From an uncultured Chloroflexia bacterium (GTDB lineage: Bacteria > Chloroflexota > Limnocylindria > Limnocylindrales > CSP1-4), in contig CAVVNQ010000015.1 of assembly GCA_963749705.1 (NCBI GenBank), positions 416,001 through 480,000 on the forward strand: a stretch of DNA of 64,000 nucleotides. Reading direction: 5' to 3'. Shown one piece after another: positions 1 through 64,000 of the stretch; positions within the stretch are counted from its first letter, which is position 1; every line of letters begins with the position of its first letter. Under the pieces are notes generated by a model. It did no database searches. It had not been told where the DNA came from and saw nothing but the letters and a program-made list of their open reading frames with translations. Position numbers and translations under genes: made by a program.

Positions 1-2
1 CC

Positions 3-1028
3 GGGCGGGCCCAGGCCGTGGACCTGTCGAAGATGCCCCACCTGCTGATCGCGGGCGCCACCGGCTCGGGCAAGAGCGTGATGGTCAACGCGCTGATCAC
101 CAGCCTGCTGTGCAACGCGACCCCGGACGACACCCGGATGATCCTGATGGACCTCAAGCGGGTCGAGCTGGCAGGCTACAACGGCCTGCCGCACCTGCTG
201 GTGCCGGTGATCACGGAGCCCGAGCGCGCCAAGGCCGCGCTCAAGTGGGCGGTGGGCGAGATGGAGAACCGGTATCGCCGGTTCGCCGGCGCCACGGCGC
301 GCAACATCAAGGCGTTCAACGAGACGAGGGTGGATCCGGCCGACCGCCTGCCGTACATCGTGATCGTGGTCGACGAGCTCGCCGACCTGATGATGCGCGA
401 GGGCAAGAACGTCGAGGATCCGATCGTCCGGCTCGCCCAGAAGGCCCGGGCAACCGGGATCCACATGGTGCTCGCGACACAGCGCCCGTCGGTCAACGTC
501 GTCACCGGCCTGATCAAGGCCAACTTCCCCAGCCGGATCGCGTTCGCGATGGCGTCCCAGATCGACAGCCGCACGATCCTCGATTCACCGGGCGCCGAGG
601 ACCTCATCGGCCGGGGCGACATGCTCTACCAGCCAAGCGACCTGCCACGCCCGATGCGCCTGCAGGGGGTGTTCGTGTCCGACGCCGAGATCGGCAAGGT
701 GACCCAGCACTGGCGTGACCAGATCGGCGATCCGCACTATGACCTCTCGATCGTGGACTCCGGTGACGAGTCCCAGGGCAGCGTGGAGGACACGCCGGAC
801 GAGGATGCCGACCGGCTGCTGCAGGATGCCGTATCGGTCGTTCGGGAGTACGATCGGGCCTCGGCATCGCTGCTCCAGCGACGCCTGCGCATCGGCTACG
901 CGCGGGCGGCAAGGATCATCGATCAGCTTGAAGCGCGAGGGTACGTCGGGGCATTCGACGGCTCGAATGCCCGGGTCGTCCTCCGCCGGGATGATGGTCC
1001 GGGCGACATGGACGAGGGCAACGGATGA
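3..1028 (+). CDS. ftsK: DNA translocase FtsK/SpoIIIE, C-terminal part (5' truncated by window edge)
   Basis: MPHLLIAGATGSGKS Walker A, IVVDELADLM Walker B, LATQRPSV, and C-terminal gamma domain ASASLLQRRLRIGYARAARIIDQLE; frame is open to the window start. Confidence 0.97.
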   Translation, partial: GRAQAVDLSKMPHLLIAGATGSGKSVMVNALITSLLCNATPDDTRMILMDLKRVELAGYNGLPHLLVPVITEPERAKAALKWAVGEMENRYRRFAGATARNIKAFNETRVDPADRLPYIVIVVDELADLMMREGKNVEDPIVRLAQKARATGIHMVLATQRPSVNVVTGLIKANFPSRIAFAMASQIDSRTILDSPGAEDLIGRGDMLYQPSDLPRPMRLQGVFVSDAEIGKVTQHWRDQIGDPHYDLSIVDSGDESQGSVEDTPDEDADRLLQDAVSVVREYDRASASLLQRRLRIGYARAARIIDQLEARGYVGAFDGSNARVVLRRDDGPGDMDEGNG

Positions 1029-2401
1029 CGGCGCGAGACGAGCTGCGGAGGGCGCGCGGGGAGACCCGTGATTCGGACCGCGCCTACGCGACCGAGGCCG
1101 GTCCGGATCTCCCGGAGCGGCTGACCGCCGCGCGCGAGCACAAGGGCGTCGACCTGTACCGCGCCGAGCGCGACACCAAGATCCGCGTCCACTACCTGGC
1201 CGCGCTCGAGCGGGGCGAGTACCGCGAGCTGCCGGGAGCCGTGTACACCAAGGGCTTCCTGCGCAACTACGCGCTGTACCTCGGGCTCGATCCGGACGAC
1301 GTCATCCGGCAGTGGAAGCGCGAGCGGGGAGGCGCCGCGATCCCGGCCGAGCCGGTGCTGGCCGTTCCAAAGCCATTGACGGCACCGCGGGCGGGACTGG
1401 TGTTCTCGCCGGTCGTCATCGTCGCCGCGCTCCTGACCGTGCTCATCGCCGTGTTCGCGGTGTACATCGGGATCCAGCTCGTGCGGTTCGCCAAGCCGCC
1501 CACGCTCGCGGTCACGAGCCCGGCGCAGGCGGTGATCGACGTCGCCGAGGATGCGACGTCCTACACCCTGCGCGGCACGTCGATCCCGGGCGCGACGATC
1601 ACGATCGACGCCGCGGGGCGGGACCAGCCGTACCGGGTCTCGGCCGATGCCAGCGGGCGCTGGACCGCCGACGTCGAGCTCCGCCGCGGCCGGAACCAGT
1701 TCGACATCAGCGCGCTCGATCCCGAGACCGGCAAGGAGGCAGAGACGCCGGCACGCGTGTTCATCACGGTGCCGTTCCTGGTCATCGAGGCGCCAACGCT
1801 GACCGTCGATTCGCCCGCCGAGGGAGCCCAGTTCGAGAACGGGGCGATCCCCGTCAAGGGCATGACGACCAACGCGGTGACGGTCACGGTCTCGGCGAAC
1901 CTGGTCGCGGACGCGACCGGCACGCCCACGGCCACCCCGGACCCATCCGCATCACCCGGTCCGCCGGCGGTCGGTCCGGTGACCGTCGATGTCGGCACGG
2001 ACGGGTCGTTCGACACCCCCCTCGACCTGTCGGCCGGCCAGTGGCAGATCGTGATGACCGCCACGTCCGCGGGTGGCAAGGCGGTCACCCTGACCCGCAA
2101 CGTGTCGATCAAGTACCAGGGCGTCAACCTCGTGATCACGATCCAGTCGTCGCGTGCCTGGCTCAAGGTCTGGGTGGACGGCAAGGTGTCCAGCGTCACC
2201 GGGCAGGCGGGCACGATCTACCAGCCCGGCAAGGTCCTGACATTCACGGCCAAGGAGTCGATCGAGGTCCGGACGGGCAAGTCGAGCTCGACCTACTTCA
2301 CGCTCAACGGCAAGGACCTGGGCCGGATGTCGACCAAGGGCAACCCGGAGACGTGGCTGTTCGCCCCGCCGGCCGACCCGGTCAAGACCAACCGCACCTG
2401 A
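1025..2401 (+). CDS. rodZ: RodZ-like protein: N-terminal HTH, one TM helix, Ig-like extracytoplasmic repeats, DUF4115-like C-terminus
   Basis: [39 protein letters not shown] RodZ HTH signature; hydrophobic helix; position after ftsK matches the usual ftsK-rodZ-cinA context. Confidence 0.85.
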
Positions 2402-2403
2402 TC

Positions 2404-2913
2404 GTGCCCGGCGACGAGCTCGTCGATCTGGCGCGCCGCCTGCAGGTCGCCTGCGTGGCCCGCGGCATGAGCGTCGCGACGGCCGAATCGTGCACCGGCG
2501 GGCTGGTCGCGCACGTGCTCACGGAGGTGCCGGGCTCGTCCGCGTACGTTCGCGGCGGGGTCGTCGCCTACGCGGACGACGTCAAGCGCGATGTGCTGGG
2601 CGTGCCCGGTGCCATCCTCGCCGCCCATGGAGCGGTATCGGCGCAGGTGGCCGTGGCCATGGCCGAGGGAGTCTGCCGCCATCTCGGGACCGACCTCGGG
2701 GTCGGGGTGACCGGGGTCGCCGGACCCGGCGGGGGTACGGACGCCAAGCCGGTGGGGCTCGTGTACATCGCGGTGGCCGGCCACGGCCCGACGACGGTGC
2801 GGCGGTTCCAGTGGGATGGGGACCGGTCCGCCAACAAGCGCGACAGCGCGCGCTCGGCCCTCGAGCTGCTGGTCGAGCAGGTGGAGCTCGTCGCGCCGGA
2901 TGGCGGCCGGTGA
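2404..2913 (+). CDS. cinA: CinA C-terminal domain protein (nicotinamide-nucleotide amidohydrolase PncC)
   Basis: [45 protein letters not shown] motifs; GTG at 2404 is in frame with ORF 1312..2913. Confidence 0.93.
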
Positions 2914-4493
2914 GCGTGCGCGGCGCCGCGGAGATCGGCGCCGGCCTCGAGCCGGCCCGCGAGGCGCGGCCGATCCGCGACGGGGAGCGACTCCACGTCG
3001 TCGGTGTTGCCGGGGCCGGGGCGTCCGCGGCGGCACTGCTCGCGCACTGGTCCGGTGCCGTGGTCGATGGGTGCGATCCCGCCGGCGCCGGGCCATACAC
3101 GCCACCGCTCGCCGCCGCCGGCATCCCGATCGCGGCGGCCCATGATCCGGCGCACGTGCGAACGACGCCGCCGCCCGCGCGGCTCGCGGTCACCAAGGCA
3201 TTGACGGCGATCGACCCGTACCACCCGGAGCTCGCGGCGGCCCGCGATGCCGGGATCCCGCTCGAGTCCTGGCAGCAGGTCGTCGCCGATTCCGCGTTCG
3301 ACCGCACCCTGGCCGCGGTCGCCGGGACGCACGGCAAGAGCACCTCGGCAGGCTGGCTCGTCCACGTGCTCGCCGCTGGTGGTCTCGATCCGGGAGCGTT
3401 CGTCGGGGCGCTGCTGCCGGGATCCCTGACCACGATCGGGCTGGCGGCGACCGCGCGCCGTGGCCAGGGGACGGCGTTCGTGGTCGAGGCGGACGAGTAC
3501 GCCGGCAACTTCGACGCGTACCGGCCGGACGTGATCGTGCTGACATCGGCGGAATGGGACCACCCCGACGTGTTCACCGATCGATCCGCGGTGATCGACG
3601 CGTTCGAGGCCTGGATCCGCCAGGCCGGGGAGTCGGGGCGTGCCCGAGGGCGGACGCCGGTGCTGGTGGCGAACGTGGCCGACACCGGGGTCGCCGAGCT
3701 CGCGACGCGGCTGGCCGACTGGCCGGGCCGGATCGTCGCCACGGCGGTCGCCGACGTGGCGCCGCAGCGGGTCGGGGGCTTCGCGCGGGGGATCGCTGAC
3801 CGGTTCGGCACACCGGCCGGCCCGGCCCATGCGCTGCTGGGACGGATCACGGCGGCGCTCCCGGAGGCGACGCTGATCGACATCGCGGGGCTTGATCCCC
3901 TGGCCGGGCCGTTGCCCGTCCGGATCGCGACGGCGGGACGCCACAATGTCGCCAACGCGCTCGGCGTGGCCGGTGCTGCCACCGCGCTCGGGCTCGCGCC
4001 CTCCGCCATCGTCGATGGCCTGGCCTCGTTCGAGGGTGTCGGCCGCCGGCTGGAGCGCAAGGGGGAGGCTCGCGGCGTCGTGGTGTACGACGACTACGGG
4101 CACCACCCGACCGCGATCCGGGAGACGCTCGCGGCCGTTCGCCAGCGGGAGCCGGGACGCCGGGTATGGGCGGTCTACGAGCCGCTCACCTACCACCGGA
4201 CCGCGGCCCTCCTGGACCAGTTCGCCGAGGTGCTTGCCGGCGCCGACGCCGTCGCGATCGCCGACATCTGGGCGGGCCGGGACCCGGACACGACGGTCGC
4301 GTCCGCCGCGGAGCTGACCCGAGCGGTCGCGATGCGGGCACCAGGCATCCCGTGCGCCGCACCCGGGTCGGTGGAATCGACGGCGACCTGGCTGGCCGGC
4401 GAGGTTCGCCCGGGCGATGCGGTCCTGGTCATGGGCGGCGGACGCTCGTACCGGATCGGCGAGCTCCTGCTCGAGCACCTGGCCGGCGCATGA
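2910..4493 (+). CDS. murC: UDP-N-acetylmuramate--L-alanine ligase (MurC/Mpl family)
   Basis: [43 protein letters not shown] motifs; GTG overlaps the cinA stop. Confidence 0.88.
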
Positions 4494-4876
4494 CGATCGA
4501 CTACGCGCACGGCCATGACATCCTCGAGGCGCTCGTCCGTGCGCGGATGGCGTACGACGGGGACGCCTACACCGACCTGTTCGACGAGCGTGGGGAGCTC
4601 GTGCTCGACCCGTTCGACGCGCCGCTCGCCGGACACAACGCGCTGCGGGCATACTTGCTCCAGGCGGCCGAGGACGAGCGGTACTACGACCAGGCGATCG
4701 AGCGCCACTGGGTCGTCCGCGACATGATCCTCGCCGCGTGGCACGCCAGCTGGACCCGTCGCGCCGACGAGGCGAAGGTCCGGCAGGCCGGTTTCCTCTC
4801 CGCCGAGGTTGGGGAGGACGGACGCATCACGCGTCTGCGACTGTGGACCGTCGCCCGCGAGCACCTCGCGGGCTGA
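4490..4876 (+). CDS. NTF2-like/SnoaL-like domain protein
   Basis: 128 aa, YTDLFDE...DPFDAPLAGHNALRAY...GRITRLRLW pattern typical of SnoaL-like folds; ATGA overlap with murC. Confidence 0.75.
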   Translation: MTIDYAHGHDILEALVRARMAYDGDAYTDLFDERGELVLDPFDAPLAGHNALRAYLLQAAEDERYYDQAIERHWVVRDMILAAWHASWTRRADEAKVRQAGFLSAEVGEDGRITRLRLWTVAREHLAG

Positions 4877-4892
4877 GCAGGAAGGAGGAGGG

Positions 4893-5384
4893 ATGGCGGG
4901 CGAGATCTCGTTCGACGTCGTCTCGGACTTCGATCAGCAGGAGCTTCGCAACGCGCTCGACCAGGTCCGGCGCGAGGTGATCCAGCGCTACGACTTCAAG
5001 GGCGCCAAGGTCGACATCGCACAGGAGAAGGACCAGCTGCTGCTGGTCACCGACAGCGAGATGCGTGCTCGCGCCGTCCGAGACCTCATCGAGTCGAAGG
5101 CGGTGCGGCGAAGCCTGTCGCTCAAGATCTTCGACTGGGGTGAGGTCGAGCCTGCGGGCGGCAACCTGGTGCGCCAGCGGATCGGGCTCCGGCGCGGGCT
5201 GCCGGACGACCTGGCCCGGAAGCTGGTCAAGCTGATCCGCGACGACTTCCCGAAGGTGCAGCCCCGGATCCAGGGCGACGCCATCCGGGTCGCCGCGAAG
5301 AGCAAGGACGAGCTCCAGCGAGTGATCGTCCGGTTGCGCGAGCTGGACGAGGCCGTCCCGCTCCAGTTCGAGAACTACCGCTAG
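4893..5384 (+). CDS. yajQ: YajQ family nucleotide/c-di-GMP-binding protein
   Basis: SFDVVS-D-QELRNALDQ...RYDFKG and C-terminal PLQFENYR; strong RBS GGAGGAGG. Confidence 0.95.
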   Translation: MAGEISFDVVSDFDQQELRNALDQVRREVIQRYDFKGAKVDIAQEKDQLLLVTDSEMRARAVRDLIESKAVRRSLSLKIFDWGEVEPAGGNLVRQRIGLRRGLPDDLARKLVKLIRDDFPKVQPRIQGDAIRVAAKSKDELQRVIVRLRELDEAVPLQFENYR

Positions 5385-5395
5385 GGAGGTATGCC

Positions 5396-5506
5396 GTGCC
5401 CGGAGCCCGTGCGGCCCGGATCGTCATGATCATCGTCGCCATCATGGTGGTGGCCGGGCTCCTCGCGGCGATGCTCGCCGCACCGAGCGTCGTCGCCCCG
5501 AGCTGA
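5396..5506 (+). CDS. Small (36 aa) single-pass membrane peptide, not in ORF track
   Basis: GGAGGT RBS at 5385-5390, GTG at 5396; translates MPGARAARIVMIIVAIMVVAGLLAAMLAAPSVVAPS; stop TGA 5504-5506. Confidence 0.6.
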   Translation: MPGARAARIVMIIVAIMVVAGLLAAMLAAPSVVAPS

Positions 5507-5582
5507 TCCAGCGCGCCGCATCCAGTTCGCATGCCCCGGCTTCGGGCGGACCGCCGTCCCCGCCGGTCACCAGGAGGTCGCG

Positions 5583-7622
5583 ATGCAACCCCAGCCCGAC
5601 CAGCCGCCCGTTTCCGAGGCACCCGCCGTCGATGAGGACCCCATCACCCCGGACGAGGCGCTTCCGCCCGGCGATGAGCCCGTCGCAGGCGATGAGGCAG
5701 CCACCAGCGACGAGCCAGCCACCAGCGAGGTGTCGCCGGCGGGCGACGAGCCCGCTCCCGCCCTGGAGCCGGAGGCGCCGGCCGACATCGTGGCCGATGC
5801 GCCGGCCACCAGCGATCAGCCGCCGGCGGGCGACGTGCCCGCCATAGGCGATGAGCCAGCTGAGCCGCCGGCTGTCGATGAGCCGGCCACCAGCAAGCCC
5901 GCCGACGGGGAAACGCCGCCCGAGCCCGCCTCACCCGAGGCCCCGACCATCCCGCGCACGGTCGCCGAGCTGATCGCGGCGACGCTCCGCGCCGCGGGCG
6001 TTCGTCTCGCGTTCACCGTCCCGGGCGAGAGCTTCCTGCCCGTGCTCGACGCGTTCGAGACCGTCGGGATCCGCGTCGTGGCAACCCGCCACGAAGGCGC
6101 GGCTGCGTTCGCGGCCGAGGCGTACGGCCAGCTCACCGGGCGGCCCGCGGTGTGCCTCGGCACGCGTGCCGTCGGTGCCGCGAACCTGGCGATCGGGGTG
6201 CACACCGCAACCGCGGACTCGACGCCCATGTTCGTCCTGATCGGCAACGTCACGTCGGAGGTCAGGGGTCGCGAATCATTCCAGGAGGCCGATCTCGTCG
6301 GCACGCTGGGCCGCCTGGCGAAGTGGACGGGCGAGATCGAGGATCCTGCGCAGGCGGCGGGGACCCTCGAGACGGCCGTGCGCGCGACCGTCGAGGGCCG
6401 GCCGGGCCCATCGGTCCTGGTCGTCCCCGAGGACGTCCTCGCGCTGGCGATCCCGGAGGGCACCGTCGCACCCGTCGTCCGGCCGCATCCGGAGCCGCCC
6501 GACACCGCCGACGTGCGAGCGGTTCTCCATTTCCTGGCCGGGGCCGAGCGTCCGCTGATCCTGGCCGGTGCGGGCGTGCTCCGGGCGCGATGCTCGAACG
6601 ACCTCGTGCGGCTGGCCGAGCTGCTGCACGTCCCGGTCGTTGCGAGCTGGCGTCGCGGTGACGTGATCCCGAACGATCACCCGCTGTACCTGGGCATGAC
6701 CGGCTACGGCAGCCCCTCGATCGTGCGGGAGCGGATCGCGGCCGCGGACGCGCTGCTCGTGCTCGGCTCGCGGCTCAACGAGCCGACGACCTCCGGCTAC
6801 CGGGTCCCCGCACCCGGCCAGCGCTGGATGCACGTGGATCTCGAACCTCGTGAAGGCGCGATCGGTGACACGCCGGCGCCGGTTCGGGCGATCCGGGCCG
6901 ATGCCCGAGCGTTCGTCCGGGCGGCGCTCACGAGGCTCAGGGAGGCCGTCCTGCTGGCCCAGCCACTCCAGGCGAGGGATCGGCACAACCCGGCCGATCG
7001 GGCGGCCTGGGAGGCCGCGACGATCGTCGACGACAGCGCGTGGGACGGACCCGGCATCCATCCCGGCCGGATCGTGACCGAGCTGCGGCGGCTGCTGCCG
7101 GAGGACGCGATCATCACGACCGACGCCGGCGGGTTTGCCGGCTGGGCCGCACGGGGCTTCCGGTTCGGCCGCCCGGGGACGTTTCTCGGGCCGACCTCGG
7201 GCGCGATGGGCTACGGGCTCCCGGCGGCGATCGCCGCCGCGCTCGTCCACCGCGAGCGACGGGTCGTCGCCCTGCTCGGCGATGGCGGCCTGGGCATGAC
7301 CCTCGCGGAGCTCGAGACGGCCGTACGGGTCGACGCCCACGTGGTCGCGATCGTGTTCGACAACGAGTCATACGGGATGATCCGCGGGCACCAGGGGCTG
7401 AGCGGCAGCCCGACGCTGCCCGGGACCAACCTGGGCCCGTTGGACTTCGCGGCGGTCGCGCGGGCGTGTGGCGCACGAGGGGTGCGAGTGGACACCGACT
7501 CGGCATTCGAGCCGGCGCTGCGCACCGCGCTGGCCGCGTCCGGCCCGACCGTGATCCACCTTGCGCTGGACGCCCGGTGGGTCTCGGTGGACGACCATCC
7601 GGGCGTGACGCCCGCTCCATGA
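5583..7622 (+). CDS. Thiamine pyrophosphate-binding protein (acetolactate synthase large subunit-like) with acidic repetitive N-terminal extension
   Basis: VPGESFL, RHEGAAAFAAEAYG, SGAMGYGLPAAI, GDGG...VFDN TPP motif; RBS AGGAGG upstream. Confidence 0.9.
   Translation: MQPQPDQPPVSEAPAVDEDPITPDEALPPGDEPVAGDEAATSDEPATSEVSPAGDEPAPALEPEAPADIVADAPATSDQPPAGDVPAIGDEPAEPPAVDEPATSKPADGETPPEPASPEAPTIPRTVAELIAATLRAAGVRLAFTVPGESFLPVLDAFETVGIRVVATRHEGAAAFAAEAYGQLTGRPAVCLGTRAVGAANLAIGVHTATADSTPMFVLIGNVTSEVRGRESFQEADLVGTLGRLAKWTGEIEDPAQAAGTLETAVRATVEGRPGPSVLVVPEDVLALAIPEGTVAPVVRPHPEPPDTADVRAVLHFLAGAERPLILAGAGVLRARCSNDLVRLAELLHVPVVASWRRGDVIPNDHPLYLGMTGYGSPSIVRERIAAADALLVLGSRLNEPTTSGYRVPAPGQRWMHVDLEPREGAIGDTPAPVRAIRADARAFVRAALTRLREAVLLAQPLQARDRHNPADRAAWEAATIVDDSAWDGPGIHPGRIVTELRRLLPEDAIITTDAGGFAGWAARGFRFGRPGTFLGPTSGAMGYGLPAAIAAALVHRERRVVALLGDGGLGMTLAELETAVRVDAHVVAIVFDNESYGMIRGHQGLSGSPTLPGTNLGPLDFAAVARACGARGVRVDTDSAFEPALRTALAASGPTVIHLALDARWVSVDDHPGVTPAP
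5631..5900 (+). repeat. Degenerate ~18-bp coding repeats (GDEPxx / DEPATS units)
   Basis: Recurrent gatgagcc..gccaccagc units encoding GDEPVAGDEAATSDEPATSE...GDEP...DEPATS. Confidence 0.7.
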
Positions 7623-7961
7623 CTCGGCCCACGCTGCACCTCGTCCCGGAGGCCGTCTGGGATGCCCACGACGCGGGTGCGCCGTACCTGCCCGCCGCAT
7701 ACCCCGATGACGGGTTCGTGCACTGCACGGATGGCGACGAGCTGATGGTCGACGTCGCGAACCGGTTCTACCGCGACGACCCGCGGCCGTTCCTGCTGCT
7801 GACGCTCGACCTCGAGCGGACCGGCAGCCCGTGGCGGTTCGACGACGCCGGTCGGAAGTACCCGCACGTGTACGGGCCGATCGACCCGGCCTCGGTGCTC
7901 GACGTTCGGCGGCTGGCTCGCGATCCGGACGGAACGTTCGTGCGGCATCATCGCGCGCTGA
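7619..7961 (+). CDS. DUF952 family protein; apparent 1-nt insertion near 7942 removes the in-frame stop
   Basis: GFVHCT, VANRFY, LLLTLD, YPHVYGPID motifs. Removing one base gives ...DGTFVGIIAR* ending at TGA 7959-7961, followed by a hairpin. Confidence 0.8.
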
Positions 7962-7998
7962 GCCGGCGACCCGCGAGGATCCGGCGAGGATCGCCGGC
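7962..7998. terminator. GC-rich hairpin between convergent genes
   Basis: GCCGGCGA (7962-7969) pairs with TCGCCGGC (7991-7998); no U-tract. Confidence 0.35.
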
Positions 7999-8053
7999 CT
8001 GCCGCGACCGGCGACCGCCCCAGTGTCCGTCGACGCGCCCGGCGGGACGCCCT

Positions 8054-9289
8054 TCAGGTGCCGGCGACGTCCTGGCGCGGCGGCGTCCGCGGGATGAGCC
8101 ACCAGGCGACCAGCGCGCCCAGTGCCGTCGCGACCACGGCCACCGCGAGTGCCGCCTCGATGCTGATCCCGACGAGCACGCCGCCGATGGCGGCCCCGAA
8201 CGGGTAGCCGAGGAAGTTGAGCGACATCGACACTGCGAACGCGCGACCCAGCCAGGCCGGATCCGTCCGGCGCTGGCGCAGCGTGAACAGGGCGACGTCG
8301 AGCGGGCCGTTGAGGAACCCGGTGATCGCCATGATCGCGATCAGCACGGCGAGGGTGGGGGAGGCGAGCAGGACGGCCGTGGCCACGGCCATGCCGGCCA
8401 TCGGCAGCATGAGCATCTGCCGCTCGCGTCCCTGTGTGCGCCACCGGCCCGCCAGCAGCGCGCCGACGCCGCCCGTGACGCCGGACACCGCGAACACCGC
8501 GCCCACGACGGCTTCGCCCTGGCCCAGGCGCTGGAGGACGAGCACGGGCAGTGCGATCGTCACGATGCCCCAGCCCACGTTGAGGATCGCGAGCGAGATC
8601 CCGAGCGCTCGAAGCGTCGGGTTGAGCAGCGTGTAGCGAAGCCCCTGCCAGGCGTCCACGAGGAGCTTGCCCGTCGATTCGGTCTCGTTGTGCGGATCGG
8701 CCACGCGAACGAACACCACGGCCGCGATCCCGAACAGCGCGCCGATCACGAGCAGCGTCCGTGGACCACCGGCCAGCTGGACCAGGAGGCCGGCCGCGGG
8801 GGGCCCGATGAGGGTCGCGATGACGTAGCCGTTGGAGTCGAGCGCGTTGACGCGCTCCCACAGGCGCTTCGGGACGAGCAGCGGGAACAGCGTGCGCAGC
8901 CCGACCGAGCTGAGCGGTGCCGTGAGCCCCGCGACGGCGGTGACCAGCACCAGGATCACCGGGGTGAGGGCGTCGGTGAGTGCCAGGCCGGCGATCAGGA
9001 TCAGCGACGCGGCGCCGACGAGCTGGTCGATCACGATCAGCCGCGCCCGTCCGTGCCGATCGAGCAGCGCCCCGGCGATCGGGCTGACGATCAGGCCGGG
9101 ACCGACGCTCGCAAACGTGACCAGCCCGGCGAGGGCAGGGGAGTCGAACCGGTCGAGGGTGAACAGCACGATCGCGACGCCGAACATGCTGCCGCCGATC
9201 CGGCTGAGCGCCATGCCCAGCAGGATCCGACCGATCGTCGGGATCCGGAGCAGCTCGCGATACGAGGCGGGACCTTCGGTATGGGGCAT
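8054..9289 (-). CDS. MFS transporter (DHA3/macrolide efflux-like)
   Basis: About 12 hydrophobic segments, AGALLDRHGR motif A, LGRAFAV C-terminal motif. Confidence 0.9.
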   Translation of the reverse strand: MPHTEGPASYRELLRIPTIGRILLGMALSRIGGSMFGVAIVLFTLDRFDSPALAGLVTFASVGPGLIVSPIAGALLDRHGRARLIVIDQLVGAASLILIAGLALTDALTPVILVLVTAVAGLTAPLSSVGLRTLFPLLVPKRLWERVNALDSNGYVIATLIGPPAAGLLVQLAGGPRTLLVIGALFGIAAVVFVRVADPHNETESTGKLLVDAWQGLRYTLLNPTLRALGISLAILNVGWGIVTIALPVLVLQRLGQGEAVVGAVFAVSGVTGGVGALLAGRWRTQGRERQMLMLPMAGMAVATAVLLASPTLAVLIAIMAITGFLNGPLDVALFTLRQRRTDPAWLGRAFAVSMSLNFLGYPFGAAIGGVLVGISIEAALAVAVVATALGALVAWWLIPRTPPRQDVAGT

Positions 9290-9385
9290 CGAGCGGACGC
9301 TATCAGACGCCGAACCCTCGGCGCCGGCCCGGTCACGATCGCTGGCGATGCCCTCCGCGCGCCGGCTGGCGGCCCGGCCGGCGGC

Positions 9386-9871
9386 TCAGCTGCGATGGCG
9401 ACGAGGGGTGTGGGCACGGCCGACGAACCCGGGGCGTCGAAGGACGAGCCCCCCGATCGCAGCCAGGCTGATCCCGGTCAAGACAGGGACCGCCGCCTTC
9501 GCCGCTCGCGGTGGCAGGATCAGCTCGAAGAACGGAACGGGATCGCCCCATTCGGCCTGCAGCGGCCCGACAGGGCAGTTGCCGTGCCCGACGACGAGCG
9601 CGGCTCCCTCGCTGACCAGGAACGCGACGCTGGCCCAGACCTTGTATGTCCGTCGGCGCGTTGCGACGCACGCCCAGATGTAGGCAAGGCACCCGAGCTG
9701 TGCCACCGACCACGAAGCGTGGGCGATGCGCCAGGCCTTGGCGCGTGGTGGCAGCGACTGCCACGTCACCAAACCATCGTCCCCAACAGAGACCTCCCGC
9801 CTCGGCCGACGCGTACCCCCGGCCCTTGTTGTGACCAATCTCCCGACCAGCGTACGGCGAGAAAGTGACAT
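9386..9871 (-). CDS. Hypothetical membrane protein (start uncertain)
   Basis: Hydrophobic helices with GNCPVG...GDPVPFFELILPPRAAK core; true start may lie near 9772. Confidence 0.6.
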   Translation of the reverse strand: MSLSRRTLVGRLVTTRAGGTRRPRREVSVGDDGLVTWQSLPPRAKAWRIAHASWSVAQLGCLAYIWACVATRRRTYKVWASVAFLVSEGAALVVGHGNCPVGPLQAEWGDPVPFFELILPPRAAKAAVPVLTGISLAAIGGLVLRRPGFVGRAHTPRRHRS

Positions 9872-10015
9872 TCGGCGGTTTAGCCCTTCCCCAAACGGCC
9901 CGCAGGCTTCCTGGATGCGTTCGGCGGTCGCGGACGGGAGCGGAGGAGTCGCATGAGTCTGGGAGCTTCAGCGGAGTCCATCCAGGACACACGGAGCACG
10001 AAGGAACGCTCGAGA

Positions 10016-10294
10016 ATGGAACTGGCCTTCAACGTTGTCGTCTTCACCCTGTTCCTCGTTCTCTGGATAGCCTTCACGTATGGCCTGGTGGCGAACCAGG
10101 GTGGCCTGGACAACATCTGGAAGGCGATCCAGGGCCTGCCCCTCATCGCCCAGGTGATCGTGTGGCTGCTGTTCCTGCCAGTCACGGCCGGGCTGTGGAT
10201 CTGGGAGGCGTCGTGGCCGCTGCTGGTCCGACTGCCCCTCGTGGCGGCATTGGCGGGCTGGAACATCTGGATGTTCTTCCCGTTCAAGAGCTGA
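10016..10294 (+). CDS. Hypothetical Trp-rich membrane protein (92 aa)
   Basis: AAGGA RBS, three hydrophobic segments, GC3-biased codons. Confidence 0.75.
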   Translation: MELAFNVVVFTLFLVLWIAFTYGLVANQGGLDNIWKAIQGLPLIAQVIVWLLFLPVTAGLWIWEASWPLLVRLPLVAALAGWNIWMFFPFKS

Positions 10295-10436
10295 CGCCGT
10301 GCCTTACTGACTGCCCGGACGAGGACGCGCAAGACGGTCCGCCAACTCAGGTCCAGAAAGCACTTCATCGAACCGTGGCGGGACCGGATTCTCTCCGCGG
10401 CGAGCGTCTGACACGGGCGCGATGGTTCCGGACGGG

Positions 10437-10886
10437 ATGACGCTCATGGGAGCTGGAGGTTCGGCCGTGGTCAGGCTGTTCGACGCGACATTCATGCTTG
10501 GCACCGTTCTCGTCGTTGTGGCGCTCGGCCTCGCCGTTGCGGCTGTGGCGCGCGACGACCTGCCGCTCATTGGCACAGGTGTCGGGGCGCTCATCGCCGT
10601 GGCTGTCATCGGGATGACGGGGTGCGCCGTCGGCGGCATCTCACAGGCCCCGGTGGCAGGCTGGACGAGTCCGACGATCATCCTCGGCGTCGTACTCGGT
10701 GTCCTCGCTCTGGTCGTCGTGGCCGCGGGCGTGTTCGGCTGGACCGGCGTTCTGGGGCCCATTGCCCCGCTCGTCCCGGGTCAGGCCGGGACTGTCGCGC
10801 CGGCCCGCGTGGCGATCGTGGCGCTGGGCGCGCTGATCGCCGTGAAGTGGCTCGTCGCCACAGCCATGGCCGCAGTCGCGAAATGA
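10437..10886 (+). CDS. Hypothetical membrane protein (about 4 TM)
   Basis: Almost entirely hydrophobic ORF; start uncertain (10422-10446). Confidence 0.6.
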   Translation: MTLMGAGGSAVVRLFDATFMLGTVLVVVALGLAVAAVARDDLPLIGTGVGALIAVAVIGMTGCAVGGISQAPVAGWTSPTIILGVVLGVLALVVVAAGVFGWTGVLGPIAPLVPGQAGTVAPARVAIVALGALIAVKWLVATAMAAVAK

Positions 10887-10942
10887 CAGCCCGCTGCCGC
10901 CTGGCCGTCGCTGTTCGCAGCCGCGGGCGGACGCGATCGACG

Positions 10943-12985
10943 TCAGCCTGAGTCGCCTCTCGACCATGTCTCGACCGACGCCGCCCGGCCGAACAGATAG
11001 CCCTGCCCGAAGCGAACCCCGATGCCAAGCAAGGCGGAGCGTTCCCCGTCAGTCTCGACGCCCTCCGCGACCAGGCGCGCACCGAGCTCGGTCGCGAATC
11101 GATGGAAGCCCATGATGGCAGCCAGGCGCGCGGGATCGCGGTCGGCGCCCGCAACGAGGGATCGGTCTAGCTTGATCTCGTCCGGCTGAAGCTCGACGCA
11201 ATGGCGGAGGCTTGCGAATCCGGCCCCCGCATCGTCGATGCTCCAGCGGACACCTGGAAAGCTCGTGAGGGCGGCCCGCAGCCCCGAGTAGTCGTCGATC
11301 TGGTCGCGCTCGGAGATTTCGAGGGTGAGCGATCGTTGGCATCCTCCCAGAAGAGCGCGCAGGCCATTCGGCTCGAGAACGAGCGCTGGCGAGACGTTGA
11401 GGGCCACCGGGACGTCGGGTGGGAGAGCGCGGGCAGACCTCAACGCCATCGCGAGCGTCGCATGCTCGAGCTCTGGTGACAGCCCGACTGCTGCCGCCTC
11501 GGCGAACCGTCGTTCAGGTGGAGCGTTGTCATCGAACCGGGTCAGCGCCTCGTACCCGACGGTGAGGCCATTATCGAGAGAGACGATCGGCTGGAACACG
11601 GCCCGGAATCGTTGATGGGCGATGACCGCCCGAATCTCGGCTCGCAGGACGTCGGACTTCTCTCGCTCGCGCAGGTCGGGTCCGAGACGGGCCGACACGA
11701 TGGCCCCCACCTCGGCGTATGTGCTCAAGTGACGCTCGAGCGCCGTGACACCGGCTGGCTGGCATGTCGAGAGAACCATCAGCCCCCGGGTTTCACCGGC
11801 TGTCCTGAGCGGTTGGTAGGCGACCGCGGTGATCCCCACGCGGCTCAGCGCCAACCCGTAGCTTCCGTCCGCCTCGCGGGGATCCCAGGGTTCAACCCAC
11901 GCCCCCTGCCGGGCCCGACGGCGCAGGTACCGCGCCCTGGTTGCCGGTAGGCGAACACCTGCTGTCAACGTTGGCACCGAGAGCCCTTCGGCGGCGAACA
12001 GGAAGACCAGCCCCCTGGGTCCGAAGCCGAGGATGCTCACGCGGTCGACATCAGGGAGATCCACGAGCTCGGTCGCAATCGCGCGGGCCTGGGCATCGAG
12101 CCCGAGCAGTGGGTCAAGCCCCTCGAGGGCGAGCTCGACGACGGCCCGCTCCCGATGTTCGCGCGCCGCTCGGTCCTCGAGCCGCCGCTCCGACGTCACA
12201 TCGGTCGAGACGCCGATCAGGCTCGAGATCATCCCTCCCGCATCGCGGAGCGGCTCGACGACGGTCGCGAAGACGCGCCCGGCGAGCGCCAGGTCGACGA
12301 ACAGCCGCTCTCCGCGCAACGCGCGCTCGAACTGAGCGAGGAGCCGAGTGGTGCCGGATTCCAGCTCGTCGAGACGCCGTCCAACGAGTTCCTCGCTGGT
12401 GCGTCCCACGGCCGCAAGGCCGGCACCACGGGCGAGCGTGATCGTCCCAGTCAGGTCGAGCGCCCAGACGATGACCGGCGCGCCGCCCACCACCGTGTCG
12501 AGCTCGTGCCGGGTCCGCTCCAGTGCCTCTTCCGCAACCACCCGTGCGGTGACATCGCGGGCAATCCCCTCGACAGCGACCAGACGGCCGGCTCGATCAA
12601 GAACTGGCACGGGGGTGGACTCGAGCGCGGCCCAGGTCCCGTCTGTCCGCCGCCAGCGCCAGGTGGAGGGACGGATCGCGCGCGGATCGGTAGGCGTCGA
12701 CCGCATCTCATCCAGATGGGCCGGATCGACGAGCCGGTATGCGAGCTCAGGATCCGCGTAGAGCTCCTCGGCCGTGACGCCGAGCAATCCCTCGACCGCT
12801 CGATTGACGAACTCGAGCCGCGGAGGGACGAACCCGAAGCGATACACGACGTCAGGCAGGTGTTCGACGAGCCGTCGAAAGGAGATCCGCGTCCCGCGCG
12901 GGGCGTCCGGACGGAGGGATCCGGGGCCCCGCGCTGGACGGGAGCTTTCAAGGTCGGGCGGTTCGGCTGGCTTCGTTGCGGTCAT
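10943..12985 (-). CDS. PAS-PAS-GAF-EAL c-di-GMP phosphodiesterase (no GGDEF domain)
   Basis: Two PAS/PAC units (FVNRAVEGLLG...GIARDVT; GVSTDVT), GAF-like region, FQPIV-GYEALTR, LEISE, IDDAGAGFASL, IKLD, VAEGVE. Confidence 0.88.
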   Translation of the reverse strand: MTATKPAEPPDLESSRPARGPGSLRPDAPRGTRISFRRLVEHLPDVVYRFGFVPPRLEFVNRAVEGLLGVTAEELYADPELAYRLVDPAHLDEMRSTPTDPRAIRPSTWRWRRTDGTWAALESTPVPVLDRAGRLVAVEGIARDVTARVVAEEALERTRHELDTVVGGAPVIVWALDLTGTITLARGAGLAAVGRTSEELVGRRLDELESGTTRLLAQFERALRGERLFVDLALAGRVFATVVEPLRDAGGMISSLIGVSTDVTSERRLEDRAAREHRERAVVELALEGLDPLLGLDAQARAIATELVDLPDVDRVSILGFGPRGLVFLFAAEGLSVPTLTAGVRLPATRARYLRRRARQGAWVEPWDPREADGSYGLALSRVGITAVAYQPLRTAGETRGLMVLSTCQPAGVTALERHLSTYAEVGAIVSARLGPDLREREKSDVLRAEIRAVIAHQRFRAVFQPIVSLDNGLTVGYEALTRFDDNAPPERRFAEAAAVGLSPELEHATLAMALRSARALPPDVPVALNVSPALVLEPNGLRALLGGCQRSLTLEISERDQIDDYSGLRAALTSFPGVRWSIDDAGAGFASLRHCVELQPDEIKLDRSLVAGADRDPARLAAIMGFHRFATELGARLVAEGVETDGERSALLGIGVRFGQGYLFGRAASVETWSRGDSG

Positions 12986-13224
12986 CCGCGATGGCGCTCC
13001 CCAGACTCCGGGATGTCGGGCTCTTCGACACGGCAGGCGGGGTGCCTGGGCTCGAACCAGGCAGATTCGGGCGCCTGTCACATCGACGGTTGTAGCCGTC
13101 GGGGCCGCGGATGTCCAAGACGTAGATTCGCTCGCAGCTACACCACCAGGGTTATCGATCCCCCGGCGCACGCAGGCAAACGACCTGACAGCGCCCTGGC
13201 GTCATGCTCGGCAGGTCGGCCTTG

Positions 13225-14175
13225 TCAGGCCGGCCGTCGCCCGCGCGTTGGAACGGTGCGTCGTCGTCTGGGCGATCTTGTTTCCGACACCGCCGACGCG
13301 CCCGACCTCGGCCGCCGCACCAGGTCAATGGCCCGCTGCACGGCCTTCGGATGGGGACCCTCCAGCCACAGCACAGCAAGCACGAAGTCGGGAGCATCGA
13401 CGAGCGTCACGAGCCTGAGACCCTTGGGTAACTGTCGGGCGATCGTTGGCGGCAGGATTGCGCACCCGGCGCCATCTGCCACGAGCGCGAGCACCGCGCT
13501 CAGCGCATTGGTCTCGATGACGATCTGGGGCGCAACGTCGCGCCCGGCGAACACGTAGTCGAAACAGCTCCGGAGCCCGGTGCCCGGTCGGGTCACGATG
13601 AAACGCTCCTGGGCAAGATCGCCAACGCCGACCGAATCCCTCTCTGCCAGCCGGTGATCCTGTGTGACCACGAGGGCATACCGTTCGCGTCGGACGACGG
13701 TGTGGCCCAGGCCAGTCAGATCGATGCGATCCGGCAGGGTAACCATCGCGAGGTCGAGCGCGCCTCGGCGGAGCCCCGCGAGGGACTCGGAGGTGGGCCA
13801 CTCGACGATCGATACCTCGACTCCGGGGTTCTTGATCGTGTAGTCGCTCAGGTACCTGACCATCTGAGGATCGGCCTGGTGCCACCACGATGTCCGCAGG
13901 ACGCCGCGCGTGCCCTGGTCGAACTCGCTCATCGCATCCGAGAGGTCGCTCAGCTCGGCCAACACGCGTCGCGCGCCAGAGAGGAATGCCTCGCCTGCGT
14001 CCGTGAGGGCGACATGCCGGCTCGTACGCTCGAAGAGACGAACGCCGAGCTCGTCCTCAAGATGCCGGATCGCGGCCGAAACGGCCGGCTGCGCGACATG
14101 GAGCTCGTTCGCTGCCCGCGTGAAGTTGCCGTGGCGGGCGACCGCGTCAACGAATTCGATCTGGCGGATATCCAT
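13225..14175 (-). CDS. LysR family transcriptional regulator
   Basis: MDIRQIEFVDAVARHGNFTRAANELHVAQPAVSAAIRHLEDELGVRLFERT; GGAGG RBS. Confidence 0.93.
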   Translation of the reverse strand: MDIRQIEFVDAVARHGNFTRAANELHVAQPAVSAAIRHLEDELGVRLFERTSRHVALTDAGEAFLSGARRVLAELSDLSDAMSEFDQGTRGVLRTSWWHQADPQMVRYLSDYTIKNPGVEVSIVEWPTSESLAGLRRGALDLAMVTLPDRIDLTGLGHTVVRRERYALVVTQDHRLAERDSVGVGDLAQERFIVTRPGTGLRSCFDYVFAGRDVAPQIVIETNALSAVLALVADGAGCAILPPTIARQLPKGLRLVTLVDAPDFVLAVLWLEGPHPKAVQRAIDLVRRPRSGASAVSETRSPRRRRTVPTRGRRPA

Positions 14176-14338
14176 GGCGCGCCACCCTCCGTGGGCTCCT
14201 GTCTCCCCAGTCCGTTGATCCGACTGCACCGTACTCCTCGGTTTCCGGTCGCGCACCCCGTGAAATCGTGCTTCTTGCGCGGACCGGCGCAGGAGCCAGT
14301 GGCGGCCTGCCCCTTGCGTCCAGGCGATAATCGACGCG

Positions 14339-15265
14339 ATGAAAGCGGCCGGGATCCGGGTCCTGGGTGGGCCGATCGAACGGCTGGAGCTTCCGGCTCC
14401 ACCCCCGCCCGACGGCAACGAAGTGCTGATCGAGGTCAGGGCCGCCGGGATCGGGAACTGGGACGACCTCGTCCGCACCGGTGCATGGGACGTTGGCACA
14501 ATTCCGCCGATGGCTTTGGGCGTGGAGGCGGCCGGCGTGGTGCGTGCGATCGGTGCCACGCAGACGCGGTTCGCCCTGGGAGATGAGGTCCTCGTCCATT
14601 CCGTACCGCTTCGCCACCACGGGGCCTGGGCGGAGTGGTTCCTCGCTCCAGGTGGTCACGTGGCGGCCAAGCCGGCAGGCCTCGACTGGACCGTCGCGGG
14701 CGCACTCCCGGTGCCAGCTCTCACGGCCAGCCAGGTCGTCTCGCGCCTCGGTAGCGGGAGCGGCGACGAGGCGCTGATCCACGGGGCCGGCGGCGTGACC
14801 GGCGGGCTGCTGGTGGCGCTCGCGGCCGCGACCGGCTGTCGCGTCGTGGCCACCTGCTCGCCCCGCGCCTCAGGACGCGTCCGCGGCTACGGGGCGAGCG
14901 CCGTTGTTGATTACCACGCCGCTGACTGGCCTTCGCAGGCGCTGCGTGCCACGTCGGCGCGGTTCTCGGTGGTGATCAACGCGGTGCGTGGCGCCTCCGC
15001 AGCGCTGCTGCCGCTGGTGGCGGACGGGGGACGCCTGGCGACCATCACTGGCGACCCGCCGCAGGGCGAGCGGGGCATCCTGGTGGTCGACGCCTACGTC
15101 GCCCCGGATGGACCGACCCTCGAGGCCGCCGTGGGTCAGTTCGTCGCACGAAGCCTTGCCATCCCGATCGCCGGCATCTACGGCCTCGGCGACGCAGCCT
15201 TTGCTCTCGACACCGTCGCGACTGGTCGCGCCGAGGGGGCATGCGTGGTCGATCCACGGAAGTGA
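14339..15265 (+). CDS. NADP-dependent MDR-family oxidoreductase (quinone oxidoreductase-like)
   Basis: LGVEAAGVV, IHGAGGVTG; divergent from LysR. Confidence 0.85.
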   Translation: MKAAGIRVLGGPIERLELPAPPPPDGNEVLIEVRAAGIGNWDDLVRTGAWDVGTIPPMALGVEAAGVVRAIGATQTRFALGDEVLVHSVPLRHHGAWAEWFLAPGGHVAAKPAGLDWTVAGALPVPALTASQVVSRLGSGSGDEALIHGAGGVTGGLLVALAAATGCRVVATCSPRASGRVRGYGASAVVDYHAADWPSQALRATSARFSVVINAVRGASAALLPLVADGGRLATITGDPPQGERGILVVDAYVAPDGPTLEAAVGQFVARSLAIPIAGIYGLGDAAFALDTVATGRAEGACVVDPRK

Positions 15266-15281
15266 CGGCGGCCGTCCGGGG

Positions 15282-15554
15282 CTACTGTGGCCTGTCGTGG
15301 CCCCTCGGAGCTCCCTTCCGCGCACGTTTCTCATCGGGGGAGGCCTTCTCGCCCCACGCGTCGGTGATCTGCTTGAACACCTTGCCCATCCCCGGACGCA
15401 TCAGGGCGCGGCGCTCCGCCTCGGCCTCGCGGTCCCGCCGGCGGTCGCGCGCGGCCTCGCGTGGATCCAGGGCGTCGTCGAGGTCCTCATCGACCTCGTT
15501 GCCGTCCTCCGGCGCGTCCGGATCGAGCTCTTCGTCGGGGGCATCCTCGTTCAC
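15282..15554 (-). CDS. Hypothetical acidic small protein
   Basis: GTG start 6 nt after a CACGAT -10-like box; D/E-rich N-terminus then RRALMRPGMGKVFKQITDAWG. Confidence 0.55.
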   Translation of the reverse strand: MNEDAPDEELDPDAPEDGNEVDEDLDDALDPREAARDRRRDREAEAERRALMRPGMGKVFKQITDAWGEKASPDEKRARKGAPRGHDRPQ

Positions 15555-15585
15555 GGCGCCATCGTGGGCGTGCGCCTGATTGCCG

Positions 15586-16446
15586 TCAATCCCGTTGCGC
15601 GACGATCGAGAACGACAGCGGCACGCGCCCGCGTTCCTCCGGCCGCACGTCACGATGCCCGGCCCACCAGTCAACCGGGTGCTCCGCCACCTGCTCGAGG
15701 TGCAGGCCGGCGCGGAGCAGCGCCGTCACGATCTCGCTCAGCGTCCACGCCCGGGCGAACTTCCACGCCTGGTCGTCCTCGGGGACCGAGAGCCGGTCGA
15801 TGTACTCGGGCGCCCAACCCTTCGAGGCCTCAGGCCCCGCGAAGTAGTCGTAATCGGTCAGCATCCAGTGCCCGTCGGCGTCGGCGTCGAACAGCCACTC
15901 CGCCGGGTGGCCGTCGAAGATCACGAGCCGCCCGGTGGGGGACAGGAGGCGCCGCAGCACGGCCGCCCACGCGTCGAGATCCTGGAGCCAGATGATCGCG
16001 CCGCGGCCCGTGTACACGAGGTCTCCGGTGCCGTCGAGCTCGTGCGGCGTGTCGAGGACGTCGCTCTCGATCCACCTGGCGGGCGCGCCCGTGGCTGCGG
16101 CGAGCCTCCCGGCGAGGTCGAGCATCCGCGGGCTGAAGTCGATGCCCACGACCTCGTCCGCGCCCAGGTTCCACAGCGAGAGCGTGTCTCGGCCACCGGC
16201 GCACTGGAGGTGGATTGCCCGGCGGCACCGGCCGTGGAGGTCGCCGATGAGGTCGGCCTCGACCGGCAGCAGGTTCGAGCCGCCCGACCGGATCAGCGCG
16301 ACGGCCTCGTCGATCCACCCCTCGTATCGCTCGGCTGCCTCGTCCCACGCTGCACGGTTGGCCGCGTGCATCGCCCGGACGTCGGTGGTCTCGGCCGGCG
16401 TCGCAGGCCTGACGTTGCGGGTCTCGGCGGGGTCGACATCGCGCAT
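15586..16446 (-). CDS. Class I SAM-dependent methyltransferase
   Basis: IHLQCAGGRDTLSL, VVGIDFS, DLVYTGRGAIIWLQDL motifs. Confidence 0.9.
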   Translation of the reverse strand: MRDVDPAETRNVRPATPAETTDVRAMHAANRAAWDEAAERYEGWIDEAVALIRSGGSNLLPVEADLIGDLHGRCRRAIHLQCAGGRDTLSLWNLGADEVVGIDFSPRMLDLAGRLAAATGAPARWIESDVLDTPHELDGTGDLVYTGRGAIIWLQDLDAWAAVLRRLLSPTGRLVIFDGHPAEWLFDADADGHWMLTDYDYFAGPEASKGWAPEYIDRLSVPEDDQAWKFARAWTLSEIVTALLRAGLHLEQVAEHPVDWWAGHRDVRPEERGRVPLSFSIVAQRD

Positions 16447-16970
16447 ACGGAGATGGTAGCGGCCGAGCGGGCGTCGACCGCCGGCCGGGATCCGACCACC
16501 GGGACCCGCCGCCGGGCCATGCGAAAGGCCGTCGCCCTCGCGACGGCCTCAGCGATCTGTGACGAAGGGCCTGCACGCGCTCGACCCTGCCGGGTCACGG
16601 GGCCGGTGTGGTCATCCCCGCGACCGCGCCTGACTGCCCGCCCTGGCGTCGCTCGATATGTTCCCCGCTCGGGGGACCGTCGCCGTGTTGGAAGCACCGC
16701 GCGATGCGTCTTCGCTCGCGGTCAACCGACGCCGAGCCTGCCAGCGTCGTTGCGAGCCTGGCCAACCAGCCGTTCGCATCGTCATGTCTCGGTGACCTCC
16801 CGGGGGACGACCTCCGAAGGGGAGGGTGGGTTGTCCAGACCATTATCACCCGGTCCGCAAGACGTCCTCGCCGAGGAGCTGTTGCCGTCGTGGGTGCTGC
16901 CTGGCAACACGCAGCCGCGCCGCGCTCCGGCCCGCCATCGGCGGTAGGCTCCGCCGAGGAGGTGATGCCG

Positions 16971-17339
16971 GTGACCGAAGCGCCCCATGTCGTCGATGAT
17001 CTGCTCGCCGAGGTGGCGCCGCCGCCGCACGGGATCCTGAGCCTGACGATCCACGACGGCAACGATCTGCGGCTCGTGCTGTTTGGGTTCGCAACGGGCG
17101 AGGAGCTGTCCGAGCACACCGCCGCCCGGCCCGCCGTGGTCCACGTGCTGACCGGCGACGCCGATGTCACGGTCGGGGAGCTGCGGCGCTCGCTGGGCCC
17201 GGGTGCCTGGATCCACATGCCGGCCAATACGAAACACTCGATCCGGGCCAGGTCACCGCTGACGATGGCGCTCTACCTGCTGGGCGCCACCGCTCGCAGC
17301 ACAGAGGTGGACGCGCGCGGGGGACCGGCGCCCGCGTGA
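16971..17339 (+). CDS. Cupin domain protein
   Basis: FGFATGEELSEHTA...HMPANTKHSIRA; RBS GAGGAGG at about 16956. Confidence 0.85.
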   Translation: MTEAPHVVDDLLAEVAPPPHGILSLTIHDGNDLRLVLFGFATGEELSEHTAARPAVVHVLTGDADVTVGELRRSLGPGAWIHMPANTKHSIRARSPLTMALYLLGATARSTEVDARGGPAPA

Positions 17340-18619
17340 CGTCGCAGCTCCCGGTCCACAGCAGCTCCGACATCCACCTCGCGGATGCGTTCGGGATGCC
17401 GGGCTGCCCGCTGTGCGGCGAGCGCGCGCGAACCGAGGCGGCGTTCCTCGAGGCGATCCTCGCGGAGAGCGTCAACGACGTCGGGTTTCGAGCGGACCTG
17501 GACACCGCCCGCGGCTTCTGCGCGAGGCATTCCAGGGCGATCCTGGAGGTCGATCGACGCCGCGCCGGGAGCCTCGGGGCGGCGATCCTGCTCCGGGCGA
17601 CGCTGCGGATCCGGCTGGCGGAGCTGGTTGCCGCACACAGGGCGGGCGGACGATCACGGTCGAAACGGCTCGATGCGTCGGCGCGCCCGCCGGCCTGTCC
17701 CGTCTGTGACCGGATGACGCGTACCGAGACCGGGCTGATCGAAGGTCTTGTCAGGCTGACCGCCGAGCCGCCGTGGGCCGAGGCCGTCGCGGCCGCACCG
17801 CTGTGCCTCGATCACCTGCTGCCGCTGATGCGGGCCGGGACGGGCGCACTCGTCTGGCCGGGGATCGAGGCGCGTCAGCTGGCCAGGCTGCATGACCTCG
17901 TGACCGACCTGGCGGGCTATGCGCATGCGTCGAGCCACGACCGGCGCCACCTTCTGACCGATGCGCATCGGGCGTCGGTGGATGCGGGCGCAGCGGTGCT
18001 ATCCGGCACGTCCGGCCCCGCTGTCGGATCCGCGAGCCAGGCCGCCGATGCTGCGGCCGCCACCTCGCCGGTCGCGGGCCCGAGCGCCGTCGCCGTCCTG
18101 CTCACGGGCACCTACGGATCGGGCAAGACCACCATCGCGATCGAGCTCGTCGACGTGGCGAGCGCCGCTGGTGTGGGCGTGGCAGCTATCGACCTCGACT
18201 GGCTGGGCTGGTACGGCGCGGACCTGGGCCACGACGAGCACGAGGACCCCCGGATCACGTTCGCAAACCTGCGCGCCGTCCGCGACACGTACCTGCGCGC
18301 CGGGGTCGACCGGCTGGTGCTGGCCTACGCGCTCCCAAGTGCCGGGCAGCTCCAGGCGATCCGCGACGCCGTGTCGATGCCGGTCAAAGTGGTCCGGTTG
18401 GAGGTCCCGGCGGCCGAGATCGAGCGTCGGCTCACCGGCGACCCGAACGCGTCGCGCTCGGATGATCTCGCGGTCGCCCGCCGCTGGCTGCGCGACGGCA
18501 CCGGCGTCGGGCTGGAGGATTCGACGCTTGCCGGCGACCGCTCCCCGACGGTCATCGCGCAGGAGATCGCGGACCTGCTCGGCTGGACGACGGCGTCGCC
18601 CGGACCGCCGGACGCCTGA
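17336..18619 (+). CDS. DUF6062-like Cys/His protein fused to a P-loop kinase-like domain
   Basis: GCPLC...GFCARH and CPVC...LCLDH duplicated motifs, Ala-rich linker, then LLTGTYGSGKTT and IDLDWL. Confidence 0.7.
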   Translation: MTSQLPVHSSSDIHLADAFGMPGCPLCGERARTEAAFLEAILAESVNDVGFRADLDTARGFCARHSRAILEVDRRRAGSLGAAILLRATLRIRLAELVAAHRAGGRSRSKRLDASARPPACPVCDRMTRTETGLIEGLVRLTAEPPWAEAVAAAPLCLDHLLPLMRAGTGALVWPGIEARQLARLHDLVTDLAGYAHASSHDRRHLLTDAHRASVDAGAAVLSGTSGPAVGSASQAADAAAATSPVAGPSAVAVLLTGTYGSGKTTIAIELVDVASAAGVGVAAIDLDWLGWYGADLGHDEHEDPRITFANLRAVRDTYLRAGVDRLVLAYALPSAGQLQAIRDAVSMPVKVVRLEVPAAEIERRLTGDPNASRSDDLAVARRWLRDGTGVGLEDSTLAGDRSPTVIAQEIADLLGWTTASPGPPDA

Positions 18620-18622
18620 CCT

Positions 18623-18652
18623 GCCGCCGGGCATCCGCCGGCGCGGCTTTTT
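18623..18652 (+). terminator. Putative intrinsic terminator
   Basis: GCCGCCGG...CCGGCGCGGC imperfect stem followed by TTTTT immediately after the stop at 18619. Confidence 0.5.
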
Positions 18653-18663
18653 CCGGCCGCGCC

Positions 18664-21393
18664 TCAGCGCGTCGTCAGTGCGGCCACCACCAGCCCGTCG
18701 CGATCCTCGAACGAGAACCCGTGCTCCGCGAGCAGCTCATGCATCGGCGCGTTGTCCGGTGACAGCTGCGCGATAACGCGCCCGACGTGCTCCTTGCGGC
18801 TGACCGCGATGGCCGAGCGCACGAGCTGGGCGCCGATCCCGCGGCGCTGCCAGGCGTCAGAGACGATCAGGGTGAGGCTCTTGTCGTCGCTCGCATGCAC
18901 GCGCGACAGCCGCGCGATGCCGGCGATGACCGGGCCGTCGGCCGTCGGCAGCTCGGCGACGAGCACGATCTCGCGGTCATAGTCGACGAAGCAGATCCGG
19001 GTCAGGCGCTCGTGGGCGGTCCGCTCGGCGAGGGCGAAATCGGTGCCATAACGGGCCTGGACGGTCTCGCGGGACAGCGCGGCATGGAACCGGGCAAGGC
19101 CCGGCTCATCCTCGGGCCGGATGGGGCGCACCTCGAACGGCACGCCGTCGCTGGTCACGTAGTCGCGCGCATAGTCGTGCGGGTACGGCCGGATCGCCAG
19201 CCGCGGCAGGTCGGCGTCATCGATGGTGGCCGGGTGAAGGACGACGCGGGCGTCGAGCGCGATGATCCGCTCGGGCGATGCCAGCAGCGGGTTGATGTCG
19301 ATCTCGGCGATCCGGGGCTGCTCCGCGACCAGCTCGCTGAACCGGACAAGCAGCGCGGCGAGGACGTCGACGTCGATCGGCTTTCGACCCCGAACGCCGC
19401 GCAGCGCGCCGGCGATCTTGGTGTGCTCGATCAGGCGCCTGGCCAGGGTCGTGTTGAGCGGCGGAAGGGCAAGCGCGCGGTCGCGGAAGACCTCGACCAG
19501 CTGGCCGCCCATCCCGAACAGGAGGACCGGTCCGAACTGCGGATCGGGGCTGCTGCCCACGATCAGCTCGTAGCCGCTCCAGTTGATCATCGGCTGGATC
19601 GTGACGCCCTCGAAGTGCTCGGCGCCGGCCTTGGCCGTGACCGAGTCCCGGATCGTCTCGAACGCCTCGCAGACGGCCTCGGGCGTGCGCAGGTTGAGGA
19701 CCACGCCACCCACGTCGGTCTTGTGGGTCACCGTCCGGCTGAGCAGCTTCGCGACCACCGGGTAGCCGATGTCCGCGGCAGCCGCACAGGCCTCCTCCGG
19801 GGTATGGGCAAGCTCGGTGTCTGTGATCGGGATCCCGTACGCGGCCAGGACTTTCTTGCTCTCGTACTCGGTGAGCAGGGTCCGGCCCTCGGCGCTGACC
19901 TCGGCGATGATCCGGTCGACCTCCTCGCGGAACTCGCCGCGCTCCGGAGCGACGGGCAGCGACGGCGTCTCGTACAGCGCCTTGAGGTTGTTCGCGTACC
20001 GCCACATGTGGTTGAACAGCACGCACGCCGTGTCCGGGTAGGCGAACGTCGGGATGCCGGCCGCGCGCAGGATCGCCGCGCCCTCCTCGACGTCCGCGCC
20101 GCCCATCCACGACGCGAGCACCGGCTTGCCCTCGATCCGGGCGTGCTTGACCAGCGCCCGGGCTGTGGCGGTGGGGTCGGTCATCGCCTGGGGCGTGAGG
20201 ATCACCAGCAGGCCATCGGTCTCGGGATCCGCCGCGGCGACCTCGAGCGCCTTCGCGTACCGCTCGGGCGGTGCGTCGCCGATGATGTCGATCGGGTTGT
20301 TGTGGCTCCAGACCGACGGCAGCACCGCGTTCAGACGATCCATGGTCTCGGGCGTGAGCTCGGTGAGCTCGCCGCCGCCGGAGATCAGGGCATCGGTCGC
20401 GAGCACGCCCGGCCCGCCCGCGTTGGTCACGATCGACAGCCGCCGGCCCGCCGGCCGCGGCTGCTTGGCCAAGATCTCCGACACTTCGAACAGCTCGCTG
20501 ATCGAGTTCACGCGCAGCACGCCGGCCCGCCGGAACGCGGCGTCCAGCACGTCGTCGGACCCGGTCAGCGAACCGGTGTGCGAGGCGGCGGCCTTCGCCG
20601 CCTGCGCGGTGCGACCGGGCTTGATCACGATGATCGGCTTGGTCAGCGCGACCTCGCGCGCGGACGACAGGAACGCCCGCGCGTCGCCGATGGTCTCCAT
20701 GTAGATGACGATGCTGTCGGTGTTGGGGTCGTCGCCGAGATAGTCGATGACGTCGCCCCAGCCGACGTCGAGCATCGAGCCCAGCGACACGATCGAGCTG
20801 AAGCCGACGTCCTCGTGCGCGGCCCAGTCCAGGATCGCGGTCAGCAGCGCGCCCGACTGGGACACGAAGCCGACCCGCCCGGCCGCCGCGATCCCCGCCG
20901 CGAACGTGGCGTTGAAGCCGCCCACCGGGTTCATGATCCCCAGGCAGTTGGGGCCGACGACGCGGATCCCGTATCGGCGCGCCGCGGCGAGCACCTGTCG
21001 CTCGAGCTCGACGCCCGCCTCGCCGATCTCCTTGAAGCCGGCGCTGATGATGATCACGCCGCGGACGCCCGCCTCGCCGCACTCCTCGACCAGACCGGGG
21101 GCGGTTCCGGCCGGGGTCACGATCACGGCCAGGTCCACCGGCTCGCCGATCGCGCCGATCGACGGGTAGGCCTTGACGCCCAGGATCGCCGGGCGGGTCG
21201 GGTTGACCGGGTAGACGGTGCCGCCGAACGGCGATGACAGCAGGTTCCACAGGATCGTGCGCCCCACGGAGCCGGTCTTCTCGGTTGCCCCGATCACGGC
21301 GACCGACCGGGGATGGAAGATCGCGTCGAGCGGGTGGCGGTCGACGTGGAGGATGTCGGACGACGGGTCGGTGATCTTGGTTGCGAGCGACAT
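18664..21393 (-). CDS. Bifunctional acetate--CoA ligase (ADP-forming)/GNAT acetyltransferase (Pat/YfiQ-like)
   Basis: [54 protein letters not shown]-grasp, EIDINPL, C-terminal GNAT (AWQRRGIG). Confidence 0.93.
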
Positions 21394-21632
21394 CGGTGCA
21401 GGACCTCTGGTCGGGCGCCCCGGCGCGGGCGCGGCTGGGCGGCGATGGAAGACGCGACCTCCCACGCGGAGCGGCGGGTCGTGCGATGTCAAGGGTCGGC
21501 CAGGCGCCCGTCGATCACAAGGGGCCGGATGGCGAGTCGGCGGCCGATGCGGCCCCCGCGGAGGGGGCCGATCCGCCGGTGGTTCCCGGGACCGCGGCGC
21601 CGTCACCCGGGTCGTCCCGGGAACATGCGTCG

Positions 21633-21915
21633 TCAGCCGCCCGACACCGCGGGGATGACGTGGATGTCGTCGCCGGGCGAGACCGGCGCATCGAGACCGG
21701 ATCGCTCGCCCGCGACGAACACGTTGAGGTGGGTCCGGATCGTCCGGCCCGGCATCGACCAGGCGATTGCGCAGCCCGGGCACACGCGCGTCGAGGTCGT
21801 CGATCACCTCGGCCAGCGTCCGTCCGCTGGCCGCCATTCGGCGCTCGGTTCCCGGAAACAGCGCGACCAGCGAACGTGGCAGGTGGACCACCACGCCGGG
21901 GACCGGGTCAGTCAA
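21633..21915 (-). CDS. MoaD/ThiS family ubiquitin-like protein; apparent 1-nt insertion near 21744
   Basis: [25 protein letters not shown] in one frame, [10 protein letters not shown]...[10 protein letters not shown] in the next; C-terminal GG. Confidence 0.85.
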
Positions 21916-22981
21916 CGACGGCGGCCTCGACGGACCAGACCGGCGGCAGGTTGTCGGCGAGGAGCGACCAGCTGTCCCCTTCGTCCGTGCTGCCGTAGAC
22001 CTGGCCGGTGCTGGTCCCGAAGTACACGCCCACGGGATCGCGGTCGTCCACGGCCATCGCCTCTCGAAGCACGCCCAGGTAGGCGTCCTGCTGCGGCAGC
22101 CCGTCGCCGGCCCTGATCCAGGAGTCACCGCCGTCGTTGGTTCGCCACACGGCCGCACTGGCATCGGGCATGTAGCGGCCGCGGTCGGCTCCGTTGAGCG
22201 GGATCGTCCAGGCGGTCAGCGGGTCGCGGGGGTGGCTCGCCATCGGGAAGCCGAAGTCGGACGGCAGCCCGCTGCTGACCTCCTCCCACTGCAGCCCGCC
22301 GTTGGACGAGCGGTAGACGCCACAGTGGTTCTGCTGGTAGAGGTGCTCGCCGCCGTCGGCGGCCATGACCAGCTTGTGCACGCACTGCCCGAACTCGGGG
22401 TACCTGTCGGGGTGGAACTCCGCGCGGACGCCGCGGTTGCGGGTCTCCCACGTCCGGCCGCCGTCGCGCGTCTCGAACGCGCCGACCGCGGAGGCCGCGA
22501 CCCACATCCGGTCGGGATCCTCGCGGTGGGGGACGATCGAGTGGAGGCACAGGCCGCCGGCCCCGGGCTGCCACTCGGGTCGTGTCGGGTGGTTGGTCAG
22601 CCCCTCGACGTGCTCCCACGTGCGCCCGCCGTCGGGACTCCGGAACAGGCCCGCCGGCTCGACGCCCGCGTAGACCACGCCGTGCGCGGCCGTGACGTTC
22701 CACACGGTCGCCACCTTGGGGCCTGCGTCGCCATAGCTGAGCCCCTCGCTCGAATGCGTCCACGTCGCGCCCAGGTCATCACTCCGCCAGACCGCGGGTC
22801 CGTACCATGGGCTGCCGCCGCCGGCGAACAGTGCGCCCGAAGCCGCGTCCCGGGTGACGTCGTGGATCGGCCACCCGTCGCACAACGGTCCGCGAAGCGA
22901 CCACGACCGGCGGTCGGCGTCGCCGTCGAGGACGAAGGCGCCTTTGGGGGTTCCGAGCAGCAGCGCATGTCGCGTGGCCAT
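21908..22981 (-). CDS. BNR/Asp-box repeat beta-propeller protein (sialidase-like)
   Basis: Repeated S/TxDGGxTW boxes; [35 protein letters not shown]. Confidence 0.9.
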
Positions 22982-23139
22982 CGAGTTCCTCCTGGCGGGA
23001 AGGGCCCGCCCGTCCGTGCGTCCGGACAGGGTACGACGAAGCGCCGCGCGACGAGCGACGAGCTTCGGCGACGAGCGACGAGCGTCGCGCGCCGATGCGT
23101 GCCCGGGCCGGCGACCGGCCCGTGATCAACCGGCCTCGC

Positions 23140-23379
23140 TCAGGCGATCCCCAGCCAGGCCGCCACCTGGTCGCGGGTCGGGATCCGGCCGGCCATCACG
23201 ACCTCGCCGTCGATGACCAGCCCGGGCGTGGACAGCACGCCGCGCGCCGCGATCTCGGCGTAGTCCGTCACGTGACGGACCTCCGCGTCGAGTCCGGCGG
23301 CATCCACCACCTCGCGGACGACCTTCTCGACATGCTGGCACTTCTGGCAGCCGGATCCGAGGACCTCGATGACGTGCAT
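23140..23379 (-). CDS. Small redox-active disulfide protein (thioredoxin family)
   Basis: IEVLGSGCQKC...GVLSTPGLVIDG...GRIP; AGGAG RBS. Confidence 0.92.
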   Translation of the reverse strand: MHVIEVLGSGCQKCQHVEKVVREVVDAAGLDAEVRHVTDYAEIAARGVLSTPGLVIDGEVVMAGRIPTRDQVAAWLGIA

Positions 23380-23390
23380 GGTGATCTCCT

Positions 23391-24431
23391 TCAGGCGAGG
23401 AACAGGTTGAACCCGTAGCCGACGGCCAGGATGCCGGCGGCGACGATGACGACGAACACGGCCAGCAGCCGCGGCTTCATGACCCGCCGCAGGATGACCA
23501 GCTCCGGGAAGGACAGCGCCGTGACGGCCATCATGAATGCGAGCGCCGACCCGAGCGGGAGGCCCTTGCCCAGGAGCGCCTCGATCACCGGGATCGTGCC
23601 CGCCGCGTTGCTGTACAGCGGGACGCCGAGGGCCACCAGCGCCGGCACGGCGACGGGGTTGTCGCGGCCGCCGAGCTCCACGACGAGGTCCGTGGGCACG
23701 AACCCGTGGATCAGGGCGCCGACGGCGATCCCGGCCACGACGAACGGCCACACGCGGCGCACGATATCGACGGTGGATCGCCAGGCGTCCCGAAGGCGCT
23801 CGTCGAGCGTGGGCCGGACCGCGCCAATCCCCGCGCCCGCGCGGATCGTCCACACGTAGTCCTCGACATACCGCTCCAGGCCCAGCCGGCCGATGAGCAG
23901 CCCGGCGGCGATCGCGACGGTGAGGCCGGCGGCCATGTAGGCAAGCGCGATGCCGGGGCCGAACAGGCCCCACAGCAGGACCAGCGCGACCTCGTTGACC
24001 ATCGGGCTGGCCACCAGGAACGCGAACGTGACGCCCAGCGGGACGCCGGCCTCGACGAACCCGATGAACAGCGGGACGGCCGAGCACGAGCAGAACGGCG
24101 TCAGGACGCCGAAGCCGGCCGCGGCGACGGTGCCGGGCAGGATCCCGCGGCCGGCGAGGGTCCGCCGGACACGCTCGGGCGACACGAACGAGCGCAGGAA
24201 CGACACGACGGTCACGATCCCGGTGAGCAGGAGCATGACCTTGGGCACGTCGTAGACGAAGAACGCGAGCGCGTCGCCCGCCTGCGACCCGCGCTCGAGC
24301 CGGAGCCCCTGGTACGCGAGCCAGTCGGCCGCGGGCAGGTTGACCTGCCATGCGACGACCCAGGCGACCGCGGCCAGGGCGACGATGAGCCCCAGCGGGA
24401 GGTGCGGACGGCGGGCCGCGATGGCCGTCAT
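23391..24431 (-). CDS. ArsP/DUF318 family permease
   Basis: TPFCSCSAVPLF, ASPMVNE, GVPLYSN, ALSFPE motifs. Confidence 0.9.
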   Translation of the reverse strand: MTAIAARRPHLPLGLIVALAAVAWVVAWQVNLPAADWLAYQGLRLERGSQAGDALAFFVYDVPKVMLLLTGIVTVVSFLRSFVSPERVRRTLAGRGILPGTVAAAGFGVLTPFCSCSAVPLFIGFVEAGVPLGVTFAFLVASPMVNEVALVLLWGLFGPGIALAYMAAGLTVAIAAGLLIGRLGLERYVEDYVWTIRAGAGIGAVRPTLDERLRDAWRSTVDIVRRVWPFVVAGIAVGALIHGFVPTDLVVELGGRDNPVAVPALVALGVPLYSNAAGTIPVIEALLGKGLPLGSALAFMMAVTALSFPELVILRRVMKPRLLAVFVVIVAAGILAVGYGFNLFLA

Positions 24432-24757
24432 CGCAGCACCTCGTCGAGCGCGGCGCGTGCCCCGGCCACGGCATCGGCGTCGCGCTCGTAGTACAGGAAC
24501 CGCGCGTTCGCCTGGTGGCGGCTGGCCCGCACGAGGCCGGCGTCACGGAGCCTCGCCAGGTGGTTGCTGACGTTGTTCTCCCGCGCGCCCAGCGTCGCCG
24601 CAAGCTCGCACACGCAGTGCGGCCCGCCGGCGAGCAGGTGCAGGATCCCGGCCCGTACCGGATCGGCGAGCAGGGCCGCAGCCGCAGACGCGGCGGAGAC
24701 GTCGGGCGCCGGCAGGTCCAGCCGGGGCGTGGGGATCACGGGCAGCTCTGTGGTCAT
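24428..24757 (-). CDS. arsR: ArsR/SmtB family repressor with CVC motif
   Basis: LADPVRAGIL, HCVCELA, VSNHLARLRDAGLV. Confidence 0.88.
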   Translation of the reverse strand: MTTELPVIPTPRLDLPAPDVSAASAAAALLADPVRAGILHLLAGGPHCVCELAATLGARENNVSNHLARLRDAGLVRASRHQANARFLYYERDADAVAGARAALDEVLR

Positions 24758-24764
24758 GCGTGAA

Positions 24765-24788
24765 ACATCTCACGCTGCGCTGAGATGT
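24765..24788. promoter_or_regulatory. ArsR-type operator inverted repeat
   Basis: ACATCTCA-N8-TGAGATGT perfect inverted repeat directly upstream of the arsR start. Confidence 0.75.
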
Positions 24789-24878
24789 CGGATGGGCCGT
24801 TGGGTCACGACCCGGCGATCCGGATGGCCCGCCGCAACCCGGGACCGCGGGCCGTTCAGGTGACCGATGACCCGTACC

Positions 24879-24945
24879 TTATAAGTGTCGATGACATATA
24901 CCAGCAGTACACACATGCATGGTGCATGAATATCTCGAGACATGC
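24879..24945 (+). promoter_or_regulatory. AT-rich promoter/operator region for the sulfur-redox operon
   Basis: Local AT enrichment; palindromes TGTC-GAT-GACA (24886-24896) and CATGCA-TGG-TGCATG (24914-24928). Confidence 0.5.
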
Positions 24946-24963
24946 GCGAGGTTCGATGGGCGA

Positions 24964-25347
24964 ATGAGCGAGATCGACCAGATCCAGACGTCGCTCCTTC
25001 GCGCGCTCGCCAGCCCGCACCGGCTGCGGATCGTCCAGCTGCTGGGCGAGCGGCCGCACGAGGTCAACGAGCTGGCCCGCGAGCTCGGCATGGGGCAGGC
25101 GACGGTCTCACAGCACCTGGGCTCGATGCGGGCCGTCGGGCTCGTCGAGGCAACCCGAGACGGCCGCTCCGTCCGATACGGCCTGAGCGACCCCGAGATC
25201 CTCGCCGCCTGCGAGCTCATGCGCGCCGTCCTCGTCCGCCGCCTGTCATCGATGGGCGATCTCGCCAGCGCCGCCGGGCGCGCCACACCCACGACGGATC
25301 TCCCACGACGCGAGCCCGTCACCCCCAGCCAGGTAGGTCATCCGTGA
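24964..25347 (+). CDS. ArsR/SmtB family transcriptional regulator
   Basis: LRALASPHRLRIVQLL, TVSQHLGSMRAVGLV; single Cys in the C-terminal helix (AACELM). Confidence 0.9.
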   Translation: MSEIDQIQTSLLRALASPHRLRIVQLLGERPHEVNELARELGMGQATVSQHLGSMRAVGLVEATRDGRSVRYGLSDPEILAACELMRAVLVRRLSSMGDLASAAGRATPTTDLPRREPVTPSQVGHP

Positions 25348-25751
25348 GCGACACCCTGTCCATCGTCCTGTTCTCCGGCACGGCAGACAAGCTGCACGCC
25401 GCCGCGACGCTCGCCGCGGGCGCGGCAGCCATGGACCGCCCGGTCAACATCCTGCTCCAGTACTGGGCGCTCGACGCGTTCCGGTCCGAGCGGATCGAGG
25501 CGGACCAGGGCCTCGCCTTCGACGCGGGGGCACCCGGCAGGACCAAGCCAGTGGCGGGCACGGCCGCGATCCCCTGGCTCGAGACGTTCCGGATGGCCAA
25601 GGAGCTGGGCGAGGTCTCGATCCTGGCCTGCGCGGGGTCGCTCGAGGTGCTGGGCATCGATGCCACGACGCTCGACCCGCTGGTGGACGACTCCGGTGGG
25701 ATCGCCACATTCCTCATGGCCGCCGAGGGCGGCCAGGTCCTGTTCATCTGA
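25344..25751 (+). CDS. DsrE/DsrF/DrsH-like (DsrE2-type) protein
   Basis: LSIVLFSGTADKL, AKELGEVSILAC, GIATFL...QVLFI. Confidence 0.8.
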   Translation: MSDTLSIVLFSGTADKLHAAATLAAGAAAMDRPVNILLQYWALDAFRSERIEADQGLAFDAGAPGRTKPVAGTAAIPWLETFRMAKELGEVSILACAGSLEVLGIDATTLDPLVDDSGGIATFLMAAEGGQVLFI

Positions 25752-25788
25752 CAGCTCCGTTCGGAGCGCAAGGCAAGGAGCACCGTTC

Positions 25789-26160
25789 ATGGCCGACGCG
25801 GAAAAGCTCGTGTTCATGGTGACGCACGGGCCGGACCATCCGGAGCACGCGACGATCCCGTTCGTGATGGCGGGGGCCGCGCTGGCGTCCGACGTCGCCG
25901 TCGTGCTCGGGTTCCAGGCCAACGGCGTCGAGCTCGTCAGGCGCGGCGTCGCGGAAACGGTCGCGGCCGACGGGTTCCCGCCGCTGGCCAAGCTCCTCGA
26001 CGACGTCCGGGAGCTGGGTGCGCAGCTGCTCGTCTGTGGCCCCTGCATCAACAGCCGCGGCATCGTCGCGCCGGACGACCTGGTCGCCGGTGCCGAGGTC
26101 GTGGCCGCCGGCCGCTTCGTGGCCGAGATCACGTCCGCTACCAACAGCCTCGTCTACTAG
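25789..26160 (+). CDS. DsrE family sulfur-relay protein
   Basis: THGPDHPEHATIPF, LLVCGPCINSRGI, EVVAAGRF; AAGGAG RBS. Confidence 0.88.
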   Translation: MADAEKLVFMVTHGPDHPEHATIPFVMAGAALASDVAVVLGFQANGVELVRRGVAETVAADGFPPLAKLLDDVRELGAQLLVCGPCINSRGIVAPDDLVAGAEVVAAGRFVAEITSATNSLVY

Positions 26161-26174
26161 GAGATCGAATTCCG

Positions 26175-26435
26175 ATGACTGCAACGCTTACCGAACTCGA
26201 AGGCATCACCGCCGCCAAGGTCATCGACGCCCGTGGCGCCGCCTGCCCCGGCCCGCTGCTCGAAGCCAAGAAGGGGATGGGCACCGTTCCCGTCGGGTCC
26301 GTGATCGAGATCCTGTCCACCGATCCGGTCACCAAGACCGACATCGGCGCCTGGTCGGCCAAGGTCGGCCATGACTTCCTCGGCACCCTCACGGCCGATG
26401 GCTACGACCGCGTGTTCGTCATTCGCCGCAAGTAG
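26175..26435 (+). CDS. tusA: TusA family sulfurtransferase
   Basis: IDARGAACPGPLL CPxP motif, EILSTDP...DI..W..K.GH. Confidence 0.92.
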   Translation: MTATLTELEGITAAKVIDARGAACPGPLLEAKKGMGTVPVGSVIEILSTDPVTKTDIGAWSAKVGHDFLGTLTADGYDRVFVIRRK

Positions 26436-26505
26436 CCAGCCCGATGGTCCCGCGGGCGTTCACCACGCCCGCGGTCGACCCGATCGATCCAGGAGTCAGC
26501 GTCTG

Positions 26506-26946
26506 ATGACAGCCCCCGTCGAGACCGAGCCGCGAGCCTCCGGAGACACCTTCGTCCCCAGGATCCTCGTGTTCTCCACGAACAACATCTCCGACCCGGG
26601 GATCGACCTGGCCGGCAGCTCGCACATGCACTACTCGCCGGGCGTCGACGTCATCGGCCTGCCGTGCACGAGCGGGATCCGTCCGTCGTGGATCCTGCAC
26701 GCGCTGCAGACCGGGTTCGACGGCGTGTTCGTCGCGTCCGACGGCGACGAATGCGCCTACCTGCCCGACTGCGCCGAGCGCTCGTCTCGGATCATGAGCG
26801 AGTCGCAGGCGACTGCGTGAGCTCGGGATCGATCCCAGCGGCTGCGGATGGCAGCCATCTGCTCGGTCTGCGCCGAGCCATTCACACGGCACGTCCAGGG
26901 GTTCTCGACGGCCCTGGTGGCGCTCGGACCGGCGGTGGCGAGGTGA
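26506..26946 (+). CDS. mvhD: MvhD/FlpD-like iron-sulfur subunit (variant); two compensating indels near 26811 and 26837 create an internal stop
   Basis: PRILVF...DLAG...LPCTSGIRP.WILHAL..GFDGVFV; shifted frame gives LRELGIDP, then RLRMAAICSVCAEPF to TGA 26944-26946. Confidence 0.8.
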
Positions 26947-26951
26947 CTGCG

Positions 26952-29725
26952 ATGACCCAGACGACCCAGGCCTGCGCCGCTCCGGGACCGACGAGGAGCG
27001 CTACGACGTCCTCGTCGTGGGCAGTGGCATCGGCGGCATGGAGTCTGCCCTCAAGCTCGGCGACATGGGCTACAAGGTCCTGCTGGTCGAGAAGGAGGCC
27101 AGCGTGGGCGGGAAGATGATCCTGCTCAGCAAGGTGTTCCCGACCCTCGACTGCGCGAGCTGCATCTCGACGCCCAAGATGGCGGCGACGATCCATCACC
27201 CGAACATCACCGCCATGACCTACAGCCGGGTGGACGGGATCCGGCGGTCGGCCGACGGCCGGTTCCACGCCTCGGTCACCCAGAAGGCGCGCTACGTCGA
27301 CGAGGCGACCTGCACCGGCTGCGCGAAGTGCGAGACCGCGTGCACGGTCGCCGTGCCCGACCAGTTCAACGCCGACCTCGTGGCCCGCCGGGCCGCCTAC
27401 ATCGCGTTCCCGCAGGCGGTGCCCAAGAAGGCCGTCATCGACCGCGCCGGCAGCTCGCCGTGCTCGTTCGCCTGCCCGGCCGGGATCCAGGCGCACGGCT
27501 ACGTGTCGCTGATCCGGAGCGGCGAGTACGAGAAGGCGTATCGCCTGGTGCTCGACGCGACGCCGCTCGTGGGCACGCTCGGGCGGGCGTGCTACGCGCC
27601 GTGCGAATCGGAATGCACCCGCGGCTCGCTCGAGGGCACGCTGCCGATCCGGCGGCTCAAGCGCTTCGTGTCCGACGCGCACGATGCCACGGGCGATGGC
27701 CCCGGGATCGAGGTCGCGCCGCCCAATGGTCGCAGGGTCGCCATCGTGGGCTCCGGCCCCGCCGGGCTGACCGCGGCCTGGCAGCTCGCCCGCAAGGGAT
27801 ACGGCGTGAAGATCTTCGAGGCGGCCCCCGAGCCCGGCGGCTACCTCCGGCTCGCCATCCCGTCGTACCGCCTGCCCGAGGCGGTCGTGGAGCGCGACAT
27901 CGACAACGTGCGAGCGATCGGGGTCGAGATCGCGACGAGCTCGCCCGTCCGCGACCTCGAGGGCCTCAAGACTGACGGGTTCGATGCGGTCCTCGTCGCG
28001 ACCGGCACCAACCGCTCCACGAGCCTGGGTGTGCCGGGCGAGGACCGCCTCGGGGTGCTGGGTGGAACCGACTTCCTGCGCAAGGTCAAGCTCGACGAGC
28101 CGCTGGACGTCGCCGGCCGCCGCGTGGTCGTCGTCGGCGGCGGCAACGTCGCCATGGACGTCGCGCGAACCGCGCGCCGCCTCGGCGCCGCGTCCGTGAC
28201 CGTCGCCTACCGGCGTGGCCGGGACGAGATGCCCGCCCACCACGTCGAGGCCGACGACGCCGAGAAGGAAGGCGCCGTGTTCAGCCTCCAGGTCACCCCG
28301 GCCGAGGTCCTGGGTGACGAGAACGGCGCCGTCAGCGGACTGCGCTGCACCCGGATGGCGCTCGGCGCGCCCGATGCCTCCGGTCGCCGAAGCCCCGAGC
28401 CCATCCCGGGCAGCGAGTTCACGCTGCCGTGCGAGATCATCGTGAGCGCGATCGGGATGAAGGCCGACACCAGCGCCTTCGCCGGTGGGCTCGCCACGAG
28501 CCCGCGCGGCCTCCTGGTCGCCGACCCGGCGACCTGCCAGACCGCGACGCCCTTCATCTTCGCCGCCGGCGACGTCGTCCACGGGCCGACCGACATCACG
28601 CGCGCCGTCGGCGAGGGCCGCCGGGCGGCGCACATGATCGACCGCTGGCTCACCGGCGGCATGCTCGACGGCTTCGACGACCGGCTGCCGGTGGTCGACA
28701 AGGAGCAGGTGCTGGCGCGCCAGAAGACCTACTCGCTGCGACGCCCCGCGTCCGAGGGCACCACCCTGGTGGCGGCGCCAACCGATTTCCGCGAGGTGGA
28801 GGCGCCGCTCAGCGAGGCGGAGGCCCGCGAATCCGCCGGGCGCTGCCTGGACTGCGCCGTGTGCTCGGAGTGCTCCGAGTGCGTGGCCGCGTGCCCGGTC
28901 GACGGCTGCATCGACCTCCACGCTCGCGACAAGCAGCACGATGTCGAGGTCGGCGCGGTCGTCGTGTCGACCGGCTTCAAGCTGTTCGCCGCGGACCTCA
29001 AGCCGGAGTACGGCTTCGGCCGGTTCAAGAACGTGATCACCGGGATGCAGATGGACCGCCTGCTGGCGCCCACCCGGCCGTTCAACACGATCCTGCGCCC
29101 GGGTGACGGCAAGGTGCCGGACCGGATCGCCTACATCCTGTGCACCGGGTCGCGCGACGAGACGGTGGGCAACCCGCTGTGCTCGCGCTTCTGCTGCATG
29201 TACTCGATCAAGCAGAACCAGCTGCTCATGGGCGCCCTGCCGCTGGCCGACGTGACTGTCCACTACATGGACATCCGGGCGCCTGGCAAGCGCTACGACG
29301 AGTTCTACGAGCAGGCGAAATCGATGGGCGCCAACTACGTCAAAGGCCGCGTCGCCGACGTCCGGGAGCTGCCCAACGGCGACCTCGTGCTCAAGTACGA
29401 GGACATCGAGAACGGGGGCGGCATCGTCGAGGCCGAGTACGACCTGGTCGTGCTGGCCGTGGGCGTGCAGCCCAACCGCGATGCGGAGCAGCTGTTCGAG
29501 GTCGAGGAGCTGTCGCTCGACGAATGGAACTACGTGGACGAGCCCGAGGAGGACCTGAACCCCGGCCAGACGAGCATCCCGGGGGTCTACGTGGCGGGCG
29601 CCGCGTCGGGCGCCAAGGACATCGCCGACTCGATCCTCCACGCCGGCGCCGCGGTCGCCCAGGTGGCCGCCCACCTCGAGGCCACCAGGGTCGAGACCCT
29701 GGAGATCGAGATGGTGCCGGCATGA
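26952..29725 (+). CDS. hdrA: HdrA-like flavoprotein with inserted GltD/NfnL-like NAD(P)H-binding module (HdrL-like); probable frameshift in first ~15 codons
   Basis: YDVLVVGSGIGG, KVFPTLDCASC, CTGCAKCETAC, FPQAVP, PCSFACP/GRACYAPCESEC, GSGPAG, GGGNVA..YRR, CSECSECVAACP, CTGSRD..CSRFCCMYSIK. Confidence 0.88.
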
Positions 29726-31524
29726 ACCACGAGGACCTGCGCTCAACGGCCGCTCAACCGAGTCCGGCCCAGGGCGACAACGCCGACATGGACGGCCCCA
29801 CGGGGCGCCGCATCGGGGTCTACGTCTGCCACTGTGGCGGCAACATCTCCGACTACGTCGATGTCGAGAAGGTCATCGCGGACATCAGCGATGCCGGCGA
29901 TGTCGTGGTTGCCAAGCACGAGATGTTCGCCTGCTCCGACGCCACCCAGAGCGACATGGTCGCCGACATCGAGGGCAACGCGCTCGACGGCCTGGTCGTC
30001 GCGTCCTGCTCGCCCAAGCTCCACACCTACACGTTCCGCGGCGTCGCCTCGCGTGCCGGGCTCAACCCCTACGAGTACACCCAGGTCAACATCCGGGAGC
30101 AGTGCTCGTGGGTCCACACCGACGACCCGGCGGGTGCCACCGAGAAGGCGACCGCGCTGGTTCGCGCCGGGATCTCCCGGACGCGGAACACGGTGCCGCT
30201 CGTGCCGCTCGTGGTCGACACCATTCCCCACACGCTCGTCATCGGCGGCGGCATCGCGGGCCTGCGCACCGCGGTCGGCCTCGCCGACATCGGCCTCAAG
30301 GTCACGCTGGTCGAGCGCGAGGACGTGCTCGGTGGCTGGGTCGGCCGGTTCGGCCCGATGTTCCCCCACGATCGCGACGGTCGCGAGCTGGTGGCCACGC
30401 TGGTCGCCGAGATCCGCAAGCGGCCGTCGATCACCGTCCTCACCGGCGCGGAGATGGTCGGCAAGGCCGGCAGCTTCGGCAACTACGAGGCGACCATCCG
30501 GATCGGTGGCGAGGGCGCCGGCACGATCCAGGTCGCCGTCGGATCGATCGTCGTCGCCACCGGCTTCGACAGCTATCAGCCCGAGGCAGGGGAGCTCGGC
30601 TACGGGATCGAGGGCGTCGTCACGTTGCCCGAGTTCAAGGAGCTCGTCGACGGATCGAGCGGCCCGCTGGCGTGGCACGGGCGACCCGTCCGCAGCGTCG
30701 CCTACGTGTACTGCGTGGGCAGCCGCGGGACCGCCGGGTGCGCCAACGCCTACTGCTCGCGGTTCTGCTGCGCGGCAACCGTCCAGACCGCGGTCCAGGT
30801 CTCCGGGCTCGATCCGGCGATCCGCCAGTACCACCTCTACCGGGACATGCGGACGTACGGCAAGTTCGAGCCGCTGTACACCGAGGCGCGCAAGGCCGGG
30901 TCCGTGTTCCTCAAGTTCGGCGATGACGCTCCGCCGGCCGTCGAGCGGCGCGAGGATGGCGGCCTCACGGTCACCGTCACCGACCTGCTGACCGAGCGCA
31001 CGGAGCTCGCGCTGCCCGTCGACCTTGTCGTGCTCGTCACGGGCATGGTCCCACGCGACAATCACGACCTGGTGGACGTGCTCAAGCTGCCCGCCGGCAC
31101 CGATGGCTTCTTCAACGAGATCCACCCCAAGCTCCGCCCCGTGGAGACCGTCGTGGACGGGGTCCTGATCGCGGGTGCGTGCCAGGGTCCCAAGACCTCG
31201 TCGGAGTCCGTGGCCTCGGGCCTGGCGGCCGTGACCCAGAGCGCCGCGGTGCTCAAGAAGGGGTTCACGGAGCTCGACCCGCTGGTCGCGATCGTGGATC
31301 CGGACACCTGCACGGCGTGCGGCGATTGCCTGACCGCCTGCCCGTACGACGCGATCTCGATGGCCGAGGAGGGTGACCGGCACTTCGCCGTGATCAGCCC
31401 CACCGGCTGCAAGGGATGCGGAGGCTGCGTCCCGATGTGTCCTGAGAATGCCATCGACCTGCTCGGCTATACCGACGCCCAGGTCACCGCGATGATCGAG
31501 AGCCTGGTGGAGGTACCGGCATGA
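29722..31524 (+). CDS. hdrA: Second HdrA family flavoprotein with C-terminal 2x[4Fe-4S] ferredoxin domain
   Basis: RIGVYVCHCGGNI, VASCSP, NIREQCSWVH, IGGGIAG, CVGSR..CSRFCC, HPKLRPVE, CTACGDCLTACP and CKGCGGCVPMCP. Confidence 0.92.
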   Translation: MNHEDLRSTAAQPSPAQGDNADMDGPTGRRIGVYVCHCGGNISDYVDVEKVIADISDAGDVVVAKHEMFACSDATQSDMVADIEGNALDGLVVASCSPKLHTYTFRGVASRAGLNPYEYTQVNIREQCSWVHTDDPAGATEKATALVRAGISRTRNTVPLVPLVVDTIPHTLVIGGGIAGLRTAVGLADIGLKVTLVEREDVLGGWVGRFGPMFPHDRDGRELVATLVAEIRKRPSITVLTGAEMVGKAGSFGNYEATIRIGGEGAGTIQVAVGSIVVATGFDSYQPEAGELGYGIEGVVTLPEFKELVDGSSGPLAWHGRPVRSVAYVYCVGSRGTAGCANAYCSRFCCAATVQTAVQVSGLDPAIRQYHLYRDMRTYGKFEPLYTEARKAGSVFLKFGDDAPPAVERREDGGLTVTVTDLLTERTELALPVDLVVLVTGMVPRDNHDLVDVLKLPAGTDGFFNEIHPKLRPVETVVDGVLIAGACQGPKTSSESVASGLAAVTQSAAVLKKGFTELDPLVAIVDPDTCTACGDCLTACPYDAISMAEEGDRHFAVISPTGCKGCGGCVPMCPENAIDLLGYTDAQVTAMIESLVEVPA

Positions 31525-31769
31525 CGAACCCGAACGGCAGGGAGGTTCGCGAGGTCGTTCGCGACGAACCGGTGATGCGGGGTCGGATCCTCGCCGCGCT
31601 CCACGACGGCCCGCTGACCGTGCCCGAGATCGCCGCCGCGATCGACGCACCCACGCACGAGGTGGTGTTCTGGGTCATGGGCATGCGCCGCTACGGCTGG
31701 CTGGCCGAGATCAAGGCCACGCCCGTGGACGGCTACTTCCAGTACGAGCCCACCGGGCGGGTGTCCTGA
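31521..31769 (+). CDS. Small winged-helix-like protein
   Basis: RILAALHDGPLTVPEIAAAI...VVFWVMGMRRYG; translationally coupled on both sides. Confidence 0.75.
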   Translation: MTNPNGREVREVVRDEPVMRGRILAALHDGPLTVPEIAAAIDAPTHEVVFWVMGMRRYGWLAEIKATPVDGYFQYEPTGRVS

Positions 31770-32974
31770 TGACCGCCATCGCAGAGCCGGTCGCCACCGC
31801 AGCCACCCGAGTGGACACCGGGCTCTACCCGGACCTCCAGCGCTTCGGCGCGACGGACATCAGCGCCTGCTTCAGCTGCGGGACCTGCACGGCGATCTGC
31901 CCCCTGTCGAAGACGGATTCGGCGTTCCCGCGCCGGATCATCCGCTACGCGCAGGTCGGCATGAAGGACGCGCTCCTGTCGAGCAAGGAGCTGTGGAGCT
32001 GCTACCAGTGCGGCGAATGCGCCGAGACGTGCCCCACGCAGGCCGATCCCAGCGAGTTCATGGCGGCCGCTCGCCGGTACGCGATCGCGAGCTACGACCG
32101 GACGCGGATCGCCTGGACGATGTACACGCGCCCCGTCGGCGCCATCGTGCTGGCGGTCCTCCTGGCGGCGTTCTTCGCCCTGTTCATGTACTCGGCCCAC
32201 GGGCCGCAGAGCGGCGAGTCGCTGGCGATCTTCGAGTTCATCCCCGAGGAGCTCATCCACAACACCGGCATCGTGGTGATGATCCTGGTGGTCCTTGCCG
32301 GGCTGGCGGGGATCGCGAGCATGGCCCGCGCGATCGCCAGGCGCGAAGGCGTTGGGCTGCGGACCGTGTTCGGCAGCCGGGCGGCGGTTCGCCGCTCCGC
32401 TCACGCCGCCTGGGTGGCGATCGGCCGGGAGTCCCTCGGCCAGGTCCAGTTCCGTGCCGAGTGCGACGCGGACACGACAGGCGTGCCCTGGTACCGGCGC
32501 CGAGGCCTCGTCCACGCTCTGACGGTGTGGGGCTTCATCGGCCTGCTCGCCGCCACCGGCCTCGACTACGGACTGGCGCTCATCGGCATCAAGGAGACCG
32601 GCGCGCCGGTGCCGGTGTGGTACCCGATCCGCCTGCTGGGCACGGTCGCGGGCTTCATGCTCGTGTACGGCGTCACGGTGCTGATCATCGACCGCTACCG
32701 GAAGGCGAACCGGTCGGTCACCCGGTCGACGATCGCCGACTGGATGCTCCTCGGCCTGCTGTGGGTCACCGGCGTCACGGGCTTCGTCCTGGAGCTCGCG
32801 CTGTACCTCCCGAGCGCGCCCGCCTGGGGCTACTGGGTGTTCCTGGTCCACGTCGCCGTCGCCCTCGAGCTCGTGCTGCTCGCACCGTTCATGAAGCTCG
32901 CCCACGCGGTCTACCGGCCGGTTGCGCTGTTCTTTGCCGCGCTGGCCGACCAGCCCGGGGAGGAAGCCGCTTGA
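31769..32974 (+). CDS. QmoC-like protein: HdrC-type 2x[4Fe-4S] domain fused to a cytochrome b-like membrane domain
   Basis: CFSCGTCTAICP, FPRRIIRYAQVG, WSCYQCGECAETCP, then about 6 TM helices with His in LVHALTVWGF, LVHVAV and KLAHAVYRP. Confidence 0.85.
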   Translation: MTAIAEPVATAATRVDTGLYPDLQRFGATDISACFSCGTCTAICPLSKTDSAFPRRIIRYAQVGMKDALLSSKELWSCYQCGECAETCPTQADPSEFMAAARRYAIASYDRTRIAWTMYTRPVGAIVLAVLLAAFFALFMYSAHGPQSGESLAIFEFIPEELIHNTGIVVMILVVLAGLAGIASMARAIARREGVGLRTVFGSRAAVRRSAHAAWVAIGRESLGQVQFRAECDADTTGVPWYRRRGLVHALTVWGFIGLLAATGLDYGLALIGIKETGAPVPVWYPIRLLGTVAGFMLVYGVTVLIIDRYRKANRSVTRSTIADWMLLGLLWVTGVTGFVLELALYLPSAPAWGYWVFLVHVAVALELVLLAPFMKLAHAVYRPVALFFAALADQPGEEAA

Positions 32975-33043
32975 CCAACGCCGCCGACACACCCATCCCG
33001 GCTGCGCGCTGAGCGGGCCGGCCCGGCCACCGAGGAGACCAAG

Positions 33044-33538
33044 ATGACCCAGACCCTCCCGCAGGTCACGCACGACAACCACGAGCGACTCCTGCACCAC
33101 GTCAACCAGATGCCGGAGATCGGCGATTCGCTGCTGGCCGCGCCCGCGGACCGGGTGCGGACGCAGCTCCAGGAGCTGGGCACGTTCCTGAATGCCACGC
33201 TGCTCCCGCACGTGACGGCCTCCGAAGCCTCGATCTACCCGGAGCTCGAGCGGATGATGCAGAACCGGCACTCGATGACGCCGATGCGCCGCGAGCACGA
33301 CCAGATCCGCCTCCTGGTGGCCGAGATCGTGAAGCTGTCCGCGGACCTCGATACCCGCCACGTCACCATCGGCCGCGCGATCGCGCTGCGGCGCGTCGTG
33401 TTCCAGCTCTACGCGCTGCTCAAGGTGCACCTCGCCGAGGAGGAGACGTACATCCGGCTCGTCGAGCAGGGCGTCACCGCCGACGTGAACGAGCTCCTCG
33501 CGGAGGCGATGGCACACCCCGCGGTCCCGGAGGCCTGA
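33044..33538 (+). CDS. Hemerythrin-like domain protein
   Basis: H...LLPHxxxxE..IYP, MRREHDQI, KVHLAEEETY; GAGGAG RBS. Confidence 0.75.
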   Translation: MTQTLPQVTHDNHERLLHHVNQMPEIGDSLLAAPADRVRTQLQELGTFLNATLLPHVTASEASIYPELERMMQNRHSMTPMRREHDQIRLLVAEIVKLSADLDTRHVTIGRAIALRRVVFQLYALLKVHLAEEETYIRLVEQGVTADVNELLAEAMAHPAVPEA

Positions 33539-33603
33539 CCCGGGTGACCGGTCCGGTCGCCCGACCGCGGCGCGATCCTCGCCCGGTTATAGTCCAGCGG
33601 CAT

Positions 33604-34113
33604 ATGGGTGCCACGAGCCGCGCTGCGCAACCCGCCGACGCCATCGGGGATGTCGAGGAGGAGGAGGCCGCCTCCGGAGGCGGCAAAGCCGCGTCCGACG
33701 AGACGGCGCCCCGGATCGCATCCGGCGTCGACGAGGCCGGCATTCCGATCCACCGCGGCTGGGCGCCGCAGGGCGGGCACCACCGCTGGATGGAGCCGTT
33801 CGTGCTCGCGATCCTGGCCGGCGGCGGTGCGCACGGCTACGCCATCATCGGCGACCTGGGCCAGATGGGGATCACCAACGGCCCGGTGGACGTCGGCCAG
33901 GTCTACCGGACCCTGCGCGATCTCGAGGAGACGGGCCAGGTCCGGTCGTCATGGTCGACCGAGGGCACCGGTCCGGCGCGCCGCGACTACGAGCTCACGC
34001 CGGCCGGGTACGCGACGCTCGACGAATGGGCCGCCCTGATGAAGGAACGCGCCCGCCTGATCGCGGAGTTCGACGCCCGCTACCTCGAATGGGTCGCGGT
34101 ACCCAGGAAGTAG
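33604..34113 (+). CDS. PadR family transcriptional regulator
   Basis: EPFVLAIL..AHGYAI, GQVYRTLRDLE, GPARRDYELTPAG; TATAGT -10-like box upstream; start uncertain. Confidence 0.88.
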   Translation: MGATSRAAQPADAIGDVEEEEAASGGGKAASDETAPRIASGVDEAGIPIHRGWAPQGGHHRWMEPFVLAILAGGGAHGYAIIGDLGQMGITNGPVDVGQVYRTLRDLEETGQVRSSWSTEGTGPARRDYELTPAGYATLDEWAALMKERARLIAEFDARYLEWVAVPRK

Positions 34114-34147
34114 GGTCCGTCGTGCTCGCCGCGGCGGTGTGCGCCTA

Positions 34148-34639
34148 CTAGAGCAGCTGCGTCATCGCGTGGTCGATCCCGCGGGCGAGCGCGTCCTTCT
34201 GCTCATCGGACAGGTGCTGCTCGAGGACGCCGACGTACAGCTCCTCCTCGGCGATGTGCACCTTGAGGATCGAGTACAGCCGGTAGAGCGCCCGCCGGAG
34301 GGCCAGCGCCTCCACGCCCGTGAGACGGCAACCCTCGACGTGCTGCCGGTAATGGCCGAGCTCCTCGATCAGGCCGCGCATGGCGCGGTGCTCCTCGCGC
34401 ATCGGCGTCATCGAGTGCCGGCCGCCCATGAGAGTCTCGAGCTGCCCGTACAGCAGCGTCTCGAACGTCTCCATCTGGGGGATGAGCTGGCGCGTGATGA
34501 TGAGGTACTCCTCCTCGAACACGCCGTGGATCGCCTCGCAGTCCACCTCGCCGATCATCTCGGCCAGCACGCGCAACTGGTCGACATGGGGCATCAGGCG
34601 TGCGTTGTGATCGTTGCTGGTTGCCCGGAGGGACAGCAT
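34148..34639 (-). CDS. Hemerythrin-like domain protein (paralog of 33044..33538)
   Basis: RHSMTPMREEH and LYSILKVHIAEEELY shared with the paralog; CAGGAG RBS. Confidence 0.75.
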   Translation of the reverse strand: MLSLRATSNDHNARLMPHVDQLRVLAEMIGEVDCEAIHGVFEEEYLIITRQLIPQMETFETLLYGQLETLMGGRHSMTPMREEHRAMRGLIEELGHYRQHVEGCRLTGVEALALRRALYRLYSILKVHIAEEELYVGVLEQHLSDEQKDALARGIDHAMTQLL

Positions 34640-34810
34640 CTGGGGCAGCTCCTGAAGGGTCGCGGCATCGGGGGCGACGGCTCGACGATCGCACCAGTGT
34701 CGCCGGTTTCGACAATGCCGGGTGTCACGTTGGCGGGACCGGACGGCCCGGTCCGCCTGCGTCGCGCCAAACGGCGCCGCCCGCCCCATCTCCGGCCGCA
34801 GTTCCCGTGC

Positions 34811-34841
34811 TTGACCTTCGAGCCACTTGAAGGTCTACGCT
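34811..34841 (+). promoter_or_regulatory. MerR-type promoter with 19-bp spacer and dyad operator
   Basis: -35 TTGACC (34811-34816), 19 bp, -10 TACGCT (34836-34841); dyad GACCTTC-N9-GAAGGTC (34813-34835). Confidence 0.85.
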
Positions 34842-34848
34842 GTGCGAC

Positions 34849-35706
34849 ATGGATGTACCGGGAGGCCGCGGGGGCATGCGCGTATCCGAGCTCGCCCGTC
34901 GCGCCGGCGTCGCGGCGTCGGCCGTGCGCTGGTACGAGACGTCGGGGGTTCTGCCGCATCCCGACCGGGCGGGCAACGGCTACCGCACGTACGGGGAGGC
35001 CGATCTCGCCCGGCTCCGCCTGGTCGTCGCGCTGCGCAGCCTCGGGCTCGTGCCCGCAGAGGCCGGGCGGCTGGCAGGGCTGTGCCTCGAGCACGGCGCC
35101 ATCGACGCCGGGCTGGCCCCGGTCCTCGCCGAGCAGCGACGGGTCATCGCCCGGAGACGGGATGACCTGGACCGGCTCGAGGGCCAGCTGCTGGATCTCG
35201 AGATGACGATCGCGGCCGCCGGCCGCGCTACCCGCAGGGAGGTATCCGTGGCCCCGATCCGCGTGCTGTTCGTGTGCACCCATAACTCCGCGAGGAGCCA
35301 GATCGCCGAGGCGCTGCTCCAGCGCTACGGCGGTGCCGATTTCGAGGTGAGCTCGGCGGGGACCGAGGCGACCCGCGTCAACCCGTTCGCGATCCGCACC
35401 CTGGCGGAACAGGGGATCGACTGGTCGGCCGCCCGCAGCAAGGTGATCACGGAGTTCCTCGACCAGCAGTTCGATTACGTCATCACGGTCTGCGACCGCG
35501 CCCGCGAGACGTGTCCCGTGTTCCCGGGCTCGACCAACACGCTCCACTGGGGGCTGGACGACCCGTCCGAGGTCGAGGGCACGGACGAGCAGCGGCTGGC
35601 CGCGTTCCGGCGCACGGCGATGGAGGTCACCAGCCGCCTGCGCCCGTTCATCGAGGTTGCCCGGCGAGCGGCCGGCCGTGCGCCGCGCGCGGCCGCCGCC
35701 GGCTGA
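34849..35706 (+). CDS. MerR family HTH regulator fused to a thioredoxin-type arsenate reductase ArsC/LMW-PTP domain
   Basis: RVSELARRAGV..SAVRWYE..G, GNGYRTY; then VLFVCTHNSARSQIAE, TVCDRARETCPVFPG, HWGLDDP. Start is 34849 or 34876. Confidence 0.88.
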   Translation: MDVPGGRGGMRVSELARRAGVAASAVRWYETSGVLPHPDRAGNGYRTYGEADLARLRLVVALRSLGLVPAEAGRLAGLCLEHGAIDAGLAPVLAEQRRVIARRRDDLDRLEGQLLDLEMTIAAAGRATRREVSVAPIRVLFVCTHNSARSQIAEALLQRYGGADFEVSSAGTEATRVNPFAIRTLAEQGIDWSAARSKVITEFLDQQFDYVITVCDRARETCPVFPGSTNTLHWGLDDPSEVEGTDEQRLAAFRRTAMEVTSRLRPFIEVARRAAGRAPRAAAAG

Positions 35707-35786
35707 TCGCCCTCCGTCTCGACGGCAGTCACGCCGGGGTGGGAGACTGGGCGCCACACTCCGGGGCCGCAGCAGCGAGGACGTCG

Positions 35787-36308
35787 ATGGCCGAGCCGCA
35801 TCCGCTCGTCGCCCAGCTGCGCTTCGCGCGCTCGGAGTTCGAGCGCGGCATCCGCGACGTCCCGGAGGCGCACGCCCGGATCCGCCTGGGTCCGATGAAT
35901 TGCCTCAGCTGGAACATCGGGCATCTCGGCGCCCACGAGCAGCGCCAGTTCCTGACCCTGGCCCAGGGCCTGACGCCGTTTCCCGACATCGAGCGCGAGT
36001 TCTCCTATGGCGCCCCGGGTTCGACCCCCGATCCTTCGCGCGTGCTCGACGCGTGGCATGCGATCACGGCCGCAGCCGATCCGTGGCTCGATTCGCTGAC
36101 CACGCAGGCGCTCCAGGGGCATCCCGTCCGCGACGGCCGGACCATGCGGCGCACCGTTGGCAACATGCTCCAGCGCGCCATCTACCACTACTGGTTCCAC
36201 ACCGGCGAGAACCTCGCGATCCGGCAGCAGCTGGGCCACACCGGGCTGCCCGAGTTCGTTGGTGCCCTCGACGACGAGGCACCGTATCGCCCGGACGGGC
36301 CGGCGTGA
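35787..36308 (+). CDS. DinB family protein
   Basis: MNCLSWNIGHL...IYHYWFHTGE His triad pattern. Confidence 0.85.
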   Translation: MAEPHPLVAQLRFARSEFERGIRDVPEAHARIRLGPMNCLSWNIGHLGAHEQRQFLTLAQGLTPFPDIEREFSYGAPGSTPDPSRVLDAWHAITAAADPWLDSLTTQALQGHPVRDGRTMRRTVGNMLQRAIYHYWFHTGENLAIRQQLGHTGLPEFVGALDDEAPYRPDGPA

Positions 36309-36342
36309 CGGGCGCCGCGAGACGCGCGCGGGGCCGAGCGCG

Positions 36343-37056
36343 ATGAACGGATTGGCAGCGCCCTTCACCGGCTTCACGCCGGAGGCCATCCAGTTCCTGG
36401 CCGACCTCGCCCAGAACAACGATCGGGCCTGGTTCCAGCCGCGCAAGGCCGACTACGAGCGGCTGCTCCGGGACCCCATGGCGGCCCTCATCGAGGCGCT
36501 CGCGGAGCGGCTCGCGGCGCGCGGGATCCCCCTCGACGCGGACCCGAAGCGCTCCCCGTTCCGCATCTACCGCGACACGCGCTTCAGCCGGGACAAGTCG
36601 CCGTACAAGACGGGCGTCGGCGCGAGCTTCGCCTGGCTCGGGCAGCCCGCCGCGGGCGGTGACTCCACGCCACCCGCCGAGCGGGGGAGCGGTGGCTACT
36701 TCCATTTCCAGCCGGGCGAGATGTTCGTTGGCGGCGGCATGTGGATGCCCGACAGGCACCGGCTGGTGGCCTTCCGGCAGGCGGTGGTGGCGGAGCCCGA
36801 GCGCGTGCGGGCGGCGCTCGAGGACCCGGGCTTCGTCGCCTGGTTCGGCGAGGTCAGGTGCCACGAGGCGCTGCGCCGCATCCCGCCCGGCTTTCCGAAG
36901 GACCACCCGATGGCCGACCTGTTCCGCTGGAAGGACGTGGTCTTCGGACGGCCGCTCGCGGACGCGGAGGTGTGCGACCCGGGCCTGCCCGACCTGCTGG
37001 CCGATGGATTTGCGGCGGCGGTCCCGGTGTTCCGGTTCCTGGCGACCCTCGGCTAG
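36343..37056 (+). CDS. DUF2461 family protein
   Basis: FLADLAQNNDRAWF, FRIYRDTRFSRDKSPYKT. Confidence 0.92.
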   Translation: MNGLAAPFTGFTPEAIQFLADLAQNNDRAWFQPRKADYERLLRDPMAALIEALAERLAARGIPLDADPKRSPFRIYRDTRFSRDKSPYKTGVGASFAWLGQPAAGGDSTPPAERGSGGYFHFQPGEMFVGGGMWMPDRHRLVAFRQAVVAEPERVRAALEDPGFVAWFGEVRCHEALRRIPPGFPKDHPMADLFRWKDVVFGRPLADAEVCDPGLPDLLADGFAAAVPVFRFLATLG

Positions 37057-37128
37057 GGATCCGCCGCCGCCGAACGCAGGCGGGCGTTCGGCCCATTTCG
37101 CCGGCTCGCTGCGTGGCATGATCAACCG

Positions 37129-38991
37129 ATGGACCCCTTGGCCCCGGTCACGGTCCCGCCCACACCGGGCGAGGTCGCGCGCCGCGTCCGCGGCCTGGGT
37201 GGCGTGCCGTGGCGCCGCCTGCTGGGCTACCTGCGTCCGCACCTGCTCCCGTTCTCGGTGGCGATCGGCGGGTTGCTGCTGGGGTCCGGCCTGGCGCTCA
37301 TGGTGCCGCTGGTCGTCGCCGGGCTGGTCACCTCGGTCATCGCCGGCGGTGACGCCGCGGGGCTCGACCGGCTGCTCGTCGGCCTGGTCATCCTGTTCCT
37401 CGCCCAGTCGCTGGGCGGGTTCATCCAGTCCTACCTGCTGGGCGTGGTGGGGGAACGGGTGGTGGCGCAGCTCCGCAGCGAGCTGTTCGCGAGGCTGGTG
37501 ACGCTGTCGCTGGACTTTCACGCGCGCAACCGGGTGGGCGAGCTGGTCTCGCGGCTGTCGAGCGACGTGACGCTGATCCGGACCCTGCTCACCCAGACGA
37601 CCACGGCGCTCCTGTCGTCGCTGATCGGGCTGATCGGGGCGATCGTGATCCTGTTCACGCTCAGCCCGATGCTGCTCGCGATCGCGCTGGTCCTCGCGCC
37701 GGCGCTGATCTTCGTCGCGCTCGTGTTCGGTCGCCCGCTCCAGCGGGTGAGCACCGAGGTCCAGGATGCGATCGCCCGGAGCACCGCGACCGCCGAGGAG
37801 GCGCTGTCCGGGATCCGCGTCGTCGAGAGCTACGTCCGCGAGGCGTGGGAGGTCGAGCGATACCGGGCCGACCTCACGGGGGTCGTCGCGGCCGGCTCGC
37901 GGCTGGCGCTGTGGCGGGCCGGGTTCGGCGGGTTGATGGGCTTCCTGGGCTACGGCGCGATCGCGGTGCTGCTGTGGTTCACCGGGCACCGGGTGATCGA
38001 GGGCACGCTGGGCATCGGGACCCTGACGGGGTTCCTGCTGTACGGGGTCACGATCGGCGCCAGCCTGGCCACGATCGCCAGCCTGTACGGCCAGTTCCGC
38101 GAGGGAACCGGCGCGGTCGCGCGCGTGTTCGAGATCATCGACACCGTGCCGACCATCGTCGACGCGCCCCACGCGACAGCCATCGGGCCGGTCGCGGGCC
38201 GGATCGCGCTCGAAGGCGTGACGTTCAGCTACGACGGCAGCCGTGCGGTCGTCCGCGAGCTCACGCTCGACATCGCCCCGGGCGAGGTGGTCGCGCTGGT
38301 GGGGCCGTCCGGGTCGGGCAAGACGACGCTGGTCGGGCTGCTGCCCCGACTGTGGGACGTGAGCTCGGGCACGATCCGGATCGACGGGCATGACATCCGG
38401 GACGTCACCACCGCCAGCCTGCGCAGCCAGATCGGGCTGGTGCCGCAGGAGGCGACCCTGTTCGGCGGCTCGGTGGTCGACAACATCCGGTACGGACGCC
38501 CGGACGCGTCCGACGACGAGGTTCGCGCGGCGGCTCGCGCCGCGAACGCCCACGACTTCATCAGCGCGATGGCGCTGGGCTACGAGACGCCGGTCGGCGA
38601 CCGTGGCTCCCGGCTGTCGGGCGGCCAGCGCCAGCGGATCGCGATCGCGCGGGCCATCCTCAAGGACCCGCCGATCCTGCTGCTGGACGAGGCGACGAGC
38701 TCGCTGGACAACGAATCGGAGCGCCTCGTCCAGGAGGCGCTGGACCGCCTGATGAACGGCCGGACGACGATCATCATCGCCCACCGGCTGTCGACGGTCC
38801 GCGGCGCCCACCGGATCGCCGTCCTCGACGACGGCTGGCTGGCCGAGCTGGGCACGCACGACGAGCTGATGGCCCGTGACGGGATCTACGCGCGGCTGTA
38901 CCGGCTCCAGTTCACGGAGCGTGCGTCGCCCGCAGTCGAGGCGGGCGATCCGAGGCGGGCCACGCTGGCCGGCGCCGATCTCGCCGGCTGA
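37129..38991 (+). CDS. ABC transporter permease/ATP-binding fusion (MsbA-like exporter)
   Basis: 6 TM helices, GPSGSGKTT, LSGGQRQR, LLLDEATSSLD, IAHRLST. Confidence 0.95.
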   Translation: MDPLAPVTVPPTPGEVARRVRGLGGVPWRRLLGYLRPHLLPFSVAIGGLLLGSGLALMVPLVVAGLVTSVIAGGDAAGLDRLLVGLVILFLAQSLGGFIQSYLLGVVGERVVAQLRSELFARLVTLSLDFHARNRVGELVSRLSSDVTLIRTLLTQTTTALLSSLIGLIGAIVILFTLSPMLLAIALVLAPALIFVALVFGRPLQRVSTEVQDAIARSTATAEEALSGIRVVESYVREAWEVERYRADLTGVVAAGSRLALWRAGFGGLMGFLGYGAIAVLLWFTGHRVIEGTLGIGTLTGFLLYGVTIGASLATIASLYGQFREGTGAVARVFEIIDTVPTIVDAPHATAIGPVAGRIALEGVTFSYDGSRAVVRELTLDIAPGEVVALVGPSGSGKTTLVGLLPRLWDVSSGTIRIDGHDIRDVTTASLRSQIGLVPQEATLFGGSVVDNIRYGRPDASDDEVRAAARAANAHDFISAMALGYETPVGDRGSRLSGGQRQRIAIARAILKDPPILLLDEATSSLDNESERLVQEALDRLMNGRTTIIIAHRLSTVRGAHRIAVLDDGWLAELGTHDELMARDGIYARLYRLQFTERASPAVEAGDPRRATLAGADLAG

Positions 38992-39175
38992 ACGGCGCTA
39001 TTCCGGTGCGCCCCGGCACCGCTGAAAGACGGATGCAATGTTCCGCCGATCGGCCCACGATCGACGGTGAAGCGGATATGCAACAAGGACGGACAGGCCT
39101 TCGGGGGACAATCGACACCCACGTCCCCAGCCCACCGGCGGATGAGCGCGAGCCGGTGGCCCCAGGAGGAATCGC

Positions 39176-40252
39176 ATGCGTCCCAGAACCAGTCGTGCAG
39201 GGATCCGGAAGCGAACCACGCTTGCCCTGATCGTCGCGGGGATCTTCGCCGCCCAGGCGGGCGCGGTCTCGGCCGCGAATGGTCAATCAAGCTCGCACAG
39301 CCAGTCCTGGCAGAACTTCGATCACGTGTTCGTGATCATGATGGAGAACACCGGCTCGGACAGCCTGATCGGCAACACGGCAGACGCGCCGTGGATCAAC
39401 CAGGCCGTCGACACGTACGGGTTTGCCAGCAACTATTACGGCGTGACGCACCCGAGCCAGCCGAACTACGTCGCGGTGACATCCGGATCGACCCAGGGGG
39501 TGGCCGATGACAACGACGCCACCGTCGATGCCGTGAACATCGTCGACCAGCTGGAGTCGCACGGGAAGACCTGGACCGACTATCAGCAGGCGCTGGACCT
39601 GTGCAACGGCGACAAGCTCGCCCATTCATGCGGGGCGCACGGCACGATCGACCAGGACCTGTACGAGCGCAAGCACAACCCCTTCGTCTCGTACCTGGAC
39701 GTGCAGAGCAACGATGCCCGGATGGCAAATGTCGTGGACTACTCACAGCTGGCCACGGACCTCGCCAGCGGCACGGTCGCGAACTACAGCTTCATCGCCC
39801 CCGACCAGTGCCATGACATGCACGGGCGCTTCATCGACCCCGGCGTCAGCGCTGACACGGACTGCCGCTATCCGCCGGAAGGCGAGCTCAATCACGGCCT
39901 GATCGCGGCCGGCGACACGTTCCTCGCGGACACCGTCGGCATGATCATGGGCTCGTCGGCCTGGACCGAGAACTCGGTCATCTTCGTCACCTGGGACGAG
40001 AGCGACTTCACGAACTCGCCGACCGACTTCGGGTTCGGTGATACCAGCGGCTGCTGCACGGCGAACCCGGGTGGCGGCCACGTCGTCACCCTCGTGATCT
40101 CGTCGACCCACGGCGACGCCCGGCAGTCCAGCCGCGCCTACAACCACTACTCGCTCCTGGGTACGATCCAGGATGCCTGGCACCTCGGCTGCCTGGGCGC
40201 GACCTGCGACAAGGCGGACGTCCACCGGATGACCGACCTCCTGGTCCCGTAG
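39176..40252 (+). CDS. Secreted phosphoesterase (acid phosphatase/phospholipase C family)
   Basis: Signal peptide, HVFVIMMEN, THPSQPNY, YERKHNPF, CHDMH, VTWDE, YNHYSLL. Confidence 0.88.
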   Translation: MRPRTSRAGIRKRTTLALIVAGIFAAQAGAVSAANGQSSSHSQSWQNFDHVFVIMMENTGSDSLIGNTADAPWINQAVDTYGFASNYYGVTHPSQPNYVAVTSGSTQGVADDNDATVDAVNIVDQLESHGKTWTDYQQALDLCNGDKLAHSCGAHGTIDQDLYERKHNPFVSYLDVQSNDARMANVVDYSQLATDLASGTVANYSFIAPDQCHDMHGRFIDPGVSADTDCRYPPEGELNHGLIAAGDTFLADTVGMIMGSSAWTENSVIFVTWDESDFTNSPTDFGFGDTSGCCTANPGGGHVVTLVISSTHGDARQSSRAYNHYSLLGTIQDAWHLGCLGATCDKADVHRMTDLLVP

Positions 40253-40388
40253 ACGGAGCCCGGCAGTGAGCGTCTCCGACACGCGGGCTGACGGGGGGCC
40301 GGCGTCGGAGGGCGTCGCACACTGACTCCCTGGCCCCCCGGCTCGTCCGGGGCGCCGGCAAGCGGAGGAGAGCGACCGGCGACCTGCG

Positions 40389-40991
40389 CTACAGCTGCAG
40401 GTCGCCGGTCGTTGCGTCCGGGAGCCCGACCAGGGCCCGGATCTCGTTCGAGACCGGCAGGACCTGTGCGACCCAGTGGTCGAGCGCGACCTGGTACGCC
40501 GTGGCCTGATCGACCCGTGGCCCGTGCGGGTCGACGGCGTCCAGCAGGCCGATGGTCCCGGCGATCGCCGAGTCCAGGTCGCCGACCAGGGTCCGCGTCA
40601 GCTCGAGCGGGGGCAGCGAGGCCAGCCGGCCCCGCGTGTCGATGACCTGGTCGGTCAGCCGGGCACCGACGAGGTCGAACTCGGCAAGCGGGTTGGCAAG
40701 CAGGATCTCAGTGCACGCCCGGTTGTGCTGGTCGGCCAGGGCGAGGAACGCGTCCGCGAACGCTTGCTCACCGGGACCGTGCGGTCGCCCGGGTGTCGCG
40801 AGGGCGCTCGGAGCGTTCGTCGCGAGGGACCGGCCCGGGAGGATCGGGGAGCCGGCCGGCGTGGACGATCCGGCCGGTTGCACGCTCGGGTCCGGCCGGC
40901 TCGAGACCACGATCGCGCCGCCCAGGACGACGATCATGGCGAGCGGGGCCAGGGCGATCCATCGCCGGTCGCGATCGGGCACCCGCCCCAC
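40389..40991 (-). CDS. Hypothetical membrane-anchored protein
   Basis: N-terminal TM helix, Pro/Ser/Thr linker, helical C-terminus; abuts the upstream LLM gene. Confidence 0.6.
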   Translation of the reverse strand: MGRVPDRDRRWIALAPLAMIVVLGGAIVVSSRPDPSVQPAGSSTPAGSPILPGRSLATNAPSALATPGRPHGPGEQAFADAFLALADQHNRACTEILLANPLAEFDLVGARLTDQVIDTRGRLASLPPLELTRTLVGDLDSAIAGTIGLLDAVDPHGPRVDQATAYQVALDHWVAQVLPVSNEIRALVGLPDATTGDLQL

Positions 40992-42029
40992 CTATCGCGC
41001 GTCGCGAAGCAACGGGATCACGTCCTCCACGAGGACGGCAAATGCCTCGCGCTGCACCCCCGGATCGAGCCCCGGGAAGTGCGTGCGGAACACGAACGAT
41101 CCGGATGGCCCGAGCGTGCCGGCGTAGGCGCGAATGCCGTCGGCGACCGCCTCCGGCGATCCGACCAGCATCCGGGACCGGACGTCATCGGGCGAGGGAG
41201 CGTCGCCGGGGTTCGGCATTGACCGATGGATGGAGCCTCGCGCGGCCCCCATGTCGGCGTACTTCCACGTCATGTACCGCGCCGCCTCGCCGACGCGCTG
41301 CCACGCGTCGCCATCGCGCCAGGCAAAGGTCATCCGGTGGACGGCGATCTCGATCGCGTCAGGGTCCCGGTCAGCTGCTCCGGCTTCCTCGCGGACCCAG
41401 CGGGCACGGTCGGCCAGCGCCTCGGGCGACGCGCCACTGCCCAGGTACCCGTCGGCGATGCGCCCCGCGCGGCGGACCGCGGGCTCCGCCCCGGCGCCGA
41501 TCCAGATGGGCGTCGCCGCCCCGCGGACCGGCTTGGGCGTGACGTTGAGCCCCGGCTCCGGGTAACGGAACGTCACGCCATCACCCGTCGCCAGCCCGTC
41601 GCCCCAGGCCTGGCGCAGGACGCCGATGGTCGCCTCCATCCGGGCGCCGCGCGAGCGCGCGGAGATGTCGAACCCCTCGAACTCCTCGTCGCGCCATCCG
41701 ATCGCCAGGCCGAGGATCAGCCGGCCGCCGGAGATCAGGTCGACCGTCGCCGCATCCTCGGCGAGCCGCAGGGGATCGAACAGGGGTGCCAGCAGGACGC
41801 CGGTCCCGAGCCGGATCCGGTCAGTCCGTGCCGCGATCGCCGCCAGGACCGGCAGCTGCGCCGACATGTAGCCGTCGTCGACGAAGTGGTGCTCGCTGGT
41901 CCAGACGCTGTCGAACCCGGCGGCCTCTGCCAGCACGCCATACTCGATCGCCTCGCGATACAGCTCGGCAACCGGTCGGGGATCGGACGGATGGTGCTGG
42001 GCGGTGAGCAGCCCGTACCCAAAGCGCAT
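40992..42029 (-). CDS. LLM class flavin-dependent oxidoreductase
   Basis: GFDSVWTSEHHF, RLAEDAATVDLISGGRLILG, PIWIG. Confidence 0.92.
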   Translation of the reverse strand: MRFGYGLLTAQHHPSDPRPVAELYREAIEYGVLAEAAGFDSVWTSEHHFVDDGYMSAQLPVLAAIAARTDRIRLGTGVLLAPLFDPLRLAEDAATVDLISGGRLILGLAIGWRDEEFEGFDISARSRGARMEATIGVLRQAWGDGLATGDGVTFRYPEPGLNVTPKPVRGAATPIWIGAGAEPAVRRAGRIADGYLGSGASPEALADRARWVREEAGAADRDPDAIEIAVHRMTFAWRDGDAWQRVGEAARYMTWKYADMGAARGSIHRSMPNPGDAPSPDDVRSRMLVGSPEAVADGIRAYAGTLGPSGSFVFRTHFPGLDPGVQREAFAVLVEDVIPLLRDAR

Positions 42030-42102
42030 CTCGGCCTCCAGCTATCGGACGGGCGAGCGACCCGGTGTCACGGCCCTGATGGTACCGGCGGCGCCGCTCG
42101 GG

Positions 42103-43932
42103 CTAGGCGCCGACCTCGATCAGGCCGTTCCACAGAACGTAGTGGGAGCGGTAGACCTCGTGGTGGATGACGGTGCCGCCGGCATCCCGGACGACGCGGG
42201 AGACCGACACGTCCATCCCGTTCGACGCGTATTCGGTCTGCTTGCGCACGCCCGTCCGGAGCGTGCTGACGAGGACGGTCCGGGTCACCGACTTGCGGAC
42301 GTTGGTGACCACCGGGCGCCCGATCGTGACCTGGCGTCCGTCGGAGATGCCCCAGATCTCGTAGCGAACGTAGCCGCGTCCGTTGGCACGAACCTTGAAC
42401 CCGCGGATCAGGATGGGATTGCCCGTGTCATTGGTGAAGCTCATCGTCTGCCGGCCACCGCCCATGATCGACACGGTCGCGTCAAGGCCCAGCGGGTAGC
42501 GGTAGATGTAGTAGCGGTGATTCGACCGCGCGCCCATCCGGAGACCGGCGCGGAGGGCGGCGTTGAACAGCGTGGTGGAGCTCGAGCACATGCCGCCGCC
42601 GAGCGCGCCGGTGGGTTCCGTATGGTCAGTCTTGATGACGCCGCCAGGACCGAACCCACGTGCGGCATTGACGGGCAGCACGGCCCGCCACCAGTCGAAT
42701 GTCTGGCCGGGTGCGAGGACAGTCCCGTTGATGATCTGCGCGGGCAGCCAGATGTTGGCCCCGTAGTAGTTGCTGCTGCCGATCGGGAACCACGTGGTCC
42801 ACGTGCCCAGCCTCGTCATCAGCGGCGCGGTCTGCGTCGCCGCATCGGTTGTCAGGTCGGGAGCGACGGCGACGGCCATCGCCGTCACCGGGGCCGGCGG
42901 CCGGCCGCGGCTGCGTGCCATGAGCTCGTCGATGATCCGGGCCGCCGTGACATCGACCTCCAGCCGGCGTCCGTTCTTGGCGGCCGCGACGCCGACGACC
43001 TTGCCGCTCCTGGCAGTCAGGAATGTCGCCGACGCGGGCTTGAGCTGAACCCCCTTGCTGACGGCACCAAGGGCGCCGCTCACCTGCGCGGCGTCGACCG
43101 CCGGCGATACCGACCCACCGGGACCCGCAAGGAAGCGCACCCACTGACGGACGGTCGCGGCGGGGATCGTCCACGAGCCCTTGCCGAACACGACCGTCAC
43201 GTCGCCGATGAGCTGCCGGGCGCGGACTCTCGCGACGGTCGCGGCAAAATCGTTGGTGGCCGGGGGAACGATGCCCACATCGACCGCAATGGTGACCTCC
43301 GCCGGGGCGTCGATGCGACCCAGGGTGTCGATGGCCGCGGTGATCACCGGCGCCGGGTCGGCCGTCCGCCCGGAGCGGGCCGGGGTGCTGACGAACCCAT
43401 CCGGCCCGATCGCGATCGTGGCATCGACCGGTGACAGATCGAGCGTCCGCAGGGCACTGGAGATCGGCAGGGCGAGCGTCGCGGCGTCCAGCCGAACGCG
43501 GGGCTGAAGCGTCGTCCCGCGCACCGCCTGCGTGACTTCCTCGACGGCGCGTGCGAGAACCGACCCGGCTCGTCCGGCGTTGAGCGCATCCTCGACCATG
43601 GCGTCGATGTCGGCCCCCCGGCCAAGCGTCGAATACGGGATCTCGATGTTGCCTGCGGTGGTATGCAGGATCAGCCGTCCCTGCCCGAGGTCGTAGGCTG
43701 CTGCAAGCACGTGCGCGGCCGACGTCCGGTCGAGCCCGGACAGGTCGGCCGTGCCGACGTGGACGCCCGGCAGGACCTTGCCCTGGTAGCCGGCGTCCCA
43801 CATCACCAGCCCGGCAGCGGCACACACGAGGACCCCGACCATCCCCATCGCGGCGATCCGCGTGCGCCCCGGGCCGCGACGTCCGGGGGCGTGCGCTTCC
43901 TGTGACACCGTGACGGGCGCGGGAGTCGTCAT
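42103..43932 (-). CDS. VanW family protein with peptidoglycan-binding (YoaR-like) domains
   Basis: TM anchor, VLPGVHVG..LSGL, INGTVLAPGQTF, GGGMC..STTLFNA, NHRYY..YPLGLDATV, FTNDT. Confidence 0.88.
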   Translation of the reverse strand: MTTPAPVTVSQEAHAPGRRGPGRTRIAAMGMVGVLVCAAAGLVMWDAGYQGKVLPGVHVGTADLSGLDRTSAAHVLAAAYDLGQGRLILHTTAGNIEIPYSTLGRGADIDAMVEDALNAGRAGSVLARAVEEVTQAVRGTTLQPRVRLDAATLALPISSALRTLDLSPVDATIAIGPDGFVSTPARSGRTADPAPVITAAIDTLGRIDAPAEVTIAVDVGIVPPATNDFAATVARVRARQLIGDVTVVFGKGSWTIPAATVRQWVRFLAGPGGSVSPAVDAAQVSGALGAVSKGVQLKPASATFLTARSGKVVGVAAAKNGRRLEVDVTAARIIDELMARSRGRPPAPVTAMAVAVAPDLTTDAATQTAPLMTRLGTWTTWFPIGSSNYYGANIWLPAQIINGTVLAPGQTFDWWRAVLPVNAARGFGPGGVIKTDHTEPTGALGGGMCSSSTTLFNAALRAGLRMGARSNHRYYIYRYPLGLDATVSIMGGGRQTMSFTNDTGNPILIRGFKVRANGRGYVRYEIWGISDGRQVTIGRPVVTNVRKSVTRTVLVSTLRTGVRKQTEYASNGMDVSVSRVVRDAGGTVIHHEVYRSHYVLWNGLIEVGA

Positions 43933-44099
43933 CGAGAGCCCCTGCTGGCGGGCGCATCGCGCCCTGGAGCAAGACAGACCGCGATGATGCACGGCCGCGC
44001 GGCCGGCTGCACGGCGCGCCGGCAGAACCGCCTGCCGGCCGGGCAGCGGCAGAAGCGCACGGGACCGGGCACGGACCGGTCGTGTAGTACCGTCCCCCG

Positions 44100-45431
44100 A
44101 TGCGCCTTCCCGCTGAGCTCGACCCCCTGCGCGAGCGCCGGTTCCGGCTGCTGTTCGGCGCCCGCACCGTGTCGACCTTCGGCAGCCAGATGGCCAACAT
44201 CGCGCTCGCCTTCGCCGTGCTCGACTTCGGCGGGCCCGCGGACCTCGGGTTCGTCATCCTGGCGCGCGAGATCCCGCTGGTCGTGCTGCTCCTGCTCGGC
44301 GGCGTCTGGAGCGACCGGCTGCCACGGCACCTCGTCCTCGTCTCAGCCGATGTGCTGCGCGGCGTGGCGCAGGGCCTGACCGCCGTCCTGTTGCTGACGG
44401 GCAACGCGTCGCTGCTCGCGGTCGCGCTGCTCCAGGTGGTCTACGGCGGCGTCAACGCGTTCGGGCGGCCGGCGTTCCAGGGCCTCCTGCCGCAGGTGGT
44501 TCGACCCGCGCGGCTGCAGCAGGCCAACGCCATGCTGGGCCTGTCCGGCTCGACGGCTTCCATCGCGGGTCCCGCGATCGGGGCGATCATCGTCGCGGCT
44601 GCCGCGCCGGCCTGGGCCCTGGGTGCCGATGCCCTCACGTTCGCCGTCAGCGCGATCCTGCTGGCGCGCGTGGACCTGCCGCGCACCATGCGGGTCTCGG
44701 GGCGGAGCGTGATCTCGGATTTCCGCGAGGGATGGCAGGAGTTCACGTCGCGGACATGGCTGGTCGCCGTCGTGGCGTCGTTCTCGCTGTTCCAGCTCAC
44801 CTTCTTCCCGGCGTTGCTGGTGCTCGGACCGTTCGTCGCCAAGACACAGCTGGGTGGCGCCGGTGCCTGGGGCGCGATCCTGGCCGTCCAGTCCGTGGGG
44901 TCGCTGCTGGGCGGCCTGGTCGCGCTGCGCGTCCGGTTCTCGCGGCCGCTGGTCGCCGAGATGCTGCTCGTCCTGCCCGCGGGGTTCCAGGTGCTCCTGC
45001 TCGGTGCGGGCGCCCCGCTGTGGGCGATCACGGCGATCGCGTTCCTCAGCGGGGCCGGCTTTGCGATCGGCAACGCCGTCTGGTTCTCGACGCTCCAGGA
45101 GAAGATCCCCGAGCACGCCATCTCGCGGATCAGCTCGTTCGACTGGTTCGGATCCGTCGCGCTCAACCCGATCGGCTACGCGCTCATCGGCCCGCTGTCG
45201 GAGGTGATCGGGGTGGGGGAGAGCCTGCTGATCGCCGGCGGCCTGAACATCGTGATCACGGTCGCGATGCTGGCAATCCCGAGCGTTCGCACGCTGCGCG
45301 CAGGGCCCGAGGAGGCGATCCCGTCGATCGGTGCGCCCGCCGTGTCAGCGGTGCTGACACCGGGCGTCGCTCAGCTCGCCGAGCCTGACGAGGGAGCGGT
45401 CCAACTGGTCAGAACGCCCGGCGAAGAATGA
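44100..45431 (+). CDS. MFS transporter
   Basis: GGVWSDRLPR motif, about 12 TM helices. Confidence 0.9.
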   Translation: MRLPAELDPLRERRFRLLFGARTVSTFGSQMANIALAFAVLDFGGPADLGFVILAREIPLVVLLLLGGVWSDRLPRHLVLVSADVLRGVAQGLTAVLLLTGNASLLAVALLQVVYGGVNAFGRPAFQGLLPQVVRPARLQQANAMLGLSGSTASIAGPAIGAIIVAAAAPAWALGADALTFAVSAILLARVDLPRTMRVSGRSVISDFREGWQEFTSRTWLVAVVASFSLFQLTFFPALLVLGPFVAKTQLGGAGAWGAILAVQSVGSLLGGLVALRVRFSRPLVAEMLLVLPAGFQVLLLGAGAPLWAITAIAFLSGAGFAIGNAVWFSTLQEKIPEHAISRISSFDWFGSVALNPIGYALIGPLSEVIGVGESLLIAGGLNIVITVAMLAIPSVRTLRAGPEEAIPSIGAPAVSAVLTPGVAQLAEPDEGAVQLVRTPGEE

Positions 45432-45612
45432 CCAGGCACGCCAGGACCGGGACCAGGACCAGGACCAGCTGCTCCGGGGGAAGCGCCGACACGGTGTGGA
45501 TCGCGTTGTCGACGAACGCGGCAGCCCCGGCACCGAGGTCCTGCGTGCCGCCCCCGCCCGCCTGACCGCCGACGCCCGTCGCCTGTCCGACGCCCTGACC
45601 GTACTCGACCAT
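45409..45612 (-). CDS. Small hypothetical protein, Gly-rich N-terminus and C-terminal TM helix
   Basis: 67 aa, GC3-biased codons; possible -10 box 6 nt upstream. Confidence 0.55.
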   Translation of the reverse strand: MVEYGQGVGQATGVGGQAGGGGTQDLGAGAAAFVDNAIHTVSALPPEQLVLVLVPVLACLVILRRAF

Positions 45613-45683
45613 GCGCGGATCATCGCACGCGGCACAAGCAGGGCGCCGGATGGCTCACGCCCCGCAGCCGCGCGTGCGTCGGG

Positions 45684-46346
45684 TCAGGCCCCGGCTGCGG
45701 GTCTGAGGCCGTACACGCGCCCATCCTTGAGCGCGAGATCCTCGAGCTCGGTCGTCGTCCTGACCTCGTAGCGGGCAAGCTCGACGAGATCGGCCGTGGG
45801 AAGGTATCGACGTCCCGGGTCGCCGACGAGGACATCGATCCCGCGCTCGCGCGCTCGTACCAGCCACGGCAGGACGCGGGCCGCGAGGTGCGCGTCGTAC
45901 CAGCAGTCGCCGGCGAGGATGACATCGGCCTCGGGCGGGACATCGTCGAGCACGTCGCGGTGCACGATCGTGACCCGCTGGCCTGCGGCGCGCGCGTTGA
46001 GCGCGATGGCGGCTGCCGCGAACGGATCGATGTCGGCGCACGCTGCCTCGAGCGCCCCCGCACGCATCGCCGAGATCGCGCACAGCCCGGATCCGGACGC
46101 GAGATCGAACACCCGCCGTCCGGCGACGGCGTCGGGACGGTCGCGCAGGTAGCGCCCGATCGCGAGGCCCCCGGCCCACGCGAAGGCCCAGTACGGCAGA
46201 GGCGCATCCTCATCGCCGGTCTCCAGCTGCGCGGCTCGCCACAGCGGAAGGACCTCGTCCGCCAGGTGAAGGCTGAGGTCCTCGAGCCCGGGGACCGGCC
46301 GCAGCCTCGTGTGGCGGAGGACGAAGGCGCGGGTCGACGAAGCCAT
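45684..46346 (-). CDS. Class I SAM-dependent (PrmA/METTL20-like) protein methyltransferase
   Basis: PYWAFAWAGG, VFDLASGSG, ILAGDCWY, GDPGRRY. Confidence 0.9.
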   Translation of the reverse strand: MASSTRAFVLRHTRLRPVPGLEDLSLHLADEVLPLWRAAQLETGDEDAPLPYWAFAWAGGLAIGRYLRDRPDAVAGRRVFDLASGSGLCAISAMRAGALEAACADIDPFAAAAIALNARAAGQRVTIVHRDVLDDVPPEADVILAGDCWYDAHLAARVLPWLVRARERGIDVLVGDPGRRYLPTADLVELARYEVRTTTELEDLALKDGRVYGLRPAAGA

Positions 46347-46409
46347 CGCCCGACTGTACCGCCGGCGAACGCCCGGGACGCGCGACGCCGGACGGGCGAT
46401 CATTGGCGC

Positions 46410-47168
46410 ATGCCGAGACAACCCGTCGGACCCGCGACGTTCAAGCGACAGGGGGCCGGCCTGTATGCCACGGCCGATGGGCGATTCGCCATCGAGCAGG
46501 CGTCGGGCGGCTGGATGCTCACCGACGCGGAGCAGGTGAACGAGCTGGGGATGTCGCTCGTCCGGGGGCCGTTTGCGACGCTGGTCGCGGCACGGGAAGC
46601 AGCCGAGACCGCGCGTGGCGGGCCGGCTCCGACCTCGGACCTGGCAGCGAGGATGGCCGCCCTGCCGCCGAGGCCGGCGCGCGAGGTTGCGCGGGCCGGG
46701 CCCGGGGTCGACGCGACACCGGCCGGGCAGCCGGCCCCCGAACCCGAGCCGCCGGAGCCCCCGGTGCTGATCCGCGAATGGCAGGACGCCGACGGGCCGG
46801 CGCTCCGCCGGCTGTGGGACCTCCTGGACCTCCGTTCGCTGGGCGACGACGATGCCGGCCTGGCGGTCATGGCCCGGCGCAACCCCGGGCTGCTGCTGGT
46901 GGCGACCGTCGGCGACGCGATTGTCGGCTCCGCGCTGGGTGGCTGGGACGGCCGGCGCGGCTGGATCTACCACGTCGGGGTCCACCCGGACCATCAGCGG
47001 CGCGGGACGGCCCGACGGCTCGTTGCGGCGATCGAGGACGGGCTGCGGGCCCTCGGCTGCCCGAAGGTCAACGTCGTCGTCCTCGACGACAACGAGGACG
47101 CGGTCGCGTTCTGGCGGGCGCTCGGCTACGCGATCCTTCCCGCGCGCCAGTACGGCCGGGTGCTGTGA
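46410..47168 (+). CDS. GNAT acetyltransferase (YpeA-like) with extra N-terminal domain
   Basis: GGWDGRRGWIYHVGVHPDHQRRG, LGCPKVN...N..AVAFW..LGY. Confidence 0.85.
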   Translation: MPRQPVGPATFKRQGAGLYATADGRFAIEQASGGWMLTDAEQVNELGMSLVRGPFATLVAAREAAETARGGPAPTSDLAARMAALPPRPAREVARAGPGVDATPAGQPAPEPEPPEPPVLIREWQDADGPALRRLWDLLDLRSLGDDDAGLAVMARRNPGLLLVATVGDAIVGSALGGWDGRRGWIYHVGVHPDHQRRGTARRLVAAIEDGLRALGCPKVNVVVLDDNEDAVAFWRALGYAILPARQYGRVL

Positions 47169-47172
47169 CCGG

Positions 47173-47841
47173 TCAGCCTTCGTCCGCGGACGCGCGTCCC
47201 GCCAGGTGGCCGCCGAAGGCGATGGTCCAGATCACCACCGGGTAGACGATCCAGCGCTCGATCCCGCCCACCCCCAGCGACGCCATCGGATGCGAATCAC
47301 CGAGGAACAGGTAGCTGAGCAGCACGCCCAGGGTGATCGTCCCCAGCAGGATCACGAGCAGGCGGAACGGCCCGCTCGCGACGCGTGCCGAGCTGAGCGC
47401 GGCGATCCCACCGGCAATGAACGCGACCATCGCACAGATCGCGTGTGGCGCACCGGTGTTGCCCGGGAAGATCCCGACGCCGAGCGCAGCCAGGCCGAGC
47501 ACGCCGATGGACACGGACACTGAGCGGAACCCGTACGCCCGTTGGACGAAGATCGCGCTCGCCGCGAGCAGGAGCCCGACCAGGATCATCGAGGAATCGA
47601 AGATCGCCGCCGAGGGCTGGAGGACAATCCCGGCCGGGGGCCGGGTCCCGCCGAGATCGCTGATCTCGTTCGCGCCGGTGGCGTAGGCGGCCGGGTACAG
47701 CGCCTCCGCGGTGATGATCCCCATCAGGATCACCCCGCCGGCGACGATCAGCAGCGAGCCGGCGACCGTGAGATCGAGCGTCCGCGTTCTCGCGACGACC
47801 GGACGTCGGACGGCGCTGAACGGTAGCGAGCGGATCGTCAT
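47173..47841 (-). CDS. DUF998 family membrane protein
   Basis: AEALYP.Y....NEISDLG, GVGIFP....PH, LGVGGIERWIVYP. Confidence 0.8.
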   Translation of the reverse strand: MTIRSLPFSAVRRPVVARTRTLDLTVAGSLLIVAGGVILMGIITAEALYPAAYATGANEISDLGGTRPPAGIVLQPSAAIFDSSMILVGLLLAASAIFVQRAYGFRSVSVSIGVLGLAALGVGIFPGNTGAPHAICAMVAFIAGGIAALSSARVASGPFRLLVILLGTITLGVLLSYLFLGDSHPMASLGVGGIERWIVYPVVIWTIAFGGHLAGRASADEG

Positions 47842-47997
47842 GGTGCTTCACCCTCCGATGGTCGAGGGACGCGACGTCGACGCCCATCGTGCTCGGCTGG
47901 CAGGGCTTCGCGCGCGTGGCGACGAGCCTGTGTTCCACGGGCCAATTCGACCGCCAACGGCCCATTCGGTCGAGGTGGCGTAGGAACGCGTGCGGCG

Positions 47998-48906
47998 CTA
48001 CGGGCCGGCGAGCGTCGCTTCCGGAGTCTCCGAAGCCTCCAGGCCCGCGATGCCCGGCGACCGTCGGGTGGCCAGCGTCGACCCCAGGATGACCAGCGCG
48101 AAGCCGAGCGCCATAGGGACCGTGAACGTCTCGTTCAGCACGAGCACGCCCAGCAGGGCCGCCACGGCTGGGTTGACGTAGGTGATCACGGTGGCCCGGA
48201 CAGGCCCGATCTCCGCAATCAGCGCGGCGAACAGGATGAACGCGGCCGCCGTGCACAGGACGCCCAGCACGACGATCGATGCGATGACGTCTCCGCTGGG
48301 CATCGTCGCGGGCGGGTCGACCGCCACGATCGGGACGTACACGACCGCACACGCAGCAAGCGACACCGCCATGACGCCCAGGGATGGCACGCCGTTGAGC
48401 CGGCGGGACAGGATCGCGGGGCCGACCGCGTACCCGACGACCACGATGCCGACCTGGAGCAGCGCCGTCGCGTTGGAGGCCTCGAAGTCGCCGCCGACGA
48501 TGGCGGCCACGCCGGACAGCCCGATCAGCAGCCCGACCAGGCTCCTGCCGCCGATCCGGTCGGTGCCGCCGGTGGTCAGCGCGATGGTAGCGCCCACGAG
48601 CGGGACACCCGCGACCAGGAGCCCGGCGAGCGAGCTCGAGATCTGCTGCTCCGCGGATCCGAGGAGCACCCAGGGGATCGCGATCTCGACGACCGCGAAC
48701 GCGGCGACCCAGCGCCAGTGGGCGAGCACGGCGCGGAGATCGACGCGCGCGAGCGCGACGGGCACCAGGATCAGGCTGGCGATCCCCGTACGCGCGAGGA
48801 CCAGCGTCGCGGGCGAGATCTGGTCGACGGCTACCCGGATGAACAGGTATGGGATGCCCCAGATCACCGACATCAGGGCAAACAGCACGAGCCCGCGGCG
48901 AGTCAT
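47998..48906 (-). CDS. EamA/DMT family transporter
   Basis: SVIWGIPYLFIRVA, ISSSLAG, RATVITYVNPAVA; 10 TM helices. Confidence 0.92.
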   Translation of the reverse strand: MTRRGLVLFALMSVIWGIPYLFIRVAVDQISPATLVLARTGIASLILVPVALARVDLRAVLAHWRWVAAFAVVEIAIPWVLLGSAEQQISSSLAGLLVAGVPLVGATIALTTGGTDRIGGRSLVGLLIGLSGVAAIVGGDFEASNATALLQVGIVVVGYAVGPAILSRRLNGVPSLGVMAVSLAACAVVYVPIVAVDPPATMPSGDVIASIVVLGVLCTAAAFILFAALIAEIGPVRATVITYVNPAVAALLGVLVLNETFTVPMALGFALVILGSTLATRRSPGIAGLEASETPEATLAGP

Positions 48907-49156
48907 CCGAGCGGCCGCGCCTTCCATTCCACGCGCCGGATCTTCGCAGACTTCGGGACGGGGTGGTGGCCGGGCTCATCGCATTCCATTCGCCGGTATC
49001 GCGCCGGTCAGCCACGTTCCCGGCACTCAGGCCCTGCCACCGCGTACGATCAGCCGGCCGGCCCGGACCGCATGCGCGTCCTGCCGGGGTGAGACGGAGG
49101 CCGTGCATGGACAGCGACTGCATCCAATCGGATGTCGCCCACGAGGTTTGGCGCTG

Positions 49157-49780
49157 ATGGCCCTACACCGGCGGACCGTGCCGGCTGCGCCGACCACCTC
49201 CACGTTCGATACCGCGGCCTGGGCGAACGCGACGTTCTCGGGCACGAAGCACGAGTCGGTCCTGTTCTCCGGGTCGGACCTGTCGGACCTGGTGGTGCGG
49301 GGGGCGTCGTTCACCGGGTGCACGTTCCGCGAGGTCAGGTTCAACGTCTCCAGCCTCGTCGACTCGGCGTTCGTCGGCTGCACCTTCGTCGCCTGCAACC
49401 TGTTCAACACCCGGTTCACGCGCTGCAAGCTCGTCGGCAGCGCGTTCGACCGCTGCAGCTACGAGCTGCTCGTCGTCGAGGAGGGGGACTGGTCGATGGT
49501 CACCATGCCGGGCGCCGAGCTGGGCAAGACGTCGTTCACGGGTGTCCGGATGCGCGAGGCCGATCTCACGGGGGCGAGGCTGGACGGCGCAACGGTCCGG
49601 GACGTCGACCTGTCCGGCGCATGGCTTCATCGCGCCACATTCGAGGGAACGGACCTCCGGGGCAGCGACCTGTCATCGCTCGATCCGCTCAACGCCGAGA
49701 TCCGGGGCGCCACGATCGACATCCAGCAGGCCACCGTCATCGCGGAGACAATCGGGTTCCGGGTGGAGGAGCCTGGCTGA
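49157..49780 (+). CDS. Pentapeptide repeat protein
   Basis: Continuous (S/A/C)xFxx and ADLxG pentapeptide repeats. Confidence 0.9.
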   Translation: MALHRRTVPAAPTTSTFDTAAWANATFSGTKHESVLFSGSDLSDLVVRGASFTGCTFREVRFNVSSLVDSAFVGCTFVACNLFNTRFTRCKLVGSAFDRCSYELLVVEEGDWSMVTMPGAELGKTSFTGVRMREADLTGARLDGATVRDVDLSGAWLHRATFEGTDLRGSDLSSLDPLNAEIRGATIDIQQATVIAETIGFRVEEPG

Positions 49781-49894
49781 CCGCCGACCGGCAGCGTCCG
49801 ACGTTGGCGCGTCACCGCCAGGCACGCGGCGCGGTCCGGGCGGTCGGGATAGAGTCGGGAACGGCGGCCCGGCGCGATCACCAGGAGGGCGGAC

Positions 49895-50287
49895 ATGGCG
49901 GACTTCGAGCGCACCACCACCGTGGGAGTCGGCGCGGACGCGGCGTTCGCCTTCCTGTCGGACCCGCGTCGCGTGCCCGAGTACGTCACGGCGATGCGCT
50001 TCGAGGAGGCCATCGCGGTCGACGGCGATCCGGACGCGGAGCTCGACGTGGCGGAGGTCCGCCCGGTGGGCGAGGCGCGGTTCCTCGCGGACGCGGGTAC
50101 GCGGCGGGTCGAGTGGGGGATGGGCGACCGCGACTACGGCGGGTCGGCGACGGTCAGCGTCGGGACGCCCAGCACGTCACAGGTGACGCTTCGGCTCCAC
50201 GTGCGCGACGACGCGGACGGCGCGGAGATCGAGCGCATGCTCGACCAGACCGTCCGCAACCTCCAGCGGCTCCTGTCGGGACGCTGA
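49895..50287 (+). CDS. SRPBCC family protein
   Basis: AFAFLSDPRRVPEY, RRVEW; AGGAGG RBS. Confidence 0.75.
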   Translation: MADFERTTTVGVGADAAFAFLSDPRRVPEYVTAMRFEEAIAVDGDPDAELDVAEVRPVGEARFLADAGTRRVEWGMGDRDYGGSATVSVGTPSTSQVTLRLHVRDDADGAEIERMLDQTVRNLQRLLSGR

Positions 50288-50316
50288 GCCGCGTTGGGTC
50301 GCGGGAGGAGGCCGCG

Positions 50317-50760
50317 TTACCCGGCGGCTGCCCCGGGTTCCGGGGAGGCCAGCTGGGCGTCCGTCGCCTCGTCCGCGACCCCGTCGAAGCAGCGGTCCAG
50401 CACCGTGCGGAACAGCGGATCGTCCGGATCCGCCCGGTGGAACAGCGTCATGCTGGAGCGAACCTTCATCGCATCGAGCGAACCGAAGATCTGCTCGGCG
50501 GTCCGTTCCCGCGTTTCGAGGACGAGCGCCGCGCACTCGTGCAGGCGTGTCCCGAGGACCGGATCGGCGAGGTAGGCGCGCGCCTCGTCCAGTGAGGCGA
50601 TCGCGTAGAACCGGGACAGCTCGCTCCTGCCAAGGCCCGCGAGCTGGGGAAAGATGAACCAGATCCAGTGCCCTGTCTTGCGGCCGCGTCGCAGCTCCTC
50701 CAGCACGCTGTCGTAGGTGCCCCGCTGCGCGTTGACGAACCGGTCGAGGTCGAAGGTCAT
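50317..50760 (-). CDS. DUF1810 family protein
   Basis: DLDRFVNAQ, GRKTGHWIWFIFPQLAGLG, DAMKVRSSMTLF. Confidence 0.93.
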   Translation of the reverse strand: MTFDLDRFVNAQRGTYDSVLEELRRGRKTGHWIWFIFPQLAGLGRSELSRFYAIASLDEARAYLADPVLGTRLHECAALVLETRERTAEQIFGSLDAMKVRSSMTLFHRADPDDPLFRTVLDRCFDGVADEATDAQLASPEPGAAAG

Positions 50761-50906
50761 GGATCGATTGGCTCCCGGATGCCCTGCGGATGCGCCTCGC
50801 CCATCTTGCTCTGCGCGGTGGTCGACCGCTCATCTGCGACGGCGTCGGACGGCACGAGCCTGTAGGGTGGAGGCGAGACGAATGACCGAAGACGACACGG
50901 AGGCTG

Positions 50907-51863
50907 ATGCCCAACATGGACACTCGACTTGGCGTGCTGCTGTGGAACCAGGCGACATCGTGGGCCGACCAGGAGGTTGTCGCAATCCGCGCCGACGAGC
51001 TCGGCTACGACCACCTGTGGGCGTGGGACCACCTGTACGCGATCTTCGGTGACCCGTACCAGCCGATCTTCGAGGGGTACACGACCCTCGCGGCGTGGGC
51101 CAAGGTGACGTCCCGGGCCCGGCTCGGGCTGCTGGTCGGTGCCAACCCGTTCCGCAATCCCGCCCTCGTGGCGAAGATGCTGACCACGATCGATCACATC
51201 AGCGATGGGCGCGCGATCGCGGGTCTGGGTGGTGCCTGGTTCGATCTCGAGCACCAGGCGGCCGGCATCGACTTCGGCACGGGGTTCGGCCAGCGGCTCG
51301 ACTGGTTCGACGAGTCGATGGGGGCGATCCGGGCGCTGCTCGACGGGAAGGCCGTGAGCTCACCCGAGGGTGGCCGGTATGCGCTCGACGAGATGCGCCT
51401 GCTGCCCCCGCCGGTCCAGGCCCACCTGCCGGTGATGATCGGCGGCTCGGGCGAGCGGAAGACGCTGCGCACGGTGGCGAAGTACGCCGACATGTGGAAC
51501 GCGATGGGCCCGGTCGACGTGATGCGCCACAAGATCGAGGTCCTTCAGCGCCACTGCGACGCGGTCGGACGGGACGTTGCGACCATCGAGATGACGCTTG
51601 GCTGCAAGCCGATCATCCGGGACACGGCCGATGAGGCGCGCCGGGTGCTGGAGGCGCAGATGGCCCACAACCGGACGCCGATGTCCGACATCGCGGACGA
51701 CGACACGTTCTGGCCGGGCACGGCGGAGCAGATCGCCGGGCAGATGCGCGAGTACAAGGCGCTCGGGTTCCACACGTTCATCGCCGAGCTGGCCGCGCCG
51801 TACGACACCGAGACGCTCGAGCGCTGGATCGGCGAGTGCCGGCCGATGGTCGACGGCGCCTGA
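50907..51863 (+). CDS. LLM class (probably F420-dependent) oxidoreductase
   Basis: WAWDHLY, FRNPALVAKM..TIDHISDGR, IGGSGERKTLRTVAKYADMWN. Confidence 0.9.
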   Translation: MPNMDTRLGVLLWNQATSWADQEVVAIRADELGYDHLWAWDHLYAIFGDPYQPIFEGYTTLAAWAKVTSRARLGLLVGANPFRNPALVAKMLTTIDHISDGRAIAGLGGAWFDLEHQAAGIDFGTGFGQRLDWFDESMGAIRALLDGKAVSSPEGGRYALDEMRLLPPPVQAHLPVMIGGSGERKTLRTVAKYADMWNAMGPVDVMRHKIEVLQRHCDAVGRDVATIEMTLGCKPIIRDTADEARRVLEAQMAHNRTPMSDIADDDTFWPGTAEQIAGQMREYKALGFHTFIAELAAPYDTETLERWIGECRPMVDGA

Positions 51864-51936
51864 CGGTCCGCCATCGCCTGAGGGTCCGCCATCGCGCGGC
51901 CGCCGCTCTCTCGCGGCCTCCGTTGCCCCCGTCTCG

Positions 51937-52087
51937 GTCGTTTAGCACTCATACGGGTGCTTGGGCGCAGCCAGGCGGTTTCCAGCGCCCGGATCGTGTC
52001 ATTCAACCGTGTCGATGTTGGGTGGCCGCGAATCCGCGACGGTGGTGGCGTGGATGCAGCCGTGGAGTCGTGTGAGTGCTGGATGAC
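51937..52087 (+). other. Structured intergenic element (candidate ncRNA or REP/MITE-like palindrome)
   Basis: 20-bp closing stem (51937-51956 with 52068-52087) containing several G-U pairs, plus internal hairpins. Confidence 0.55.
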
Positions 52088-52125
52088 GCAAATGCCGTTC
52101 GCGGACGTGTCCCGGGCCGGGAACC

Positions 52126-52707
52126 CTATGCGTGCCCGGGGGCGAGCCGCTCGCCGGCTTCGACGCGCACCGTGAGCCGGTTCTCGACGGGGGTGATCGG
52201 ACAGGAGAACCGCGGGTCATACACGCACGACGGGTGATAGGCGAGGTTGAAGTCGAGCACGTACGTCTCGTCATCCTCGGCCTCAAGGTCGAGGTATCGA
52301 CCGGCACCGTACGTTTCGGTCCCGCTGGTGGCGTCGAGGAACGGCACGAACAGCGTGTCGCTTGTGTCGTTGGCGAACCGGTAGGCCGTCAGCGAGCAGC
52401 GCGCCCCATCGATCGTGAACTGGAACACGCCGGCGCGCTCGGCCGGTCGCAGCCGGCCGTCCGAGGTCGGGATCTCGAACCGGACGGGCTCTTCGCCCGT
52501 GTACGGGAGCAGGGGAAGCGGCTCCAGGCGCAGACCCTCATCGATCGGGAAGTAGGGGAGCCCGCCGAATGCATCGCGCTCGGCCGCGGGGACCGGGCTC
52601 CCGTCGTGCCCCTTGAAGAACGCGTCCTTGTCGGCCCGGAGCTCCGCGACGGCATCCGCGTAGGAAACGGTGTGGTGGTGCTCGTGGTGGTGCTCGTGCT
52701 CGGTCAT
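52126..52707 (-). CDS. DUF1684 family protein with His-rich N-terminus
   Basis: LFVPFLDATSGTETYGAGRYLD, LDFNLAYHPSC.Y...FSCP; starts MTEHEHHHEHHH. Confidence 0.92.
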   Translation of the reverse strand: MTEHEHHHEHHHTVSYADAVAELRADKDAFFKGHDGSPVPAAERDAFGGLPYFPIDEGLRLEPLPLLPYTGEEPVRFEIPTSDGRLRPAERAGVFQFTIDGARCSLTAYRFANDTSDTLFVPFLDATSGTETYGAGRYLDLEAEDDETYVLDFNLAYHPSCVYDPRFSCPITPVENRLTVRVEAGERLAPGHA

Positions 52708-52789
52708 TGGGGCTCCTCTGGGCGCCGGTGGCGTCGAGCCGTAGATGATGCCCGAGCGCGATCCCCGGCACCACCCGTAGCATGAGGCC

Positions 52790-54823
<2,034 letters not shown>

Positions 54824-54850
<27 letters not shown>

Positions 54851-55543
54851 CCTTCTCGCCGCCGGGGCATCGGCCGCGGCCGCCGCCGGTGGCGGCGCGT
54901 CATCACCCGAGGTATCGGTGAACACGTCCTCCTCGAACGCGTCGAGGAGCGCCGCGCATCGCTCGATCCAGGTCTCCGCCTCGGCCCGGCCCGGGGCCCC
55001 GAACCAGTCCCGCGCGCTGGCTCGCCTGAACCAGCGACGGATCTTCTCGAGGTCGTGGCGGATCTCCTCCACCTCCTCGAACGTGAAGTTGGAGCGGAAC
55101 CGCTCGAACTCGATCTCCTTGACGAACTTCGTCTGGCATTCCTCGACGATCTCGGCGTAGTCCCGCCCGGCGAGACCTCGGAAGTCGGCGATCAGCTGGT
55201 CGCGCTGCGGGTCGTTCATCGCCACGTCGAACACGTTGGACGTGCCGCCCAGCTCCTCGATGTGTTCCTGGATCGCGGTCATGCTCTGGGCGGTCTCGGT
55301 CGTGTGCGGGACGATGCACACGCATTGCTGGAGGTACAGGCCACCCAGCCGCTTCAGGTCGCGCCAGATCGCGACCCGGGCACGCGAGGAGTCCGTCGGG
55401 ACCCGATAGACGATGAGCGTCCAGGCAGGATCGGCGGACACGGTGACGGCGGTGGACGCGCCGGCGGCTGTGGACGTGCCCGCGGAGGGGGACGCGTCGG
55501 CAGGCGCACCCGACGTCGGCGCCTTGTCCCGCGACCTCGTCAC
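54824..55543 (-). CDS. ChrB N-terminal-domain protein (putative regulator)
   Basis: LIVYRVP..SRARVAIWRDLKRLGGLYLQQCVC, FTFEEVEE...DLEKIRRWF.....RDWFGAP. Confidence 0.8.
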
Positions 55544-55595
55544 GACGCCCGAATCCCGCGCCGTGACCGATGCCCGGCGGCCCCGTCGATGCAGG

Positions 55596-55653
55596 TTGAC
55601 AAGCGCCCTGCCGCGATCCTAGAGTGCATTGAGTACAACGTAGCAGGTGTTAC
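55596..55653 (+). promoter_or_regulatory. Sigma70-type promoter and candidate operator
   Basis: TTGACA (55596-55601)-N18-TAGAGT (55620-55625); imperfect palindrome GTAGCA-GG-TGTTAC (55640-55653). Confidence 0.65.
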
Positions 55654-55655
55654 AT

Positions 55656-56414
55656 ATGCTGACAATGGTCGTGGCGGCCGTCCCGGCGTTCATGGGATCG
55701 GTCGTGGAGTTCGTCGAGGCGTACACGATCGTCCTCGCCATTGGTGTGACCCGCGGCTGGCGGGCGCCACTATACGGCGCGGGCGCCGCGTTGCTGACCC
55801 TGGGTGCGCTCGTCGGCGTGTTCGGCGTGACGCTGATCAACGTGATCCCCGAGCATGCCTTCCAGGTCTTCGTCGGGTCGCTGCTCCTGCTGTTCGGGCT
55901 CAAGTGGATCCGCAAGGCGATCCTCCGGTACGCCGGCATCGTGCCACTCCACGACGAGGAGGCGATCTACCAGCGCGAGGTCGCCGATCTCCGGGCACAG
56001 GGGCTGTCGTCGGACCGCTTCGACTGGATCGGGTTCGTCGCAAGCTACAAGGCGATGCTGCTCGAGGGTCTCGAGGTCGCCTTCATCGTGATCGCGCTGG
56101 GCGCGTCGGGGACCGACGCCATGCTCGCCTCGACGCTGGGTGCCATCGCGGCATTCGTGCTGGTCTCGATCATCGGCGCGATCGTGCGCCAGCCGCTCAG
56201 CCGGGTGCCGGAGAACACGCTCAAGTACTTCGTCGGCGCGATGCTCTGCTCGTTCGGCGTGTTCTGGGCCGCCGAGGGGATGGGGGTGGAGTGGCCCGGC
56301 GATGCGCTGGCCCTGCCGGTCATCTTCATCGCGTTCGTCCTGGTGTCGATTGCGGGCGTGAGGATGCTCAACATCATGGTGCCCGGTGGCCGGGTCGTGT
56401 CGAGGGCCGTCTGA
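55656..56414 (+). CDS. COG4280 family membrane protein (putative ion transporter)
   Basis: Twin acidic motifs SVVEFVEAYTIVLA and LLEGLEVAFIV; WIRKAILRYAG, RVPENTLKY. Confidence 0.85.
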   Translation: MLTMVVAAVPAFMGSVVEFVEAYTIVLAIGVTRGWRAPLYGAGAALLTLGALVGVFGVTLINVIPEHAFQVFVGSLLLLFGLKWIRKAILRYAGIVPLHDEEAIYQREVADLRAQGLSSDRFDWIGFVASYKAMLLEGLEVAFIVIALGASGTDAMLASTLGAIAAFVLVSIIGAIVRQPLSRVPENTLKYFVGAMLCSFGVFWAAEGMGVEWPGDALALPVIFIAFVLVSIAGVRMLNIMVPGGRVVSRAV

Positions 56415-56698
56415 TGAACATCTCGATCTCGGGGATCCTGCGCGGCACCGTCGACCAGGTGATCGGCCTGGTGATCGACGACGGGTTCGTCGCAGTCGGG
56501 GCCGTGCTTGCGCTCGTGCTGACGGGATGGCTGGCCGCAAACGAGACGCCGGTGCCGGTCGACGCGCTGGGCGTGGTCCTGTTCGCCGCGGTCTCCCTGT
56601 TCCTGCTCGGTTCGATCGCCCGGGCCGGCCGCGCCGCCCAGACCCACGCGGCGCCGACACCGGCACACGCCGGCCTGGCCCGCGACGCGGCGGACTGA
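56414..56698 (+). CDS. Small membrane protein
   Basis: GLVIDDG followed by two TM helices; TGATG coupling to the upstream gene. Confidence 0.7.
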   Translation: MNISISGILRGTVDQVIGLVIDDGFVAVGAVLALVLTGWLAANETPVPVDALGVVLFAAVSLFLLGSIARAGRAAQTHAAPTPAHAGLARDAAD

Positions 56699-56707
56699 CC
56701 GCCGGCC

Positions 56708-58156
56708 GTGCGGGCCCTCGCCGAGCGCATCCTGGGGCTTCTCCCCTCGAGCGTCGAGTACGGGGACGTGCGGGTCGTCCGGCGGCGGCACCAGGGCGTC
56801 CATATCGAGAACGATCGCGTGGCGCAGCTCGTCCTCGAGGAGACCGAGGGGATCGGGCTCCGCGTCCTGGTCGGCGGCCAGTGGGGGTTCGCGGCGTCGA
56901 CGCGGACCGATGTCGATGGCCTGGCGGAGCTGGTGAGGATCGCCGTCGGCCAGGCCGGTGCGGCATCCGGGCCACGGTCCCGGCTCGCGCCCGCACCGGT
57001 CGTCGAGGGCACCTGGTCGTCGCCCTGCATCCAGGACCCGTTCGAGGTCCCCCTCGACGAGCGAATCGAGCTCCTGCTCGAGAGCGCGCGGATCATGCGC
57101 GCTGCGGGCCCCGAGGTCGTCTCGGCCCAGGCATCGGCGGATGCGTACCGGGACGAGAAGCTGTTCGCGAGCACCGAGGGCAGCCGGATCGAGCAGGTGA
57201 TCACGGAGACCGGCGCCGGCCTGCTCGCGACGGCCCGGAACGAGACCGATGTCCAGCGCCGGTCGTATCCGCAGAGCGTTCCCCGGTCGATCATCGGGGA
57301 GCGGGGCGACTTCGCCAATGCCGGCTGGGAGCACGTCCGCTCGCTGGGGCTGGTCGAGGCTGCTGCCCGCGTGGGCGAGGAGGCGGCGGCGCTGCTGTCG
57401 GCGGATCGCTGCCCGCCGGCGACGACCACCCTCATCGTCGGCGCGAGCCAGATGGCGCAGCTCGTCCACGAGACCGCCGGGCACCCGTCGGAGCTCGACC
57501 GAACGCTCGGGGCGGAGGACAGCACCGCCGGTGGCACGTACATGCTGCCCGCCGAGCGCGGGCGCCAGCGGTTCGGGACCGAGCTGGTCACGATCGTCGC
57601 CGACGCGACCCGCCCGGGTGCGCTCGGCTCGTTTGCCTGGGACGACGAGGGTGTCGCCGCAACCCGGACCACGATCATCGAGGACGGCATGGTGGTCGGG
57701 TTCCTGTCCTCGCGGGGGTCGGCCGCGTCGCTCGACGAGCCCTCGTCGGGCGCGGCGCGCGCCGACGGATGGCGGCGGATCCCGCTCGTCCGGATGACCA
57801 ACGTGTCGATCGAGCCCGGTGACACGCCGCTCGACGAGATGATCGGAACCACGCGCGACGGGATCCTGATCGACATGAACCGCAGCCTGAGCATCGACGA
57901 TCGCCGCCGGTCGTTCCGCTTCGGCGCCGAGATCGCGTGGGAGATCCGCGACGGACGGTTGGGGCGGATGCTCAGGGACCCCACCTACGAGGGCGACACG
58001 CTCGAGTTCTGGGCCGGCTGCGACGCCGTCGGCGATCGGGCCAGCTTCCGCCAGTGGGGCCTCCCGTCGTGCAACAAGGGCGAGCCCCTCCAGGTCGCCC
58101 ACATCGGTCACGGCGCGGTCCCGGCGCGCTTCCGGAACGTGCGCGTCGGCGTCTGA
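56708..58156 (+). CDS. tldD: TldD family metalloprotease
   Basis: HETAGHPSELDR HExxxH, WDDEGV, RMTNVSIEPG, CNKGEP...GHG. Confidence 0.9.
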   Translation: MRALAERILGLLPSSVEYGDVRVVRRRHQGVHIENDRVAQLVLEETEGIGLRVLVGGQWGFAASTRTDVDGLAELVRIAVGQAGAASGPRSRLAPAPVVEGTWSSPCIQDPFEVPLDERIELLLESARIMRAAGPEVVSAQASADAYRDEKLFASTEGSRIEQVITETGAGLLATARNETDVQRRSYPQSVPRSIIGERGDFANAGWEHVRSLGLVEAAARVGEEAAALLSADRCPPATTTLIVGASQMAQLVHETAGHPSELDRTLGAEDSTAGGTYMLPAERGRQRFGTELVTIVADATRPGALGSFAWDDEGVAATRTTIIEDGMVVGFLSSRGSAASLDEPSSGAARADGWRRIPLVRMTNVSIEPGDTPLDEMIGTTRDGILIDMNRSLSIDDRRRSFRFGAEIAWEIRDGRLGRMLRDPTYEGDTLEFWAGCDAVGDRASFRQWGLPSCNKGEPLQVAHIGHGAVPARFRNVRVGV

Positions 58157-59559
58157 TGGGCGAGGTGCGGGTATCCGATGGTGGGGGAGCGGGCAAGGAT
58201 CGCGAGCTCGTGGGCGAGCACCTCCGCCACGCGCGCACCCGTGCCGACGCCGCCCACATCGAGCTCATCCGCGAGCGGCTGAGCCTGCTGCGCTTCGGCA
58301 ACCGGCAGATCACGTACCAGCACGACGAGGAGCGCGCGCTGCTTCGCCTCCGGCTCGTCCGCGGCGACCGGGAGGGCTGGGCCCTGCTCGAGACGGCGGA
58401 CGGGAACCGGGTGCGGGCAACGATCGACCGGCTCGCCGCCGCCCTCGACCTCCTGCCGGCGGGCGTTCCCGCAGCCATGCCGGCCCCGTGGACGCGCCCG
58501 CCCGGGCCGCCGGCCGCATGCGACGAGACGCTGGCCGTGTCGCCCGCGGACCGGGCGCACGTGTTCGGCGTCCTGGCCGAGCGGATCCCGGACGAGATCA
58601 GCCTCGGCGGCTCGATCTCGACGCGCGTCACCGACACGATCGTGGCCAACACCGCGGGCCTCGAGGTCGCCGAGCAGCGGTCGCGAGCGGCGCTCCAGGT
58701 CGTGGCGACCGGCGAGCACGGCTCGACGTTCGTGCGCCGGATCGACACCTGCTGGGGCCGGATCGACCCGCTGGAGGCCGGTGCCGCGGCGGCCGAGGGC
58801 ATCCCCGCCGGGCCGCTGCTGGACCTGCCCGACGGTCCGGCGCGGGCGATACTCGGGCCGCAGGCCGTGGCCACCCTGGCCGCGACCCTTGCCTACATCG
58901 GCCTGGGCGCCGTCGGTCCCGGTGGCACCGTCGGCCCGTTCGGGACGACGACCGCGGCTCCTCGCGGGTCGGCCGGCCGCTCGGACGCAGTCCCGACGCT
59001 GTCGGGACTGGTCACGTTCCGGGACGATGCACGCGATCCGGCCGGGCTGCCCGCCGCGTTCGATTGCGCGGGCTGGCCGAAGCGTGCCGTCACGCTGGTC
59101 GAGGCCGGACGCCCGGTGGGTGTCGTCCACGACGTGCGTACGGCGACCCTGGCGGGGACGGATCCGACCGGCCACACGGCGCCGCCGGGCTGGCGGTTCG
59201 GGTCCGGGCCGAGCCCGTCGCACCTGATCGTCTCGGCGGGCGACGATGATCCCGATGACCTCCTCGGGATCCTCGACGACGGCCTGGTGATCGAGCGGGT
59301 CGATTACGTCCGGGTGGTCCAGCCGCGCCAGGGACTGGTCACCGGGACGACCCGCGACGGGACGCTGCGGGTGCGCGGCGGCCGCGTGGTCGGGCCCGCA
59401 CCGCAGTTCCGGTTCACGGTCGGCCTGGTGGACCTGTTCCGATCGATCGAGGCGGTCGGCTCCCGGCGCGAGCAGGGCGAGGCCCCGTTCATCGACGCGG
59501 TCGTCGCACCGGCGATGGTGTCGAGCGCGTTTCCCGTCGACGCGATCGCCCGCCGCTGA
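58156..59559 (+). CDS. TldE/PmbA family protein
   Basis: LLRFGNRQI, ILGPQAVA, PTGH, TGTTRDG, FRFT; no HExxxH; coupled to tldD. Confidence 0.82.
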   Translation: MGEVRVSDGGGAGKDRELVGEHLRHARTRADAAHIELIRERLSLLRFGNRQITYQHDEERALLRLRLVRGDREGWALLETADGNRVRATIDRLAAALDLLPAGVPAAMPAPWTRPPGPPAACDETLAVSPADRAHVFGVLAERIPDEISLGGSISTRVTDTIVANTAGLEVAEQRSRAALQVVATGEHGSTFVRRIDTCWGRIDPLEAGAAAAEGIPAGPLLDLPDGPARAILGPQAVATLAATLAYIGLGAVGPGGTVGPFGTTTAAPRGSAGRSDAVPTLSGLVTFRDDARDPAGLPAAFDCAGWPKRAVTLVEAGRPVGVVHDVRTATLAGTDPTGHTAPPGWRFGSGPSPSHLIVSAGDDDPDDLLGILDDGLVIERVDYVRVVQPRQGLVTGTTRDGTLRVRGGRVVGPAPQFRFTVGLVDLFRSIEAVGSRREQGEAPFIDAVVAPAMVSSAFPVDAIARR

Positions 59560-59621
59560 CCGGCGCCGGGGCCCCGAAGGCCGGCGGGGGACCCGGACAC
59601 CGGTGTGATGTCGCGAGCTCG

Positions 59622-59668
59622 ATGTCGACAACTTCCACCCTTGCAGTCGACGACTGATATGTTAGAGT
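59622..59668 (+). promoter_or_regulatory. Promoter with extended -10 and GTCGAC-core operator palindromes; likely leaderless
   Basis: TTGCAG (59641), TGn-TAGAGT (59660-59668), ATG 6 nt later; CAGTCG-A-CGACTG (59644-59656) and ATGTCGACAAC (59622-59632). Confidence 0.65.
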
Positions 59669-59674
59669 CCCCGA

Positions 59675-60823
59675 ATGACTGAGCCGACCGCGCCGTTCCC
59701 GCTGATCGTCATCGAAGGCGATGCCTTCACCCGGGGGTTCTCGTACGGGGCCCAGGCGAAGGAGCGGATCGCCCGCTCGCTGGCGTTCTACGCGGACGCG
59801 GTCGTCCCGTCGATGGGGGCGACGTTCGGCCAGATCATCGACGGTGTGTCACAGCGACTGTCGATCTGGCGCAGCCGCGACCCCGAGATCGTCAGCGAGA
59901 TCGAAGGGATCGCGGAGGGGAGCGGCTTCAGCGTCGGCGAGATCCTTGCCCTCAACACGCGCGGCATGTTCGTGGTCCCGCCCGCGATCCAGCGCGAGGC
60001 CAAGGCCGCCAACGACGGCTGCACCAGCTTCGCGGTCATGCCCGAGGCCAGCCGCGACGGCCACCTGCTGACCGGCCAGAACTGGGACTACCTCGAGGAG
60101 ATCGCCGACACGATCGTGCTGGTCCACCTGCGCCCGACGGATGGACCTCGCCAGCTGATGATCGCCGAGGCCGGACAGGTCGGACGCCATGGGGCCAACA
60201 CCGCGGGGATCGCGCTCCACGCGAACGGGCTGTCGTCGCGGCTCCGTGACCCGTCGGCGCTGCCGTCGACGTTCATGCGCCGTCGGATCCTGCGGTCCGG
60301 CAACATCACCGAGGCGGTCGAGATGGCGACCGCCGGCACGCGACCCGGCTCGACCAACCTGCTGATCACGCATCGCGACGGGTTCGCGGTCGATATCGAG
60401 ACGATGCCGGCAACGACCCGCTGGATGTACCCGACCGACGGCTGGCTGTTCCACACCAACCACTACCTGGTGGAGATCCCGCCGGAGCTCGCCGCGACCT
60501 ACGCGCCCAGTGCCGACTCGATCGTCCGCTATGGACGCGGAGCATGGCTGATGGACCGCGCCCGGGCGTCGGGCGGGATCGACCGGTCGGATCTGGCGGC
60601 GATCCTCCGCGACCACCTGGGCGACGGGCGGGGACTGTGCAGCCATCCGGATCCGGACGCGCCGCGGCACGAGCGCTGGATGACCGTGGCGACGGTCATC
60701 ACGGATCTCACGGCGGGTGTCATGTCCGTGGCCGCCGGCCCGCCGTGCGGACACGAGTTCATCGAGATCGACATCGAATCCGGCCGGGTGCTGGGCCAGC
60801 CGGCAGGAGTGGCCATGGCCTAG
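59675..60823 (+). CDS. C45 family autoproteolytic acyltransferase/hydrolase (Ntn hydrolase)
   Basis: EIEGIAEG, ILALN.R, DG|CTSF nucleophile, GQNWD, HTNHY, LCSH. Confidence 0.9.
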   Translation: MTEPTAPFPLIVIEGDAFTRGFSYGAQAKERIARSLAFYADAVVPSMGATFGQIIDGVSQRLSIWRSRDPEIVSEIEGIAEGSGFSVGEILALNTRGMFVVPPAIQREAKAANDGCTSFAVMPEASRDGHLLTGQNWDYLEEIADTIVLVHLRPTDGPRQLMIAEAGQVGRHGANTAGIALHANGLSSRLRDPSALPSTFMRRRILRSGNITEAVEMATAGTRPGSTNLLITHRDGFAVDIETMPATTRWMYPTDGWLFHTNHYLVEIPPELAATYAPSADSIVRYGRGAWLMDRARASGGIDRSDLAAILRDHLGDGRGLCSHPDPDAPRHERWMTVATVITDLTAGVMSVAAGPPCGHEFIEIDIESGRVLGQPAGVAMA

Positions 60824-60898
60824 CTGGAAGGGGCCAGCCGATGATGACCAACGACAGACCAGCGTCACCCGCGCAGAGCACGCAGGAGGAGCGGACCC

Positions 60899-61957
60899 AT
60901 GCACGTGACTGAACCGAGGCGTCAGCGAGGACGAGCAGCACGCGGCTTTGCATTTGCGGCCGCCGCCGCAATGCTCGTCGCGGCCTGCTCGAGCTCGAGC
61001 CCGACACCCACCCCCGTACCCGCGACCACCGCGCCCTCGATGGCGCCCGAGAGTGCGGCACCCACGACTGCGCCCGCGCCGACCTTCCCGATGACCGTGG
61101 ATGCCGGCTCCGGTTCGGTCACCATCAACGCGGCGCCCCAGCGGATCTATGCCTGGGGCTTCCAGCCCATGGACGAGCTTGCGGCCCTGGGCGTCGAGCC
61201 GGTCGGCTTCTCGAGCCGGAACGGCGGACCTGTGCCGCCCTACCTGGGCGTGACCTGGAGCAACGCGCAGGCCCTCGGCGAGCCGCCGAGCCTCGAGGAG
61301 GTCGTGGCCCTCAACCCGGACCTCATCATCTCGGACAACTCCAATGACAACACCGCCCTGGAGACCGTGGGCGCGCCGATCCTCAAGATCCGGGCGAACT
61401 CGGTCAAGGACGCGTTCGACCAGCTGCTGCTGATCGGCCAGATCACCGGCAAGTCCGACGTCGCGCAGGCATACACCGATGCCTACAACGCCGAGCTCGC
61501 CGACACCCAGGCGAAGATCGGCGCGCAGCCGTCGGTCTCGACGGCGATCGTGTACCCGGGCGTCGAACCCGGCATCCTTGGCATGTGGCTCGACAACTCG
61601 TTCATCGGGACGTCCGTGTCCGCGCTGGGCATGGACTACGCGCTCAAGCAGTCGGACCTGACGCCCACGGACCTCGAGGGAACCAACGGCGACCGGGCAT
61701 CCAGCCTGGGTCTCGTGCAGCTTGGCCTGGAGAAGCTGGTCTCGGTCAACCCGGACACGCTGTTCGTGCTCGGCACGCAGGACTTCATCGACTCGCTCGC
61801 CGCCAACCCGGCGTGGGCGTCGATCAACGCGGTCAAGAACGACCGCGTGTACCTGTTCGATCGTGACCTGTGGAGTCGTGACCGCGGCCCGCTGGCGGCC
61901 AAGCTCGTCCTCGAGCAAGCCCGGCACGCGCTGTACCCCGAGATCTTCCCCAACTAG
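60899..61957 (+). CDS. Fe-siderophore/cobalamin-type ABC transporter substrate-binding lipoprotein
   Basis: Lipobox LVAAC, PQRI, PSLEEVVALNPDLII, W..INAVKNDRVY. Confidence 0.88.
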   Translation: MHVTEPRRQRGRAARGFAFAAAAAMLVAACSSSSPTPTPVPATTAPSMAPESAAPTTAPAPTFPMTVDAGSGSVTINAAPQRIYAWGFQPMDELAALGVEPVGFSSRNGGPVPPYLGVTWSNAQALGEPPSLEEVVALNPDLIISDNSNDNTALETVGAPILKIRANSVKDAFDQLLLIGQITGKSDVAQAYTDAYNAELADTQAKIGAQPSVSTAIVYPGVEPGILGMWLDNSFIGTSVSALGMDYALKQSDLTPTDLEGTNGDRASSLGLVQLGLEKLVSVNPDTLFVLGTQDFIDSLAANPAWASINAVKNDRVYLFDRDLWSRDRGPLAAKLVLEQARHALYPEIFPN

Positions 61958-61984
61958 CCGGGTGACGGATCGCCCGGCAAGGCG

Positions 61985-63031
61985 ATGAGCTCGGCAACGC
62001 ACGTCGGACGACCGGGAGCACCGGTGCGGCGGCCCGAGAAGGCCGCCGCACTTGCGCTCGGGCGGTTCGGCGCGCTGATCGCGATCGGCGTCGTGGTGCT
62101 GGTCATCGGCATCCTGTTCGACACCCGGTTCGGGATCGTGGACATGTCGCTCGACCAGGTCGTTCGCGCGCTCACGGTCAATGACGGGAGCCAGAACCGG
62201 ATCATCATCTGGGAGCTGCGCTTCCCACGCGCGCTCGTCGCCGCGTTCGTGGGCGCAAGCCTGGCCGTCGCGGGGACGGTGATGCAGGCGCTCACGCGCA
62301 ATCCGCTGGCGTCCCCGTCGCTGACCGGTGTCTCGGCGGGCGCCGGCCTCGCCGTGGTGGCGAGCCTGGTGATCGATCCCGGCCGTCCGCTGTGGCTGAC
62401 CCCGTTCATCGCGTTCATCGGTGGCGGCGCCGGCGGTGCCGTCGTGTTCAGCCTCGCGACGCGCAGCGTCGTGACGCCGATCCGGCTCGCCCTTGCCGGG
62501 TTTGCCACGGCATCGCTGCTGCTGTCGTTGACGACCGGGTTGCTGATCCTCAACAACTCCGTCGTCGGGCAGGTGTACTTCTGGCTTGCGGGCGGCGTTG
62601 CCGGTCGCTCGTGGCAGCACGTGGAGGTGATCGTCCCCTGGTTCCTGGTCGGGGCGACGCTCGCTGGGCTGTACGCGCGCCAGCTCAACATCCTGGTGCT
62701 GGGTGAGGACGTCGCCCGGGGGCTCGGCCTGTCGACCGGACGGACCCGGGCCATGCTCATGGTCATCGCCATCGTGCTCGCCGCATCGGCGGTTGCCGTC
62801 GCCGGGCCCATCGGCTTCGTCGGCCTGGTGAGCCCGCACGTCGCACGGTTCCTGATCGGGGTCGACCACCGGCGGGTGCTCCCGCTCGCGGCCGTGTTCG
62901 GTGCCGCGCTCGTGGTGTGGGCGGACCTCGCGGCGCGCAACGTGCAGCGTCCCCTCGAGATCCCCGTGGGCATCCTGATCGCGCTGCTCGGCGGACCCTT
63001 CTTCCTGTTCCTGGCGAGGCGCAACGTATGA
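61985..63031 (+). CDS. FecCD family ABC permease
   Basis: LRFPRAL, QALTRNPLASP, GEDVARGLG, GPIGFVGL, EIPVG, GGPFF. Confidence 0.93.
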   Translation: MSSATHVGRPGAPVRRPEKAAALALGRFGALIAIGVVVLVIGILFDTRFGIVDMSLDQVVRALTVNDGSQNRIIIWELRFPRALVAAFVGASLAVAGTVMQALTRNPLASPSLTGVSAGAGLAVVASLVIDPGRPLWLTPFIAFIGGGAGGAVVFSLATRSVVTPIRLALAGFATASLLLSLTTGLLILNNSVVGQVYFWLAGGVAGRSWQHVEVIVPWFLVGATLAGLYARQLNILVLGEDVARGLGLSTGRTRAMLMVIAIVLAASAVAVAGPIGFVGLVSPHVARFLIGVDHRRVLPLAAVFGAALVVWADLAARNVQRPLEIPVGILIALLGGPFFLFLARRNV

Positions 63032-64000
63032 CGGGCGAGGCGCAGCGGATGACGGCCGCGACGGTCCGGCGACGGAGCATGGCCCCGTGGGGGGTCCTCG
63101 GCCTCGCCCTGGTCGTCCTGGGGCTCGCGATCGTGAGCCTGGGCATCGGCCAGGTGACGATCTCGCCGGTCGACGTCATCTCGTCGCTGCTCTCGGGCAC
63201 GGGCACCCTGCACGGCAAGATCGTGTTCGACCTGCGGCTGCCGAGGATCATCATCGCGATGCTCGTCGGGGCGCAGCTCGCGGTCTCCGGGGCGATCCTC
63301 CAGGGCGTCACCCGCAACGCGCTCGCGTCCCCGGACCTGGTCGGGGTCACGGCGGGCGCCGGGTTCGTCGCCGTCCTGATCGTGCTGGTGTTCGTCGACG
63401 TCCCGCGCTTCGTCCTGCCCATCGCCGCGCTGGCGGGTGGGACGGCGAGCGGCACGATCGTGTACCTGCTCGCCTGGAAGAACGGCGTGGCGCCGGAACG
63501 GCTGGCGTTGACCGGGATCGCCGTGACCGCGATCTTCCAGGCCGCCGTGACCGCGATCGTCACCCTCAAGGTGGAGAATGCGAACGTCCAGGTCGCCCTG
63601 ACCTGGCTGGCCGGCTCGCTGTACGGGCGCGGCTGGGAGGACCTCGCGATCATCCTGCCGTGGTCCGTCCTCGGGATCGGCTCCGCGATGGTGCTCGCGC
63701 ACAAGATCAACCTGCTGCTGCTGGGCGATGGCGTTGCCGCCGGCCTCGGCATGCGCGTCGAGGTCGCCCGGATCGCGCTGGTCGCCGTGGCCATCGCGCT
63801 CGCCGCGAGCGCGGTCTCCGTAGCCGGCACCGTCGCCTTCATCGGGCTCGTGATCCCGCACCTGGTCCGGTTGCTGATCGGCGCCAACCACCGGTTCGTG
63901 CTGCCGCTGTCGGCCCTTGCCGGGGCGCTGCTGCTGCTCGTCGCCGACGACATCGCCCGTACCATCATCCCGTCGCGCGAGCTCCCCGCCGGGCTGCTCA
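63028..64000 (+). CDS. Second FecCD family ABC permease (3' truncated)
   Basis: LRLPRII, QGVTRNALASPD, WLAGSL, GTVAFIGLVIPH, ELPAG; not in ORF track because it lacks a stop in the window. Confidence 0.92.
   Translation, partial: MTGEAQRMTAATVRRRSMAPWGVLGLALVVLGLAIVSLGIGQVTISPVDVISSLLSGTGTLHGKIVFDLRLPRIIIAMLVGAQLAVSGAILQGVTRNALASPDLVGVTAGAGFVAVLIVLVFVDVPRFVLPIAALAGGTASGTIVYLLAWKNGVAPERLALTGIAVTAIFQAAVTAIVTLKVENANVQVALTWLAGSLYGRGWEDLAIILPWSVLGIGSAMVLAHKINLLLLGDGVAAGLGMRVEVARIALVAVAIALAASAVSVAGTVAFIGLVIPHLVRLLIGANHRFVLPLSALAGALLLLVADDIARTIIPSRELPAGLL

Follow-up and report, generated by a model that had tools for sequence, protein, structure and literature searches.

A TusA/DsrE-linked Qmo-type gene cassette in a soil Chloroflexota bacterium: a candidate complex between NAD(P)H, menaquinone and carrier-bound sulfur

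The window analysed here is a stretch of 64,000 nucleotides (C15:416001-480000) from the genome of a soil Chloroflexota bacterium, 88% complete. A first-pass annotation had noted a tight, co-oriented run of ten genes in it, and Pfam and NCBIfam matches confirmed all ten on the + strand at 24964-33538. They encode, in order, an ArsR regulator, two DsrE-type proteins (DrsE_2 and DsrE families), TusA, a variant MvhD, an HdrA::GltD fusion (HdrL-like), HdrA2, an 82-aa winged-helix (wHTH) protein, a QmoC-like subunit and a hemerythrin. Genes overlap by 4 nt or 1 nt at arsR/dsrE, hdrL/hdrA2, hdrA2/wHTH and wHTH/qmoC, the remaining intergenic gaps are 6-70 nt, and the run is an operon. Among the 78 loci that we fetched around relatives of HdrA::GltD, 65 have the six core genes (TusA, MvhD, HdrA::GltD, HdrA2, wHTH and QmoC) in the same order, and contig ends truncate most of the remaining 13; the run is thus more than a chance arrangement. 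The block also extends further than the ten genes. The hemerythrin-domain protein (33044-33538; Pfam PF01814, 4.6e-12; 55 of 78 loci) is followed by a PadR-family regulator on the same strand (33544-34113; Pfam PadR, 1e-13; 51 of 78) and by a convergent second hemerythrin-domain gene on the - strand (34148-34789; 55 of 78). The product of the latter is 33% identical to the first hemerythrin and gave no match in a Pfam search at 1e-6.

The head of the operon encodes a regulator and candidate sulfur carriers. The ArsR/SmtB-family protein (24964-25347; Pfam HTH_5, 6.5e-14) probably starts at ATG 24964, in an ORF that is open from 24919. It matched the NCBIfam HTH_metalloreg model at 80.5 bits and the BigR model at 45.8 bits, the latter under the BigR cut-off. 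SqrR and BigR carry a cysteine pair, whereas the cassette's ArsR conserves a single one (C98, counted along the 142-aa ORF), which was invariant in 16/16 full-length orthologous matches. The carriers likewise retain their cysteines: Cys96 of the DrsE_2 protein (25344-25751; Pfam PF13686, 2.5e-11) in 64/64 matches, Cys83 and Cys86 of the DsrE protein (25789-26160; Pfam PF02635, 4.7e-16) in 49/51 and 51/51, and the active-site Cys24 (C-P-G-P) of TusA (26175-26435; Pfam PF01206, 8.8e-17) in 81/81. This DsrE is 29-35% identical to the DsrE encoded in relatives' type II shdr clusters.

A paralogous set, ArsR-DrsE_2-TusA-DrsE_2 plus a 110-aa protein, precedes a type III SQR-like gene on contig C4 of the same genome, and the cassette ArsR and DrsE_2 are 53% and 52% identical to their counterparts there. 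The cassette has the same ArsR and DsrE-type/TusA head as ArsR-controlled (SqrR/BigR-like) SQR sulfide-detoxification operons. However, an Hdr/Qmo complex stands where those operons have a quinone-reducing flavoenzyme, with several Fe-S, flavin and haem subunits as catalytic partner in place of SQR. TauE, rhodanese, OsmC and a two-component pair lie upstream in 9-15 of 78 relatives. This setting is as suggestive of a reactive-sulfur response as of energy metabolism. The genome also encodes two haem-copper oxidases, with which a stress or detoxification role fits better than anaerobic sulfur respiration.

Downstream lie the subunits of the putative complex. The MvhD/FlpD-like protein (26506-26946; Pfam FlpD, 1e-18) keeps two of the six cysteines aligned with the solved MvhD 5ODC_D and has lost four, which makes the internal electron path uncertain; among its matches, C54 and C83 are kept in 86/86, C89 in 80/86, and C120 and C123 in 79/86. 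HdrA::GltD (26952-29725; Pfam Pyr_redox_2, 3.5e-41; Fer4_20, 3.9e-18) matches GltD-type NCBIfam models in its middle (465 bits) and HdrA models at its ends, the middle part being a GltD/NfnB-type NAD(P)H-FAD-2x[4Fe-4S] module. A GltD-less form found in relatives aligns to residues 16-173 and 630-893 on either side, which identifies the GltD unit as an insertion. HdrA2 (29722-31524) is a full-length HdrA with conserved cysteines, in which the FAD domain is preceded by a 4-Cys domain and followed by a 2x[4Fe-4S] ferredoxin domain; it scored 468 and 375 bits against the NCBIfam HdrA2 and HdrA models and matched the PDB HdrA chains 8rvu and 5odc at E ~1e-105.

The wHTH gene (31521-31769) overlaps its neighbors at both start and stop. 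The protein has weak Pfam HTH matches, no cysteine, and a generic wHTH fold in an AlphaFold2 model (mean pLDDT 87.9). Its alignment has 12 invariant columns, the gene is present at 70 of 78 loci, and matches of at least 100 bits, at 21 places in 19 of the 401 genomes, were confined to genomes that carry the cassette. The QmoC-like subunit (31769-32974; Pfam Fer4_8 and a weak NarI-type match) joins an HdrC-like 2x[4Fe-4S] domain, which matches PDB HdrC chains over residues 19-108 (E ~1e-14), to a six-helix membrane domain of predicted di-haem b type, as judged from hydropathy and conserved residues. Eight cysteines and H164, H249, H361 and H379 were kept in 63/63 matches. With a GltD-type module inside one HdrA, a second HdrA of the methanogen type and a di-haem b subunit, the complex could connect NAD(P)H with the menaquinone pool, electrons passing via HdrA-type flavins.

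Two genes are disrupted as assembled. Compared with its relatives, mvhD lacks nucleotides at two points (2 nt and 1 nt), leaving ~25 nt out of frame and a TGA at 26818-26820. In hdrA::gltD, the ATG at 26952 and the gene body are in different frames: the ATG stands 50 nt from the body's frame, compared to 42 nt on C11, an intact homeologous contig with 85-96% identity to the window copy, and the ORF as read starts at 27017. MvhD is intact on C11 (147 aa), so the lesions must be either recent or assembly errors. That the cassette is a decaying pseudogene cluster in the source genome, a state compatible with any function in relatives, is nonetheless unlikely in our view. The two frame lesions, one within mvhD and one where hdrL begins, lie less than 200 nt apart, and the cassette is patchily distributed, occurring in 7 of 23 genomes of the family. 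Moreover, a same-genus genome (G354) retains a cassette that has lost hdrL and hdrA2 altogether, which shows that the system is dispensable. Against decay, codon changes on the window's branch were 11 non-synonymous versus 159 synonymous across the cassette, and the sister branch was looser (35 versus 186). Both lesions also fall where divergence is highest and indels are frequent, a stretch that distinguishes two co-binned populations, so an assembly error is plausible. The single exact-match DNA contig that we found ends at 26799, just short of the mvhD lesion. The window copy is either intact with assembly errors or broken very recently.

We compared the cassette with the canonical, Apr-linked QmoABC of sulfate reducers and green sulfur bacteria, using the Qmo features described in PMC3333476. 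The architectures are alike: both comprise a pair of HdrA-like flavoproteins and a module of the MvhD type, and in both QmoC is a fusion of a 2x[4Fe-4S] domain resembling HdrC with a di-haem cytochrome b. However, the cassette MvhD is separate and cysteine-poor where the canonical module is the C-terminus of QmoB, the QmoA-like subunit has a GltD/NAD(P)H insert of ~455 residues, the 82-aa wHTH gene is additional, and tusA and dsrE occupy the position of aprBA/sat. The QmoC-like protein reached 207 bits against NF038018 (qmoC) over 355 of 360 model positions; the cut-off is 300 bits. No AprA reached the cut-off in the 88%-complete genome or in 5/5 other cassette-bearing genomes, two of them complete chromosomes, and neither DsrA nor Sat was found in the source genome. 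A bona fide QmoABC between menaquinol and APS reductase is thus extremely improbable, in agreement with the first-pass annotation. Its statement that the window has no AprAB, HdrB/CCG protein, LbpA or hydrogenase also holds. Where such genes were found, they lie elsewhere in the genome: CCG genes on C2, C7, C8 and C3, hydrogenases on C6 and C4, and the only GcvH-family gene at C15:179697, far from the cassette. Ramos et al. 2012 (PMC3333476) argued that Qmo requires a low-potential co-donor, one candidate being an NADH dehydrogenase; in the cassette, an NAD(P)H module is built into the complex itself, which counts in favor of the Qmo-type reading given below.

How closely the sulfur-carrier genes travel with the core genes was apparent from the sister forms. 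In these cassettes, QmoC is replaced by an HdrC plus single-CCG HdrB-like pair, or the GltD insert is missing; TusA, MvhD, both HdrAs and the wHTH protein are common to all three forms. TusA is present at 73 of the 78 loci, at 9/9 CCG-type sister loci and at 6/6 GltD-less loci, and a DsrE-type gene accompanies it at most loci. At more distant HdrL loci, tusA, dsrE, wHTH and qmoC were absent in 7/7 examined. In a FastTree phylogeny, the TusA-linked HdrL proteins formed one clade (SH-like support 100), within which the QmoC form was one group (94) and the CCG form was basal. Conservation of tusA/dsrE beside hdrA, as proposed earlier, is borne out, but the label "orphan" was too strong, given the basal cassettes with the HdrC plus single-CCG pair in place of QmoC.

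These data also bear on an alternative, an NAD(P)H:menaquinone oxidoreductase coupled to ferredoxin by bifurcation or confurcation and functionally analogous to FixABCX/EtfABCX, in which TusA/DsrE would not be redox substrates but only co-regulated or suppliers of sulfur for the upkeep of cofactors or clusters. Like the bifurcating HdrA of methanogens, HdrA2 keeps an Fe-S domain at each terminus, the NAD(P)H and quinone modules are both in the complex, and the QmoC form has neither a CCG/HdrB-type site nor any other catalytic site known to react with sulfur. Nevertheless, TusA and a DsrE-type gene have remained beside the core genes across three module swaps and are missing at other HdrL loci, the last component of the basal form is a CCG-type subunit resembling a disulfide reductase, and both regulator and carriers have paralogues before SQR. 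We therefore regard this alternative as rather unlikely.

A third comparison is with type II sHdr, which occurs in Chloroflexota, the window's family included. According to PMC11094781, these clusters have the layout shdrC1B1AHB3-etfAB-emo with tusA, dsrE and lbpA, the TusA/DsrE genes standing first; sHdrB3 is an HdrC-HdrB fusion with one non-cubane cluster, and electrons pass to menaquinone. Two shdr-like clusters from relatives likewise opened with tusA and dsrE genes. Type II sHdr and the cassette share TusA/DsrE-type genes at the operon head, an HdrA-family flavoprotein and a menaquinone outlet, and the CCG sister form shares in addition an HdrC/HdrB-type unit with a single non-cubane-cluster motif. 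If the cassette worked in this manner, carrier sulfane sulfur would be oxidized to sulfite, and both menaquinone and NAD(P)+ would receive electrons. In favor of this, the N-terminus of sHdrB3 and the QmoC N-domain share 36% identity, and 9 of the 78 loci have TauE sulfite exporters in their vicinity. However, sHdrC1B1, LbpA, lipoate ligase, EtfAB and EMO are all missing from the cassette, the QmoC form lacks a CCG domain altogether, and the sole GcvH-family gene is distant. No sHdrA-like gene was found in the source genome at E <= 1e-25; HdrA2 is only 32% identical to sHdrA, twice as long, and has extra domains. In a relative's cluster, shdrA is followed by the gene of a 278-aa protein, which blastp (E <= 0.001) did not match to the 82-aa wHTH protein. 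An sHdr-kind sulfur oxidation is, on balance, quite improbable.

Our literature search found no paper describing the cassette. Within that search, the earlier term "undescribed" stands for the cassette itself but not for all of its parts. HdrL with MvhD was named in 2009 in Desulfobacterium autotrophicum and other anaerobes, as described in PMC2702500. This type shares the HdrA/glutamate-synthase-type fusion, the predicted NAD(P)H site and the adjoining mvhD, but at 1100-1500 aa it is only ~35-46% identical to HdrA::GltD and is the outgroup to the TusA-linked clade. In Neukirchen et al. 2023 (PMC10504309), "Type II" Qmo proteins are described from organisms without Dsr or Apr, with QmoC interchangeable with HdrBC/HdrD. 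By description, these QmoABC and QmoAB-HdrCB/HdrD variants fit the cassette forms; the available passages of that paper make no mention of a TusA/DsrE linkage, the GltD insert or the wHTH gene. New here are the frame lesions with an intact C11 copy, the swapped sister cassettes, and the ArsR/carrier paralogues before SQR.

Overall, the first-pass interpretation is partly supported; the energy conservation, bifurcation and electron exchange with persulfide that it proposed are putative. We favor, with about an even chance of being correct, a reactive-sulfur-regulated Qmo-type complex that would link NAD(P)H, menaquinone and carrier-bound sulfane sulfur by a predicted chemistry. The operon is probably under a persulfide-type ArsR repressor and would produce three sulfane-sulfur carriers (DrsE_2, DsrE and TusA) and a membrane-bound complex of variant MvhD, HdrA::GltD, HdrA2, the wHTH protein (as subunit or regulator) and the QmoC-like subunit. 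In the GltD-less form, quinone is the sole recognizable terminal, so a further partner is needed; TusA/DsrE may serve such a third site, common to all forms, at which the complex would give electrons to, or take them from, carrier-bound persulfide. The likeliest direction would be reduction of carrier persulfide by NAD(P)H and menaquinol together, a confurcation as proposed for Qmo with APS reductase.

The proposed Qmo-type complex would account for the travel of TusA, mostly with a DsrE-type gene, alongside MvhD, two HdrAs and wHTH through three forms, and it is consistent with the retention of carrier cysteines, cofactor ligands, gene order and a low ratio of non-synonymous changes on the window's branch, as well as with the paralogous set before SQR and the TauE, rhodanese and OsmC neighbors in some relatives. 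Weighing against it are the lack of a recognized sulfur-reactive catalytic site in the QmoC form, the cysteine loss in MvhD, the frame lesions, the G354 loss, the patchy distribution and the haem-copper oxidases. In addition, NAD(P)H alone could reduce a persulfide, making quinol coupling thermodynamically unneeded, which counts against joint reduction. Should the favored assignment be correct, the system would be part of the cell's handling of SQR-made reactive sulfur, and the operon may tie reactive sulfur to respiration.

Ten closely packed genes on the plus strand occupy positions 24964-33538 of the window, whose G+C content is 71%; the window is C15:416001-480000 of a 3.6 Mb, 22-contig assembly that is 88% complete. 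By Pfam and NCBIfam, the genes encode, in order, an ArsR/SmtB regulator, a DrsE_2-family protein, a DsrE-family protein, TusA, an MvhD/FlpD-like protein, HdrL (~920 aa, with a GltD/NfnB-type NAD(P)H-FAD-2x[4Fe-4S] module in its middle), HdrA2 (600 aa, starting in a four-cysteine domain and ending in a two-cluster ferredoxin domain), an 82-aa protein that matches HTH domains weakly (wHTH), a 401-aa QmoC-like protein (207 bits over nearly the whole NF038018 model), and a hemerythrin-domain protein. A PadR gene and then a second hemerythrin gene (convergent) lie 3' of the cassette. Start and stop codons overlap at four gene junctions, and 5 nt separate the end of mvhD from hdrL. The gene-by-gene description in the first-pass annotation was right for every gene.

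Counted over tblastn matches with at least 80% query coverage, TusA Cys24 (81/81) and DrsE_2 Cys96 (64/64) were invariant, and DsrE retained Cys86 in all 51 matches and Cys83 in 49 of them. All 63 QmoC-like matches kept eight cysteines, arranged in two CxxCxxCxxxC motifs, together with four histidines of the membrane domain, and the protein has about six hydrophobic helices, as a di-haem cytochrome b would have. HdrA2 aligned to the solved methanogen HdrA chains 8rvu and 5odc at E ~1e-105. Two of the six cysteines aligned with solved MvhD (5ODC_D) were retained in the MvhD-like protein, which makes the earlier label "variant mvhD" apt; C89, C120, and C123, outside the retained pair, were conserved in 79-80 of 86 matches. 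The predicted fold of wHTH (pLDDT 87.9) had only generic ArsR/MarR-type winged-helix matches in Foldseek (E ≥1e-3), and this modeled fold would fit a regulator and a subunit alike. A predicted complex of HdrA2 and QmoC residues 1-120 with wHTH as partner (own alignments) scored 0.09 and 0.00 against a mark of 0.32. We dropped wHTH as a candidate for the sHdrH of shdr clusters, since it had no blastp similarity to the 278-aa protein of a relative's type II cluster, in which shdrA is followed by an 83-aa membrane ORF and then the 278-aa gene.

Two reading frames of the window copy are interrupted, which raises the possibility that this particular copy is decaying. The comparison is with a second full cassette on contig C11 of the same assembly, found by tblastn at 89-99% protein identity. 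C11 (127.6 kb) matches the last 85 kb of C15 (C15:431281-515241) collinearly and in reverse orientation; nucleotide identity is 85-96%, and window positions 15281-64000 pair with C11:66354-116433 (locus L107 covers C11:95000-110000). Contigs C22, C17, C9, C14, C20, C12, and C21 likewise duplicate portions of larger contigs; the contamination estimate of the bin is only 1.3%. Two related populations appear to share the bin. We rejected C11 as a true second copy or paralogue within one genome; because of its collinearity with the end of C15 and the other duplicated small contigs, the preferred reading is that it belongs to a sister population binned together with this one.

Relative to C11, the window mvhD carries a 2-nt and a 1-nt deletion ~25 nt apart, between which the sequence is out of frame and includes a TGA at 26818-26820; the frame is regained afterward. 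Reading this TGA as selenocysteine was rejected, as C11 lacks the codon and the 25 nt around it in the window are read out of frame. The hdrL ATG at 26952 stands 50 nt before the conserved "YDVLVVGSG" codons, compared with 42 nt in C11, which puts it out of frame; beginning translation at the first codon that is in frame, a GTG at 27017, would remove the first strand of the FAD fold. Against decay, codon changes across the cassette, polarized with the outgroup locus L010, numbered 11 non-synonymous and 159 synonymous on the window branch (35 and 186 on the C11 branch). Constraint is thus not relaxed, and the lesions are probably either very recent or assembly errors. In public runs, the sole exact-match DNA contig (run X1) stops at 26799; the "GC" after 26808 and the "C" after 26833 are carried by contigs of relatives from RNA libraries, and uncovered stretches were not taken as evidence. 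At 88% identity or higher, contigs of two RNA libraries from one study cover all 30 cassette bins; since DNA can occur in such libraries, this hints only weakly at expression of related cassettes.

The cassette is common. HdrA::GltD proteins, that is, HdrA with the inserted GltD module, number at least 120 cluster representatives with 80% or higher identity and lengths of 901-944 aa; the few that are named carry the label Chloroflexota or Candidatus Limnocylindrales. Across species-representative genomes, tblastn confirmed 589 relatives of the marker protein, nearly all from Chloroflexota MAGs, with several labelled Cellulomonas or Propionibacteriaceae. Among the 78 loci kept, we found HdrA::GltD in 77, TusA in 73, MvhD in 72, HdrA2 in 71, wHTH in 70, and QmoC in 69, followed by DrsE_2 (61), ArsR (55), each hemerythrin (55), PadR (51), and DsrE (45). 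All six core genes were present in 65 loci, 60 of which also had a DsrE-type gene, and most of the remaining 13 were cut by contig ends. The gene-neighbourhood survey thus bore out the linkage to the sulfur carriers, with TusA in 73 of the 78 loci and the core order in 65. An OmpR-type regulator with a kinase, rhodanese, OsmC, a TauE sulfite exporter, and a TPMT/TehB-like methyltransferase recurred as neighbours in 9-15 loci. Of 401 genomes sampled evenly across the phylum, 18 had orthologues (at least 57% identity), as did 7 of 23 genomes within the window's family, so the distribution is patchy. In a plasmid collection, none of 117 matching records covered 80% or more of HdrL, the matches being limited to GltD-type parts. 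A same-genus genome, G354, keeps ArsR-DrsE_2-TusA-(half of MvhD)-wHTH-QmoC-Hr-PadR-Hr (7373-12160 of locus L115, G354:C3:29000-48999); hdrL and hdrA2 are gone, and ~360 bp lie between the truncated mvhD remnant and wHTH.

Besides this QmoC form, we found two others. One of them, present at nine loci of other families and as a second copy in a genome of the same genus, has the order (DsrE)-TusA-MvhD-HdrL-HdrA2-wHTH and then an HdrC-like ferredoxin, a protein with an HdrB-type (CCG) domain, and often DrsE_2; QmoC is absent, and HdrL is 57-66% identical to that of the window. All 10 CCG-protein matches keep one complete motif, C-x34-CC-x33-CxxC; the N-terminal half of the protein is free of cysteine, and the HdrC-like partner shares 30-41% identity with the N-terminal domain of QmoC. 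The CCG protein has orthologues in 10 of the 401 sampled genomes; the next-best full-length relatives (in genomes G092 and G146, 27-31% identical) have no HdrA nearby. The two forms can sit side by side: in the Limnocylindrales locus L066, HdrC-like and CCG genes (10015-11450, minus strand) lie ~4 kb downstream of a QmoC-type cassette, on the opposite strand. Weaker wHTH-profile matches led to six further loci without GltD, ordered (ArsR)-DsrE-TusA-MvhD, HdrA without insert, HdrA2, wHTH, QmoC. The small HdrA of this form aligns to HdrL residues 16-173 and 630-893; because it aligns on both sides, the GltD unit of HdrL reads as an insertion.

A FastTree phylogeny of 82 HdrL sequences, with SH-like support only, placed the TusA-linked proteins in one clade (support 100), separate from seven HdrL genes of other Chloroflexota (1100-1500 aa) used as outgroup. 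Within this clade the QmoC form was a single group (support 94), and the CCG form was basal and paraphyletic; 11 of the 82 rows had no QmoC/CCG label, the QmoC match being missing, cut by a contig end, or less than 80% covered. Under midpoint or outgroup rooting, and by this fast method, the QmoC form therefore looks derived, with cytochrome b in place of the CCG domain. Each of the three forms retains TusA, mostly accompanied by a DsrE-type gene, as well as the MvhD variant, wHTH, an HdrC-like domain, and two HdrAs; what differs is the NAD(P)H module and whether cytochrome b or CCG is present. The three forms amount to a natural experiment for assigning roles to the parts.

We compared the cassette with known systems. 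Like Apr-linked QmoABC, it has a protein joining an HdrC-like 2x[4Fe-4S] domain to a di-haem cytochrome b domain. However, the QmoC-like protein scored 207.1 bits against the NF038018 cut-off of 300, with model positions 6-360 of 360 aligned (211 bits for the C11 copy), MvhD is a separate upstream gene rather than the C-terminal domain of QmoB, HdrA2 ends in a ferredoxin domain, and the usual co-occurrence with AprAB and Sat does not extend to this genome. Here AprA had a best score of 18.5 bits against a cut-off of 642, and in 5/5 other cassette genomes, two of them complete chromosomes, 22-42 bits against the same cut-off; neither DsrA nor Sat was found in the 88% complete source genome. Ramos et al. 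(2012; PMC3333476), in the portions available, describe the Qmo architecture and a confurcation hypothesis with a third partner, in which menaquinol alone should not drive the reaction and a low-potential co-donor is postulated. A "type II" Qmo, nearer HdrA and with an unclear role in organisms without Dsr or Apr, and QmoAB-HdrBC/HdrD alternatives are reported in the accessible text of Neukirchen et al. (2023; PMC10504309). On the type II trait of closeness to HdrA, the comparison here covered solved methanogen HdrA chains, to which HdrA2 is very close (E ~1e-105).

In contrast to HdrABC-MvhADG, the cassette has neither an HdrB with two CCG domains nor an adjacent hydrogenase or formate dehydrogenase as MvhD input; the two [NiFe]-hydrogenase loci lie away from it, on C6 and C4. 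The genome also has two haem-copper oxidase genes. No CCG domain was found in the cassette or the window, and the genome's CCG genes, on C2, C7, C8, and C3, include no orthologue of the sister form's CCG protein. HdrL and MvhD were named by Strittmatter et al. (2009; PMC2702500, as excerpted). The cassette protein resembles HdrL in Pfam/NCBIfam domain order, as an HdrA-type flavoprotein with a GltD-type NAD(P)H/FAD/2x[4Fe-4S] module beside mvhD, yet falls in a clade separate from the seven other HdrL genes compared. Oxidation to sulfite in the manner of sHdr is a rival suggested by sHdr types I and II, since tusA and dsrE-type genes are conserved directly 5' of the Hdr genes here too. The available portions of Tanabe et al. 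(2024; PMC11094781) give type II TusA/DsrE, a single-cluster sHdrB3, and a menaquinone outlet, and describe it as frequent in Chloroflexota; we found type II clusters in two relatives and none in the source genome. Unlike sHdr, the cassette has no sHdrC1B1 and sHdrA core genes, no CCG protein, and no linked LbpA: no HdrA of sHdrA size was found in the genome at E ≤1e-25, and the sole GcvH-family gene, at C15:179697, is ~236 kb from the window's first base. The first-pass remark that the usual partners are missing from the window held; searches of the 88% complete genome also found no aprA, sat, or dsrA, and no CCG, LbpA, or hydrogenase gene is linked to the cassette. A Chloroflexi-wide preprint (10.1101/2021.08.23.457424) mentions Hdr, in the excerpts available, only beside hydrogenases. 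No description of the cassette turned up in the partial texts covered by our literature search; subscription-journal reviews of HdrA modules lay outside it and may bear on the question.

Of the observations elsewhere in the genome, the most telling is a paralogous carrier set. An operon on C4 (about 7430-10622, minus strand, of locus L108, G000:C4:262000-281999) encodes ArsR (53% identical to that of the cassette), DrsE_2 (52%), TusA, a second DrsE_2, a 110-aa ORF, and a type III SQR-like protein, which scored 321 bits to SQR_III, under the cut-off of that selenoprotein-subtype model. From this paralogy, the same kind of regulator-and-carrier set would serve SQR, a sulfide:quinone flavoenzyme of known type, at one site and the Hdr/Qmo-like complex at the other. 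Beside the C4 operon we also observed a ferredoxin gene with a 2-oxoacid:ferredoxin oxidoreductase alpha-like gene, a P-type ATPase gene, and a [NiFe]-hydrogenase large-subunit-like gene.

Upstream of the cassette, AT-rich palindromes at 24765-24788 and 24898-24943 stand out against the 71% G+C genome and are candidate operators. ACATCTCA-N8-TGAGATGT adjoins the start of a divergent ArsR gene, and CATGCATGGTGCATG and ATATCTCGAGACAT sit 20-50 nt 5' of the cassette ArsR start. AT-rich elements of the CATATA/TATATG type occur at the same position in many relatives, the palindrome ATATCTCGAGACAT was kept only in the nearest relative, and TCTCGAGA was present in 2 of 55 upstream regions, one of them outside a window-like context. 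Comparison of the cassette and C4 SQR-operon promoters revealed no common operator. The cassette ArsR scored 45.8 bits against the BigR model (cut-off 155) and has a single conserved cysteine rather than the SqrR/BigR pair; its context alone suggests a role in sulfur sensing. The divergent second ArsR and ArsP_1 permease genes (23391-24757, minus strand) and, downstream, a fusion of MerR with LMWPc, an arsenate-reductase-like phosphatase (34849-35706, plus strand), are probably outside the system, because they are conserved in only 6-8 of the 78 loci. Farther upstream, 18664-22164 (minus strand) encodes a 1166-aa protein with CoA_binding, Succ_CoA_lig, and ATP-grasp_5 domains (an ADP-forming acyl-CoA synthetase) and a C-terminal GNAT acetyltransferase, the architecture of a Pat-like protein acetyltransferase, and in 10900-15280, where G+C is 0.675-0.686 against ~0.71, a codon-bias gene caller called no genes.

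Overall, the sequences point to a modular Hdr/Qmo complex that is conserved, common, and unstudied. Its parts, an NAD(P)H-binding GltD module in an HdrA, a second HdrA, and a quinone-facing di-haem subunit, establish a predicted electron path between NAD(P)H and menaquinone via HdrA-type flavins. We infer that the partner common to the three forms would be sulfane sulfur on TusA/DsrE, because the TusA/DsrE genes stay with the core throughout, no other second terminal can be recognised where GltD is lacking, a disulfide-reductase-type subunit closes the basal form, and the SQR operon has a regulator and carriers of the same kind. We favour a reaction in which NAD(P)H and menaquinol would jointly reduce carrier-bound persulfide, or the reverse, within reactive-sulfur handling; contact between TusA/DsrE and the complex is presumed here. 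The QmoC form, however, has no known sulfur-reactive site, NAD(P)H alone is thermodynamically enough, and the system is dispensable. A rival is a Fix-like NAD(P)H/quinone/ferredoxin enzyme, with which the ferredoxin domain of HdrA2 would be compatible; it would make bystanders of the carriers, which are core members in all three forms. The first-pass interpretation, of an orphan complex exchanging electrons with protein-bound persulfide and possibly bifurcating, was thus partly supported: the conserved, TusA/DsrE-linked Hdr/Qmo complex stands, and its chemistry stays conditional. In its strongest version, persulfide reduction would make the complex a "three-terminal" Qmo, a flavin-based confurcating or bifurcating machine coupling NAD(P)H, the menaquinone pool, and TusA/DsrE-held sulfane sulfur, which we consider rather unlikely.

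The Qmo mechanism has been open since at least 2012, as the available part of PMC3333476 indicates. The cassette is a Qmo-type complex with a candidate NAD(P)H co-donor module fused into its QmoA-like subunit, and in place of APS reductase it probably works with two or three small carriers that are easy to make. The coupling question should therefore be directly testable in vitro, and the cassette offers a testable link to how Qmo couples quinol oxidation to cytoplasmic reduction. If the three-terminal version were true, it would give the first direct model for the long-proposed, unproven confurcation of Qmo, and aerobic soil heterotrophs would gain an undescribed quinone-coupled, potentially energy-conserving reduction of protein-bound persulfide or, in reverse, a way to draw NAD(P)H-level reductant from it. 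With 589 relatives, mostly in uncultured soil Chloroflexota, the cassette may be an overlooked node in soils, joining respiration and NAD(P)H to reactive sulfur species.
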